Made by a program: the position numbers and the translations under genes
From: Eutreptiella sp. 'Long Island Sound 2002'
Lineage: Eukaryota > Protista > Euglenida
Direction of reading: 5' to 3'
NCBI GenBank assembly: GCA_964036045.1
Contig: OZ038378.1
Coordinates: 25,296,001-25,360,000 of the forward strand
DNA length: 64,000 nt
Shown here: one piece after another, positions 1-64,000 of the stretch
Position numbering within the stretch: position 1 is the first letter of the stretch
Layout of the letters: every line of letters begins with the position of its first letter
Notes under the pieces: model-generated
What the model was told of the DNA's origin: nothing
The model's database searches: none
What the model saw: only the letters and a program-made list of their open reading frames with translations

Positions 1-51
1 GGGTCATCACGACCAACCATATCCCCATCAGGGCAAACACATTGTTTCTTA

Positions 52-1200
52 ATGGTAGAGAGATCAACAACTTGGCATGCACTAGCACCCCGCACCCCAA
101 CGTTGGAAGCCCCGTCCACTGTAAAAGTCACAACCCTCTTCGCCCACCAATCGCGGTCTCCAATCCAGGTCAGTAGGAAAGGTTCTAGGTGCTTTGTAAG
201 CTCCTGTGCATCACCGCACGCCACATCCCCCATACCAAGGAACCGTTCACACATGCCACCCGGGCCAGTCCCAGGGAAAACAAGCAGAATGGCATACTTA
301 TTTATGCGATGCCTTTGCTTGTCCGAGTCGTCAAGCAACAGTGCAATGAAGGGTGTCATATATAGGATGTTTGCTACATCATCTTGCATGGCATCATGCA
401 TTGCTGCAATAGCCTTCTCAACTATCCACCGCCATGAACCATGGTGCCCCGGGGCAGATGGCAATGAGCAATGAAGAAGAATCCGCTCACTTATGGCACG
501 GATGGACATGCATATCCGCGACCCAATACAAACCTCAACCAACCGCGACAAAATGGCTGCCTTAGCATCGGTCACTGGCACACCAATGTCCATGGCCTCT
601 CCCCCCTCATGAGCACAATGTTCCTTCCTACCACTTCAACTTTGGCAGCAGTGGGGCACAATGCATGATATCATTTAGCACAATCCTACCTAAAACTCTC
701 TTCGGCCAATCGGTGGTGGTGCCCTGGCCTCTGCAGATTCTTGCGTGGTGATGTTGTACAATGCGACAACCCTAAGTGGCTTTCCAACACCTCCCTCTGC
801 CATGTGTTCTGGCTAGAGGTCTTCATGCGCATCCCTTGGCCACATGTTCCCTCTACTAGGGCACTATTGGCCCTAGAGGGACGTGCCACCCCAGGCTTGC
901 CACACACATTAGCCCATGCACTCAACACCACCACATGTTGTAAACCGAAACCGCCAATGACCATCTACAAACGCTTGAAGGGTCTTTGGACCAATGTCGG
1001 GTTGCCTAGGAGCCGCCTGCATCAACATGCAAAACACTTCCTTCCCTGCTGCAACCAATGCAATGGACCGCACCCTGTCTTGCTCCACCGACCGTGCCAC
1101 GGACATTTGTGACACACCGTGCTCTGCATGCCGCTCATCCCACTCCTTTGCATGCTGTGCTCTAAGTTGCATCTGTTGTGCCTCCACACGCACTTGCAAA
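52..1200 (-). pseudogene. hAT-superfamily transposase relic
   Basis: Minus frame ~52-420 reads TPFIALLLDDSDK...YAILLVF...CERFLGM...KRVVTFTVDGASN. This matches the hAT RNase H-like core pattern (fsl.lDestD; eFLg; DGAs). The upstream part (VFCML...AFVDG..RF) is frameshifted and may be a zinc-finger remnant. Confidence 0.75.
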
Positions 1201-1659
1201 TGCGTGCTACTCGCACCTTGCGTTTTTGCAACGGCCGTGCTACCGCCTCAACAAATTCTGACGATGGCTGTGTCACACCAACTGACGTGATGTCTTGCTG
1301 GTTACTGCAAATATGAGGTAGCAGCGCCAAGGCTGCCACACACATGTCACTTGGCATACTCTGGGCATGCATATTCATGTTCCTGTCCCCGGCCCCTGAT
1401 GGACACTGCATTGCATGGGGGGGGGGGGGGGGCACCTGGTGTTAGCGCCATGGCTGGCACATAGGTGTCGGTAGCCATGCTCTAGTCATCCCCATTGTCC
1501 CGAAGGGCGGAAGCCCTTGTTTGTTGGGAGGCAAACCGTGACATGTGTGGTACCAACAGATTGGTTGGCTTGCGCTTGTACAACAAGAATGTCGCTCTTC
1601 GCTTGGTTGGTGGTGGGCTCGCCCCCTTCAGTGTGGTATCAGCAAGAGATTCATCCAAG

Positions 1660-3750
1660 GATTCACCGCATGGGCTAGACACTAGTGTAGAGGGGATGCA
1701 GTGAATCCTTGGAAGGTGTAGACCCTTCAAGGAGTCACCGCATGGGCTGTAGACTAGTCTAGAGGGATGCAGTGAATCCTTGGAGGGTATAGACCTCTAA
1801 GGATTCACCGCATGGGTTCTACGCTACTCTAGAAGGATGCGGTGAATCCTTGGTGGGTGTAGACCTTCCAAGGATTCACCGCATGGGCTGTACACTAGTT
1901 TAGAGAGGATGCGTTGAAACCTTGATCCTAGGATTCATCGCGTGGGCTGTACACTAGTCTACAGTGGATGCCATGAATCCTTGGCAGGTGTAGACCCTCG
2001 TAGGATTCATCGCATGGGTGTACACTAGTCTTGAGGGGATGCGATGGATGCTAGGGGGGTGTAGACCCTCGTAGGATTCATCGCATGGGCTGTACACTAG
2101 TTTAGAAGGGATGCGGTGAAACCTTGATCCTACGATTCATCGCGTGGGCTGTACACTAGTTCACAGGGGATGCGATGAATCCTAGGGGGGTGTAGACCCT
2201 CCTAGGATTCATCGCATGGGTGTACACTAGTCTTGATGTGATGCGATGGATCCTAGGGGGGTGTAGACCCTCCTAGGATTCATCGCATGGGCTGTACACT
2301 AGTTTAGAGAGGATGCGGTGAAACCTTGATCCTAGGATTGATCGCGTGGGCTGTACACCAGTCTAGAGGGGATGCGACGAATCCTTGGGGAGTGTAGACC
2401 CTCGTAGGATTCATCGCATGGGCTGTACACTAGTCCACAGGGGATGCGATGACTCCTAGGGGGGTGTAGACCCTCCTAGGATTCATCGCATGGGTGTACA
2501 CTAGTCTTGAGGGGATGCGATGGATCCTAGGGGGGTGTAGACCCTCCTAGGATTCATCGCATGGGCTGTACACTAGTCTAGAGGGGATGCGTTGAATCCT
2601 TGGGGGGTGTAGACCCTCCTAGGATTCATCGCATGGGCTGTACACTAGTCTAGAGGGGATGCGATGAATCCTTGGGGAGTGTAGACCCTCCTAGGATTCA
2701 TCGCATGGGCTGTACACTGTCTACAGTGTCTACAGTCTACAGTGGATGCGATGAATCCTTGGGGGGTGTAGACCCTCGTAGGATTCGTTGCATGGGTTGT
2801 ACACTAGTCCACGGGGGATGCGATGAATCCTAGGGGGGTGTAGACCCTCCTAGGATTCATCGCATGGGTGTACACTAGTCTTGAGGGGATGCGATGGATC
2901 CTAGGGGGGTGTAGACCCTCCTAGGATTCATCGCATGGGCTGTACACTAGTCTAGAGGGGATGCGATGAATCCTTGGGGAGTGTAGACCCTCCTAGGATT
3001 CATCGCATGGGCTGTACACTGTCTACAGTGTCTACAGTCTACAGTGGATGCGATGAATCCTTGGGGGGTGTAGACCCTCGTAGGATTCATCGCATGGGTT
3101 GTACACTAGTCCACAGGGGATGCGATGAATCCTAGGGGGGTGTAGACCCTCCTACGATTCATATCATGGGTGTACACTAGTCTTGAGGAGATGCGATGGA
3201 TCCTAGGGGGGTGTAGACCCTCCTAGGGTTCATCGCATGGGCTGTACACTAGTGTAGAGGGGATGCGATGAATCCTGGGGGCCGTAGACCCTGCTAGGAT
3301 TCATCCCGTGGGCTGAGCATTAGTCTAGAGGGGATGCGATGAATCCTTGGGGGGTGTAGACCCTCCTAGGATTTATCGCATGGGCTGTACACTAGTCTTG
3401 AGGGGATGCGATGAATGCTGGGGGGTGTAGACCCTCCTAAGATTCATCGCATCGGTTCTACACTAGTCTACAGTAGATGCGACGAATGCTAGGAGGGGTG
3501 CAACCCTCCGAGGATTCATCGCATGGGCTGTACACTAGTCTACAGTGGATGCGATGAATCCTGGGGGGGGTGTACACCCTCCTAGGATTCATTGCATGGG
3601 CTGTACACTAGTCCAAAGGGGACGCGACGAATCCTTGATGGGTGTAGACCCTTCAAGGATTCACCGCATGGGTTGTACACTAGTGTGGAGGACATGCACT
3701 GAATCCTTGGTGGCTGTAGAACCTCAAGGGATTCACCGCATGGGGTCTAC
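1660..3750. repeat. ~72-bp tandem minisatellite with internal hairpin (~28-30 units)
   Basis: The unit GTGTAGACCCTCCTAGGATTCATCGCATGGGCTGTACACTAGTCTAGAGGGGATGCGATGAATCCTTGGGG recurs (AGACC at 2611 and 2683). It contains the inverted pair GGATTCATCGCAT/ATGCGATGAATCC. A lone degenerate copy lies near 6420-6490. Confidence 0.95.
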
Positions 3751-5169
3751 TGCTGTACGAGGATACTAGCATAGTCACACATGCAGCAAAAGAAAAATCG
3801 CAATGTGCTGGTGGTGCAGAAGCGGTGGGAGTCATGCCAATGCACTTCAGAACGCCAGATGACATGCAACATGCTCGGGCTTTAGATCTACATACGCAGG
3901 ACATTTAGCAGCCAATAGCTGGATGTGGCCGTAGGGCCGCCCGCAACTGCCCACGGTCTGCCCATGGCAGCCAAGTCCCGTCCCAGCGGGATGTTGTGCG
4001 TGGACGCCTCGTCAACAAAGCTGAAGAGGAACCGAGTTTGTGGGTTCCCTAGAGCAGCCCCAAAAAGCAGCCTATGCCCGTTAGCAAACATCCCAGCGGT
4101 GGCAAACACCACACGGCAGCTATTAAGAGCATCGCTATGGTGCGCTTATAACCCGGGGTGTGCCCCACTCACTGTCCCACTCAAATGACCTAAGCTGAGG
4201 TGCGGCAGCAGCCCATTGGGCACGTAGGCGCAACCAGGGTGCCGGATGGTCGGCGAGCACCTGGTAGCGGAACATGTCATCACTGTAACACTCCTCATGC
4301 ACCCGTTGCAGCAAGTTGTGTACTTTTGCACCGGTGGATGCCGTCACCAACACGCATGAACGTGGGGGGTTGTCACCCTCAGGACCGCTCACCCTCTTGC
4401 CCTGATTGATGGTGCCAGGGTTAACAGGATCTGAGTTCTGGGCAACAACGTAGCCTTGCTGCCATAGCACGGCTTTGATGCATGCCACTAGAGTCTCCCA
4501 GCACCTCCGGTCATTGTTGTGATGCATGACTTGTCCGGTACTTGACATACAGCCAAAGCCTGCGAATTGTTCAAGCAGTGGCGTTCGACCAGGTGGTTAA
4601 GGATCTGCCGCTCGCAATCTCACAAGGGAGGCAGGTCCTTTGGTTCAGCCCGGATGTTTGCCTACAATTTGGACCATTTGGCACCTTGCTGGATTTCGTT
4701 ACACAAGTTGCAACAGGTAGCGGAGTCAGGGACAACCATGCACCAATACCCGCCGCTGAAATCGCCTTTTGCGTAGTAGTAGCACCGATCCACACATTGT
4801 CATCAGAGATGCCACCACCATGAACCCTTGCCTAGAAGTCCGGTTTCGAAGCGACCCAAGGCTCCGTGGCAACCCAGCCGTGCACCATGTCACCATCATT
4901 GAGCTCATATTGCCCCCCACCTGCAATCGTGAGGCCTAGTACGCTTGGGTGGGCACGTTCCCATCACCATCAAGATGAGGCCACCATCGCTCGAAGTCAA
5001 GGATCCTTTCTCTGCCGTTGTCTTGTGCGCATTGGGCAGCGGCAACCATCTCATGGACAGTGTAGACCTCCAATGCCTTGGCCACGAACCTGTAACAGTC
5101 AAGCCAAGATTGGGTAAACCTTGACACAACATTGTCATCGGGCCCATAATCCAGGGCATTCTATGTGCA

Positions 5170-5720
5170 GCTGCTGTCCAAGGCCATTGGGGGCTGTGCG
5201 GCCAAGTCCACCGGCAGCGAGGCCGGAACTTGGACAGATGGCTGCTGTTCAGGGGCACACAGTGGTTGTGGTGAGGGTTGACCACCCGGTGCTATGGCCG
5301 AGTCAACCGGCGCCATAGCCAAGAGTTTGACAGATGGGTGCGGTTTAGGGGCACGCAGTGCGTGTGATGAGGGGGGAGCACCCTCTGGTGCAGCCGAGTC
5401 AACCGGCGCCGGGGCCACCACTTGGACAGATTGCTGCGGCTTAGGGGCACGCAGTGGTTGTGATGAGGGTTGAGCACCTATGGTGCGCCCAAGTCAACCG
5501 GCTCCAGGGCCGAAACAGGGGCAGACGACTGCGGCTCGGGGGCACGCAGTGGTTGTGCAGGGGGTTGCGCACCCTGTGGTGCGCCCGAGTAAACCGGCAA
5601 GAGGGCCGGAATAGGGGCTGACTGCTGGGGCTTAGGGGCACGCATCGATGATGACGATGATGATGAGGGTTGATCACCCTGTTGTGCGAATAAGTCAACC
5701 GACGTAGGGAGCATGACGAA
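5170..5720 (-). repeat. Degenerate ~100-bp tandem repeats with Pro/Ala-rich coding potential
   Basis: GGGCACGCAGTGGTTGTG and GTCAACCGGC motifs recur. Minus frames give repeated PVD.A.P...P.P..LRAP peptides broken by frameshifts. Confidence 0.6.
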
Positions 5721-6589
5721 AGCCACACCACCGGGTGGTGGCGCAACATGCTGTGGCTTTTTCCCCCATTTGGTGGCGTTGGGGATTCGGGAATCCAAGG
5801 CCTTGACCAGGAGTGAGTGGCTGAGACGAAGTTTGGTCGACGCCCGCAAGAGCTGGGAATGGAATTGAGTGCTCCGGCTCGAGGGGCACAGAGTGGCTCA
5901 TATATGTATGGTCGCTTAGCGCTAGGGCTTGGACCACAACCAACTGATGCGGCTCAGAGGCACACACTAATGAAACTAGAAGCGTGGGGAGAGGGTCAGT
6001 TCTGTGGCCTACAACGCTAGGGTCGAGGCCGCAGACCAAAAATCTACACTTCGGAGGTCTAGTGAGGCAAATACAACTGTTCAGTATAGAAAAACACGGA
6101 GGAGTGGCATGGAGGCATGGAATGGCAGTTGACAGCACATAGCACTACATGGTCCATGTGCGCTTTGACATTTCCCGGCCCTTGGGGAAACAGACGTGTG
6201 CATGGCGAAGGATGCCAACCACAGCAGCCACGGCGCCAAGGCTGAGCCTATAAGCAAGTTTTGCTGCCTCAAGGCTGAGCATCACAGGCAGACATGCAAC
6301 ATACATTCACAACACTCATGAACCAATGCACCGCCCCTTCTCATATTTTATGTTGTAGCTCCCAAAAATAGGGCCCTGTGAGACTTTTTCGAGAACAAGA
6401 GCAGGGGCTCATTGAAGGGCATACACCCATCCATGATTCACTGCATGGGGTCTACACTAGTGTACAAGGGTTGCCGTGAATCCTTAAAGGGTGTCATCCT
6501 CTATGGCGACTAACGATAGAGACAACCTATAGACAGGACGATGTTGTCTTGGACAAGCATGTCATGATTGAGTCCCAGCAGGAAAATGT

Positions 6590-7760
6590 GTCTTCTCAAG
6601 GGGATGTTGGTACGAAACAGGGCCTAAGAAAAATATCTCTGCAGGGATCTGTGCCTTTGCACGAACCCAACACCAGCAACCCATCCCCACAGGGTGCCTA
6701 TACACGTCCAATAAGAATCCTTGAAGGGGATGCAACTGGGGTGGGGAACGTGAACCATTTCACCTACAGTCACAGCGTCACAGCTCACACTTCGGACTGG
6801 CTATACTGCCTCAAGGGTTAGCATCATGACCAATGCAAATGGTATCAATGGAATTGGGATTCACAAATAAAAACGTCATGGTAACAACAAGGACACCAAA
6901 CAAATGCGACAAATGGTGACAGACATATTTTCCATTTCTGGTTTGCCGTGTTTTTCTGGACAGGCCACAAGACATATTTTTTTCTTTGAACCTGAATTTA
7001 CTTGGTTGAATGGTGCCTCATGTGCTTTACGTGCTTTGCTTTCCTTTGCAGTCGATGTTTGTCTTTACATAGAAAGAGAAACGAATTGGAAAACACCACC
7101 TTCCCCCTCCTACTTGCATGAGCATTTCCAGAATGGTGCCACCCCTTTGAGATGTAAAATTTTGACACACAACAGAGCCCCTTCTCACATGTCTTGTTTT
7201 TGTGAATGAAGGTCGGATACACCTGGTGAGAAGTGATTTGAACCCCTCACGGACATCCCTATCGGTGGAAATGGAGTTTTGAAGCTGCCGCTATGAGGCA
7301 CTTAGAGGATGTGGTGGAGACTGGACCTGTCTCCCTGCTGATGGCGCGGCCCTTCTCAGCGCACGAAACACTGTGTCTCCCTATTGTGCAGTGCATTTAT
7401 GTGCTGAAGGATCCGCAAGGGGACGGGTAATGCTCAGTGCACAAAACGGTGCGTTTTTTGACCTCCGGGCCGACACAAAACAGGACCTAAGAAAAAGGTA
7501 CCTGTTGGGGTTTGTGGCATGGTACAAACCCAACATCCGCAGAGCACCCTACAGGGTGCACAAATGAATTGGATCATCACGGAAGGGGTTGCAAAGAACA
7601 CAACATGCAAAAAAAGGCAAATGGGTGGGCACATGCCACCTACACTCCACCTACAGCCACAACGTCACAACGGAGACTGGAGGCTGGCTATGCTCCCTCA
7701 AGCGTCAGCATCATGACCAATGCGAATTGTATCAATGGAATTCGAATTCACAAATAATAA
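6590..7760 (+). repeat. Diverged direct duplication (~6590-6870 vs ~7470-7760) with Cys/His-containing peptide
   Basis: TKQGLRK...YSHSVT..WLYCLKG*HHDQCKWYQW aligns with TKQDLRK...YSHNVT..WLCSLKRQHHDQCELYQW. Confidence 0.65.
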
Positions 7761-8879
7761 GGTCATGGGAACCGCAGGAACATCAAACAAACGAGACATA
7801 TGTTCACACACATTTTTTCCGGACACGCCACATGACGTATTACATCCCAAAGGGGCGGTGAGGCTTTTCCATATGTTAATACGCCGGGGAGGAGGAGGGT
7901 GGTGTTTTCTGATTCTTTTCCCATTCTACATGAAGGCAAACATGAACATGCAAGGAATGCGAAGCACGCAAGGCACTGAGGACACCTCTAAACAAAATAA
8001 TTACTATAAATAAATGGTGCATTCAATTCTTGCAAATAAACACACAGCAGAGAGAGGGGGGTCTTTACCAAATCATTCTTCATGCTCCATTCAAATAAAC
8101 ACACAACACAATTTGCGCGGGGTGGGGTGTAGAAGAGAACTCATGAGTGGGGGGCTAGACTAGGGAAGGGCCAACCGGGGGGGGGGGTGCAAACCAATGT
8201 TGGGGGGGGGGGCATTACATTGGGGGTGTCCAAATGTGGGTTGTAGGGGGGGGGGGGTTGCATCATGGGGGAGGGGGGCTTATGGGTGCATATTGGCGGT
8301 CCATAAAAGTTTGATGTCTGATGTCTCATGGCCATCTTGGTTGCCATGCAGTATCCTCTTGGACATGAGTTTTGAACGGGGGGTTCCGCTTTTCCGTTGG
8401 AACGGAACTACACATGCACACACTCCTATACTTCCTAACAAACCACGCGCTGTGCGCCACGGTCTAGTGGAGCGAGAAAATCGCCTTCCAATTCACGAGG
8501 TGGCATAACACACCAAGCGGTTTGGATGTGGTGGTCTCCACACGCCACCTTCGACTTGCTCAAGAATGTCTTTTTGCGCCACAATGTGTGCATGTCAGTC
8601 ACACTCTTGATGATGCTAAAAACCAATCTTGTGCACCTTAACATTTTTTACCTCCACAGTGCCGTTCGGGTGAAACACCTTCACCACCTGCACCACACGC
8701 TTTTGATACTCTGTTGTCTCAGGGAAAACTTCGGCTAACATAACGTCAACTATATATATTTTTGTAGGTTAGAGGGGGACGCGGGCAGCCAAGGGTGCAT
8801 GTGCAGCTTGTTGCATAATGTCCGGCGCACTTGTTGCATGTGTCCTTTGACCCACCGCGCATCCCCTCTGTAGCCCATG

Positions 8880-9450
8880 CTCACAAGTCACTGGCTACTC
8901 GCTTGGAAATTGCATTGCAAAGCTGTGCACCACAAAGTGCATCATCCCACCCGCGACTGTGGTGAACCACAACAACTCCGGCGGAGGTGTTCGTTGGCGT
9001 GTGGCCCAACGAGTCCTGTGCAGCAGGTGGTCGGCGCTGATGATCGCGTGTGACTGTGTAGCATGGATGAATGGCTAGGTGGCGTACGTTGAAGCCAACA
9101 CCAACACAGTACTTGACAACCCACAAACAATACGATTTGAATGATTTCTCACCGGGGTTGAAAAGGGGATGCAGGCTAGTAACTACGGCTCTGCGTCGAA
9201 GTGTTGCACCTTTGAGCACGGACATACCTCACAATTGCATAACATTGTGACCCCGCTACCCCGATGGGGGGCATTCTTCGGTTCATTGGGGCGAACGAAA
9301 AAGGTTACGTGTTGCACTAATGCTAGGCGCTCGGCCTTTGCCTCGTGCTTTAGCATCGCAAAAACTTTGCGTGTCAGCCGGAGCACATTACCCTCAAACC
9401 TTTCTACAAGGTCCTCCGTGTTGGAATATACGTTTGTGGATTTGAAGTCC
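8880..9450 (-). pseudogene. Internally deleted family-A (RAG1/Transib-like) transposase relic
   Basis: EDLVERFEGNVLRLTRKVFAMLKHEAKAERLALVQ matches EDVVARFEADVLRHCRKPYALLKPEAHAERIAMVQ of ORF 54781-55626. LCNAISKRVASDL matches LCNAIVKRLGSDL at ~54.6 kb. Confidence 0.75.
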
Positions 9451-10949
9451 GCCAGGAAGGGTACACATAAAGGTCTTGCATATTAACAAGTCCACGGGAA
9501 AGTATCTTCAGGGATGGGGCCCTCACTGGGGAGTGGTTGCTGACCTACGTTGATGACCATACATACTAACTTGGAAGGCGCTCCTGAATGGGGTTATTGA
9601 TTGGACTTGCTCATTGGGCATATCAGGCTGATAACTCTTCCTCGCCTACTTTCTTAACTACTTCCAATTGGGCTGATTTCCGGCATGGGGGGGGGGGGGG
9701 ATGGCCTGGGTGCGCCAGGGCTGCCTCTCTCACATTGCACCACACCAACACAACCCTATTGCACTCTCCACCACAATGATGTGCCGGGTCGATTGTGCTT
9801 CAGTCTCCGTGCCTTCCAATGAATGATGAAGCAAAATACAACATCAAACAGGTGCCTTTCCCTTCTGTGAAATACTAATGATGGCAGCCCACAACTGCCA
9901 AACAACAGGGGGAACAACGTTTCTCTTGTACGAAAGGAGAGGTGTGATCATAGCAGGTTCAAGGTCATAACTCACCGGCCTCGCTGCCCTCGCTTCGCAC
10001 CTTTTGGTCCGCGCAAATGCCGCCTTGCCATGCGTACCAGTCGCTTTGCACCACGCCGCCGCAAGAAACGTGATTGCACGGGGCCTACACGTGGCACACC
10101 GTAAAATGTGCGCACCGCCATTTAGCGGACTGTTGATAGCCTCCGCCGAAGCAGGTTAACTTGGTCTACTTTGGCACACCTGTTTTGGACGGAGAGGAAA
10201 CAATATTCTACGAGTGCAAATAGCAGCTACACTCCGATTGGGATTGGAACTTTTATGTATGTGCATTCATCGGTGCCTTAAGCCGTTCGACATGCATGTT
10301 TGCCTTGACGTGCCCCGCGCATGCACTAGCTATCTCAATGTGTAGCCGCTCATTCTCCGCTATTAATTGCGCCACTTGACCTACCCATTGTGCATACTTG
10401 TCCGACCGTTACATATACCCGGTGTATTCAAGGTCCCCAATACCCTGCAATTGCACAGTTTTGTCCTAAAGGGTCTTGTTGTCAACTTGCAGCCACGTAA
10501 CGTTGGCCTGGAGCACGTGGGTTTCAGCACTCCACAAACAGCTTGCCTACGCGCCAGCAGCCGCACAGGAAAATGCATATGCAAGCTTGTCCACAACCTT
10601 GTCAGTGTCGCAGCAATCGCCTGCACCAACATCAATCCGGGCCCTTGCACCCCAACTCCTTCTTCGGCCTCTTCTGTTGCGGCCCCTATTAATCCCCGCA
10701 GCCCTCCTCTACTTTGGAGGGAGTACGACCACCAAGGATCCCCTTCTCCTTTCCACCAACGTACTGGACATCCTTCTGGTCCATGTACCGTACAGCCGCA
10801 GGGGGTGTGCTGTCAGTGCCAATCCGGACCACCGCATGCAGGCATGTAGCGCCCTTCCGGGCAGCCAACCCGTTTTCATACGGGACGTGCTCATTATTGG
10901 TACTACTGGGGCCGACATACACCGTGTACGTCCAAGTGTGCGCCGCCTC

Positions 10950-13600
10950 ACAATCCCTCGAAACCACAACCGCTAGTAGATTGACGTGCAACAACTAGAT
11001 CGGGGGAACCTCTTGTGCCTTGGACTTGCACCTCAGCGTTGTAGTCGAGAACCTCCATGTGTTGCCCTAACCCATGACGGCATCCGCCACAGTGTCAACC
11101 ATGAGCAGGGCTTGCGATGGAGTATTTCAATACTTGTCCAATCCATCCCCGATCCCCCGGAGCACCGTGCTAGGGCGCATCTCTCTTTGTGGGGTGTCCT
11201 CGAATTCGCAAATCGGGTTACTGCCAGCCCATGGCGAAGTGCAACACAGCACCCGAGGTACATTGTGGCCTGCAAAGAAAGACATATGTGCAACACAGGC
11301 CGGTCACGCAAGGAGGAAGTGCCATGTGCAGATTGTTACCGGTCTACAACACCAATTAGCATTCATAATCTGCATGGTGTTCCTGGTTTGCATCCTCCTC
11401 GTAAACAAACATCTTGATGAAGAATCTTGATCCGCAACAGCTTGTTGATTTGGCATCCTGACCAAGGATCCTGATCTGCAACATGTTCCTTAGGAGGATT
11501 CCTGGCAGGGATCCGGACTACAAACAAAACAGTGCGTTGCGCATGCCTGTGCACATTTTCACACCTGTCCGCAGCGACAAAGCTACACCACCTCCTTCGG
11601 CAACTGTGCCAGCCATCCGCACGTTAGGGCTATGTTGGGGTCCGGAATGGGAGTGTCCACAAAAGGCATATCCGACGGCCATACAACAGCTTGTTCACCA
11701 CGTCTAGGTACCGTTGCAATCCCCGCAAAGCTCGCGCAGGGCCATTACTTCAGACGGTTGACAGCCCAGGACCGTCCAATTGGTGTCAGTTGGGGCCGAC
11801 TGGTGTTCTCCCTCGTGAACCCGTTCCCGAACGGGGTACTCTGCTCCGGCTGCCAGCAACAAGCTCGGGTCGACGGGTCACGGATCTGGTGGAGCCATGT
11901 CCAGCTATACATCAGAACGTTATTGGTGTCCTCTGTACCCACGCCAAATCCACCAAAGCCCCTATTCACAATGACCAACAACAAACCCGGGGGTGTGACC
12001 AGCAAACAATGGTGCTCTGGTCTTGGCCATGGCAACCACTCACTCTCATGTACGAGCGCCGACAGTGGGCGGTCCTGCGGCCTCCGGGTCGTGTCTTGGT
12101 CGATGACTTGCGGTGTTGTTGCTCCTTCACAATGGCTCGTGCACAGGGTTGTCCAAGGCGCATGATTCGAGCAGATCACCATGTGTTGTAGCGGAGGCAC
12201 TGAATTTCCATCGCTTGCTGCAACCTCGCCTAGATCTCTTGCCGCATCCTCCACTGCAGACCACTGTGTTCTCGGCAAAGGGCTTGTACACCACCACCTA
12301 AATACCTCTCGGCAATGGGCTTCTGGCGGCATCCAACGACTCCACAAGTCACCTTGGTCTTAAATGCCCACAATGGAGGCGTGATGTGGTGGGTGGTGGC
12401 ATAGGACACGGTGCGTGTGGACAGCCCGCAAAATCCAATGATACCGCTCGACCCCGGCTCGGCATTCAACGGTAGAGCTCCTCCATCATGGATACGCGTA
12501 GAGAAGATGACCCGCAGAGGACCCCTCTTAATTGGCATGCAATGGACAATCCAAGGCCGAGGGAAGGCACGGGCGGACATGGCAACTACCTAGGCACATA
12601 CGTCATCATCAGGGATACCCATTGAGGCGGCCCGAAAGACAGAAAGCGTGACACCAACGGCCGGGAGTGAGGCTGCACGACAGTCACGAAGAGGAAGCTG
12701 ACGTTCCGGCGTGATGCTCTCGATGTAGCCCTGTGTCATCACATACTGGCGCTTCCAAATGATTCTTTCAAGTGTCGCCTTCACACGGTTCACCGTGAGG
12801 GTCAAGCACGGCAAAGTCTACGGCCGGATGTGATGCTACCCCTCCAAATGCCGCGACATGTCTAGCGGTTTCTCCAACATCATCTTGCCGTCCGGTGGGT
12901 CCTCGGTTCGGCCAGCGGCCACGCGGTTGTGGTTGAAGGTGCGAGCCTAGTGATCTTGTGCAATAACGAAAGCCTTTTTGTGGGCGTCCTCCACTTCCCG
13001 CGGTGTCCAAAAGGTGCGCTGCAAGAGGTGCTGTGCCGTAGGGAGCTGGGTACAATCGCTGTTAATGGGGCATTTTGCTACAACCTCCCGAACCGGATCA
13101 TTCTAGGCAAGGAACGGAGGTGTGGCGTTCAACGGCAGAGGCAACAGGCCCTGGGCGGCGTACGCACTCGGGACCGTCAACTTGGGCCCTTCCCCATCCC
13201 ACTCCCATTGGGAACGGGAGGGCAGACAAATGAGGAGGGTCTCCTCCCCGGAATGCCGGGGGTCGAAGAGGAACAACTTCCCCTTGGCGGCGTCCTTGTG
13301 CCAAGCGTCCTTGCTGAAGGTGGCGGGCTTGGGCTTGATGGAGCCCAAGCGGAGGCTAGTGGGGGGGAGGGGGGGTCGGCATCCACCGGATGGGCAGCCA
13401 TGTAGTGGTTGTGGATGCAGACGTGCTCCCTCGGCATGCGGGTGGCCAGCGACTCAAAAAAGGACCCATAGTCCCTAGGGGTGGGCCGCAGGTGGAGGGC
13501 GGTGATGGTGGGTTTGCGGCCCGCCGTCTCCGTTATGAGGTTAGACAGCACACAGGGGTCCCGGTCGCGAAGGATGGACTTGGTGATACACACCGGCTAA
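10950..13600 (-). pseudogene. Highly decayed probable DNA-transposase relic (homologous to 42600-42960)
   Basis: WPRPEHHCLLVTPPGLLLVIVN and MAPPDP.PVDPSLLLAAGA at 11.87-12.04 kb match WPRSEHHALLVTPPGSILVVVN and MAPPEPRPVDPSLLMAAGA at 42.8-42.96 kb. Transposase identity is inferred only from weak motifs and the adjacent GGAAGG array. Confidence 0.4.
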
Positions 13601-13784
13601 ATGATGGTACCGGCTGGCCAAGTCAAGGCGGTAGCGGTAGCAGCGACAGTGTCGCGAAAGGCCTAGCCGTCGGGAAGGGAGCAACCAGCTGTGCCCGTGG
13701 AGATTGCGACAGCCTTGACCCAACCAGTGGCGAAAGGACGGTCGGACGTGGCGACAGAAAAGACAACTTGCATGCATAGGAAGG

Positions 13785-13945
13785 GTCATAGGAAGGGGGG
13801 TTCCCGGGTAGGAAGGGGGCAGTTCCCAGGCACGAAGGGGTCCAACAAGGGTCTAGGAAGGGGTATTCCTACTAGGAAGGGGGCTAGCAAGGGTCTAGGA
13901 AGGGTCTAGGAAGGGATTCCTGGGGGGGTTCCTGCCCAAAAAAAA
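13785..13945. repeat. GGAAGGG-rich array (family shared with 31.9, 40.3 and 42.3 kb)
   Basis: TAGGAAGGG/CTAGGAAGGGT repeats. GGAAGGGTCATAGGAA is shared with 40368-40383 and, reverse-complemented, with ~32035-32050. Confidence 0.8.
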
Positions 13946-15362
13946 AAAATCCCCTCGGCCCCCCCGGGGGCCCGTGATAGTTCCTATACACTTATTTTAA
14001 CACCATAAACACCTCCTATAATTGTGGTCTGGTAATTTAGCCATACAATAAAACCTCATTATGGGGTGGGTTTCGAGCCCACCCTTCCTTGGCAACATTT
14101 GTGGCCAGGAACCCAACGCCAACTTTTGTTCGATGGTGATTGGGAGGAATCAGGGTGGTCGAATATTTTTGCTGTCGAGGAGGCATGTGACGGTTGTTTT
14201 ATTATTTTAGGGGGGAGGGCAGACTCAACTTTGGGGGGGGGGGGGTAGCACGGGGACACCACATGATTAGTTATTGCGTTGTGATAGCACATGGCGGCAG
14301 AGTTGTCTGCTGTAGTCTTGTGGCCGCGGGTTCAACTAACAGCTTCAAGGCGGCGTTAGTGTACTCCTCAGCATCCTCGGTCTCCTTGCCCTCATTTCCG
14401 GGATGCCTCACGTACTTTGGTGCACAGGCATCCAAGATGTCAACTTCGTCTTCCTCGAGTGCCGGACTCTTGTCGTCTCCCTCATCCATTTCGTTGTGCA
14501 GATGTTTGTCTGCAACCATTGCACAAGGGGAATCCTGCTCATTACATGGACATAAGGTCCACTGTTGTACCCGCTTCTGAGGCCCTTCTAACAGCAACAA
14601 TGCCGTGGTCCTCGGTGTTGGGGTTGTTGTGTACTTGACTTTGCGGAGCTCGTTTGCCACCACGGGGTGCCATATTTTGCTAATTTAATGTGCCTCAAAC
14701 AACCAACAAGGCAGGGAGGGGTTTTCTTAGTAATCGGATATCATGCTTTAAAACCCCCCAGGAGCCAAATTTAAAAAGGGGGGCTTTGGGGGGGGGGGTT
14801 TAAGGTGGTATTTCGCTGTGCGGGGCTACTGTCCGCGGGAAAGGCACCCCGGCCCCCAAACCCCCCAACCCAATGAAATACATAGTGTCGGGCACCTCTG
14901 AACAGTTGGGTATGCGGCCCGGCTGCGATGCGGCTATTCGCACCGCCCCTACCAACATCTATGGTAGGATTTCATCAGCTTGGGTATTTTCGGCCGTGGG
15001 TACCAGAAACCTCAGGACTGTGGGTCTCCGGGGCGGTCATGGCGTTCGAAATACACCATGGAGTTAGAATTGCAGCATGGGGGTTGACGCGCATGAAAGT
15101 CGGTCATGGGGTTCGGGTTGCATCATGGGGTTAGAAATACACCATGGGGTGGGAAATGCGTCAAGGGGAGGGCATAAAAGAAGGGGTGTGTGTGTGACTA
15201 TACTGGTCGGCCGACGCAACCCGGGAGGCCCTTAAGGCTATGGCGGGCCAGCCCTCCCTCCCCGCGCCATTATGTGGGCGTTGCCGTCCTAGTGTGCATG
15301 CTACTACAAGGGAAGGAGAGGGAGAGAGAGGAGGTGTAGGGGGTGGTGGAGGTATCTGTTTG

Positions 15363-15365
<3 letters not shown>

Positions 15366-15400
<35 letters not shown>
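15366..15400. repeat. (GT)n microsatellite
   Basis: Direct run of GT dinucleotides. Confidence 0.95.
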
Positions 15401-15402
<2 letters not shown>

Positions 15403-16109
15403 ATGTAGCTCCGCCTACTTCTTCCGCCCTGACGTCTTCACCGTGCAACACTTCTTAGCACTTTGCTTCGGAGTGGTGACGGGCCCCTTTGTGCCCGTGC
15501 CGGGCACAGCTTTCTTTTGGGGGAGAACTTCCACCCCGGAAGAAGAGGTAGAAGAAGAAGATGATGAGGAAGAAGAGGAGCTATTACCGTCTTCGGAAGT
15601 TGCGGAACTCTCGTTGCCGCTGGACGAAGCATGATCTGCGGAACACCCACATTCCGCAGAGCTTGCATCCTCCTCCGGTTTCCGGTCCTAATTGGAGAGG
15701 CCAAGAGAGGCTTCACAGAAGGACGCACGCTCGTTGACGACCGCCTTTGCCACTTTCCAAGGGAGCTTGGGCTTCATCACCATGGGGACTTTTGTTGGCT
15801 AGCCCTTTCCTTTCTCATCGTCCTGGCTCACTACAACCCATTCCATCAAATCAACGGTGTTTGGTGCCATGTTGTATGAAGCATGGAAATGCAATAGCAC
15901 AAAGGGATGCCAAAAGAGCAACAAAATGCAACAAATGGGGCCGACTCCCATCACGTTGCGGCGAGTGTTGTCGGGGGGATCATTAGGGGGACCGCCCCTG
16001 CGACCACTTACCTAAATAACCACATGCATACGAGCAAAAAAGAAAAGGCAAAACGACCAACAAAGGGAGCAAAATCAGAAGTTGTTCGCAAGAAAGTAAA
16101 AAAAATTGA

Positions 16110-16445
16110 GAGTACCTAACGCGAACTCAAGGGGCCAAGCAGAAAAGAGTGCTTTGTGAGTCCCTAATCCCAACTCGAGCGGCATCGCAACAAAGCGTGG
16201 ACTGTGAGCCCCTAACCACAACTCGAGGGGCCACGCAACAAAGGGTGGATTGTGAGTCCCTAACGCCAACTCGAGGAGGCACGCAAAAAAGCGTGGGTTG
16301 CGAGTCCCTAACACCACCTCGAGGGGCCAGGCAAAATGGCGTGGATTGTGAGTCCCTAACCCCAACTCGAAGGGCCGCGCAAAAAAGTGTGGTTTGTGAG
16401 TCCCTAACCCCAACTCGAGGGGCCACGCAACAAAGCGTGGGGGTA
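16110..16445. repeat. ~48-bp tandem repeat (~7 units)
   Basis: GTGAGTCCCTAACCCCAACTCGAGGGGCCACGCAACAAAGCGTGG recurs. Confidence 0.9.
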
Positions 16446-16479
16446 AAAAAAAAGAAAGAAAAGGGGAGGCAAAATGTGT

Positions 16480-16900
16480 TCCCCAACAAATGGGAACAAA
16501 ATCAGGAGTGGTTGCCCCACCCTTGCCCTCTTGGGGGCCCACAAGTGGGCGGAAATGCTACGTCACCCCTGCATTCTCGAGGCTCCCCAAAATAAAGGGG
16601 GACAAAATCAGAATCGGGCACCTCACCGCTGCCTCCTCGGGGGCCCACAAGTGGGCGAAAATGCTACGTCACCCCTACATACTCAGGGATCCCCAAACAA
16701 AGGGGGACAAAATCAGAAGTGGCTGTGTCACCCTTGCCTTCTCGAGGGCCGACAAGTGGGCAGAAATGCTACATCACCCCTGCATTCTCGGGGATCCCCA
16801 AAACAAAGGGGGAAAAAATAAGAAGTGGGCACCACAGCGCTACCTTCGCGGGAGCCCAAAGAAGGGCGGAAAGGCTACGTTACCCTTGCATGCCGGGGGT
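16480..16900. repeat. ~118-bp degenerate tandem repeat (~3.5 units)
   Basis: CTCGGGGGCCCACAAGTGGGCG.AAATGCTACGTCACCCCT and GGGACAAAATCAG recur. A related fragment lies near 29100-29165. Confidence 0.8.
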
Positions 16901-16949
16901 CCCTAGCTAAGAAGACAGAATCAAAGGGGCTGAATTGGGGGCAAGGACA

Positions 16950-18050
16950 AAACTTTGCATGTGCCGTCCAAAAGAATACCACCAAAAAATGTTCGCAGAA
17001 ATGGTGTGAGCGTGTCGAAAACACAGGCGATTTTAAAAAAGGCGGGGGGGTGTTCCAAACCCTCCCCCACTGTCAGATTTCTGAGAACCCTTCCCCCCCC
17101 CCCTTGCAACAAGGGGGCAATCATCTTGTCGCCACCAAAGTGCAAGTGGACGAGCCCCTCCACCTCGACACACTCAGCCCGCTGTTGGAGACCTATGTGT
17201 CAGATACAGAACAGCCAATTGAAGACTTGCCGACACACTACTCAACACATATTGTAGCGTAGGGTGGCAATCTCTTATTCCCATCTGCCGGGGGAGCGTA
17301 AAACACAGCATCTCCCACCCACTATCCCCCGAGTATCAACAAAGAAGTCAAAAAGCAGCGGCTATTTTACGCCTGTTATTGCAAAGCACATCGGTGACGT
17401 TTGATCACAGTAGTGGCTGGCGGTCAACGTATACCTCTCCCAACCGAGTGGAGGTAAGGGCGGCACAATAAACACATTACTCCTCCCCCCGGAAGAGGAT
17501 TTACGTTTCGAAACAGAGTAGGTGCATTCTAGGACATGGACCATTGCACCAATGTCCCCTCAAAATTCTTGCAGCACGATGTGGATGCTGCTATTTGTGA
17601 GCAAATAATGTCAAGGGAGCCAAAAAAATTTCATGGCAATCAAGCCTAAATCTATGGCGGTGGCGCCCTAAAATTTTACGGCGCTAGAGCCACAAACCGC
17701 ATACTAGGTTTAGAGAAGCAGCCCCACTTGAGTAGCATATACCCCTCTCATTAGAACAGAAGACCTTAATATCACTAGCATACAACTATATATGGAAAGT
17801 GTGTTCCTCCAAACTTTATACGTCGAGGACATTGTTGAAGATGCCCTCATTGGAGGTCCGTGCAGAAGATTGGTGCTGTGGTTCGGGAGTGTATTGCATC
17901 GGGACAAAAGATCCGAAGAAGTGTGGACAAACCTTGTGGAACAGTGGCCAAGACGGGTTGGCCGTCGTGGCACCCGATGGGTGACAACTTTTCCCTGGAG
18001 GTTGTGGACATGCTTCATCTTCCTGAAAGCATGGGTGTGTTCCCTGGAAA
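16950..18050 (-). pseudogene. Possible decayed CCHH-type transposase fragment
   Basis: VEGLVHLHFGGDKMIAPLL resembles the second catalytic-Asp motif (lFlgGD.k) seen in family B (ELFIEGDQPFM). Confidence 0.3.
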
Positions 18051-18539
18051 CCCACGTTAAAGTGAATATGGTTTGATATCTGGGTAAATATTAATACGTT
18101 AATCGGAATATTGCCTATTTTGGAGATGCTTTTGGCGGTGTTTGGGACACACCCCATGGGGTGCCTTGCGCGTCTGCCTGCCATTTTCCGCCGAGGGGGG
18201 GGCTTTTACCCCTGTGGATGTACAAAAAAATTACAACGGTGCTCCGCATTAATATTTGCCTTTAACTTTTCCACTAACATTTCAAATATTAAAAATCAAG
18301 CGGGCGCCGGCATTAATGTTAAACAAGCACATGTTAAATAGTTTTCGCGAAAAATTAATCCTCCTCATACACGCACAAAAGGGTGCACCCATACCTTTTG
18401 TAAACCCACTTGGGGTGCCTATTTCTTACACCTTTTGTGACCCCTCCTTGGGGTGCCATCACATGTCGCTCCATCGCTTTGCTTCTTATGTCCAAATCGC
18501 CGGGGATTTTAAATGGAAAATGCCTAGGAACGTGCTCGG

Positions 18540-18745
18540 ATAAACCTAAGGCTATACCGAATATGCTTGGGGATCTCCTCAGCGGCCACCGGAAAAATCC
18601 CAAGCGATTTCCCGAGCGGCCACCGGATAAATCCCAAGCGATATCCCGAGCGGCCCCCGGATAAATACCAAGCGATATCCCGAGCGCCCACCAAATAAAT
18701 CCCAAGTGTTTTTCCGAGCGGCCAATGGAGAAATCCCCAGTGAGA
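18540..18745. repeat. 34-bp tandem array, copy 1
   Basis: Unit AATCCCAAGCGATATCCCGAGCGGCCACCGGATA, ~5 units. Confidence 0.9.
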
Positions 18746-19511
18746 CTTGGTGCACCCACATAAAAAATCGTTTGCGGCGCGTACTAAAAAGAAAGGAATT
18801 GTACAAAGTACCACAAAAAACATGTGTCGGGCACCTCCGAACAGTTGGGTATGCGGCCCAGGTGCTGCAGTCCGACATTCGCACCGCCCCACCCCAAGAC
18901 AGGGTGGGTGACATCGGTTTGGGTATACCCCGGCCGCACCGAGGACCTCCGGGAGTGGGTTCTTGAGGTAGAGGTCAGCAAACGTTAACGGTCAACCCCA
19001 CTTTCCACTATGGTATTTGAGTGCTTTTGGGCAAGGGAAATCCGTACTTTCAATCACAAATTCACAGTAATGCAACATCCCATGTCTCTTGGGCCATTCC
19101 ACTATGGTATTTGAGTGTTTTAGGTCAAAGGAAATCCGTACTTTCAATCGCACATTCACACTAATGCAACATCCCTTTCGTACACGTATGCTTTATAACA
19201 TCCCGCGTGGGTGGCCAGCGCGGTCGCCCCCCCTCCACCTTGGCCATTTTGGCCGGTGGTTTAGACACACAAGGACCAGCGGAAACTGAATCACAAAGAG
19301 AATCACCAGCCTTACACTTTTTCGTTTTACTGGCCGCCATGGGCAAGGGCGGTGCATCAGGGCCCAGGACTTGAATGGCAAAGCAGTGAGCCGACGTGGG
19401 GGCCGAACCACGAACCTCCGGGATGCCGGTGCTCTGCAAAGTGAGATCAAGAGGACGAAAATCTTCTTGCGGGGATACCATCTTGCGGGCTGCCCCCTTG
19501 CCACGGAGGAA

Positions 19512-20018
19512 CTAATCATTCCGGGCCGCCTTGTTGAACTTCTCGGCCCCCGGGGCATAGTTCTTGAACAGCCGCTCCCGCTCCTTCCGCAATGCAGTAC
19601 CCGCCTTCTTCAGAGCCCCCGGTCCCGATTTCCGCTGGTCGTGGACGGTCTTCTTCGCCTTTACCGCCAGGGTGGCCAAGTTCTGCTTCAGCTTGGGAAG
19701 CCCATCACGGGCCTTGGCGAGGTCATCCTTCGTCAGGCCCATGAGGTCTGCTTGTAGCCGCTCGTAGAACTCCCTCTCCATCCCATAGTCCTTCTCGCAC
19801 CGCTGCCTCAGGAACGGGGTGCCTTCCTGCAGGGCCCAGGACCGCCAGTACATCCTCAGAGGTCCTCTGCGTCGTTCAACAAGGTAAAAGCCGTTGGTGC
19901 TGCCCTCCACGCCAAACCAATTACCCACGTAATATGCCCATCCGACAGGGAGGTCCTCCCGACGGGCGCCCCGTTTGGCCATGGCTTTTTCGGCGAAGGC
20001 GAATACGGAGCGGGACAT
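19512..20018 (-). CDS. Hypothetical 168-aa basic protein with helical C-terminus
   Basis: Open frame from MSRSVFAF with protein-like composition: an aromatic-rich N-terminal part and a Lys/Ala-rich helical C-terminus. Antisense frames look like shadows. Confidence 0.5.
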   Translation of the reverse strand: MSRSVFAFAEKAMAKRGARREDLPVGWAYYVGNWFGVEGSTNGFYLVERRRGPLRMYWRSWALQEGTPFLRQRCEKDYGMEREFYERLQADLMGLTKDDLAKARDGLPKLKQNLATLAVKAKKTVHDQRKSGPGALKKAGTALRKERERLFKNYAPGAEKFNKAARND

Positions 20019-22704
20019 GGTACGAAGAGGAGAAGCTATGGTATCAGAAGCAACGTAGGGCTTGGGGCAAAGGAAGTGGAGGTAGAAACCTAATACGCCA
20101 CCTATTTCTCCCCCTCCGCGTCCCCACTCGGTTGACGTGGCTGCGAGGCAGGTTGCCATAGATGAAGTACAAACTGCTGCTTTTTCCGCGGTGGCTCGGG
20201 TGCTGGCGGCGGTTTGGGGAGGAGGCGGAACTCAATGGCCCAAAGGTAACCAGACTCATGGACTTGGGGTTGGTAGTTGAGGTCAAAAAATTGACCCTCA
20301 GGGGGTGTGACACACCGGGTGTATGTGCCACACTCTACCTCATCCCAACACTTCCCGGCACTGTGATCATGGTCCGGCATGTGCAACACCGTAATCCGCG
20401 CGCGTGAAACCGACACAAAGCGTGGCTGCGGGTCTTCCGCAAAGACGTCGTTAAAAATCGCGCACAAGGACTCATGGGGTTTGGAAAGTGCGAACTGCTC
20501 AGGCGCTGGCCGCGCTGCCACATCTGCACCTGGCCACGACGGCGCTGGGCAAACGCGTAGCGTGACCATCCCATGTGGAACCGACTGTCCAGCTCCGGCA
20601 GGGGTAGCCGCAGGAGCTCTTCAGTCCGGGGCGTAAGGGGGTCACTACCCGAGGCTAGGGGCGGGGTGGAGACATGTGCGGGGGCGAATTTCGGGGGGGG
20701 GGGGGTAGTTAGGAAGGTGGTGTTGGAGGGGAAACCACGTGGGGCACAAGGGGTATAGGTGACGGAGTCCCGTGTGATGGGGGTGATGGGGGGTTGCGCA
20801 GGGATGTCACAGCCAAAGGCTGCGGTTGGGGTGCTGCGGGTGATGGTGGTGACAACCAGTCGGGCAATTGTTGCTGAAACATCCATTCCATGGCTGTGTG
20901 GACAGGACAAGGTTGGGGCATGGCCAGCACAAATCCAAAAGTAATGCAATAGCAAAACATCCAGTTGCTCACCCTTCTTACGTCCCCCCACTCAACACTA
21001 TAGGCCCTGAAAAATCAGTCTAGTATTCGATTCAACACAAAGAGAAACACACAGCGGAAACAATGGACAAAACATCCGCAGAACACGGGTTGTGGAAAAT
21101 GTCGGTGCAGCCCATGACGGCCACACAAGACGGCCCCAACCTTCCTGGTCGACCTCGCTGTGGCAGGGTCGCTGCAGGCAAACCCGGCGAATATAAAGCT
21201 ACCGCCTTATCCGCGATACGGACGCGTTTCGTAAGAACCAGCGGGTCACACTCTATTTGCGGGACCGGCGCCCACGTCCACGCACTGCAGCAGCGTTGAG
21301 GCAGAGTAGCCGGCTGGCGACCAAACCCCCCCACCTGGTGAAACCACCGCCAAAGCACCTCACACAAACAGCACAACAAAATTTAAATTGTCTGCAACTT
21401 CCCTAACCTGTTAAAGTCGTGAAATGTGTGGAACCCGAGGACAGGGGGCAAGAAGGCGGGGGTGGTCCAAGCAGGAGGGTAGGAGAGGAACTTACAGGTT
21501 TTTATATTTCAAGCCCACCCTGCTCTCTTGGACCCCTTGGGTGCCTGGGCGTCCTCTCCTCCCCCCCCAGTAGGGCAAGAAGGTGAAACTTGACTGCCCA
21601 AGCGCCAAGCCATCAGACAGCACTTGTTTAACTGAGTAAGGATGGTTCGCCAAAAATGAAAAATGAAAATTTGCAAAGCGGTGCTGTCAATGGCCCCCTG
21701 TATTTAACTGACTTTTGTTTGTTTCCTTGTCAAGGGCTGGTTGCTTCAGGGAAGGGATCGAGAGCAAGGGGGAGGGGTTTAAGGGGTATGTGTGCCTGTA
21801 ACTAACTGAAAGGGTCCCCGCTGATGGGGGGACTTGTAGCAAATTGTCCGGGGGGGGGGGGGGGCATGCACCTACAAACATGCAAACACCAAGGCCTTGG
21901 AGGGAAGGAGTGCACTGCGGCGCAACGTGAGTACGTGTCGTTCATGGCGAAGTCGTTCTGCATCTCCTCTTCCCAATGTTTGGTGTGATCAGCGCCCTTT
22001 TTGCTGGGCGAAAAATTGCGCTGTTGAAGACATCGAAGTGCACCAATCACCCTGACCTACACCACCTGAAAGATACACATGCGGCCACTGTTTCGGGTAT
22101 TGGAACCTAACCACCCTCGCCGTATTATACGGGTCCTCGAGTGGAAAATAATACACTGCCCCGAACCAGGTCCCTCCAAGAAACCAAGCTTAAGGAACTC
22201 CGCCTGTTCTCTTATAGAACGGAGGGCGGAGCCCCAGGGTAACCTAAACAAGGGTTTACCAACCGCACCACGCGTGGCCTACCCTTTAATGCGTCATGCA
22301 CATGCACAGGTACCATCCACAACAATCATTGTTTGACTCTACCAGGGGGGTGGCCCGTCCTAGGCTTACTCACCTTACCTTACCATGGTCCATGGTCCCC
22401 CATCCCTCCAATGCCGTACAAATAGGCTCCTTCATCGGACGCGGCCGGCACTTAAGGGGCTCTCCAGTCAAGAAAATATCTGTGAAGAACAACAATGGTG
22501 ATGCACAGCGCACATTGGGCAGGGCCTGTGGAGGGAGAAGGGATGTTAAGGGTGGGGGTTATGTAGCAAAGAATCTGTCAAACAAAGGAACGATGGTGGG
22601 TTGGGCACATTGGGAAATGCATCTGGTGGGGTGTTCAATGGGTTGGGGCTGACCTGACTGTTCTGAAAACGCCTACCGATTGGGTAAGGCATGTTGGCAA
22701 AAAT

Positions 22705-22900
22705 ACCTGAGGAGGATCCCGAGCGGCCCCCGGATAAATTCCAAGCGATATCCCGAGCGCCCACCGGAAAAAACCCAAGCGATTTCCCGAGCGGCCACCG
22801 GATGAATCGCAAGCGATATCCCGAGCGGCCCCCCGGATAAATGCCAAGCGATATCACCAGCGGTCACGGAATATATCCCGAGCATTTTCTTTCGGGTTGG
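22705..22900. repeat. 34-bp tandem array, copy 2
   Basis: Same unit and orientation as 18540-18745. Confidence 0.9.
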
Positions 22901-25689
22901 GATTTATCCTAAGCATTTTGGCGGCGATGGTTCCGAATCCCGGCGCATATACCCGGGTATTTTCGCTAAATCCTGTGGGAAATGGGTAGGGATTTGGACA
23001 TAAGAAGCAAAGCGATTTGCGACATGTATAGTGCCGTTGTGGGGCTAGTGGGAGGGTAGGCTTGGGGGTCAGTCTTCTTATTCTCTTCGGGGGGGTTCTG
23101 ATTGTTGTCTTCGGGGTTAGTTGGAGGGATAGCTTCGGGTTTGGGGTTGGCGGGGGGTTCGTTGGGAGGGGCTTTGGGGGACTTCTTGCGTACCTCTAAA
23201 AGGTGTGCGTTGGCTTTCTTGGCGGAACCCAAGAGGAGGTTTCGCACCACTTCGTAGAGCGTGCTGTCGTTCGGTTGCTGCACCCCAATGACAGCACTCG
23301 TGTGATGGTGGACACCGGTGACGGAGCCCACCTCCAACCCGTGTACCGGACGTGCGTGCGGGTCCCAACAATGGGATCGTTAGGACCCGTGGTGTCTTTA
23401 CCCCCCCCCCCCTTGGGGTTGGGGGTGGCCTTGTTGCCCTCGGTCTCCTTAACCCCCCCTTCGGGGTTGGGGTTTGCCTTGATCGCAGCGGTCTCTTTGC
23501 CCCCCCCCCCCCGCGCGCGCTAGGGATTGCCTTGAGGGCCTCATGCTCTTTCCCCGACCCCCCTTCCTGGGCGTTCCGGGTTGCCTTGATGGTCTCAGTG
23601 GATTTACCTCCCCCCATCGGGGCTCAGTGTTGCCTGCATGGTCTTGTGGGCCGCGGGGGCGGGGATGCTAGGAGGGGTTTTCGTTTTTTTCGGGTGGAGG
23701 ATGGCCCCGGCTGAAGGACCCGAGGATTGGCTGCTAGAGTCCAACTCATCGGAGTGGGACTCAAAACTCTTCCTCTTGGGTGTCTTCTTGCCCTTGGTGG
23801 TGGCGGGGTTTTTCGTGTGTGTTTGGGGGGCTTGGGTTTGGTCGAGGGGCCCGTGGGGGCGGGGGCGGGGCCTTTCGTGGTGCCGGACCCTCCCCCCTAC
23901 CCCATTGCTTCCAATCCCCTCCCTACCATCCCCCCGCACACCTCCTCGTCCTGTGCCCCCATATATCCCGCCTCAATCATCGCGGCCCACTCCATGGGCT
24001 TGTAGCTCCGTGGCGGGCCCCAGGCTTCGGAGCGCACCCACCTGTGCTCCCACTCGCAGAGCCCGCGCAGCAGTGTGAGCCTAGGGGCTGGGTCGTCCGC
24101 CAACAACTTGTGGAGGTTGCCCACGTGCATAATTTGCTTGCTGTTACGGTCAATCCATATCACAAGGACTTGGCGAGCGTGCCAACAATGGAATACAACG
24201 TCACGTACCTTAGAGTGGGAGACAAGCGGAATTTTTGTTCAAAGAAATTTGAAATTTTTCGTGAAACTTTTCGGTTCGTTTCCTTCGGTTAAGAGTAACT
24301 GTTAACATTCAATATTTGCGAGCGCGGGCGCCGTTTTTATCATTACACGAATAGAGATCAATCTGAATGTCCTAAATACCAATTGAAATAAAAGGCACGG
24401 AAAAAAATAACCACACCTCTACAAATGTTCCACAGCGCTACGCTTGCATGGCTGCCATGCTTGTTTGTGAAATTTGTGGCCGCGGTGGGGGCGTCCACGG
24501 CCTCCTTCTTGCCATTTGCGGCCTTTTTCATTACCATCTTCGCCATGGCAGCGTTGGCACCGCGGGCATGCACCTTGGTGCCCCGTGCATCCGGTAGCGC
24601 ACCTTCCAAGCTATGTTTCGCCACCCGATCGTAGACCATTACTGGCCCGTGGGCCAGCAAGCTGGTCCGGTTGACACACCACCAGGTGGCGTTCATTACC
24701 CTCCACAGCTTCACCCACCCTAACCTTACCCAATGGCCCAGGCACACCGAAAACTGTGCCGGCCCACAGCTTACTCCTAGTGGTTAAAAAAGATATTGAG
24801 TGAGGTTAGGGACCCGACGGCAACTTTCTCCCGATGGGGCACATGCATGACCCTCCAAGGGGCACCCAGACCGAGCCCCCCCCCCCCCCCCCCCCCCCAT
24901 ATTGGTATCCTTCCGCGATTCCCCCTTCCCATGGCGGTGGACTAGACATTTAACTAAACGCCTAGAAACCCACCAAAGGGTTACATAGGCTTTGGTGGGG
25001 TCATAAAAAGATGGCTCATCTAGCCAGCACAGTTCAGACAGGGCGTGTGCAGAGCAACACACTGTGCCTGCCTTCGGGAGCTCGCAGACGCCGTGCTCGG
25101 GACATTTTGCAGCCACTGTGGGACGGGCTTAGAGGGGGAGGGGTTGGGGTCGGGCACCACATCACCATTCCCCTCCCCCTGTCCCTCCCCCGAGTCTTTC
25201 TCATCCAGCACCCCCTCCCCCTCCTCCTGCTTAAAAACCCACTGTTCCTGTTAAAAAACCCCCCAAGGGCTGTGACTGTGACTCTGAATGACTCCTGCCT
25301 CCCTATCATCCTTCTCTTTGTGACGGGCCTCCTTCTCCGCCCGCCATACACGCTTGGCCACGCGGCGCTCCTCCTTGGCTGACACGGGCTCAGACGAGGC
25401 AGCGTCGGGCCGTGCACTGCAGCTGGTTGCGCTGCTAGGGATGAGCCGCTACCGTTGCCACAGCTGTTGCTGGAGCTGCAGCCTGCCGCCTCTCCTCCAC
25501 TTGTTGCATCTGTGACACAACGACAAAAATCAATATTTGAAAATTCCCTTTAATTTTTGTTCGTTTAATATTACACAACCGCCGATTCATTAACATATGA
25601 AATATAAGCGGACGCCGTTGCTAACGTTAAACATAAAACATCAAAATAGACGCCGGAAACATTAAACAACCATAGAAACAAAGCAAACA

Positions 25690-27400
25690 AGCAGAGCAAG
25701 CATAGTGTGCGTTGAACTCCTCCATCATGCCGGTGAGGACCTTGCGCTAAAAGGCCTCCATGTTGTTGGGCCCCGTTGATTGGAGGAACAAGAGCTGGGG
25801 GTGAATGGGGCAATGCAAGAGGTGGTGGGCTGTGGGTGGCCATCAAATTGGCCATGTTTAAGAGTGCTGCGTGGGGGGTCCCATGGGTCCTCAGGGGGAG
25901 ATCAAATTCCAAAAAGCACCACTCCCATGCCTGCAGCACGACATGCCCTCGCTTTCTAGATTGCTTGCCACCAGCACCCCCCACCCCTGGTCTGGTGTGG
26001 TCATTGTACACTTTTTTCAGGATGGCGTTGAGGCTCTCAACGACATCCGCCCCGGCCCCATCCCCAATCCCTCCGCATTCGCCGGCGCCTGCATCCCATC
26101 CTGCTCCAGGTAGTGGAGGTAGTTGGACTCGCAGGTTGCCTTGCAGCAATGCTCGCGGTACTTCCGCACCACCGCCGCGGCCACCAGGTACGTGGTGGTG
26201 GGGGGTGTCCGTGTACAAGGCACGGAGGAGCTCCCACATGGCAACCGCTGCCTCCAATTCTTGGTCCTCCGGCGCGTAGGCCAACATTGGGCCCAATACC
26301 TCTGAAGCCAAAAAGAGAGCCCGGGACTGCTCACTATCGGGTGACACAGTGGCACCCAACTTCACCCCAGTGCGCGACTCGTACAGCCGTTGCAGGGCGG
26401 TGGCGGTTTCCTTGGGTAGCTCCTCTACCCGGTTGGTTCACATTTTTTGTATAATATTAAAATAATGTTTCGTTCGGGTCTCAATGTTAACGAAAAACGA
26501 GGTATGAAACGGGAAATATTAAGGCGAAATCCGAAAAATTAATGCACCACAAAACGGTCGAATACCTGAAGATTGTCGGCCCATATAGTGGCGAAAGCAG
26601 CCATGTCCTTGTCCCTGCAAACGGCCATCCCTATCACCCACAAAAAAGCGGGGGTGCGGGCCCGTTTGCCATGGTTGAGGAGCCCAATAGGTAGTTGGGT
26701 CAAACTCCCACCAGCGCACGGGTATGAATCCCCACGTAGAACAAACGTGAGGGGCCGCTACCAAACGATGGTGTCCACAATTGGTGGGCGGGACTAGAGA
26801 TATTGCACCCATGGGCGTAACGGCCAACTACAGCCGCTACCAAGTGGCTCAACAATGGACACGGGTGGGCGCAACTCGAGCGGCTTGGCCAATTCCTTCC
26901 ACGTGTCCAAGTACTCACCACACATTGGCGCCAAGGAAGTGGTGGCGATGCAGCAATATGCCTCCCTCCTTTTTCCCGCGCGAGATTGTATTAGGCTTCT
27001 CATGGACCTTAACTGCGTGAAGACGGAATGTTGCCACATCTCTGAGTGCATGACCTTGAGAGGGGCGGTGTACACGGCCGCTACCGGCCTCAAGTTCCCA
27101 CGCCCGAGGGGTAACAACCCTCCGTGGCCTCCGCCCAAGAGGCCTTGTCAAAGGGGCAGTGGGCAACCCACTCACCAAGGAGTTGAGAGACTGAAGGGTC
27201 CCGCAAACTCTTGGCGCCACTCAAACGCACAAGCGTCATTCTAAGCTCGAGAAGAGTATTCCGAGAGAAAGACATAACAAGAGCTACACAAGAGAAAATA
27301 CGGTGGGGACTGGGGTGGAAGGCGGAACCGGAGGAAGGGGGTAAGAGGTGAAGACTCAACCCAAAAGCCATGCAACCCCTCTGCAACCCTAGTGAACAAC
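25690..27400 (-). pseudogene. Family-B RAG1/Transib-like transposase relic with internal inversion
   Basis: Contains LTFVLRGDSYPCAGGSLTQLPIGLLNHG...VIGMAVCRDKDMAAFATIW (first Asp) and CCKATCESNYLHYLEQD...ADVVESLNAILKK (His and Glu motifs). Collinear with the 52.1-53.6 kb copy except for segment ~26917-27112. Confidence 0.75.
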
Positions 27401-29199
27401 ATTGTATCACATAAAACCCCACTACAGCGCTAGTACACAAGTGCAACAACCCGTGCAAACCTACAAAAATTGTGCCCATCCCGTTTGGCACGTTAATATT
27501 TGTTCGTTGAACATTTCAAACAAGTTATATTAAATTTCAAATGTTAAACCGTATTAATTTTAAAGGGGGTTCCTAGGGTTAGGACTAGAAGATCTAAGCC
27601 GGTCCGAGGCTGCAGTGGTTGTAGGCACTAGGATTCTCCTACCTCGCAAAGAAAACATTTCACAGAAAAGCAATGGATTGTGCACGAGCTAGACTAATCA
27701 TGGTAGCCACCCATTGCATGATGTTGTAGGCCGAACATTGTAACAAGGGGCGCCAAGGGCACACCGTTTAGCGCAAACGGGATACCTCCATCATCGCAAT
27801 ATGCGTTGCTACTTTGCTTGTGCCGTATCTTGAAAGTAGGTTCCCGCCTCTAAAATATATTATGTGCATTCCAACCTCCATCATCGCAACATGCGTTGTT
27901 ACTTTGCATGTGCCCTATCTCGAAAGTGGGTTCCCGCCTCCAAACGATATTCTGTGCATTCCAAGCCCCCCGGAGGCAACATAGGATCTTACTAGGTTGC
28001 TGCAAAATACAACGCGGTTGTTTCGCAAAAAAAAATGACTCAATCTGGGAGAAGCATTTGACTCAAATGCTGTGCAGGCGCCACTGGGCATTAGACGCTA
28101 CGGTGTGACCATGGTGCCATGGTGGACGGTTGGTTTCCTACCGTGTACCATTTGGTGCGGAAGGGGTTGCTGGAACTGTGCCCCAACCTCATGGAGTGGT
28201 GGCAACGAGTCGCTGAAAACTACAGCCCCACCTTGTGTGATACGGATCTGAATTTTGGTGTATGCTCGCTAGAAGCAACAATAATTGTATGTTGTGACAC
28301 AAAATACCCCCCCCCTTTACCCCTTGCCCAACGGAGCCCTTGGGCAGGCACATGGCTACACTTGCCCTCTAGAAGTGCCCGACTTCTATGGTCACGGTCA
28401 CGGTGGCTAATCCGCCTCCCCCTACTGTGCAATGTCCCTATGCCGACTTGCACATTGTCCACGAGCCAGGACCGCAACAAGTAAGATGTCTCTAGAGCCT
28501 CTAGAGTCTAGAGTCTCTAGAGATGTTTCTAGACCGGTGTTGGATGGGGGGTTTACGAATGCCACACATTGTTCCTGCTAGCGGTGGCCAAACATCTGAG
28601 TGTTGTTGCGAATTGGGCCACACCGGGCCAAAAAAGGCAAAATTTGTGGCACTCAAAACTTGGAGGTTAGCGTGTAGTCAGGCCCCGACGGTAAAGAAAT
28701 AGGAGAAGCCAACACCAACTGCCACTTTGTAGGGGTGGAAGAAAAAAAATCGTGTGCGAAGGGGGTGGGTCGATGGCGCCCCTTTGCGAACCCCCCCCCC
28801 CCTTCATGGCTACCGGGACTGGTGCTATACCTGAGCCCCCAACGCCCGCCAACGGTGGTGGTACTCATCTTCCGTCATTCCGACCACATCCCGTGGCACA
28901 AAGAAAAATGGAGGATGTAGCGCCACCTGGGCCTCCCATGGGCACAAACTACTAGGATGCGCATGTAACATGTGAGGAACAAGAATCAGCAACAGACTTA
29001 GCATCCAAGTCTCAAGCACAGGTGCAGTCAAAGCTCGAATCGGAGCTAGAGTTGGAGCCGGAGCTGGTGGAAGAAGTTTGGGCAGTGAGGGGATAACCCT
29101 TGCCCTCTCGGGGGCCCACATGTGGGTAAAAGGGCAACATAACACCTGCCGTCTCGGGGCCCCCAAATGGGTTAGAAAAGGACCCCCAATAAGTTCAGT

Positions 29200-31100
29200 A
29201 ATAGGTTTGTCACGGGAGCCCCTTTCCCAACCGCACCCCCCCATCCTTCAAGGGGCTCCAACCACCCCCTGGCGCACAAACCATTTACCCCCTCCGTAGG
29301 CAAGAGTTGTTTTCCCATCCACCAAATGCCACTACATGTAATGGCCCGCCCTATGCCAAAATAGGGCAAACTTAATAGACTCAGAAGTTTGGGCTGGCAT
29401 AGAGTGGTCGGCCCGGCCACAACTCGGATAGGCGCACTCTTCTTCCGAGACGCACTAGTTTTGCAATGAGACTGAACAGTCAACCACAAATATATCCCCA
29501 ACACCACTTGCCCCGATCAGAACCCTGCAACAAGGACCTCTTTGGGACTATTTGTCATGCCCTGTCTAGAGTGCAAATCTTCATGACCTTGCACTCTTGC
29601 CCACGTGCTATGAGAGCCACGTTATTCACTCGCGTGAGCCGTTCCCCAATTGACGCTATTGCCCTAGGACCGATTGGGCCTCGTGAGTGATGCGCCCATA
29701 GCAAGATGGAGCGGATGTCTCTTTCCATGACCCGGATCCCGTCCTCGTGTCGTAAGGGTAAACACCCTCTGATATCCTTCATCTTCTGCGTATATGCAGC
29801 TGCCACTATCACTTTAAAGCATGTGAAGAGCGCCTCTACTGCCCCCCTTCCATGCCGCCTTTTGGTCTCGTTGTAGAAACTTGACTTGTAGGTTTGCTAC
29901 CAATTCTACAAAATTGTTGAATACCTTTCGAGCATCTCTTATACGTACCCATTGACCACCTTGCACGAGGGCCGCTCATGCATTGTGACGGGGCTGCATG
30001 GTGGCATGGTTGCTGACACATAGCATAGGTTCTTAGGATGTGTGTATGCATAGCCTACCCTTCCTCTCTGTCATTTGTTGACCATTGCATCAGCTTCTAT
30101 GTCTTGCTTCTATGTCGGGATATTCTTGAAGGGGTGGTGTAGTATTTGTAGTTTTCTAAAATGAACATCCCACAGCGAAGTGTGCCGCTTGTCCAAAACC
30201 ATATATACCGCAATGGTGGAAGAGTTGGTCCACGAACCCTGAGTTGAGTCTATTAGTTGTCCATTCTTTTGCTTGAGTAGATGGGTCCATTGACACTCAT
30301 ACAACTATCAGTTGTTACATGAATGGTAAGCTATCCGGGAAATCTTCGGAATCCCGGATCTTGAACTGCTGCAATGAAACATGGAATATAAGCAACACCA
30401 GTGTGTTTTCCAACCAACATGCTGTGCGATGGGTGGCACTACAGTGTGGCATGGAAGCCCCCCACCAACCATCCCCGCACGCACATTTTGACGGGCAGTA
30501 GAGAGGATCCATTTTGGTGTTTGCAATGTTCATCCAAAGTCACCATGGTGTGACGCTCCAGAATAACGGGCACAATTTGCAGATTATGAGGTGCAGGTCC
30601 TCGAGTATTGTTGACATCGTGCCCTCCATCCACGTTGCTAGTGATGTGGGTCTCGAGTCCAAATTTGGCCGGATGCATCAAAGTTAGCCGCTTGAAGGAC
30701 CTCCAAAGCGACAAGCCATCAGGTAGAGGTGACAACACTATGGGTGTTTGCTTGCGCCCGTGGTGAGCAAGAAATGAAGGGCTACCCCGTATTGTTAGAC
30801 TGTAGCGTAGCATAAGTTGTCCCGGATGTGCGGTACACACGTGAGGCCCCACATCGTGCCACGGAACCGTGCTTGCAAGAGGGTACCTGGTAAGATGCAT
30901 GGCAGCACATGCGCTGTGGTGAGCGACTCAGTCTTGGTCCACCACGGATGGCCGTGTTGTGTGGGATCACATTGTTGTCCGAGGCCGACAAAAGCATGAA
31001 AAGCACAATTATGGATTTTTGAATCCACAAGCCACATCACAGCATCCATTACACTGGTGTGAATACCCAAAAAATTATGTTGCATAGCCCTTTGCTCTTT
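29200..31100 (-). pseudogene. Heavily decayed family-A-like transposase relic
   Basis: Weak matches only: EDLHLIICKLCPLFW vs LIIICADATPQW, RAIASIGERL vs RIANAIVKRV, and LPTEGVN vs IPTEYRN. Confidence 0.4.
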
Positions 31101-31447
31101 GGCCGGTGGCATGGGTACAATAAGCATGTGCTCCTTAGTGACCTAGATTAAAGCCAATGTAATTAATATCCGGTGCAAAATCAATGAGATTAATACCAGG
31201 TTTTGTGTTTTTGCATGATGTTTGGGGGGCACCTAGGGGAAATTCCCACCCCTACCGGATGTTGTGCATGTTCAATGGTCATTTCCTTCCGGGGTTAGGG
31301 AGGGGGGCGCAAATGAAAATCTACATAAATGTCAAAATGCTACTGACCATCAATATTTCAAATCAAGATTTGGCATTAATCTTTGAGATGAAAAAAATTA
31401 CTCTGTCACGGGCATGAATATTAACTTGCAAATATTAATTGAAATTT

Positions 31448-31660
31448 TCACGCAACCCGTAAAAGCACCAACACAACGACGTACTTTGAAACCATTTTTT
31501 TGTTTTGTGTACCTAGCGCACCATGGTTGGTGAACCCAATGGAGAGTTGGGTCCAACTCCCACCGGCACATGGGTACACATCCCCACGCAAAAGGAATGT
31601 TAGGGGCTTTGTCCAATCGATAGCATCTGCAGGTGAAGGCTGCGATTGGACATAGCGCAC
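31448..31660 (-). pseudogene. Family-B transposase fragment
   Basis: DAIDWTKPLTFLLRGDVYPCAGGSWTQLSIGFTNHG matches the 52.7-kb and 26.7-kb copies. Confidence 0.8.
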
Positions 31661-31914
31661 CCCAGCTATGTGTATAAGGTCTGATGTCTGATGTCTGATA
31701 AGGGATGTTGTGTGTGTGGTCTTGGGGTGCAGCCAAGGAAGGATGGCCTAAGAACCCCCCCCTTCCTAGGGTCTTTCTACTCCTACACGTTACGACGGCA
31801 CCCGAAGACTTTGAACACAAACACCACACCTTCAATGCACCTACTTTGGGGGACATTGGGTCCCGGGTCGGTGATACCCCATTTTTGGGGTGTTTTTGGA
31901 AACCCCGTTTGGGG

Positions 31915-32060
31915 CAAGAACCCCCCTAGGAACCCCCCTTCCTAGCCAGGAAGCGGGGTTTCTAGGGGGGTTCCTTGGCAGGAACCCCCCCCTTCCTAGA
32001 CCCCTTCATGGGCAGGAACCCCCCTTCCTAGACCCTTCCTATGACCCTTCCTGTCCCGAG
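31915..32060. repeat. CCCTTCCT array 3-prime of the split transposase
   Basis: AACCCCCCTTCCTAG repeats. The inner edge GACCCTTCCTGTCCC is a near reverse complement of GGGACAGGAAGTGGTC at ~42273. Confidence 0.8.
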
Positions 32061-32122
32061 GCAATAGCACACAAATCCGTTCGCTGGGGCTTGAATCGCA
32101 TTGTGCCACCACATTGATGTTG

Positions 32123-32684
32123 TCACTGGTCCACATGCCGCTTGCGTCGCTTGACAACGGCTGCACCGCGGCCTTGCCGCGCCTCGTACAATTGCAAACC
32201 GACACTCAACGCATCGGTGTGCACCACGTGCCTCATTCCGAGGCGTGTGATGCGGGGTCGCCGAAGACACCAACCGCGCATCGAGTTTTTGAGATGCCGC
32301 TTGAACGGTTGGTTTCTGTATTCTGTCGGAATACTGCGAAAAATGTACAAACTGCCAAAGCGACGGGCAAAATATGCGCCGCGAACACATGCCCAATGTA
32401 CCCAAGGGGTCACACCCCATTGCAATTTACCCCAACACTCCCCTAAACGGTCACTCGCGGACTCCAATTCCTTGAGTTCGGCCTGTGTTAGCCAATCCCT
32501 TTTGCGCCAGAGCGCGTGCATTCGATGCATTGATAATAACACATGCTTCATCAATAGGAAAAATTTCACGCCACCAAAGGCCACGTCGGGTAGGTTGTCC
32601 CGCAATACGGCCACAACTCGGCCATGTAATGCACTGTCTTCAAAAAACATTTTGCCACCTGTTATATCAAATTTTCCGGCCTTG
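32123..32684 (-). pseudogene. Family-A RAG1/Transib-like transposase, C-terminal part
   Basis: KAGKFDITGGKMFFED...WGVTPWVHWACVRGAYFARRFGSLYIFRSIPTEYRNQPFKRH parallels the RAG1 segment carrying the His ligands and catalytic Glu. It joins in frame to 39138-40326 once the foldback insertion is removed. Confidence 0.85.
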
Positions 32685-35600
32685 TGTACCTGCGGCTCAC
32701 TGGTGGCTAAGTGGAAATGTGAAGTTGGGGCTCATTTGGGGCTCAGTTGTGCATTGCGATGTCTTTGTGCTTGTTTGTTGTGCGTTTTGCATGCTCGGTA
32801 ATGTGCATTTAATGTTTTTAGAAGTTTTAGATACTCACTTGGTCAAGGTTCAAGGTGGGGGGTACTTTTTTTGGCGACGGCTCAGTTGACTGAGCGCCCG
32901 ACTGAGCCGTCACTGAGCCGTCACTGAGCCGGCTCACTGAGCGCTCACTGAGCGCTCACTGAGCGCGCCAAATGGCTCAGTGAGCGCTCAGTGAGCGCTC
33001 ACTGAGAGCTAATTGGGGGCTCACTCAGGGCTCACTCAGGAGTTTCTCCCCCTTTCCGCCCTCTCTTCCCACCCTTGCTGGCCCACACTTCACCCTTTTC
33101 ACACCAACATTGGTCCGCATTTCTCACCACGTCTTTTCTCCAAGAACTTGAGCGTGCATGCACACATACATACTTGCATACATGTACCCGTGGCGACAAA
33201 CATACAAACATCCAAACACACACACTTCGTCAGGGACACAAATATCCAAACACATACACACACATACACCATACACACGTCCACACACACATGCACATGC
33301 ACAAATTGACAACCACATTCATTCTTGTGTGCAATTATCTTGCGTGTACATAAACACATGGCCACATTGAACCATGTGAAGTGAAGGGCTAGGGAGAGAT
33401 GGTTACGGGGTTGGGGTTTGGGGATATGAACCTAACCATTTGCGAGGGTGTTCCTTGTTGCCTCATGACAATGGCACCCCCCCCCCCCCCCAGACACACA
33501 CACACACACGGGCGCGCGCGCCATGAAGCACAAATAGGGCACAGAGGATATTGCTCGCTTTTGTGAGGTTGATCATACAACCATCGTGACCTACACCATG
33601 ACACACTCATTCCCCTCCGTCCTTATCCCCCCCCGTCCCCTTTTGCCATGCCTGATCCCCCCGCTTACCCCATGCCAACCCCTTCTCTTATCTTGCCTGT
33701 CGCGTCCCCTTGCCCAGCCCTTGCCATGCCTTCCCTATTTATTGCCATGGCATCGAGTGCATGATGGTGGCGGCAATGACGATGACCTTTGCAGGTATGT
33801 TGTGCTAGTGTGTGTGTTCGCGGGTGTGTGCTTGTGCCCATGCGTATGTGCGCAAGTGTGGATGGTTTGTTCCCTCTTGGTTTCTCTCATTTAGTGTGTT
33901 TGTATGTATGTTTGTGTGTGAGTCGGGGGGGGGGGGGGGGTTGCTTGGATCGATGCATGGGTGAAGGTGTCCTTGTGCGTCACTGTGAGTGTGTGACTGC
34001 ATTCTTTGGTTTCCGGTTGTCTAGGTTTGTTTGCGTACGTGGATTCGTGAATGTGTGTACGCGCAGGTGTGTGTGTGTGTGTGTGCCAATGTGTGTGTGT
34101 GTGTGTGTGTGTGTGTTGCAGCTTTTGCGGCTGTTGTTTTGGATCCTGTTGTTGGTTTTGGTGTTGTGTGGCATAGGCTTTGATTGTGTGCGCATAACAT
34201 TGTGTTTGTGGCTGCAGATGCAGGTATGCTTGCGTTTGTGGTTGTGGCTGTGGTTCTGGGCTTGCGTGAGGTTGTTGCCATGGCTGTTGTGGTAGCTGTC
34301 GTTCTTGGTGTGGTTATGGTAGTGGCTGTGGTTGCGGCTTTGCTTGTGGGTGTGGGTGTGGGTGTGGGTGTGGGTGTGGGTGTGGGTGTGGGTGTGTGTC
34401 TGCAAGCTGTGTTGTGTGTGGATTTGGTTGTGGTTGTGTCAGTGTGTGTGGCCCTGGCTGTGGCGAAGGCTGCAGTTGCAGCTTTCACTGTGGCTGCAGC
34501 TGTTCTTTGGGTGTAGCTGTGGGGGGGGGGGGGGTGGTAAAGGACTACAAAGAGGGGGGCTGAAATCACCATCCACCCCCTCCCAAACAAGACCGCACCA
34601 AGTTTACAGTGACATTGTACAGTGACAGTGTACAATGACAGTGTATAGTGAGAGCATACAGTGCGTGTGGAGTGACAGTGTAGAGTGCTAGTATAGAGAC
34701 TTGGGCGTTGTGGCGGACGTACTGTGCGTGGGGATACATTCTATGAGACCTTGGGGAGTACAGTGTACAGAGTACAGTGTACAGTGTACAGTGTACAGTG
34801 ACAATGTACAGTGATAGTGTATAGTGACAGTGTGCAATGGCAGTGACAGCGTACAGTGCCAGAATACAGTGTACCATGTACAGTGACAGTAGATAGTGAC
34901 ACCATTGACAGTGTACATGGACAGTGTACAGTGACAGTGTACAGTGACAGTGTACAGTGACAGTGAACCATGAGTGAGCCCTCACTGAGCGCTCACTGAG
35001 CCATTTGGCGCGCTCAGTGAGCGCTCACTGAGCCATTTGGCGCGCTCACTGAGCGCTCACTGAGCGCGCGAAACGGCGCAGTGAGCGCTCAGTGAGCGCG
35101 CCAAATGGCTCAGTGAGCGCTCAGTGAGGGCTCACTCATGGTTCACTGTCACTGTACACTGTCATTGCACAGTGTGTATTGCACACTGCACACTGCACAC
35201 TGTGTATTGCACACTGCACACTGCATACTGTGTACTGCACACTGCACACTGCACACTGTGTGTTACAAATTGCACACTGCACACTGCAATGCACACTGCA
35301 CACTGTAATGCACACTGCACACCCTGTAATGCACACTGCACACTGTGTATTGCACACTGCACACTGCACAGTGCACCGTGTGCAGTGTGCAATACCCAGT
35401 GTGCAGTGGCACAGTGCACACTGCGCAGTGCACCGTGTGCAGTGTGCAATGCCCAGTGTGCACCGTGCAGTGTGCAATACACGGTGTGCAGTGTGCATTA
35501 CACAGCGTGTAGTGTGCAGTGTACACTGCGCACTGCACACTGTGTACTGCACACTGCACACTGTAATGCACACTGCACGCTGTGTATTGCACACTGCACA

Positions 35601-38600
35601 CTGTAATGCACACTGCACACTGTGTCATGCACACTGCACACTGTGCATTACAAACTGCACACAGCACGCTGTCATGCACACTGCACACTGTGTATTGCAC
35701 ACTGCACACTGCACACTGTGTGTTACAAATTGCACACTGCACACTGCAATGCACACTGCACACGGTGTATTGCACACTGCACACTGTATACTGTGTATTG
35801 CACAGTGCACACTGCATACTGTGTATTGCACTGTGTGTTACAAATTGCACAACGCACACTGTAATGCACACTGCACACTGTGTAATACACTCTGCACACT
35901 GTGTATTGCACACTGCACACTGCACGCTGTGTATTGCACACTGCACACTGCACACTGCACACTGTGTGTAGTGTGCACTACACAGGGTGTAGTATGCCGT
36001 GTGTGATGTAATCCACACGGCACACCGTGTAATGCACACTCCACACTGTGTCATGCACACTACACCCTGCACCGTGTGTATTGCACATTGGGTATTGCAC
36101 AGTGCACCGTGTGCAGTGTGCAATACCCAGTGTGCATTACGCAGGGTGCGGTGTGTAGTGTGCAATACACAGTGTGCAGTGTGCATTACAGTGTGCAGTG
36201 TGCAATTTGTATTGCACAGTGTGCAGTGTGCAGTGTCCAATACACAGTGTGCGGTGTGCATTACAGTGTGCAGTGTGCAATACACAATGTGCAGTGTGCA
36301 ATACACAGTGTGCAGTGTGCATTACAGTGTGCAGTGTGCAATACACAATGTGCAGTGTGCAATACAGAGTGTGCAGTGCGCAGGGTGCAGTACACAGTGT
36401 ACACTGCGCACTACACACTGTGTAATGCACACTGCACACTGTGTCATGCACAGTGCACACCGTACAGTGCAAGCATTTGGGCGCTCAGTGTGCAGTGTGC
36501 AATACACAGTGCGCAGTGTGCATTACAGGGTGTGCAGTGTGCATTACAGTGTGCAGTGTGCAATTTGTAACACACAGTGTGCAGTGTGCAGTGTGCAATA
36601 CACAGTATGCAGTGTGCAGTGTGGAATACACAGTGTGCAGTGTGCAGTGTGCAATACACAGTGTGCAATGACAGTGTACAGTGACAGTGAACCATGAGTG
36701 AGCCCTCACTGAGCGCTCACTGAGCCATTTGGCGCGCTCACTGAGCGCTCACTGCGCCGTTTCGCGCGCTCACTGAGCGCTCAGTGAGCGCTCAGTGAGC
36801 GCGCCAAATGGCTCAGTGAGCGCTCACTGAGCGCGCCAAATGGCTCAGTGAGCGCTCAGTGAGGGCTCACTCATGGTTCACTGTCACTGTACACTGTCAC
36901 TGTACACTGTCACTGTACACTGTCCATGTACACTGTCAATGGTGTCACTATCTACTGTCACTGTACATGGTACACTGTATTCTGGCACTGTACGCTGTCA
37001 CTGCACACTGCACACTGCCACTGCACACTGTCACTATACACTGTCACTGTACATTGTCACTGTACACTGTACACTGTACACTGTACACTGTACTCTGTAC
37101 ACTGTACTCCCCAAGGTCTCATAGAATGTATCCCCACGCACAGTACGTCCGCCACAACGCCCAAGTCTCTATACTAGCACTCTACACTGTCACTCTACAC
37201 GCACTGTATGCTCTCACTATACACTGTCATTGTACACTGTCACTGTACACTGTCACTGTAAACTTGGTGCGGTCTTTTTTGGGAGGGGGTGGATGGTGAT
37301 TTCAGCCCCCCTCTTTGTAGTCCTTTACCACCCCCCCCCAGAGCTACAGCCTGAACCCAAAGAACGGCTGCAGCCACAGTGAAAGCTGCAACTGCAGCCT
37401 TTGCCACAGCCAGGGCCACACACACTGACACAACCACAACCAAATCCACACACAACACAGCTTGCAGACACACACCCACACCCACACCCACACCCACAAC
37501 CAAAGCCGCAACCACAGCCACTACCATAACCACACCAACAACGACAGCTACCACAACAGCCATGGCAACAACCGTACGCAAGCCCGGAACCACAGCCACA
37601 ACCACAAACACAAGCATACCTGCGTCTGCAGCCACAAACACAATGTTATGCGCACACAATCAAAGTCTATGCCACACAACACCAAAACCAACAACAACAT
37701 CCAAAACAACAGCTGCAACACACACACACACACACCTGCGCGTACACACATTCACGAATCCACATACACGCACGAACCTAGGCAACCAGAAACCAAAGAA
37801 CACAGTCACACACTCGCAACCACTCACACACAAAGACACCTTCACTCACGCATCGATCCATGCAACCCCCCCCCCCCCCCCCACACACACACAAGCAGAC
37901 ATACAAACACACTAAATGAGAGAAACCAAGAACGAACAAACCATCTATAGCTGCGCACATGCGCATGGGCACAACTACACACGCACGCAAGCACGCACAC
38001 ACGCACCCACACACATAATAGCACAACATACCTGCAAAGGTCATCGTCCTTGCCGCCACCATCATGCAGGTGATGCCATGGCCAAAAAATAGGAAAGGTA
38101 GGACAAAGGGGACGGGACAGGCAAGAGAACGGAAGGGCTACGCACGAGGGAAGCGGTGGAACGCAGCATAACGAAAGGGGAGGGGAGTGGACAAGGAGGG
38201 AGGGGTATCAATGTGTCATGGTGTAGGTCACGATGGTTGTATGATCAACCTCACAAAAGCGAGCAATGTCCTTTGTGCCCTATTTGTGCTTCATGGTGTG
38301 TGTGTGTGTGTATGGGGTGGGTGGGTGCCATTTTCATGAGGCAACAAGGAACACCCTCGCAAATGGTTAGGTTCACATCCCCGAACCCCAACCCCGTAAC
38401 CATCTCTCCCTAGCCCTTCACTTCACATGGTTCAATGTGGCCATGTGTTTATGTACACGCAAGATAATTGCACACAAGAATGAATGTGGTTGTCAATTTG
38501 TGCATGTGCATGTGTGTGTGGACGTGTGTATGGTGTATGTGTGTGTATATGTTTGGCTATTTGTGTCCCTGACGAAGTGTGTGTGTTTGTATGTTTGTGT

Positions 38601-39137
38601 GTTTGTCGCCACGGGTACATGTATGCAAGTATGTATGTGTGCATGCACGCTCAAGTTCTTGGAGAAAAGACGTGGTGAGAAATGCGGACCAATGTTGGTG
38701 TGAAAAGGGTGAAGTGTGGGCCAGCAAGGGTGGGAAGAGAGGGCGGAAAGGGGGAGAAACTCCTGAGTGAGCCCTGAGTGAGCCCCCAATTAGCTCTCAA
38801 AGAGCGCTCACTGAGCGCTCACTGAGCCATTTGGCGCGCTCAGTGAGCGCTCAGTGAGCGCTCAGTGAGCGCTCAGTGAGCCGGCTCAGTGACGGCTCAG
38901 TGACGGCTCAGTCGGGTGCTCAGTCAACTGAGCCGTCGAAAAAAAGAAACCCCCCCGGTCAAATCCTCTTGGCCTAGGGATTGGTGTCCCTTTGGGGACA
39001 TTCCAAAACCCCAACCCAACCCCGAAAGCCACAACTTTTCATATGAAACCCCTTGAAAAACACCACTTAGCCCCAAATGAGCCGTTTTAGCCCCAACTGA
39101 GCCCCAACTTCACATTTCCAAGTGAGCCGCAGGTACA
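32685..39137. mobile_element. 6,453-bp foldback-type non-autonomous TIR element, 2-bp TSD (TG)
   Basis: Ends TGTACCTGCGGCTCACT.../...AGTGAGCCGCAGGTACA, with TG at 32683-32684 and 39138-39139. Arms ~32.7-35.0 kb and ~36.86-39.1 kb are reverse complements. The centre is low-complexity CACTG/GCACACT repeat. Confidence 0.92.
34950..36900. repeat. GCACACT/CAGTGT satellite core bracketed by two GCTCACTGAGC hairpin blocks
   Basis: Local palindromes at ~34950-35165 and ~36665-36900 (CAGTGAACCATGAGTGAGCCCTCACTGAGC...GCTCAGTGAGGGCTCACTCATGGTTCACTG). The satellite strand switches several times between them. Confidence 0.9.
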
Positions 39138-40326
39138 TGGTTGGCCGGGGAGCCAAGCGCTCAGCATGCGGAACGTTTTTCACCTCATCCAAAAGCTTGT
39201 GAAGCTCCAAAACCAAAGCTTTCCCTGCGTCCCTTGCGGCACGGGCAACGTCGGGTTCACCGTTTTCAATCAAATCTTTCAATGTTTCATTGACTCGCTT
39301 AACAATTGCGTTCGCAATACGACATGACCCATGCTCCACGTCACCAACGCGGTTGCATGGGCCAATTGCCCTCAAAAAAAAGCCCCACCTGCATTGGGCC
39401 GGTACACAAATTGGCACGTGCACAATGCAATGGCAGCCTATCCAACATTTCCCCTTGTGATAATTGGCCGAAAGCATGGCCTTGCCATCACCTGTCAGGG
39501 CACATACACTGGGGATGCGATTCCCCAAGTGCCAAACAACCACAGTGGACAAAACATCCAAAACATCCTGATTCAGGTTTGCCTTAGTGTCAATGGCCCG
39601 GAGACAATGCGTGTCATCCGGTCCGTCCAGCGCCCACCACGTCGCCCAGCGTCGCACGTCGCCTGCAGCTGCTACACCCTCTGACCAAACGGTCACGTGG
39701 ATGTCCCACTTGGTGGCCGAGGTCTGCCACTGTGGAGTGGCATCTGCGCAAATGATAATCAAAAGCCGGTCTTGACGAGGGATGTGAAAGGTACCGCACG
39801 CCCTACTCAACGTCAGCTAGCTTTGCACTACTTCAAGGAGTGGACATACAGCGGCATATCGGCGCGATACCACCCCCGATGAAACCTCTAGGGCCGTCGC
39901 GACATATGGCAGCAATTTGCTACGCCCCTCCATTAATTCCCTTCCTGTACGATTGCGCTCCAATTTTAACATGTTGCGCGTGGAGAGGCTCATTTGGTGT
40001 GCCGTTTGCAAAACTTGGATCACTTCCTCGGAGACATGCTGTTCGTCGTCATCGCGCACCTCGTGGTTGTTGGACTCAATCACTATACCGTTACCGGTTG
40101 CGCGCACAACGATGTCGGCATCTCCAAGCACGGCGCCCACAACGTCGCGAATGCATTTCCGTCTCTGTCGGCGCGCATCACCCTCTAGATCCCAATACGG
40201 GGTCACTCGAACGACACTCCCAAGGAAATTTGCGACGGCCTTTTGCATTACATTGAAAAAAAGGGGAAGCCTGCCAAGAATTGTGAGGGCACGATGTGCA
40301 CAGGATGTGCCACAGGAACCCCACAT
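39138..40326 (-). pseudogene. Family-A RAG1/Transib-like transposase, N-terminal and catalytic part
   Basis: ORFs 39817-40326 and 39067-39810 are in the same frame, separated by one TAG. Motifs LIIICADATP (D1), ALTGDGKAM (D2), KCWIGC and VGDVEHGSCRIANAIVKR. Aligns throughout with ORF 54781-55626. Confidence 0.88.
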
Positions 40327-40535
40327 AAACCCCCTTCCTGCACAGGAACCCCCCCCCTTCCTCGCCAGGAAGGGTCATAGGAACCCCACAGGAACCCCCC
40401 TTCTTGTACAGGAAGACCCTTCCTAGACCCTTCCTGGACCCCTTCCTGCACAGGAAACCCCCCCCCCTTCCTGCACAAGAACCCCCTTCCTGTACCCCTT
40501 CCTAGACACTTTCTGCACAGGAACCCCCCCCCTTC
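40320..40535. repeat. TTCCTGCACAGGAA array
   Basis: CCCCTTCCTGCACAGGAACCCC repeats, inverted relative to 42270-42535. Confidence 0.85.
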
Positions 40536-41097
40536 CTGTACCTGGTGTTTCGGTGTACTGCCCAATCTGTTCCCCTCTCAGACAGTCTGGTCCTCTCGGA
40601 CACCCTTGTCACATTGGGGCATTGCAACCACACATGCGATGCAACTGCGTCCAGGCTTGGAGACATTGGGAATCTCGGTGGTGTCCCCAAGGGTGAAGCT
40701 ATGTGAAGCCCCCCGCTCGTGGCACCACCTTACGCGCCCTGCGCACGACGTGACTAGTATCCTACGCGACTGTCGCGCACAAAATTAGGGTCAGGGTTAT
40801 GGATTATGGGTTATAAGGGTTATCGGGTTTTTTGCGCACCGCGTCGCACAACCCTTGGCGCGTTCGCACAGCCATGCATGCATGCGTGCAATCTTGGGAG
40901 TGGCCTGGTCGCAGCACACGTGCACTGCAACCAACGGGACGCAACTCCCTTGCAGTGTGCCACCAAGGGTTGTCTATCCACGTCTCATGCATGCCCACAC
41001 CGGTTGGCAGAACCCGAGCACCCCTCAATAGCCACCAGGCCAGAGGGACACTTGGGATCCTTGCGCTCTCATCGCCGCCGTGCCTCGCCACTCCTCA

Positions 41098-42225
41098 TCA
41101 CTTGCTGGGGCTGGGGCCCTGGCCGTACGTCCGGTTGAGGATGCTCAACGCCCGGTCACATTCCGCAGCTTTCTCCTGCAGCAGAGACTCGGCCTTGACC
41201 CTGCTTGCCTGCGCCTCGCTCCTCGCGTCCTCAGCAGCCTCCAACCGGTCTTCCAGGGCAATCAGTCGTGCCTGCATACTTGCAATGGCTGCCTCGTGCT
41301 TGACCACCTGTTCCCGTGCTTCGCGCTCCTTCTTGGTTGCCTCCTCCGTGGCCCGCTCTGCCGGGGTCTTGCCGCCACTTGTGATCGCCTTCTCAACGGC
41401 ATCGGGCAACACCTCCTTCAACGCCGTGCGCACGACCTCCTGCAACCCAGGTGCCAGCTGCGTGATCACTGTCCCCGTGTCCATTGCCATTGGGCTTGCC
41501 CGCCCCGGACTGCCAGGTACGCGCCGCTTGGAGGGGGAGTCGGGGATGACGGTCCTCTGGGCAGGACGCTTCACGGATCCCCGCGCTGCCCTTTCTGATT
41601 GCTCCGGCTTGACCTCGGCCCCAGGTTGCTGCCACAGTGGCTGAGTACGTTCCTCCGTGCCGGGCTCCTTCTTCACGTGTGAGCGTCCACCCAATTGACC
41701 CTGTTCTTGCCGCTTGCGGTACTTCTCCAGCCAATCGTCAACCGCGTTGTGCACCACCATGGGGACACCGGCATCCCAAACCGTCAGCCTTGCCAGACTC
41801 TTCAGCGTCTTGAAGCCGGTCTGCTCGCTGTACACCAAGAACGACCATGTGTTGCTGGCCTTGGCATGGCCAACAAGGCACAAGTAGTCCGCAACCACGT
41901 ACGTCTTGCCATGTCCTGCATGCCCCTGGGGCAGCTCGGCCAGACTGTCCGTATATGCCACTGGCAACCGCAATTGCAGGGCAGTGGCTGCCTTCCCCTT
42001 CCGGACGGTCAGTGTGCAGTCGCGATACCAGAACCTGCCCCCCTGCCTGGTCACAGGACTGTGCATGCCAGTGATGGTCAGCGTCGATTGCAACACCCAT
42101 GTCGGAGGATCTTGAAGACTTGGTGCTCGCCCAGCCACGGTCCGTGCAGCCTCCAATGGTGCCACTGGCAGTGGGGCCGCCCGCTCCTCCTCATCGACGG
42201 ACTTCAGGACCAGCCGCGGGTACAC
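41098..42225 (-). CDS. Intact 375-aa hypothetical protein with C-terminal coiled coil (probable transposon accessory ORF)
   Basis: Uninterrupted ORF with a globular-looking N-half, an S/P/R-rich linker and an E/A/R heptad-rich C-terminus. Co-oriented with and upstream of the family-A transposase, between inverted CAGGAAG arrays. Confidence 0.7.
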   Translation of the reverse strand: MYPRLVLKSVDEEERAAPLPVAPLEAARTVAGRAPSLQDPPTWVLQSTLTITGMHSPVTRQGGRFWYRDCTLTVRKGKAATALQLRLPVAYTDSLAELPQGHAGHGKTYVVADYLCLVGHAKASNTWSFLVYSEQTGFKTLKSLARLTVWDAGVPMVVHNAVDDWLEKYRKRQEQGQLGGRSHVKKEPGTEERTQPLWQQPGAEVKPEQSERAARGSVKRPAQRTVIPDSPSKRRVPGSPGRASPMAMDTGTVITQLAPGLQEVVRTALKEVLPDAVEKAITSGGKTPAERATEEATKKEREAREQVVKHEAAIASMQARLIALEDRLEAAEDARSEAQASRVKAESLLQEKAAECDRALSILNRTYGQGPSPSK

Positions 42226-42269
42226 GTCGACATCCGCCTGAAGAGAAGTACCGGAAGTACCAGCGACGA

Positions 42270-42535
42270 AAGGGGACAGGAAGTGGTCCAGGAAGGGGGG
42301 TTCTTGCGCAGGAAGGGGGGGGGTTCCTGTGCAGGAAGGGTCCAGGAAGGGTCTAGGAAGGGTCCAGGAAGGGGGGTTCCTGTGCAGGAAGGGGGGGGGT
42401 TCCTGTGCAGGAAGGGGGTTCGTGGGGGGTTCCTGGGATGGTTAATGTGCAGGAAGGGGGGGGTTCATGTGCAGGAAGGAGGTTCTTGGGGGGTTCCTAG
42501 GACAGTTCCTGTCCAGGAAGGGGGGGGGTTCCTGA
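42270..42535. repeat. GGAAGGGGGTTCCTGTGCAGGAAG array
   Basis: Reverse-complement orientation of the 40320 and 31915 arrays. Confidence 0.85.
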
Positions 42536-42964
42536 GTGACATGGACATGCCACAGCCCACACACAGTGCCCAATTGATGCCCTCCAACGGCCCTCCCCTT
42601 GCATTGCCACTGCTGATGACCCTTGGCACGCAGTACTGACCATATATTTGCCCCATTGCATGTTGAACCCCTCCAACCAAAGGCCCTGCGATTCAAAGGG
42701 GACAGAGTGTCAACCTGCTGGCATGCACACCAAAAGGCCTGCTGCTGTGCCACCTTGGTGTTCCGAATGATCGCCCCGGCGGCCATCAACAAGCTCGGGT
42801 CCACGGGTCTTGGTTCGGGTGGTGCCATCTCCATCCGGTACACCAAAACGTCACTGCTCTCCTCGGCACCCCGGGCGAATCCTCCAAAGCGGCCGTTCAC
42901 CACCACCAGAATGCTCCCAGGCGGCGTAACCAACAAGGCGTGGTGTTCCGATCTCGGCCAGGGT

Positions 42965-44350
42965 CCCATAGGACCCCATAGGTCCCCATAGGCCCCCAAA
43001 GGTCCCCATAAACCCCCAAAGGCCCCCAAAGGTCCCCATAGGCCCCCAAAGGTCCCCATAGGCCCCCGAAGGTCCCCATAGGCCCCTATAGGTCCCCATA
43101 GGCCGCCATAGGCCCCCATAGGTCCCCATAGAGCCCCATAGGCCCCCATAGGCCCCCATAGGCCCCCATAGGCCCCCATAGGCCCCCAAAGGTCCCCATA
43201 GGCCCCCAAAGGTCCCCATAGGCCCCTAGAGATCCCCATAGGCCCCCATAGGCCCCCATAGGCGCCCCTTGGCCCCCATAGGTTTCTAAAGGTACCAATC
43301 GGCCCCCATAGTTCCCCATAGACCCCCATAGGCCACCATAGGCCACCACAGGCCGCCATAGGCCCCCATAGGTCCCCATAGACCCCCAAAGGCCCCCATA
43401 GGTCCCCATAGACCCCCATAGGTCCCCATAGGTCCCCGCGTGCCCCCATAGGCCCCCAAAGGTCCCCATAGGCCTCCAAAAGTCCCCATAGGCCCCTATA
43501 GGTCCCCATAGGCCGCCATAGGCCCCCATAGGTCCCCATAGACCCCCAAAGGTCCCCATGGGCCCCCATTGGTCACCATAGGCCCCCATAGGTCCCCATA
43601 GGTCCCCATAGGTCCCCACGTGCCCCCATAGGCCCCCAAAGGTCCCCATAGGCCCCCAAAAGTCCCCATAGGCCCCTATAGGTCCCCATAGGCCGCCATT
43701 GGCCCCCATAGGTCCCCATAGAGCCCCATAGGCCCCCATAGGCCCCCATAGGCCCCCATAGGCCCCCAAAGGTCCCCATAGGCCCCCAAAGGTCCCCATA
43801 GGCCCCTAGAGATCCCCATAGGCCCCCATAGGCCCCCATAGGCCCCCCTTGGCCCCCATAGGCCACCGTAGGCCGCCATAGACCCCCATAGGCGCCCATA
43901 GGCCCCCATAGGTCCCCATAGGCCCCCATAGGTCCCCATAGGTCCCCACGCGCCCCCATAGGTCCCCACGTGCCCCCATAGGCCCCCAAAGGTCCCCATA
44001 GGCCCCCAAAGGTCCCCATAGGCCCCTATAGGTCCCCATAGGCCCCCATAGGCCCCCATAGGCCCCCATTGGCCCCCATAGGTCCCCATAGGTCCCCAAA
44101 GGTGCCAATAGGCCCCCATAGGTCCCCATAGACCCCCATAGGCCACCATAGGTCCCCATAGACCCCCATAGGCCCCCATAGGCCCCCATAGGTCCCCATA
44201 GGCCCCCATAGGTCCCCAAAGGTCGCCAAAGGTCCCCATAGGTCCCCATAGGCCCCCATAGGCCACCATTGGCCCCCATAGGTCCCCATAGAGCCCCATA
44301 GGCCCTCATAGGGCCCCATAGGCCCCCATAGGCCCCCAAAGGTCCCCATA
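42965..44350. repeat. 10-bp minisatellite GG(C/T)CCCCATA (~135 units)
   Basis: Direct inspection. It generates the spurious MGAYGGLWGP ORFs. Confidence 0.97.
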
Positions 44351-44354
44351 AGGC

Positions 44355-44990
44355 CCGGATGGGGTTCCATCAAATATTTGGGGGCTGTACACCCCAAAAA
44401 TATTTGACAGATGGGGTTCCGTCAAATATTTGGGGGCTGTGTACCCCCAAAATATTTGACGGATGGGGTTCCGTCAAATATTTGAGGGCTGTACACCCCT
44501 AAAAAATTTCACGGATGTGGTTCCGTGAAATATTTTGGGGGTGTACAGCCCCCAAATATTTGACGGATGGGGTTCCGTCAAATATTTGGGGGGTCTACAC
44601 CCCCAAAATATTTGACGGGTGGGGTTCCGTCAAATATTTGGGGGCTGTACACCCCAAAAATATTTGATGGATGGGGTTCCGTCAAATATTTGGGGGTCTA
44701 CAGCCCCCAAATATTTCACGGAACCATATCCGTGAAATGTTTTCGGGGTGTAGACCCCCCAAATATTTCACGGATGGGGTTCCGTGAAATATTTGGGGGG
44801 TCTACAGCCCCCAAATATTTGACGGATGGGGTTCCGTCAAATATTTGGGGGCTGTACACCCCAAAAATATTTGACGGATGGGGTTCGGTCAAATATTTGG
44901 GGGCTGTACACCCCCAAAATATTTCACGGAACCACATCCGTGAAATATTTTGGGGGTGTAGACCCCCAAAATATTTCACGGACGGGGTTA
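44355..44990. repeat. ~52-bp hairpin minisatellite (~12 units)
   Basis: Unit GGGGTTCCGTCAAATATTTGGGGG(C/G)T(G/C)TACACCCCCAAAATATTTGACGGAT with stem CCGTCAAATATTT/AAATATTTGACGG. Confidence 0.93.
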
Positions 44991-45279
44991 CACGCAAGAA
45001 TCAATCAAAACGACCGAAAACTAACGCAAACGGAGAGGCGCACACAACCACAACAAGCATACCAAGGGTTCCTTTTGGGCCTTGAACATGCGCTTGAGCA
45101 TGCTTTGCATCGAAGCGGCGTCTAGGCAAAACAAGAGCGAGGGCAGGTGAAGCAAAGGTACAGGGCTAGTGACTTTGGGTGGCCATCAATTGGCCCTTGG
45201 TGCATGGGGCCGTACTCTCAGAGTGGAAGATGAAAATCTCAAAAGCCACCACTCCCAAAGTTGCAACACCACGGTCCCC

Positions 45280-46000
45280 CTCCGATTCCAATTTTGTTGT
45301 GCCAGGCATACCTCCCCCCCCCCCGGGGGGGGGGGGGCATTGTAGGCATGCTTTAGGATGGCGTGGAGGCTCTCAACGACATCCGCGCATCCCGCACCCC
45401 GTCCGACCCCAAGCCGCACCGCCTTAGCCACCGCCCTGGTTAGGACCGCCATAGCCCCTTTGTGCTCTTGAGACCAAACTACCTCCCCATTGGCGTGGCA
45501 TTGAATGCCCTCCAGCGATCCATGCGAGCCCTGACCCGGAACACAGGGCAACACGAAAATGGTTGGCATGCATGGAGACGGGTGCGGGTGACGCTGCTGG
45601 CATTTGCCGCACAAGGGGACTGGGGACGTGGGGCCAGCCAACTCACGGCCCATGTGTACTCAAGCCCCCTTCTTACGTGGAACATCTGCTTCCCGGTGCC
45701 CTTACCAAGGCCGGGCAACAGCAGGAGTGCAAGCACACAAGCATCATCGATCCCGGTGTGCGACAACAACTCCGATGAATCACACAGAAGATGTCCTTGG
45801 AGTTTGAAGACAGGAACATATTGGAGGCCCTTAGAGCACCTCGTGGAACACCCCGTTGCTAAGGTGCCACGCAATGTGCCAGCAAGCCATGTGCAGAGCG
45901 CCGTTCGGGTTCGTCTAGTTGCCTTCAACAGGCGCTGCAACCTCTACGACTACCACAAGCACCCAACACTTTGCCAAGGTACGATTGGCAACAACAATGT
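45280..46000 (-). pseudogene. Family-B transposase C-terminal relic
   Basis: CADVVESLHAILKHAYN matches ADVVESLNAILKKVYN at ~26.0 kb. Confidence 0.65.
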
Positions 46001-46790
46001 GCTTCCGAGGCCGCACGGGAGCACATCCCCAGGCATCAATGCGGGTAGTGCGGCGCAAACTGGGTTGAACATGTATTAAATTCTACCCTTCAAATGTGTG
46101 TGTTATGGCGACTTCCCCCTGCACCTGTATTGGAGTTACCCAAACGCTGGCGGAATTCTGCAATTCACTGGACAGTCGATCGGCCCATGCGCTTTTGCGA
46201 CAAGATAAAATAGACCTGGGCTTGGCGGACGAAGCGCTATATCTTTTGGCAGCCGCAAGGCCCCCACGACATTGCGAGCTGACCTACTTTGAACTCCATG
46301 GACAATGTTACGGTTGAAATGGGTCGGCCTTGGGCCTGCAGGAAATGCGAGTGTGCCTCTAGACCTGTGGTCTCTATGGGCACATCGTGACTTCTTTCGT
46401 GTGGGGGCACACGCAACTTCTTAGCCCCCAATGTGGTGCCTCAAAGCGGCTGTCATGCTAAGTACCCTTTTCCACGATCTTAGGCGTCACAAGTTGCCCA
46501 CCCCCCACCTGGCGCTATGGCCCACGGAAGTCCATGTTGTAATGAGGGGGAAAGTATGTGAAAAGGGGTGTTATTTTTTGGGTACCCAAACCCCCCTGGT
46601 GGCAACATGCAAAAACAAGGTGTGTATTTCAAATATATGCCATTATTTGCATTTCTGGAAACACACAGATTTTCAAAATAATGACATTCAATCACCAAAA
46701 TATAGTGTTGTTTTACATTTAGACCACTGCATTCCAGTGTGTGGGGGGGGGGGGGCTGCCTATTTTTCTCTCCCCTTTGTTCGAGGTTGA

Positions 46791-47858
46791 TCACAGAACC
46801 CCCCTATACACCACAGATGAGGGAACCCCAAACATACCTTTCATTGAAGCACACACTTCCACTTCCTTGAACGTACCCAGTGCGGGATGTAGTCCACGCT
46901 TTTCCATGGCTGCCATGGCGTCTACTGAAGGAAGACCCACAAATTTCACCAAACGCCCAACGCCACCCCACCGTTTGGCAACAGCACTCTGCACAGGAGA
47001 ACATGTGGAACACAGAAGCTGGCCGAAATTTCGGCCAGGTCGATCGACAAAACCGAATTAATACATGAAACACACCACAGTGCCTTCCTCGGCAGTAACA
47101 CCACACTCTTCAAGCATAACAGTAATGTGATGGTACAGGGTGTACTCATTGGCATCCTCATCCTCAAGCCTATCCAGGAGTAGGGACATTCGCTCCGATG
47201 TGGTGGATGCTGAGCCAGCAGTGGTCTGGATTTGATGTAAGCCTGCAAGCCGGCGCCTAGTCCGCAGGGGGCAGTCCTGTTTGACTTCATAACCACCAAA
47301 TACCAGGGTCCAATCCGGAGTCTCCATATTTTTCATCTCAAATTCAGTCTTGTGTTTTTGGGCAGCAGTGTAAACATGCTGACCCCCCAACAGAACCCAG
47401 CGAGTGGCTGTGCAACAGGAATATTCGTAACAGCAGGGTCGAAAATTCAGACGCGAAAACGGTACTATCGAGAAGAATACCACAACACACATACGAGTGA
47501 CTTTATAAAAAAGAAGATCCTGGATGTAATCCACAGGCGGGGCTGCCTTCAGATCGTCGTAGCGGCGTTGCACGCGATCATCCGAAATCCTACGGACCTG
47601 CCCAAATTTTCGGTCGTGGTCGATAATAATCTGATCCCACCGAACCTTTATTTTCGTCGTTGACGTAACCAAGTCGGATAACTTGATGGAGGATGATGAA
47701 TTTTTCTTTGGTGCGGCCTTAGGCTTCTTTTGAAGTCCCTCTGTGCTCGCCTGGTCCTCTTGAGACTGGGATTGCACTTGAGATTGCCCATTGTCTGCTG
47801 CAGGCTCACCATCTGGCGAAACAGCCATGTCCTGCGATACCCCTCCAGGCTCGGTCAT
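46791..47858 (-). CDS. ParB/Sulfiredoxin-fold protein with possible HTH (spliced: 47858-47495, 47407-47076, 46988-46791; ~297 aa, 3-prime end uncertain)
   Basis: GQVRRISDDRVQRRYDDLKAAPP...DLLFYKVT^PTRWVLLGGQHVYTAAQK resembles the ParB N-domain (QPR...l..si...Pi.v...y.ii.G.hR..A). Later STTSERMSLL and TV^SAVAKRWGGVGRLVKFVGLP are reminiscent of the ParB LnpiE helix and HTH region. Removing two GT-AG introns keeps the frame. Confidence 0.75.
46989..47075 (-). other. 87-nt spliceosomal intron 2 containing one palindrome copy (47019-47038)
   Basis: GTGTGT...TCTCCTGTGCAG, phase 0. Joins ORF 47058-47924 to ORF 46791-46994. Confidence 0.75.
47408..47494 (-). other. 87-nt spliceosomal intron 1 of the ParB-like gene
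   Basis: GTATGT...TCCTGTTGCACAG, phase 1. Removal deletes the odd hydrophobic/Cys insert MCVVVFF...CCTA from the ParB core. Confidence 0.8.
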
Positions 47859-47977
47859 AAAATAAAGGGCTACAAGGCAACATTTCATGAAGGGGAGAGT
47901 TCCCAGATAGCAAATAACAAGCACAGATCAACCAAAAAAGGACCAAAACGGACTGCCTGACAGGAAATTCGGATAAC

Positions 47978-48136
47978 CTGGCCGAAATTTCGGCCAGCAC
48001 TGCTCTGCATGTCAAACCACTGTGTACAAATACCATTCTGAGAGGCTGGCCGAAATTTCGGCCAGAACCTTAAGTCATTTGTGTTCTGGGGGTAGCCATA
48101 TGACAAAACAACAAGTCTGGCCGAAATTTCGGCCAG
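47978..48136. promoter_or_regulatory. Array of 3 perfect 20-bp palindromes upstream of the ParB-like gene
   Basis: CTGGCCGAAATTTCGGCCAG at 47978, 48046 and 48117 (period 68, 71) with non-identical spacers. The regulatory or binding role is inferred. Confidence 0.7.
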
Positions 48137-48228
48137 AAAAACACGAAACAGCAAATGGACACACCAAAATCACTGGCAATGCGTGGCAGAACCCATACCA
48201 CAGTGACAAACACAGCTGCAAACAGAAA

Positions 48229-50439
48229 TCAGTCCCAATCCTGGGTATCCACACCGATGTGTTCCGCCTCATCTAGGGCTTCAAAGGAGGCAACGCTGTC
48301 TGCATCACAATCAATATCCTGGTCACTATCACAAGAGTCGACAGCAATGGAATCATCAAGGGCGGGGGGGGGTACTGGGCGGGGGGGGTCCGGGGGGGGT
48401 ACTGGGGGGCCTCTGGCTCGGGGCTTCGGGGGTGGCTTTGGGGGCAAGGCAATTCCACTAGGAGCAGCAGCAGCAGCAGCAGGCGGTGCACGGTTGGCAG
48501 CGCGAATAGAAGCATGTGCAGTACGCAACACCCCTTGCTCGGCAGCAGTGCGGGCAGGTGCATTTGTCTGTAAAAAATCCTCAACACCCTCAGGAACCCT
48601 GGTACGCGCAACCAGATTTTGCATTGCATGCAACAGAACCACTTTTAAACGGTCTGTGGTGATTCGTGTCCTAGACATGGTACCGGGGAACGTCAAATCC
48701 TCAACTGCATCCAGTCTTCTCACCTCAACTTTATAGTCCGGAACGGGAACACAAATGGGCAGGCTCTGTGTATGGGCTGTCAAGATGAATTGTTTAAGAT
48801 TGGCAGAGAACATTGCCACGGATCTCTCAGTCAGCACACCACGCAAAACTTTCTCTCCGGGTTGGACAAGGGGAAGTGTCAGAAATAAATCAGACGACTG
48901 TTGGACACTAGTACAGGCGGTGTTGCGGCGACAGTGGGCTGAGAACCGACTCAGAAGTGCCTCACCCAGCTCCTCAGAGTGGATACACCCTAGGGAGGCG
49001 GAATGCCACTGACTCCAAAACAAAAGAGCAACGGCGGTGGTTTTCACATACTCCGTGGTTAACTGTTCCTCGGGCTTTAGGATGTTCAGCATGAGCAGTA
49101 GGGACATCTCAAGTGCCTGCTTAGCTACAATACCGGAACCTGCCCCCCGTCCCTCCCAGTTGCATTCACGAACCAAAGTCGCAATGCTGAAAGCAGCTGG
49201 ACAGTATGTGTACAGCAAAGCCTTAAGGGCTAATAACATACGCAAACCCTTGCGCTGAATGGGTGTCAAGTCCCGCTGGCTATTGAGCAGGGAAGTGACG
49301 CGCTCATCTAGTCTGCCTCTATTGGACGATGTGGCTAGCATGAGTCCAAGCAACGTCTTCTCCATATGGATGACCTTGACCTTGCGAGGGAGGATAGACC
49401 CAACCTGAAGGCTGTTCCCCTGCTCCAAAAACTTAATGAACGGCAGGAACGCCCTGTAGATCAATTCAACGCAATACTTATAGCTATGCCATACTCCGTA
49501 CACCAAAGGAAAACCCAACAGTAATTGTGGTACATTCCAGGGAACATAAGCAGCACCATAACACAGCTTAAGTGGGGCAAAGTGTATTTTCATGTCCACA
49601 AGCAGCGGAACACAGTGTCTGGTGCGGTGTTCCACACATGACAAATCAACCACGAGTTGCAAAAGCTCTTTGTGTGTGCCGGAGCGGAGCTCAGACAGGA
49701 AAAAGGGTCTCCAGTTGAGGGAACGAACATCTTTTCTGGCAATATCCAAAGGAGCACGAACCCAAACTCTCTGAATACCTTGGTTGGCAACATCAATACG
49801 ATCAAACAATGCTCTGTGTGAGCGAAAGATGTCATCTGCAACCTTTGGTACCCTGGCCTCAATTTCGGCCAGCTCCGGCAGACCCCGGTATGCAGGTAGG
49901 GCAGTAGTGTGCAAAACAGCAACAGCTGTACAGTTTAGGGTTAAGTCGGGTGAATGGGGATCAGCTCCCGACCTGTAACGCCTCAGGTTATCAAACCATA
50001 TACAAACTTGCCTACGGTGCATGGTGTTCCACAAGTTGTGTGCTGCTAGTCCAGCACGATGGTGAATGGACTCCTGCTTAGTGTTACACTGACCAAGGAC
50101 TCCTACCTTACAGCGTTGGCGGCAAGACATAATACCCCAGTTGTAACCAGACCCACAGTTAGAGTATGGGAGGGCCATACGGCGCAGCAGGCAGTATAGG
50201 GCATGGAACTGTGACAAAGATGTCATGTACCATCGTGGGGGCTTCTTCTCGGTGGCGGCGGCCTTCAACTGTGTCAGGGAGTGCCGGCTCCTGCGATTCT
50301 TCCGCAACAAGAGGCAGAATTGCAAAAGCTTTTGCAGAGTCCCACCACGTAATGCATTTCGCAACAGCCCTTTGGCTGTAGTAGCAAAAGCACCAGTAAC
50401 TGCAGCATGTACAACATTGACAGTAATAGCAAAAGACAT
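48229..50439 (-). CDS. Intact 736-aa putative DDE transposase (Academ/DUF6589-like)
   Basis: Motif order WFD150N...LLVD282MK...YGVWH318...SEELGE493A fits the DN / D / G.wH / E pattern of Academ-type RNase H-fold transposases. Pro-rich then acidic tail. Lies between TIRs. Confidence 0.65.
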   Translation of the reverse strand: MSFAITVNVVHAAVTGAFATTAKGLLRNALRGGTLQKLLQFCLLLRKNRRSRHSLTQLKAAATEKKPPRWYMTSLSQFHALYCLLRRMALPYSNCGSGYNWGIMSCRQRCKVGVLGQCNTKQESIHHRAGLAAHNLWNTMHRRQVCIWFDNLRRYRSGADPHSPDLTLNCTAVAVLHTTALPAYRGLPELAEIEARVPKVADDIFRSHRALFDRIDVANQGIQRVWVRAPLDIARKDVRSLNWRPFFLSELRSGTHKELLQLVVDLSCVEHRTRHCVPLLVDMKIHFAPLKLCYGAAYVPWNVPQLLLGFPLVYGVWHSYKYCVELIYRAFLPFIKFLEQGNSLQVGSILPRKVKVIHMEKTLLGLMLATSSNRGRLDERVTSLLNSQRDLTPIQRKGLRMLLALKALLYTYCPAAFSIATLVRECNWEGRGAGSGIVAKQALEMSLLLMLNILKPEEQLTTEYVKTTAVALLFWSQWHSASLGCIHSEELGEALLSRFSAHCRRNTACTSVQQSSDLFLTLPLVQPGEKVLRGVLTERSVAMFSANLKQFILTAHTQSLPICVPVPDYKVEVRRLDAVEDLTFPGTMSRTRITTDRLKVVLLHAMQNLVARTRVPEGVEDFLQTNAPARTAAEQGVLRTAHASIRAANRAPPAAAAAAPSGIALPPKPPPKPRARGPPVPPPDPPRPVPPPALDDSIAVDSCDSDQDIDCDADSVASFEALDEAEHIGVDTQDWD

Positions 50440-50510
50440 TAATGCTGAGACAAGAAAACAGTTATGTAGGAGTGTATGGTGTAATACTCATGAACAACGA
50501 CAATTGCAAG

Positions 50511-50811
50511 CTGGCCGAAATTTCGGCCAGGTGTGTTCAAAGGGGAAATAATTGCTTACATGTTCAAAAATAGGAAAAGCTGGCCGAAATTTCGGCCAGA
50601 CGGCCCAAAAACCAGAATATAAGTGCTTGAATAGTGAACAGACCAAAAAGCTGGCCGAAATTTCGGCCAGCCCTAAGAAAAATGAAATTAATCATGCCTA
50701 TTCACCAAGAAACCAAAAAGCTGGCCGAAATTTCGGCCAGAAGGGTCAAAAACTGCATATACACATAGTTGTTTGCAATGTTACCCAAAACCTGGCCGAA
50801 ATTTCGGCCAG
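50511..50811. promoter_or_regulatory. Array of 5 perfect 20-bp palindromes upstream of the transposase
   Basis: Copies at 50511, 50580, 50651, 50721 and 50792 (period 69, 71, 70, 71) with 49-51-bp distinct, A-tract-bearing spacers. The role is inferred. Confidence 0.7.
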
Positions 50812-52149
50812 CTTCCGAAAAACGTAAAATACAACACACTAGAAGACGGGGATACACAAGGCTAACACATCAACACGTATTTCAACGGGTGTCACACAGC
50901 TCTGCCAACAACTTTGGTCACATACGTCAAATAACATACTCAAAGTAGAAATGTAGAATATTGTCAAATCGCGCGTATACGGGGTCCTAGAGGGTGGGCA
51001 ACTTGTGACGCCTAAGACGATGGCCTCCTTGTGGAGAAAATTAGGAGGCAAATGCACAAGTCTTTGTAAAGTAGCCGGCTCCATGAATTACGTGATTGCG
51101 TGCTGCCTTTTGGCTTGCACCAAGCCCTTGGCTTGGTCCAACATTTGATAGCGCACATATTGTCAACCCTGGTTTTTAGTTGCTGCAACAAATTGCGAAC
51201 GGGGTAGCACAAGTGCCGGCAGATGCAAGCTATATTAGTAGCCCTCAGATAATTGTCACACCAATCCAATCTTTGTCATAGATTGCGAAATGTTTGAATC
51301 TATTAGGTCCTAGAATTGCGCCATCACCCAATGTGGTGGCAAATTTCGTCCTGCATTTTATCTCCGCCATTGTCATTATAAAAGCTCTCAACGTGTGTTT
51401 CGCAGGATCACTTGGATAGGGTGCCTTGGCAATATGTTCAGTCCTTTTTTTGGCGGGTGCACGGCCATGGCTTATTCATGGCCCATTTTGGGCACCATGT
51501 ACACCTCCGGCGGTTTCATCCGGCTTCTTGGAGCGCCATAGCTAGGGCCTCTAGGGGATGGAAGCATTTGGAACCCAAAACGCCGCTTGTACGTATATTT
51601 TGTGATGCTGCGCCTGACCCACACTAACAAGGTGCCTACCTTTTGGGTTTGTGGGGGCCTTTGGGGCCCAAACTTTGCAGGGTCCCGGTCTTGGTGATTC
51701 GCAACAGCCTGTTGAACTTTATGGGGCATTTTGTGCACTGGATGAGATGCATAAATATAGAGGAAAATATTTACGATTGGTTCTGAACAACAGGGGCGCA
51801 TTGGCCCTACTTTGCAATGATAGGACCGCCTCGCGCCTTGCGGCGCAACACGGAAGATTACGATGTGGTGCCCATCGCTAAAGACCTACATTAAAATCAA
51901 TATGGTTAAAAATCAAATTTTTCAATTCTGAATAAATTCAAGGGGTTAAAAATGAGGTTGCCAAAAATTAACATGTTAACGCGATCTTGGGTCATTTGCA
52001 CTGCGTTGTTTTTGTGCATATTGTGCCCCATCAGGTGGCTTGGTTGATCAAGTGGTGCAAAACAGGATGCTAAAGGGGTTCCATAGTCTCTAGGGTAGGT
52101 AAGTAGGCCCACACACCCCTCCCTAGTGCCCCCACGCACCCCACTCCCA

Positions 52150-53561
52150 ACAACCCTTTCCCCTTGTGCAACTCTTGTTATGCCTCTCTCTTGTGACACA
52201 CTGCTCAAGCATAATACGGCGCTCACTCGTTTGAGGGGGGCCAAGAGTTTGCGTGACCCTTTGGTATCAATACTGCTTGGTAAATGGGTGGCCTCATTCC
52301 CTTGGGCAAGGCCTAATGGTACAAGGCGACCGAGGTTGCCCAACTCCGCCTCATCTGCAACAAGCAAGTAGAGGCCCTTAAGCAATATGCCTCCATCCTC
52401 TTCCCGGCACCCGCTTTGACTAGGCTACTTATGGACTTGAATGCCCCCAAAGGCGGCTTCTGGCATGTGTCGTAGTTCATGACTCGCCGGGGGCACACAT
52501 ACCCCGCCGTCACGGGCCTCCCATTCCCCCGGCCCGTCCCCTCGCCGGACCACTTCACGGACACATGGAAGGAGCAAGCCAAGCCGCTTGAGCTAGAGCC
52601 ACCCGTATCCGTTGCGGATCCCCCTACCACTGCCCGCTTTTGGCTGCTGCAATCTTGGGCCCGCTGCATCCAATCGCGTGCATCGCTGGTGGACACCATC
52701 GATTGGAAGTGGTCCCTCACTTTTATGCTCTGCGGGGATGCATACCCGTGTGCTAGAGGTAGTTGGGCCCAACTATCCATTGGGCTCTTCAACCACGGCT
52801 CACGGGGCCGCTCACCCGCCTATTTGTGGGTGATTGGAATGGTTGTATGCGGGGACAAAAACATGGCCACCTTAGCTACTATATGGGCCAAGAACTTGCA
52901 ACAACCATGTTGCTCTGTATTAATTTTTGCGTTGATATCCGGATGTTAATATTCAATATTTGGAAGATAGTAACACCGACAAAAAAATTGACTTAACATT
53001 AATGTGAAAAATTTAATGCAAAAAATAACCCACTCTTTTTTGCAGGTATTGCAAGCTATTAATCACAAGATCCATTGGGCAATGAGCTCGGTGCCCAATG
53101 AGTTGTTCATCGAGGGAGACCAACCCTTCATGTGATGCCTTATTGGCATGTCAACAACGCCCATGGTGGGCTCAATTTACAATATGGGTGTGTCCGACAA
53201 GGGTGTGGTGGCCTGGGTGTATGTTGCAAGCCGGAGCACATTACAGGGCGAGGCGGAGGGCAATCACCGCTATCAAGAGACGGGCTGCAACTTGGAGAAT
53301 GGGGGTTGCATACGAGACCCCCACATTGTGATGGAGCCATGCTTGGTCTTCCTATGCATCCTCCATTGTTGCATGGCCATTGGACCAATCCAAGTGGCGT
53401 TCATTGAGTCCTGCATGGGGAAAATTCCAACGGAGAACGCGGTGGCCGTGCAACGGGTGCGAAACTGGTCGCGCACCGGTGTTCAGCTGGGTGCCTCGGC
53501 TGCACCCGACGGTGAGGAGTCACAGGCATTGTTCCTTGAATGGGAGGCAATTGCGCCACTA
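52150..53561 (+). pseudogene. Family-B RAG1/Transib-like transposase, 5-prime part (continues at 56991)
   Basis: LTFMLCGDAYP (D1), ELFIEGDQPFM (D2) and FLCILHCCMAIG. The AT-rich probable intron ~52900-53045 ends TTTGCAG. Cut at GCGCCACTA by the 53562 element. Confidence 0.8.
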
Positions 53562-56500
53562 TGTGGTGTCCCCGGGAAGGGGGTAGCGGGAACCCCCCCC
53601 CTTCCTGAATATCCAACTCGGCCCCAACACCGGAGAATGTGTTCGTCGAGGGCAAAAACAAGGTTCGGTGGATCCTGTTGGTCCATTTTCGTCTGGAAAA
53701 GGTGCACTTCGCTTAGACCGGTGCCCTGTGAAAACTTTGTTATTTGGGTTCCCGGGGGTAGGGTCCCACTTCCCAGAGGTAGTTGCAGATCGGGAACATG
53801 TTGTAGATTGCACTTCCTAGAGGAGTTGCTGATCTGCAAGTACTTCCTGATTGCACTTCCCGGGACACTTCGTGATTTGGGTGACATGTAACACAAAATG
53901 ACACTAAACACACTACATCACAAAGACAATTGGACATACTACTTCCTTTGTCGCTTGTTCCCCTATGACTGACCCCCACCCACTGCAGGTACCCCTTTTA
54001 GGCCCTCATCTAAGGCATACATCTCAAGGCTGTGAGCCATCCCCCTTGTACTCATGCGCGGGTTGCGCGCGGACCAACCCCTGAAGCAGTTTTGTAAAAA
54101 AGTTTTGAACGGAGAGTTGCGTCTCTCCGTGTGCACTGAACTAAACATATACATGGTCCTATATTTCCTTAGAAACTAAGTGCTCTGTGCAACTGTCCAA
54201 TGAACCCACAAAGTGGGCTTCCATCCCATGAGGTTCCAACAATGGCCCAGCTACTTAGCTGCTTGCTCTGCCTGTGACACCTCCTCATCACCAAGCCACG
54301 TCTATCGTCGCCATATCGTGTGCAATTGCACAACACTGTTCAACGTGCTAAACCAAACGGTGTACACCCTTAAATTTTTGTTTTCCACGCTACGGTTTGG
54401 GTAGAACTGTTTCAACAACTCAACCACCTTCCTTTGGTACTCCCTGTTCTCAATGAACAATCGGGCTGACGTAAGGTCAAAAGTGTCTTTCTTTTGGGGT
54501 CAGAGGGCTACCCTTTCGGTTAGGGGCACATTCGCGTCCTCTTGCATGAGCTGAGACGAGACCTCTTGCATGCGCCCAATGATCCCTCGGCCGTCTCCTG
54601 CTGCTACCCATGCAGAAAAGGTCGCTCCCTAGTCTCTTGACAATGGCGTTGCACAACCGTGCAGCACAATGCGCATAGTCACCCACCCTTTTTGTCCTTC
54701 GCATTCCCCTCAGCGGGGAAGAGCAGGGCGTGTCGTTGGGCTCCAACGAGTCCATATCTTCACATGTCCAACACTTTGAGTCAATGGCTAGAGTTGCTCA
54801 CGTGCATGCCTTTTCCATCCCCGGTTAGGAAGCACTCAAACCCCATTGTTTGCTCGCCTGTCAATACCACATTGCAGTTTGTTTCTAGGTATTCTATTTG
54901 GCCATTCAAGCCCGCAGCGTGATGCATCCCGCACAACCATGCACGATCATCTGCACCAGTCATCACCCACCACGTTGCCCACTTTTTTGGGTCCCCGGCC
55001 GCTGCAGGCCCACCCGGCCACACTGCCACATACACATCGGCGCGGGTGGCAGAGGTTCGCCACAGTGGGCACGCGTCAACACATACGATGACAAGTATAT
55101 ACCGCCATCCTCGTGGAACAACTAGCACGCCTGCATCCTCCGCAAGTTTCACCTGGTGCAACACAAGGTCCGCAAGTGGTGCACAAGCTGCAGCCCGTCG
55201 ATTGCCCGCCGGACCTACCACAACCACCGGGGTGGCCACATATGGTGTGAGGCCACGCCGGGTCTCTAGCAATTGCTCACGAGTGCAATGCCGGCGCAAC
55301 TCGAGCATCTGCCGCACTGAGAGTTTCATGAAGCGGGCCGTTCGGAGTACATCCACGGCCGCTGGATCATGTCCAGACATCCTATCGCAGTTCACTTGTT
55401 CACTATCAAAGCACCCACCACGGAGGACCACCTCCCCGGTAGTAGTTTTGGCAATTGTCACCTCGTCGTCGTTGACAAGGGCACGATCCACGCGCTGTAC
55501 CATGGCAATCCGTTCTGCATGCGCCTCTGGCTTGAGCAGGGCGTAAGGCTTCCGGCAGTGGCGCAGCACATCCGCCTCAAACCGTGCCACAACATCCTCG
55601 AGGCTAGTGGACATGGCTGTGGACACCAGTAGCCAGGAAGTGCACCGGGAAGTACGATCCGGGGGAGGTTGCAGATCAGGAAGTGTCTGTGGGATCTCTA
55701 TTCAGGATGTGCTTTCTGATCAAGAAGGTGTTGCTAACTAGGGTTGATGACCGGACTTCCTGATCAGGAAGAGGTTTCTGATTTGGGTTCCCGCATGGGA
55801 GCCTGATTTGGAATGAGGCCCCCATTTTTTCCTCAAAAGTAAATAGCCTCTTGGTTTTCACCCTTGTGTGCTCCCTATATTCCACGATTGATATCAAAAC
55901 GGCAATACTCTCAATGAAATGTCTCAACAGGCATGTCCCACGGTGCAAAACCTTTGCAATGTCATCTCGGTCATCAGAAATTCAGTGAAGTATGCATTGC
56001 TAGCCTTTTTTGACAGGGCAAAACTGATTTCGCCCTGAACACGAACATAGGTGAGTATTGAAGGAACCCATCCCCCTTGCCATTGCACACCATGCAGATC
56101 ATGCAAACCCATCAGAAATTCAGTGAATCATGCATCGTTCACCCTTTTTGACAAGGCAAAACTGATTTCACGCTGAATATGAATATAGGTGAGTATTGTG
56201 CACACTTTGTCAATGTCCGTATTGTTGAAGCGCACCACCACCGCACGCAAGTCCGCATTGTGATGGAACACACCGACTACGAAGTCCGATATGAGTCGGG
56301 GTGGGACATCTGTGACCACTGACCGCCTTGCGAAGATCCTCCCCACAGCAGTGCCCGGTTGAAAAGTCACCACTGTGGGGAGGGTGACTATCTCCGCGGT
56401 GTCTTCCTTATCCCCCTGCGCGGGCAATATGGTCCGCGTGCCGGCTCGCTCCGGCGGCTCCGGCGGCCGAGAGCCACCGTGAAACGACAGGGGGGACAGT

Positions 56501-56990
56501 GGACATGTTGCAGAAGAAAAGAGAACGAAGGCTTGAGGGGAAAGGAAGATTGTTGTGTGTGAATGAATACCGAACAATGATTGCAAATGCAACTGCATAA
56601 CTTGGTGTTCGTTTGATTTGTGACGCAAACCACAACCGACCTGCGCACAACAAAACACAATGCACAATCAGGAAGTGTCACAGGAAGTGGATTCAGCAAG
56701 TACTTTTTGATCAGGAAGTGTGGTTAGGATCTATATTCAGGATCCCCTTTCGGATCACGAAGTGAATCAGGAAGTAGTCAAGAAGTACTCAAGAAGTGGT
56801 CAACAACCTAAATGGAAAAATGCCCATGTGGAGACTTTGGAGAAACCCAGACGCGGCCGTCCGATGATTCTACTACCCGAACAACCCCGGGTACCCGGTG
56901 CACCAATTAGAGGGCTCAGGGAGAGGGGGGGGGGGGCACCCTAATTTTTTTGAGGGGGGTTCCTGCTACCCCCTGCGCAGGGACACCACA
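53562..56990 (-). mobile_element. 3,429-bp family-A DNA transposon with TGT...ACA ends and TA duplication
   Basis: ~38-bp imperfect TIR TGTGGTGTCCC(C/T)G(G/C)G(A/C)AGGGGGTAGC(G/A)GGAACCCCCC, with TA at 53560-53561 and 56991-56992. An uninterrupted-type junction GCGCCACTATTGGCCTATG is preserved at ~58528-58546. Confidence 0.9.
53963..55626 (-). pseudogene. Near full-length family-A transposase with frameshifts and stops
   Basis: VIVCVDACP, FLTGDGKGM, CWTC, VGDYAHCAARLCNAIVKR, WKPTLWVHW and MFSSVHTERRNSPFK occur in order. Confidence 0.87.
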
Positions 56991-57400
56991 TATTCGCCTA
57001 TGCCTTGGAGGACGGTGAGTGGCAAGCCGCGGTTGCCATGTGGGGCCTCCTCCGGGACTTGTACTCCGAGACCTTGTAGCGCTCCGATCTACGGGTTGCA
57101 GAAGCTGCGCAAGCCTACCACCTGCATTGCTGCAAGGCCGCTTACCGATCCAACTACCTCCTCCACTTGGAGGAGCTTCTACCAACGAGCCCCACTCGGT
57201 TTGGACCCATGCACCCGCTAGTTTCTTGTGAAAGAATTGAAGCCGTCCTGGCACCAGTACGTCCGACTGGCGAATACTAGCGGCCGCTTCAACTCGCAAG
57301 AGTTGGGCAATGTTGTGGGCTACCAAGGCGACGGCAATGAGCACCATAGGTTGCTGGTCTCGTTCGAGGTTTTCAAACGCTCCCCTCAGCCCCTCAAAGC
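56991..57400 (+). pseudogene. Family-B transposase 3-prime continuation
   Basis: AQAYHLHCCKAAYRSNYLLHLEE matches the 26.1-kb copy. Near-identical to 58540-58900. Confidence 0.8.
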
Positions 57401-57639
57401 GGGGTTCGTAGCCACTGCAGCGTTCCGAAGGTTCTTGGAGTTCAGTAAGTACAGTCAGAAGTGCATAATTGCTGGCTCTGTGGTGGTCTGCTCTGCCTAT
57501 GATCTGATCCGTCCTGCTGCTTCCCCCTACTTGTCCCCCTGTACCCTTGCTAAACCTAAGGTCAAACATCAGGTAGGGCCCTAGAAAGCAGGGCCCTAAA
57601 AGCTTATTTCCTCATCATGCTCTCATCTGCTTGGTTAAC

Positions 57640-58080
57640 ATGTATATTCACCCTGGGCGACAAAACACCCTGGGCTGCGCCCGTGGCAAGGCACGTGGCT
57701 CTTTTCACTAGGGATGCCTGACTGAGGCAACAACGTGTGGAGAAAACGTGTCGCATCCCCTTAAATGGGGTCACATGCAAGGTATTGTGTCTGCTCAAAG
57801 TGCCTCAGCACTGCTGGAATCCCTGCAAACCATATGAGATATGATTCCCATATCTACATTTTGGTATATCTCACAAGATCTGCCCTTGGTGTCAGGACAC
57901 CCTGGGCTGCGCCCGTGACAAGACACGTGGCTCTTCATTAGTACTGCGTGATTGAAGGGGGCGTTAGCAACAACGTGTAAAGAAAGCGCGTCGCGTCCCC
58001 CTGGATGGGGTCAGCTACATGGAATAGTGTGCCTGCTGAAAATGCTTCAGACCCTCTGGCATCCCTGCAAACCAGACGTG
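57640..58080. repeat. ~230-bp diverged tandem duplication
   Basis: ACACCCTGGGCTGCGCCCGTG(G/A)CAAG(G/A)CACGTGGCTCTT at ~57665 and ~57897. Confidence 0.8.
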
Positions 58081-58454
58081 ATAATATTCCCTTGATTTGC
58101 CGGCTGACGTGCGCACTGGCCGGCGCCCCGCCGCAGCGGGGACCATCAGTGTGGCTTGCCAGTTGAACGTGTGCACCTGGTCCTCTCTTTTACAAGTCCA
58201 GCTGATGCGCATGTTTTCACACACACACGCTGCTTCAGCATCCAATAAATAGCGACCATCAACGAAAACAGCTCCTGATGCGTCATTGGCTCTGGTGCAC
58301 CGAATGTTGTGATGATTTCAAGCATCATGCGGGATGGTCCCTGGACGATCAGTCTGATCCACACTTGTTGGTTTCCACGCCACTGAACGGCGTCGCAGGT
58401 GGAGTCGAGGAACCCCAGGGCCTCATCTTCTACCTCCTGCAGTGATCTGAGTGC

Positions 58455-58900
58455 TTGCAGCTGGGTGCCTCGGCTGCACCCGATGGTGAGGAGTCACAGG
58501 CGTTGTTCCTTGAATGGGGAGCAATTGCGCCACTATTGGCCTATGCCCTGCAGGACGGTGAGTGGCAAGCCGCGGTTGCCATGCGGGGCCTCCTCCGGGA
58601 CTTGTACTCCGAGACCTTGTAGCGCTCCGATCTACGGGTTGCAGAAGCTGCGCAAGCCTACCACCTGCATTGCTGCAAGGCCGCTTGCCAATCCAACTAC
58701 CTCCTCCACTTGGAGGAGCTTTTACCAACGAGCCCCACTCGGTTTGGACCCATGCACCCGCTAGTTTCTTGTGGAAGAATTGAAGGCGTCCTAGCACCAG
58801 TACGTCCGACTGGCGAATACTAGCGGCCTCTTCAACTCACAAGAGTTGGGCAATGTTGTGGGCTACCAAGGCGACGGCAATGAACTCCATAGGTTGCTGG
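58455..58900 (+). pseudogene. Duplicated family-B fragment spanning the empty insertion site
   Basis: 5-prime part matches 53485-53560 and 3-prime part matches 56991-57360. Confidence 0.85.
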
Positions 58901-58919
58901 GCTACACAGGCCATACATA

Positions 58920-60257
58920 CGAGCAAGAATGGTGTTCCTTAGATGCATTTTGGCGGGTTGTGGTGGTACGCTCTACGCGCTCTTGCAACCATGGCCCAAT
59001 GTAGCTTCTGCACTGTTGGTGCCAGGTTTCCGACTTTGTCACAGAGGTGTACCGCACTAATGGTGCCACACAAGGTGGCTGACTTCTTGCATTCTGCAGC
59101 GAGGTATCTAAGGTATGATGCGAGCACTTTGTCCCTCAAAAACCTGGGATATCGTACAACATAGCTCGCCTATATTCGGAGGTGTCATACCCAAAATTCC
59201 GGCATACCCGTGGCACATGAGTGCAGCGCCGGGGCTAAGTCGCAATGTGCCGCGTGGGATTTCTAGACGTCATAAATTTTGGTGGCAAGACCCCGCAATC
59301 CCTGCGTGGACCTGGGGATATGGTTGCTCCAATACCCCCTTGCTCAATGGAAGGCTCAACACTCGCACTCGCACGGGGCGTAAATTGAACCTCGCTGTTG
59401 GAGCTCATGGAGACGGGCACGGTCCCTAGACTCGTCATGTCTTGACCCCAGCTTGGGGAGCAGCCCTGCCAGCTCAAAGGCAGTTGATTGCACTTCACAC
59501 ACGGATACGGTGGTGGGCCAGCTGTGTTATACGCACAACCAGTACTAAACGCCGTATATAGTGTCTAGCCTCCCATATGGGTAAACCCGCCTCGAAATCC
59601 TGCGGGCAAGGCAGCCGTAGGCGGCGGTCGTTGCGGTAACAATGTAGACACACTCACCGGAGTCGGCGTCGCTCGTTCGGGCATCTATTGTGACCTCAAC
59701 GGTTGTGTCAAACATGATCTCGCCCAATGGCCATACAAGCTGAATCTAAAACAGGCACCCAGTGATCCTCTATTCGGTTGTGCACTTGGCTTTGTTGCAG
59801 CGGCCGTTCGCGGTTTGGCTGCATACCACGGCTACAATACTTCGGCACATCTGTAGAGCACTTCCCGCACGGATTGGGTGTGTCCTGCCTTCCGGGCTTC
59901 AGCGGCGTCCGTTTTGCCATAAAGGATGAGCGCGGCCAACATGTCATGTTGCCACACCCACGGCAAAGGCGCGGTGCCCATCAGCTGCACGGCCGTCAAC
60001 GTGAAGGGCGGTGCACGTGCCCCCCTCAACTCAACGATCCTACGCTCCAACACATGTATTTCACACTCCATTGCCAGAGGATCAAAACACTCAGTCGCAG
60101 ATTCGTCCGCTCCCATTGTATTAGGACCGAGTAGAGACGTCCAAGTGGCTTCCAAGACATCAATGCAGCTCGTTGTGTGCCATTCATACAAGGCTAAATA
60201 AAGCAACGATGTGGGGGCGTCTCGTGCAACGGCTACCGGTTTCAATACAGCATCCAC
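58920..60257 (-). mobile_element. DIRS-like (tyrosine-recombinase) retroelement relic: gag with zinc knuckle plus YR N-terminal fragment
   Basis: ORF 59832-60257 continues in frame past one stop to CFRFSLYGHWARSC (59712-59753; CX2CX4HX4C with one C replaced by F). VLASYLRYLAAECKKSATLCGTISAVH...VARARR at ~58.95-59.14 kb resembles the YR core-binding domain. Confidence 0.55.
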
Positions 60258-60540
60258 GATTGAACTGCCATCAACTGTACATTGAAGGTGGCACTATTGT
60301 AACAGTGACTTGATAACTGGACCATTTTATTGTTATAATATACACATAGTTCACTGTCCCTCATCTCGTGGCAAAACCAAAGTTATTTGTACAACTTTAG
60401 TGTGCATTTGTGGTACTTGGGGTCCCAAACTTGACAGCTCCATGTGTGTCACAACAGAACAAAACAAAAATTGGAACACACTTAGTATCTGGATTTTGTG
60501 TTTCTCTCCATCACCTAATGTTTGGTTGGGTTTTGCACGC

Positions 60541-60616
<76 letters not shown>

Positions 60617-60619
60617 ACA
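60541..60619. repeat. (AAC)n microsatellite, ~26 units
   Basis: Direct inspection. Confidence 0.98.
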
Positions 60620-61299
60620 GTCAAACCCGTTTCAGCCTGAGATTGGGCTTGGTTACCACCCAGCCTGAGGCTTTATGTTTAATAATGCATCTTTTGCATG
60701 GTTGCACACTCCATAGCAGGCTCTCAGAGCCGTTCTACCTCTTGGCCATCATCCACAGAGGATATAGAAGATGAAGCCTTGGACACATTCTTGCCTAGTT
60801 ATTTCTTCGGAATCTTGCTAGTCTTATGCAACAACCGACGCAACCCTCTGTGCAGTGCAGACGGCAATCATGCAACAAGCATTCCAAGACCCGTGTGATA
60901 TGCGGGGGCCCAGTTTGCACTACATGTGCAGGTTGCACACATTTGGTCACAGTTCCCAGAATTACAGCCATAGGCAAGGGAATAATTGCATGCAAAGAGC
61001 TCATGAAACAATATCTCCTTGTGGTTTAGGGCTACATCATGGATCTAAATGATTCTAACTATTGAATCGAAGCAAACCAGGTGCATGGACGGCACAGGTG
61101 CATTGCTGAAGTTAACGTGTGCATTGAAAAAAGCTAGGTCCCTTGTAGTCACCACATTCCCAAAGCTTTACACTGTAGGTGGCATCCAGCCAAATGTTGC
61201 CTTCACCACCATCACCAGTCTGGGCCAATTGAAAATTGCTCAAGAAGACGGGGTTCTAAATCGCTAACAAATCGTTTCCCTTTTCTATCCTTCACAACA

Positions 61300-62350
61300 G
61301 AATGCATTTCCCTTCAAGGAGGCTGCGCTGCACACACTTCGTCAACAAACAATGCAGCCCAAAACGCCAAGGTGTGACCCCCCAAAGAAGCCACCAACAA
61401 AGCCGGAAATAGTCGGCCGGCCATGCCAAATGGAATATCCCAACACAATCTGTACAATCATTTTCCTTGTGCTGACTGCAAGGTGTGGCGCTGTGTTTTT
61501 GACAGCCAAACGGGTCAAAGAGGGGCAAATAGTCGTTTAATTCGTGGCCTACACCACCCTTGTACAACATAATAGGGCTGCTGGCAGGTTCTAGCAATGA
61601 AATGAACAAGAATTTCCCTCTATATTCTCCTCAGTGCACCAATGAGCTACCTCAAAATTGCACCTGTTGCAAGGCAACATGCGGCTTCGATAAAAAAGCG
61701 CACAGACCTGCGACAAATGTCACGGATGGTCATCACGGGTAGGAATGGCAAGCAGTGGGGAGTGAAGGGTCACAAAGGGGAGCAGGTATCGGTACCAATG
61801 AGTGCAGTCAGATTCAAGAGACCCCTATAGCGACAGGTCATTCTAGTTAGGAAGGAGGCAGTGTCACACAGGGCAAACTTTTGGGACTACAGGCTTTCGA
61901 TTAGTGCTATCCTACCTAATATATTCCGCATTGGACCGCGATACAGCACAAGTTGTGTGACCCTTTGAATTGCTCCCTGATACGGCAGAGTTAACCCAGG
62001 AAACCAGCTTGACAAGCAGAAACAGCTTGACAACCGGCAGGCAACATGACAGGAGACCATTGGCTTTGTGGCATCGAAACAAAAGTCTGAACATTCTTTG
62101 AAACCCTTTGTCTCCGTAAAGTGTGTGCCCCAGCAATTTGTTCCGTATTACAGACTGGGTATGCACAATGGTGTACAAACCACCGCAAATAAGCAATCCT
62201 GCAACGTGGATGTCTGCCACACACCCATACCCACATTTGGAAGAATGTACCCACATTCCTTAGGCCAAGTTGTTGCACTGCGTGCGCACTGCGTGCATAC
62301 TGCGTACGCAGAGGCCGGGATACTCACCCAAGAATACCTGTCACCTGACT
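61300..62350 (-). pseudogene. Decayed family-A transposase relic
   Basis: CARSATT / VADIHVA vs RTSATRADVYVA, TLYGDKGF vs FLTGDGKGM, and LLWGVTPW vs LQWGVTPW. Confidence 0.55.
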
Positions 62351-64000
62351 GGTTGCAAAGCGAAGCAGCAAAGCCCACATGAGAACAACGAAACTGCCTT
62401 CAACTTGGTACTCCACTGTCCCTATGAACAAACCACTCAGCCTTGTAAAGTCCGCTTGCTTCGAGTGTTTCGGTGCCCGTGGCTTCGCTCTTGGAGGCGG
62501 CGATGAGGTGTCCTTGACTCGGACCGCGAGGAAAAGGTTGTCCGTGGTCTCTTGGGTGATGGGGACTGCGAATAGGGTGAAGGGGAGGGCGGTGGTGATT
62601 CTGAGCGTGGATGCGACACACTTCTTGATGGCAAGCGAGGACAGTGATGTGGTGGGGATGAAGGCCGTACAACAAACTCCTCAAGGTCTGCGGGCTATGT
62701 ATGGCGACATCACCCCTGCCTTCTCGGGGTCCCCATAGTGGGGAGAGTTCAATATGGGGGATGGAAAATGGGTAAAAATGGTTGAAAATGGGCAACAAAG
62801 GGTGACAATTCAAATGTGCCACATCCCAAATGCACAGGAAGCTAAAACAACCCAGCATGGAACAAAAAACTTGTCAAAAGGGGCCAAAAGTAGGGTCCGA
62901 GTATTTGCCGACATCCAAAACTTCGCACTGTGTGCGCACTGCGTGCACGGCATTCCCTTACACACCCACAGCTGTGGGAAGCAGGAGCAAGTACTAGACC
63001 CTACAGCACAAAGCAAGTGATCCCCCCCCCCCCTCACACACACACACACACATACACCTGTGTATTGCTTGCAGACGAAAAAACCGCGTGGTGGAAACCC
63101 AGACGGGCATCATGCAAGGAAGCGAAAGGCGTAGAAGCAAATGGTGCTGGACCCTGTGCTGGACGCCCTCCAAGCAGATACTTGCTTTCCTAGAGAGAAC
63201 GCCTGCACCTCTGGAGAAGGAGGATGACTTAGTTTCAGAGGAGCGATGGTCATACCATAAGCCTGTACTTGGCCATGCCAAATATGGCCAAGTGTCACGG
63301 AAAAGTTCCGCCAAGGGCTGCCAAATGTGGACCTTCACATAGCCACACACCCACAGACCAGCGGCCTTGCACATACATATTGACATGGAACACAACAACA
63401 ACACTTGCCAAGTGGTACCAAGTGTCTCAGAAAAGCACGGCCAAATGACGCCAGGTGGCACAGAAGAATGTGCCCGGTGTGGCCAGGTGTCGTGCTTTTG
63501 ATCAAACAAACGAGGTGATTGTATTGCGTTTGGTCTGGCAATTCGAAGAGGGACTGTTGTGATTTGTTTGCTCTCCGCCCCGACCTCTAGGGTGTGAATT
63601 GACGCATGGGGGTGTGAATTGACGCATAGTGGCCGCTATAGGCCCACCAACGTTTGCCCACCAAGGTGCACACAAGCCCGCCAAACCTGTGGTGGCCAAT
63701 GCCTAGCACACTCAGCAGCAGCCAAGCAAACATGACATGACAGTGACTGAGGATGTTCCGAAACGCCGGACCCAACTACCCACATATAAGCATGGAGGCA
63801 TGCGCGCACACACGCGCGCATACACACACACACACACATAGGAGCGCGAAGCGACAAACAGAGACACCAAAAGGTTGACAGGTTTATTTCATTTCGCCAA
63901 GCCACAGAGGGCAACAAAAGCCTTGCACCACCATGTGCCTTTCGGCGGACAGCACGTGGGTGATTGTGGAAGCAGCAATGAGGGAAACCCTGGGTCAGTG

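Follow-up and report, generated by a model that had tools for sequence, protein, structure and literature searches.

A candidate self-recognition module of family-specific palindromes and a ParB-like protein in a high-copy transposon of a probable euglenid

Bacterial ParB-family proteins and their sites (Spo0J/ParB-parS, Noc-NBS, KorB-OB and the F-plasmid SopB-sopC pair) share a domain order in which a ParB/Srx N domain is followed by a helical HTH domain, the same order that is predicted for the protein described here. Their sites are likewise short perfect inverted repeats that recur many times, in places as tandem arrays, and KorB sites lie upstream of genes. The F-plasmid sopC centromere consists of arrayed inverted repeats, and KorB, a repressor of the ParB family, recognizes palindromic operators at numerous promoters. 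Among eukaryotic transposon proteins, TnpA of En/Spm binds subterminal motifs. A ParB-like counterpart has been described in red algae, where giant Plavaka (EnSpm/CACTA) transposons encode PAG3, an accessory protein with an N-terminal ParB-like DNA-binding domain (bioRxiv 10.1101/2025.02.11.637652). Tandem inverted-repeat arrays adjoin the PAG3 gene and the authors propose that PAG3 binds its own element; PAG3 also carries a fused 2OG-oxygenase domain, its homology to ParB is weak (HHpred E 0.29), and the elements that carry it are 17–19 kb long with a CACTA-type transposase (bioRxiv 10.1101/2025.02.11.637652). In two further reports, Sola1-1_Ec32 of Ectocarpus encodes a ParB-like plus DNA methyltransferase accessory protein (PMC12477816), chlorophyte transposons carry ParB-HTH-Dam fusions (PMC4738411), and in both cases the ParB-type module has been suggested to direct the protein to the sequence of the element that encodes it (PMC12477816; PMC4738411). 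Finally, the VANC anti-silencing proteins of Arabidopsis VANDAL elements recognize short target motifs that have expanded in number in the non-coding regions of the elements and differ between related families (PMC5735166). The first-pass annotation of our locus stated that no pairing of a ParB-like protein with palindromes was known in a eukaryotic cut-and-paste transposon, a statement that must be withdrawn because ParB-like accessory proteins occur in algal ones, once beside inverted-repeat arrays (bioRxiv 10.1101/2025.02.11.637652; PMC12477816). ParB-like cargo with inverted-repeat arrays is already known (red-algal Plavaka, 2025).

The element occupies positions 46479–51016 of the window, the 64-kb stretch of DNA analysed, from a probable euglenid host, and derives by internal deletion from a high-copy cut-and-paste transposon. 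It has in common with the PAG3-bearing Plavaka elements a ParB-like accessory protein and adjoining inverted-repeat arrays. Compared by description, however, its ParB-like protein stands alone (~330 aa), has strong fold evidence and lacks an oxygenase fusion, and the element has an unrelated DUF6589-like transposase and a 5-bp target-site duplication (TSD), is not CACTA-type and resides in a probable euglenid. Unlike Sola1-1_Ec32 and the chlorophyte fusions it has no methyltransferase domain, and cognate repeat arrays are not described for those elements in the accessible portions of the reports. The likeness to VANC is one of analogy, in that this protein too would be an element-encoded sequence-specific accessory protein; the folds are unrelated and VANC motifs are not palindromes. 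In contrast to bacterial ParB, there is no Pfam ParB_N/HTH_ParB match, GGQH stands in place of GERR, no ParA partner is present, the site is 20 bp rather than 13–16 bp, and the gene, which has spliceosomal-type introns, resides in a eukaryotic transposon with terminal inverted repeats (TIRs). Family-specific palindromes and the ParB-like protein together look like a self-recognition module, and the best explanation, to which we assign a probability of about 0.58, is that the locus is a deleted copy of a ~6.5-kb transposon whose ParB-type protein would bind the palindromes and so mark self DNA.

The left TIR (CTTAGGCGTCACAAGTTGCCCACCC; 46479–46503, plus strand, the 3′ end in gene orientation) is 25 bp long, starts CTTAGG and has a perfect inverted match in the right TIR (50992–51016, minus strand); the pair is unique within the window. 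Both are flanked by the TSD ACGAT, read from the sequence at 46474–46478 and 51017–51021. The 5-bp model is backed by two other copies, L001 (TATGT) and L037 (ACTTG), giving three independent insertions in two families. A 26-bp TIR with a 3-bp CGA duplication, as first proposed for the window copy, was rejected because base 1 of that longer TIR varies between copies (T, T and G) and the flanks of all three insertions fit a 5-bp duplication. With TIRs, a TSD of constant length and copies inserted at several distinct sites, the element is a cut-and-paste TIR transposon. It exists in hundreds of near-identical copies, as seen from protein clusters of 267 and 248 members, and its summed depth in read contigs is very high. 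Word-based protein searches returned copies from one ENA assembly and three short contigs only, and a profile search gave no relatives more distant than these.

Comparison with a 98.5%-identical full-length copy, L003, revealed that 1,993 bp are missing from the window copy at 46856|46855, where loose ends of read contigs (46855/46856) run on as in L003. The full-length element is ~6.5 kb and in gene orientation consists of a TIR, five palindromes, the putative transposase gene, three palindromes, the ParB-like gene, one palindrome, a third gene, three palindromes and a TIR, with an additional palindrome in intron 2 of the ParB-like gene. The deletion took away at least 55 aa from the C-terminal end of the ParB-like protein, the whole third gene and four palindromes, and past the junction the reading frame continues into 21 unrelated codons and a stop (46791–46856, minus strand). 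We therefore rejected the window copy as a complete element, and its second gene belongs to a deletion derivative and lacks its tail; the truncated gene may be inactive. The third gene is conserved and present in L003, and has no Pfam or Atlas relatives.

One open reading frame of the window copy encodes 736 aa (48229–50439, minus strand) and is intact, as the first-pass annotation had found. We regard it as a putative transposase from its TIR/TSD context, its conserved acidic residues (W-F-D150-N, D282-M-K and E489/E490/E493) and its likeness to DUF6589 in language-model features and shape. By protein-language-model features it is nearest to DUF6589 clusters (score 0.92, 183/256 shared). Its AlphaFold model is poor (pLDDT 46) and fold searches from it serve as hints only: the nearest Atlas shape is DUF6589 (TM 0.40/0.49 over 380 residues), followed by bacterial ISL3/ISKra4-type DDE transposases (TM < 0.5), and Foldseek against the PDB gave nothing significant, with Hermes as the top match (E 0.2). 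No member of the transposase family has a Pfam match to DUF6589 at E ≤ 1. For the 736-aa protein the comparison is thus with the DUF6589 (PF20231) proteins of fungi and with the Academ superfamily. Academ elements have TSDs of 3–4 bp (AcademX) or 9–10 bp (AcademH) and carry an XPG nuclease or helicase as second ORF, whereas here the TSD is 5 bp and the accessory genes, ParB-like and third, are neither XPG nor helicase.

The ParB-like gene lies on the minus strand and is interrupted by two introns. Exon 1 (47495–47858) encodes a low-complexity N terminus and then the N-terminal half of the ParB/Srx domain, which includes a GQVR motif; intron 1 (47408–47494; 87 nt, GTATGT..CAG, in frame) has no counterpart in the intronless homologues P0118, P0159, P0168 and P0169. 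Exon 2 (47076–47407) completes the ParB/Srx N domain, including its GGQHVY motif, and encodes the opening helices of the DNA-binding domain. Intron 2 (46989–47075; 87 nt, GT..AG) contains a palindrome (47019–47038), and exon 3 (46857–46988; 44 codons) contributes the two closing helices of the DNA-binding domain and aligns to P0118 residues 238–283. Both introns are backed by the colinear alignment to an intronless homologue and by a sharp drop in conservation at the donor sites, in keeping with the initial description of an intron-containing second gene. RNA-library contigs aligned to the element contain no splice joints and run unspliced through both introns; these contigs may be DNA or unspliced RNA and show neither splicing nor, securely, transcription. 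Comparison of exon 1 with L001 gave a dN/dS of 0.34.

The fold of the protein was assessed on P0118, which matches the window protein with an HMMER E of 3e-15 and, once the latter is spliced, shows 31% identity over 270 colinear residues. The AlphaFold model of P0118 is confident (pLDDT 82.9, pTM 0.73). Nearly all of its top 50 Foldseek PDB matches have the ParB/Srx fold (ParB, Noc, KorB, PadC, Spo0J, sulfiredoxin and SbnI; best E 1e-5, ~200 aligned columns), in agreement with the ParB fold proposed at first reading. VIA superimposed the N domain on that of M. xanthus ParB with Z 10.3 and an rmsd of 2.5 Å over 95 residues (22–24% identity), and P0118 on pNOB8 ParB-N (5k5d) and the Caulobacter ParB-parS complex (6t1f) with Z 8.6–8.9 over 165–197 residues. 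The nearest Atlas shapes are clusters that combine ParB_N with HTH_ParB, and an AFDB neighbour carries the annotation DNA methylase N-4/N-6 protein. These models support a ParB/Srx N-domain fold in the window protein, as predicted through its homologue, and, with lower scores and at fold level only, a helical HTH DNA-binding domain after it. Sequence comparisons gave no such match: at E ≤ 1, Pfam matched neither ParB_N (PF02195), HTH_ParB, DUF6589 nor any other credible family in the window ORFs, the distant homologues or 39 alignment members, and PDB sequence and profile searches of the ParB-like family gave nothing significant, including the best single-sequence match, Caulobacter ParB (E 0.75).

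In that weak Caulobacter alignment GGQH takes the place of GERR, which bears out the caveat, raised at the outset, that the GERR arginines are missing. Across the family the consensus at this position reads (G/A)GQH and then a hydrophobic residue, and the Box II GERRxRA patch of CTP-contacting arginines is absent. CTP-clamp chemistry appears doubtful because GGQH replaces these arginines and, since the residues that bind CTP are lacking, ParB-like spreading or clamping is unsupported for this family as judged from its sequences. The same absence bears on true partition, in which the ParB-like protein and palindromes would segregate or tether excised extrachromosomal copies like a plasmid ParABS system. 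The ParB fold and arrayed inverted repeats do recall F-plasmid sopC, but no ParA-type ATPase is recognizable, the other genes being the putative transposase and a third gene without Pfam or Atlas relatives, and the copies are chromosomal, with TSDs; we consider partition highly improbable.

The palindrome CTGGCCGAAATTTCGGCCAG occurs in nine exact copies, at 47019, 47978, 48046, 48117, 50511, 50580, 50651, 50721 and 50792, all inside the element and with no exact copy elsewhere in the window, as had been reported; shuffled sequence is expected to contain none. A tenth, degenerate copy with two mismatches lies within the transposase coding sequence (49853–49872), and at ≤ 3 mismatches there are no others in the window. 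Three of the exact copies (47978, 48046 and 48117) form an array at 47978–48136, in the interval that separates the transposase stop codon from the ParB-like gene, with spacings of 68 and 71 bp, and five form an array at 50511–50811, upstream of the transposase ATG, with spacings of 69, 71, 70 and 71 bp and unrelated spacers of 49–51 bp. The spacers resemble one another only as much as shuffled sequences do (0.54 vs 0.54), and tandem duplication was therefore rejected as the origin of palindrome identity. The TIR and the palindrome are unrelated in sequence.

In six diverged families the genes come in the same order and palindrome arrays persist (with ~70-bp spacing in four of the six), and each family has its own 20-bp palindrome at the same places, including intron 2 in L037 and L036. 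In the window and the three fully delimited loci, L001, L003 and L037, every palindrome copy is inside an element. The co-occurrence and covariation that the first-pass annotation had put forward as a check are thus seen. A core, CGAAATTTCG, is common to four families, or five if one CpG-decayed site (L038) is restored, while the arms change symmetrically (CTGGC/GCCAG, CTGGG/CCCAG, AGACC/GGTCT, CCATT/AATGG and CTGAC/GTCAG, the last from one copy with decayed CpGs); the palindrome of the sixth family is CTGGTCCGATATCGGACCAG. Symmetric arm changes would also preserve a stem, and each palindrome can fold into an 8-bp stem with a 4-nt loop (−6.6 to −8.7 kcal/mol) and is found in introns as well as between genes. 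The palindromes might accordingly be hairpins or cruciforms without a dedicated element-encoded binder, serving transcript processing or termination, intron folding, small-RNA precursors or replication pausing. Yet conservation across families is highest in the central CGAAATTTCG, in what would be the loop and loop-proximal stem, imperfect copies break pairing and make no use of wobble pairs, and Rfam gave no family at threshold, only far-subthreshold hairpin matches. Such structures would also leave the fixed ~70-bp spacing and the retention of sites in gene-less derivatives unexplained, and we hold this reading to be very unlikely.

L001 is informative in another respect. It is a 75–80%-identical non-autonomous derivative without a transposase or intact genes that nevertheless keeps and multiplies perfect palindromes (17 copies), although it has no intact genes to regulate. 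This argues against a purely KorB-like operator and repressor function, in which the ParB-like protein would bind the palindromes and autoregulate the three genes with no role in transposition or chromatin. Arrays that immediately precede each of the three genes would suit such a repressor, as does the presence of KorB among the structural matches of P0118; arrays also lie past the last gene and within introns, however, and we judge this function alone to be rather improbable.

Which product reads the palindromes is a separate matter, to which covariation is blind: in same-genome families having all three genes, the palindromes diverge in step with the transposase and third gene no less than with the ParB-like gene. 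Many transposases, including those of Ac, P and En/Spm, bind subterminal repeats, and the palindromes could be subterminal or internal enhancer sites of the transposase, or sites of the third product, with the ParB-like protein doing other work, such as the nucleotide-dependent or nuclease reactions that other ParB/Srx proteins typically perform. The GGQH motif, which we take to be closer to the sulfiredoxin/DGQHR type than to the ParB type, would fit such work, and sulfiredoxin and serine kinases are among the structural matches of P0118. Against this, the TIR has no sequence in common with the palindrome, the arrays are not limited to the element ends, and the ParB-like protein has a predicted ParB-type helical DNA-binding domain. 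Two short metagenome contigs carry the ParB-like gene with palindromes, one of them (L004) also the third gene, and in neither L004 nor L006 does a transposase homologue adjoin the ParB-like gene; these contigs are too short to show a transposase and count only weakly against this reading. Overall, we consider a different reader unlikely. The 12-bp core CCGAAATTTCGG alone is not diagnostic of the element, since a metagenome scan for two such cores 50–70 bp apart gave 27 loci, all of them unrelated repeats and none with element genes.

Under the preferred reading, self-marking by the ParB-like protein, its dimers would bind the family-specific 20-bp palindromes. The dyad symmetry of the site would suit a dimeric HTH protein as binder, and the ParB-like protein is the sole element product with a recognized DNA-binding fold. 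With sites ~70 bp apart near both ends, before each gene and in introns of the ParB-like gene, binding could build a nucleoprotein coat that marks 'self' DNA. The coat might recruit or organize the transposase, the third protein or both on copies with a matching palindrome, and this recruitment would promote transposition of the matching copies or keep them active; any repression or tuning of element promoters would be a by-product. The mode of action would resemble that of En/Spm TnpA or VANDAL VANC, achieved through a ParB/parS-type recognition pair and not serving partition.

More tentatively, and as a possibility we would not call probable, a ParB-type protein with neither the arginine patch nor a fused partner may, together with its family-specific 20-bp palindromes in sopC-like arrays, constitute a portable self-recognition code in an unclassified euglenid transposon superfamily (DUF6589-like transposase, 5-bp TSD, CTTAG termini). 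Protein and site would co-evolve, each family would mobilize or protect only its own copies, and the third gene would be a recruited effector in the role of the ParB-fused methyltransferase and oxygenase domains. If the ParB-like protein does read the palindromes, ParB-type algal transposon cargo would extend to another eukaryotic supergroup and another transposase with no fused enzyme, this extension would suggest that selection acts on the DNA-targeting module as such, and the element would be a starting point for studying a DUF6589-like transposon superfamily and the role of an arginine-less ParB N domain. Under that condition the element would also be a compact and readily testable eukaryotic transposon that tells self from host by bacterial-type ParB/parS recognition. 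Natural specificity variants are at hand in the six families, which combine one architecture with different palindrome arms.

We aligned the window element with comparison copies drawn from one ENA assembly. Its terminal repeats match each other perfectly, and their sequence occurs nowhere else in the window. The first-pass annotation had set the terminal inverted repeats (TIRs) at 26 bp; base 1 of that repeat varies among copies (T, T, G), and in three independent insertions five flanking bases agree on both sides: ACGAT for the window copy, TATGT for L001 and ACTTG for L037, a copy from a diverged family whose TIR likewise begins CTTAG. Thus, the element spans 46479-51016, its TIRs are 25 bp long and the duplicated target is 5 bp. 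A second copy, L003, is 98.5% identical to it and carries 1,993 additional bases exactly at window 46856|46855, in which the frame of the second, ParB-like gene runs on with homology to the C termini of distant members, followed by a third gene and containing four further palindromes. By this alignment, the window holds a deletion derivative, in whose second protein homology extends over 276 residues and is followed by 21 unrelated codons. Read contigs with loose ends at 46855/46856, some of them from estuary metatranscriptome libraries, run on as L003, which argues that the undeleted form of ~6.5 kb is the common one. The estuary contigs (runs X1-X3, which may represent RNA or contaminating DNA) match the element (46478-51017) at 95-99% identity and, since they follow the undeleted form at 46856, point to a close relative of the source organism in that estuary. 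L001, 3.6 kb long and 75-80% identical, is non-autonomous: this derivative lacks the transposase and the third gene.

The putative transposase is a 736-residue ORF on the minus strand (48229-50439). Near-identical copies of it number in the hundreds, with 267 in one cluster, and there are diverged paralogues as well. Its conserved acidic residues are Asp150 (in WFDN), Asp282 (in DMK) and Glu489, Glu490 and Glu493. Pfam holds no family for it, and its nearest language-model neighbours are fungal DUF6589 clusters (score 0.92, 183 of 256 features). By shape, with a model of poor quality (pLDDT 46), DUF6589 again came first, followed by bacterial ISL3/ISKra4 DDE transposases, and a PDB fold search with the same model gave nothing significant. 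We regard the protein as a putative transposase of an unclassified superfamily; the 5-bp target duplication and the accessory genes found here are at odds with Academ. The third gene lies downstream of the ParB-like gene in every full element (L003 7403 to about 8670) and is conserved in the diverged relatives L004 (1935-3206), L037 (about 9140-10270), L038 and L039 (both about 8840-9780). Its motifs include GSW.W.EE..WPP and VP.(F/V)(I/V)AG, and it has no relatives in Pfam or the Atlas and none otherwise recognisable.

The ParB-like gene, which encodes the GGQHVY motif, is also on the minus strand. An exhaustive HMMER search recovered 84 relatives of its protein, among them five intronless full-length homologues from metagenomes (P0118, P0159, P0168, P0169 and P0140). 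Removal of 47408-47494 and 46989-47075 (87 nt each, GT..AG) yields a protein colinear with P0118 at 31% identity over 270 residues, and in diverged copies conservation ends exactly at both donor sites. The RNA-library contigs over the element contain no splice joints, so the case for the two predicted introns is a comparative one. Against the L001 subfamily, exon 1 has a dN/dS of 0.34. The intron positions are conserved between families, and the family palindrome falls within intron 2 (window, L037 at 8640, L036) or intron 1 (L001 type, L036), the L036 copies being at 1068 and 1458.

That this protein has a ParB fold, as first proposed, is upheld by structure prediction, the sequence searches having been empty: Pfam gave no match for the window ORF, the distant homologues or any of 39 aligned members, and searching the PDB with the family profile returned nothing. 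The AlphaFold2 model of P0118 with the family alignment has a mean pLDDT of 82.9 and a pTM of 0.73, with residues 70-280 mostly above 90. Nearly all of its top 50 Foldseek matches in the PDB are ParB (M. xanthus, Caulobacter, B. subtilis), Noc, KorB, PadC, Spo0J, pNOB8 ParB, sulfiredoxin or SbnI (best E 1e-5, about 200 aligned columns). VIA-align superimposes the N domain with Z 10.3, rmsd 2.5 Å and 22-24% identity; the pNOB8 ParB and Caulobacter ParB-parS complex structures match with Z 8.6-8.9 over 165-197 residues, so that the helical DNA-binding domain is matched too, with more modest scores. An ESM Atlas shape search led to clusters that combine ParB_N with HTH_ParB. In a weak sequence alignment to Caulobacter ParB, GGQH lies over GERR and GQVR over the QPR box, so the family lacks the CTP-binding arginines, in agreement with the earlier suspicion. 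The nearest AlphaFold DB entries are uncharacterised proteins with eukaryote-style accessions. Bacterial ParB, Noc and ParB-nuclease proteins rank below them, an order that points to a broader range of eukaryotic proteins with a predicted ParB-like fold. The best of these neighbours are large (A0A7M7HL81, A0A7M7N1A7, A7RT40, A0A6J8CMZ4, A0A388LX61); by annotation, they include one DNA methylase N-4/N-6 and one Tudor-domain-containing protein.

The palindrome CTGGCCGAAATTTCGGCCAG occurs in nine exact copies, at 47019, 47978, 48046, 48117, 50511, 50580, 50651, 50721 and 50792. A tenth, with two mismatches (CTGGCCTCAATTTCGGCCAG), lies at 49853-49872 within the transposase ORF and encodes LAEIEA there; shuffled sequence is not expected to give a match this close, which may be either a relic or a weak site inside the gene. 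Beyond these ten, the 64-kb window contains no match at up to three mismatches (shuffles expect none), so the initial observation that the identical copies are confined to the element stands. While the nine palindromes are identical, the spacers between them (48-51 bp) are mutually alike at 0.54, compared with 0.54 ± 0.05 after shuffling. Of the 17 copies that L001 retains, 16 are perfect over 18 bp, and in the window and three fully delimited loci (L001, L003, L037) all copies are within elements. Together, these comparisons are strong evidence that palindrome sequence and spacing are selected as cis-acting sites.

Six families share this architecture, with proteins roughly 25 to 55% identical to the window copy. 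Each has its own 20-bp palindrome, with arrays ahead of the transposase, in the gap that separates it from the ParB-like gene, within the introns of the latter, and on either side of the third gene. The palindrome reads CTGGC-CGAAATTTCG-GCCAG in the window, L003 and L001; CTGGG-CGAAATTTCG-CCCAG in L039 and L002, where copies are mostly decayed; CTGAC-TGAAATTTCA-GTCAG in L038 (a single copy, apparently CpG-decayed); AGACC-CGAAATTTCG-GGTCT in the metagenome contig L004 (n = 9); CCATT-CGAAATTTCG-AATGG in L037 (five copies perfect, thirteen with the core); and CTGGT-CCGATATCGG-ACCAG in the metagenome contig L036. The central ten bases are common to four families, or to five with the CpG decay in L038 reversed, and the arms differ symmetrically between families. 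Start-to-start spacing is 67-71 bp in four families, the exceptions being L037 (77-79 and about 30 bp) and L036 (two copies 28 bp apart). These data demonstrate that a TIR transposon carries, as a pair, a protein with a ParB fold and an HTH and a set of phased sites whose dyad-symmetric sequence is specific to the family.

In older families (L038 8799; L039 4740-10335; L002 4709-4890) many palindromes are altered at CpG (CG to TG or CA), a pattern of decay that would fit cytosine methylation of those sites in this genome. At another conserved locus, on metagenome contigs of 7-13 kb with a GC content of 52-55% (L013 1635-1715, L014 9395-9475, L032 7661-7741, L034 1614-1694), two copies of (A)GGGCCGAAATTTCGGCCCT lie 69 bp apart, and these contigs carry none of the transposon's genes.

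We infer that the ParB-like protein binds the palindromes as a dimer. The co-occurrence and covariation that the first-pass annotation had put forward as a check are found in all six families; because the transposase, the ParB-like protein and the third protein all co-diverge, covariation fits equally the rival reading that the transposase or the third protein binds the palindrome. Alternatively, the dyad symmetry might act as a hairpin, the ParB-like protein might provide KorB-like autoregulation alone, or the pair might be a true partition system. We favour over these a scheme in which palindromes and ParB-like protein would form a platform by which the element marks itself, since derivatives without genes retain the sites and multiply them, and the sites occur along the full length of the element. 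Such a platform would recruit the element's other products and so promote mobilisation or activity of copies with the matching palindrome, with promoter control as a side effect. This self-marking platform would resemble En/Spm TnpA and VANDAL VANC; VANC targets in VANDAL elements are tandem repeats that differ among related families (PMC5735166).

The pairing is not without precedent: comparable cargo is described for algal transposons (bioRxiv 10.1101/2025.02.11.637652; PMC12477816; PMC4738411). In the red-algal Plavaka PAG3, a weakly detected ParB-like N domain is fused to a 2OG oxygenase, and the gene adjoins tandem inverted-repeat arrays; self-binding is proposed by the authors (bioRxiv 10.1101/2025.02.11.637652). 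Two further papers describe a ParB-like plus methyltransferase gene in Ectocarpus Sola1 (PMC12477816) and ParB-HTH-Dam fusions in chlorophytes (PMC4738411). New here are a ParB-type protein that stands alone, with no enzyme fused to it, the host lineage, the unrelated transposase with its 5-bp target duplication, the strong evidence for the fold from predicted models, and a family-specific palindrome series with conserved core and phasing. Language-model features of the protein encoded at 47058-47924 lie nearest fungal DUF3723 clusters (score 0.93), and Pfam DUF3723 itself does not match it. Starship giant transposons carry DUF3723 as a conserved accessory gene, its function listed as unknown (PMC9156397), and DUF3723 may be another ParB-like transposon accessory protein.

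Follow-up and report, generated by a model that had tools for sequence, protein, structure and literature searches.

Lineage-specific palindromes of an abundant two-gene DDE transposon in Eutreptiella are candidate docking sites for an element-encoded protein

Every copy of the 20-bp palindrome CTGGCCGAAATTTCGGCCAG in the 64,000-nucleotide stretch of Eutreptiella DNA analysed here (the window) is part of one left-truncated copy of a high-copy, cut-and-paste DNA transposon. We consider it probable that these palindromes are lineage-specific docking sites for a sequence-specific, and probably dimeric, DNA-binding protein that the element itself encodes. The best evidence that they would be functional, symmetric sites in duplex DNA is a base change mirrored on both half-sites between two related transposon families, together with a site geometry that both families have kept. 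A previous, sequence-only reading of this locus had not recognised the arrays of palindromes as transposon parts; they lie within a repeated element bounded by TIRs and TSDs.

The window holds nine exact copies of CTGGCCGAAATTTCGGCCAG and one copy with two mismatches (Table 1), and none of 100 dinucleotide-preserving shuffles of the window held a match. The repeat geometry described in the sequence-only reading, exact 20-bp copies set 69-71 bp apart, is therefore real. The same holds for its second, three-copy array of similar period (68 and 71 bp), for the position of each array 5' of one minus-strand gene, and for the hairpin proposed for each copy, which as DNA of a single site has an 8-bp stem and folds at -8.7 kcal/mol. 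Spacers between array sites measure 48-51 bp. The five-site array lies 72-372 bp upstream of the ATG (50439) of a 736-aa ORF on the minus strand, and the three-site array occupies the interval between the stop of this ORF (48229) and the start of the next (47924). The single site at 47019 probably sits in an intron of gene 2, the second gene of the element. The degenerate copy in the transposase coding sequence is fixed in the family consensus, and no equivalent was found in the corresponding ORF of the sister family described below.

Table 1. Features of the transposon copy in the window (positions are those of the whole window)
Feature	Position	Strand	Remarks
Left-truncated transposon copy, 4,161 bp	46856..51016	-	2,375 bp missing beyond 46856 relative to other copies
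TIR, 25 bp	50992..51016	-	Reads CTTAGGCGTCACAAGTTGCCCACCC from outside; unrelated flank beyond
Five-site array	50511..50811	.	Starts 50511, 50580, 50651, 50721, 50792; spacing 69, 71, 70, 71 bp
Three-site array	47978..48136	.	Starts 47978, 48046, 48117; spacing 68, 71 bp; between transposase stop and gene 2
Single palindrome site	47019..47038	.	Just downstream of the 288-aa ORF, within gene 2; equals L033:3038 in a full copy
Degenerate palindrome copy, 2 mismatches	49853..49872	.	Inside transposase coding sequence (peptide LAEIEAR)
Predicted DDE transposase gene, 736 aa	48229..50439	-	RNase H-like core and alpha-helical insertion domain in AlphaFold2 model
Gene 2, first part	47058..47924	-	One 288-aa ORF as read, running through a probable intron

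A DNA search of the genome with window positions 45500-52500 listed 28 further copies, whose similarity is confined to 46856-51016 and amounts to 98-99% identity. These copies have a sharp right boundary and, with the exception of a group on contig 7, the flanks beyond it differ from copy to copy. On the left, the other copies continue for 2,375 bp to a TIR, and the window copy is therefore truncated on this side; no other part of the element is found elsewhere in the window. Full copies are about 6,536 bp long and have a perfect 25-bp TIR at both ends, with a 5-bp TSD in seven of seven cases. A first look yielded 3,233 candidate copies in the assembly (2.28 Gb in 2,317 contigs). The palindrome itself occurs about 9,300 times genome-wide, always clustered with the spacings seen in the window.

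Several further observations concern the surroundings of these copies. The window copy ends at 46856 against unrelated DNA (46796-46855) that finishes in ...CACACA; a deletion or another insertion are possible causes. On contig 7, between 12.55 and 15.49 Mb, seven of the copies listed have one common right flank (GATATAACATTTGTGCC...); here the element was copied along with its surroundings, by segmental or tandem duplication, and not by separate insertions. ORF density in the window is low and its tandem repeats are many. At positions 42965-44989, about 70 tandem copies of a 20-bp unit span 1.4 kb and lead directly into 12 copies of a 52-bp unit with its own inverted repeat, and positions 32685-39137 form a large nested inverted structure of short tandem repeats (11-bp TGAGCGCTCAC-type units, and 7-bp and 13-bp CACTGTA-type units) arranged in mirror order on two arms. 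The Euglena gracilis spliced-leader sequence, used as a search pattern, matched the genome 5,458 times, against 0 matches for a reversed control, which places the host in or near Euglena.

A full copy of the element (L033) shows how the sites are distributed. Its 14 palindrome sites comprise a left-end group of three, a pair within gene 2, probably in introns, a further three in the intergenic region, a degenerate one within the transposase ORF and a right-end group of five. The far-end sites, downstream of gene 2, are at positions 928, 998 and 1231. On the full element, the terminal sites occupy the stretch 206-506 bp inside one end and the stretch 428-750 bp inside the opposite end; the five-site array is the subterminal cluster at 206-506 bp, upstream of the transposase gene, and its sites start 206/277/347/418/487 bp from the terminus. 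All ORFs of the full copy are on the minus strand, and the element consists of two genes, one for a predicted DDE transposase and a conserved second gene.

The sequence-only reading had called this geometry CRISPR-like and had entertained, as its less favoured option, an array of acquired spacers or small guide RNAs. The geometry alone does fit, with short identical repeats and 48-51 bp spacers of similar length, and a comparison of spacers between genomic copies is the check that the reading itself had named. We aligned 20 copies of the element, each 98.9-99.5% identical to the consensus, and found the same set of spacers in 20 of 20, diverged from the consensus by 1.5%. Nothing has been acquired, and because every copy carries the same spacers the guide-array reading is refuted. 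The host, moreover, is a eukaryote with a 2.28-Gb genome in which this locus is one of thousands of transposon copies and the palindrome has some 9,300 sites. No Pfam family, cas included, matched the eight window ORFs scanned, and a scan of the whole window against Rfam at the gathering threshold gave no match. A CRISPR-like or other acquired-spacer array is, in our judgement, next to impossible. Plasmid iterons were also considered and rejected: the sites are palindromes inside a chromosomal transposon, and the ORF scans found no Rep-like family.

The same alignment bears on the earlier claim that selection keeps the repeats invariant. Divergence from the consensus among the 20 copies was 1.1% in palindrome columns and 0.86% in all other columns, with 0.86% also in the transposase ORF. 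In inserted copies, then, the palindromes decay at the neutral rate. This is expected of dead copies and is uninformative on function in the active lineage; it equally gives no positive sign of constraint.

Could the arrays instead be functionless leftovers of a tandem duplication, in which a unit of about 70 bp that contained the palindrome was multiplied, with the sites still identical since the family is young? The spacers of the five-site array, which had been described as distinct and largely unrelated, are indeed distinct, but they keep 45-51% identity to one another in register (p 0.002-0.04 against shuffles), and TRF reports a period of 70 bp with 78% matches. This residual identity marks the array as the product of an old tandem duplication of a unit of about 70 bp, and copies of the element, at about 99% identity to the consensus, fit a young family. 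However, within the consensus element the palindromes are identical while the spacers have diverged to near chance, and isolated sites lie far from any array. Furthermore, the sister family and more distant families keep the same palindrome design, and the sister family keeps the positions as well. We regard the proposal that the arrays are mere remnants of duplication as very unlikely.

The spacers had also been said to hold A-tracts in similar places, with phased DNA bends as a possible consequence. A-tracts (A5 at +7 to +12; AAAAG or AAAAC before the next site) do recur in four of the five units of the five-site array, but they are absent from the three-site array and from the sister family. 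The proposal of phased bends is not supported, and simple in-phase bending was rejected. The 70-bp period corresponds to 6.7 helical turns, so that neighbouring sites face different sides of the helix; A-tracts are confined to a single array, and the spacing differs in other families.

Comparison with related transposons is more telling. This family and four related families in the same genome each have their own palindrome of 20-22 bp. The transposases of the related families are 26-46% identical to the window transposase, and the three families checked for their ends have CTTAGGC termini and a 5-bp TSD in common. Beside the window family, with CTGGCCGAAATTTCGGCCAG at spacings of 68-71 bp, stands a sister family (L034-L037; transposase 45% identical) with CTGGGCGAAATTTCGCCCAG at spacings of 69, 69 and 111 bp upstream and 70 bp downstream; its TIR starts CTTAGGC and a 5-bp TSD was seen in one copy. 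The 672-aa family (L038-L041; transposase about 32% identical) has GTGCGCGAGGCCTCGCGCAC at 57, 185 and 225 bp. The L027 element (1794-6772; about 27%), with a TIR that starts CTTAGGCGG and the TSD AGAAG, has eight copies of the 22-bp palindrome TTTGGGCACTGCAGTGCCCAAA, 241 and 38 bp apart among other spacings, and the L042 element (about 26%) has GTTTCACTGTCAACAGTGAAAC at a spacing of 114 bp. The period of about 70 bp is limited to the window family and its sister; the others have spacings such as 57, 114, 185, 225 and 241 bp. Transposase lineages in this genome include groups of 672, 713, 718, 737, 762 and 768 aa.

Two additional loci concern these relatives. In the L042 copy (G000:C7:10628834-10632151), an L027-type element with a TIR starting CTTAGGCGGCTC lies inside the transposase ORF, at position 2205; this is a nested insertion among lineages of one superfamily. 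In the window itself, a weak match to the transposase profile at 17732-18073 on the plus strand (E 3.5e-7, profile positions 18-92) is possibly a fragment of another family in the same superfamily.

The sister palindrome CTGGGCGAAATTTCGCCCAG differs from CTGGCCGAAATTTCGGCCAG by one change, mirrored on both half-sites, as would be expected if the site were read by a symmetric dimer. The positions of the sites correspond closely. The first sites start 206/277/347 bp from the terminus in the window family and 207/276/345 bp in the sister family, which has a fourth site 456 or 466 bp from the terminus and, in a place comparable to the three-site array, two sites at 70-bp spacing. The TIRs of the two families are 68% identical, the 180 bp between TIR and first site are 31% identical (p 0.27), and the first two spacers, at 29-39% identity, agree no better than chance (p 0.08 and 0.27). 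Because the distances match while the spacers have chance-level identity, site position and spacing have been kept while the intervening DNA was replaced. The sequence-only reading had proposed protein-binding sites under selection for their sequence and spacing. The mirrored change and the distances conserved across chance-level spacers lend indirect support to that reading.

Mirrored changes and conserved positions would also fit a cruciform signal. The palindromes may act by structure, either as DNA cruciforms or hairpins during transposition or as transcript hairpins or duplexes that drive processing or give rise to small RNAs. Each site folds into a stem of 8-9 bp at -7 to -9.6 kcal/mol, folding of the array is well beyond that of its shuffles (z = -10.8), with neighbouring sites paired, and the mirrored changes keep the pairing. 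However, palindromy runs through the centre of the site (AAATTT here; GGCC and TGCA in two other families) and includes the 4 central bases, which are unpairable in a hairpin. A palindromic centre is required by a duplex dimer site and is unnecessary for a hairpin. In addition, one sequence is present at every site of a family, which is beyond what pairing needs, and Rfam offers no match. Action through structure seems to us unlikely.

Alternatively, the palindromes could be mainly promoter or operator elements of both genes, read by a transcription factor of the host or of the element, with their proximity to the ends being incidental. Both window arrays lie directly upstream of a minus-strand gene, and the sister family likewise has an array upstream of its transposase gene. 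This arrangement does not extend to all sites, as the three far-end sites of the full copy (928, 998 and 1231) are downstream of gene 2 and single sites lie inside gene 2. Moreover, the distance that is kept is the one to the terminus (206/277/347 versus 207/276/345 bp) and not the one to the ATG, which is 72 bp in the window family and about 97 bp in the sister family. Recognition by a host factor would leave the separate palindrome of each lineage unexplained. We hold a mainly promoter-based role to be rather unlikely.

We therefore return to docking sites as the best explanation. From the patterns described above we infer protein binding, the candidate binders and what binding may do. Each palindrome would be bound by an element-encoded dimeric protein, for which the candidates are the transposase, through its N-terminal residues 1-120, a small helical domain in the structural model, and the product of the conserved gene 2. 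Subterminal clusters at fixed distances would load several dimers beside each end, and the loaded dimers may mark the DNA of the element as 'own'. Bound in this way, the clusters could help the transposase to find and pair its own ends for cutting. As each array in the window closely precedes one of the two genes, binding there could also regulate both, and would allow the element to feed back on its own expression.

On the strength of a structural model, we interpret the 736-aa protein as a DDE transposase whose RNase H-like core is interrupted by a helical insertion domain. Among 1.84 billion representatives, a profile search recovered 1,408 cluster representatives related to it. In an alignment of 50 sequences D150, D232, D282, E360 and E493 are invariant, and an AlphaFold2 model from 50 relatives reached a pLDDT of 87.5 and a pTM of 0.83; a first model from 13 sequences (pLDDT 51.7) was set aside. 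The best structural matches are all DDE transposases or integrases: VIA-align gave Z scores of 10.2 for P element transposase (288 residues aligned), 8.3 for Hermes, 7.4 for Tn5, 7.0 for ISCth4, 6.2 for Transib and about 6 for retroviral integrases. Foldseek ranked the same DDE proteins first, weakly (E 0.005 or higher), and returned no match at E 0.001 or better for the pLDDT 87.5 model. The plus-strand G runs at window positions 48340-48410 encode the proline-rich, low-confidence C-terminal tail of this minus-strand gene.

The transposase belongs to an unnamed, unclassified DDE group, and it has no NCBIfam-type match. Pfam matched nothing in the eight window ORFs or in all ORFs of the full copy, even at E up to 5, and gave scattered chance matches only for 13 and for 50 transposase relatives; searching PDB sequence profiles with the transposase profile returned nothing relevant. 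For hAT, P and Transib domains there was no match to Pfam or PDB sequences, and the similarity is one of fold only (Z 6-10). Word searches with the transposase, gene 2 and the 50-sequence alignment returned unnamed ENA proteins only, a cluster look-up likewise yielded no names, and the foreign relatives P0045 and P0043 had no match in this genome at E 1e-100. In a protein-language-model atlas the transposase falls beside basidiomycete DUF6589 clusters (29 of 30 matches, score 0.92, 183 shared features). The DUF6589 HMM (PF20231) has two matches in the whole genome, both on a sister family of this transposase; these matches (18.7 bits, E 8e-4) span the second and third invariant aspartates and are below the 27-bit cut-off, and neither the window protein nor 50 diverse relatives match. 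A remote relationship to DUF6589 is likely, short of membership in the family. Academ elements, which have a TSD of 3-4 bp (AcademX) or 9-10 bp (AcademH) and encode an XPG nuclease or a helicase (PMC10045372), were considered and rejected: the TSD here is 5 bp in three families, and the ORFs of the full element have no Pfam match to an XPG nuclease or helicase.

Homologous gene calls for gene 2 diverge in frame after a conserved first block (...LLFYK), and this change of frame suggests an intron. A motif, LGG[Q/A]H, is conserved. With tblastn, pieces of gene 2 were found in families whose transposases are 27-46% identical; in two cases, the sister family and the distant L027 element, they lie downstream of the transposase gene, with order and orientation kept. 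Judging from this conservation, gene 2 is part of the core of the element.

The many palindromes of the element recall ParB/parS systems, and the number of sites, 14 palindromes per full element, agrees with such a system. Gene 2 was searched exon by exon for a ParB domain. By sequence, profiles from Pfam, NCBIfam, PHROGs and PDB gave no ParB match to its pieces; NCBIfam and PHROGs gave low-complexity noise only, and PDB profiles searched with exon 2 gave nothing relevant. A genome-wide search with the ParB_N HMM (PF02195) found 10 matches, none of them in the abundant transposon, and the LGG[Q/A]H motif has no arginines and so does not correspond to the arginine-rich motif of ParB_N. As for a ParA ATPase partner, no Pfam family matched the ORFs of the element at E up to 5. 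The atlas lead from gene 2 to DUF3723 is weak (154 shared features), and no DNA-binding domain was recognised by sequence in the transposase or in gene 2. Most of the ParB_N matches, with true domain matches of up to 59.8 bits, are on small contigs, among them C1777, C1888, C1287, C1322, C999, C2159, C1295 and C1451, which may be bacterial or organellar contaminants or viral insertions.

A number of well-studied systems use comparable sites. The 12-bp TnpA motifs of En/Spm, the AAACGG repeats of Ac and the GTGGC repeats of Hermes are subterminal binding sites. As in the Eutreptiella element, many copies of one short motif gather at either end of a TIR element, no more than a few hundred bp from the terminus, and overlap the transposase promoter region, where they would load several copies of an element protein for end pairing and autoregulation. 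Here, in contrast, the site is a 20-bp perfect palindrome, occurs also between and inside genes, is spaced at about 70 bp and is specific to its lineage. In the KorB/ParB operators of plasmid RK2 and in bacterial parS, a private palindrome is read by a dimeric protein that the replicon encodes. The likeness lies in the repetition of one such palindrome across a mobile replicon, in promoters and between genes, although the KorB/parS systems belong to prokaryotes and are coupled to partition through a ParA ATPase, and the transposon has no match to a ParA or ParB family. With the P element, Hermes and Transib/RAG1, the transposase shares, in its predicted fold, an RNase H-like DDE core split by a large helical insertion domain. 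The TSD of Transib is 5 bp, the same length as the TSD here. Unlike P, hAT and Transib elements, to which it has no match at the sequence level, the present element has CTTAGGC... termini and two genes.

The closest parallels in algae are recently described transposons with accessory genes. In the red alga Bostrychia, the ParB-like accessory protein Plavaka PAG3 is found beside tandem inverted repeats (bioRxiv 10.1101/2025.02.11.637652), and in the brown alga Ectocarpus a Sola1 element has a ParB-methyltransferase and inverted-repeat arrays (PMC12477816). The authors of both studies suggest that such accessory proteins bind the very elements that encode them (bioRxiv 10.1101/2025.02.11.637652; PMC12477816). 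Like these, the Eutreptiella element is a eukaryotic DNA transposon with a conserved accessory gene and adjacent inverted-repeat arrays. In the algal proteins, however, a ParB domain can be recognised, as a fusion with an oxygenase or a methyltransferase, and the elements are of the Plavaka/CACTA or Sola1 type, whereas gene 2 has no ParB match by sequence and the transposase here is of another, unnamed group.

A bolder extension, which we consider possible but doubtful, is that each lineage has a code for recognising itself, made of a private palindrome and a ParB-like loader encoded by gene 2. The loader would nucleate on the roughly 14 sites and then spread, or modify DNA or chromatin. If this were true, a lineage could mark, protect or mobilise only its own copies amid competing relatives, and eukaryotes would have, in an unnamed DDE superfamily, an equivalent of parS/ParB or KorB operator networks.

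For annotation, the locus is a warning that repeats and spacers in a eukaryotic genome can be arranged much like a CRISPR array without being one. For transposon diversity, it adds a very abundant, unclassified group of two-gene DDE elements to the eukaryotic range, and links this group to fungal DUF6589 proteins, whose function is unknown. If the palindromes do dock a protein of the element, they would offer a clear-cut example from nature of how DNA-protein recognition co-evolves among rival transposon lineages, with five or more palindrome variants and a conserved site geometry available for testing.
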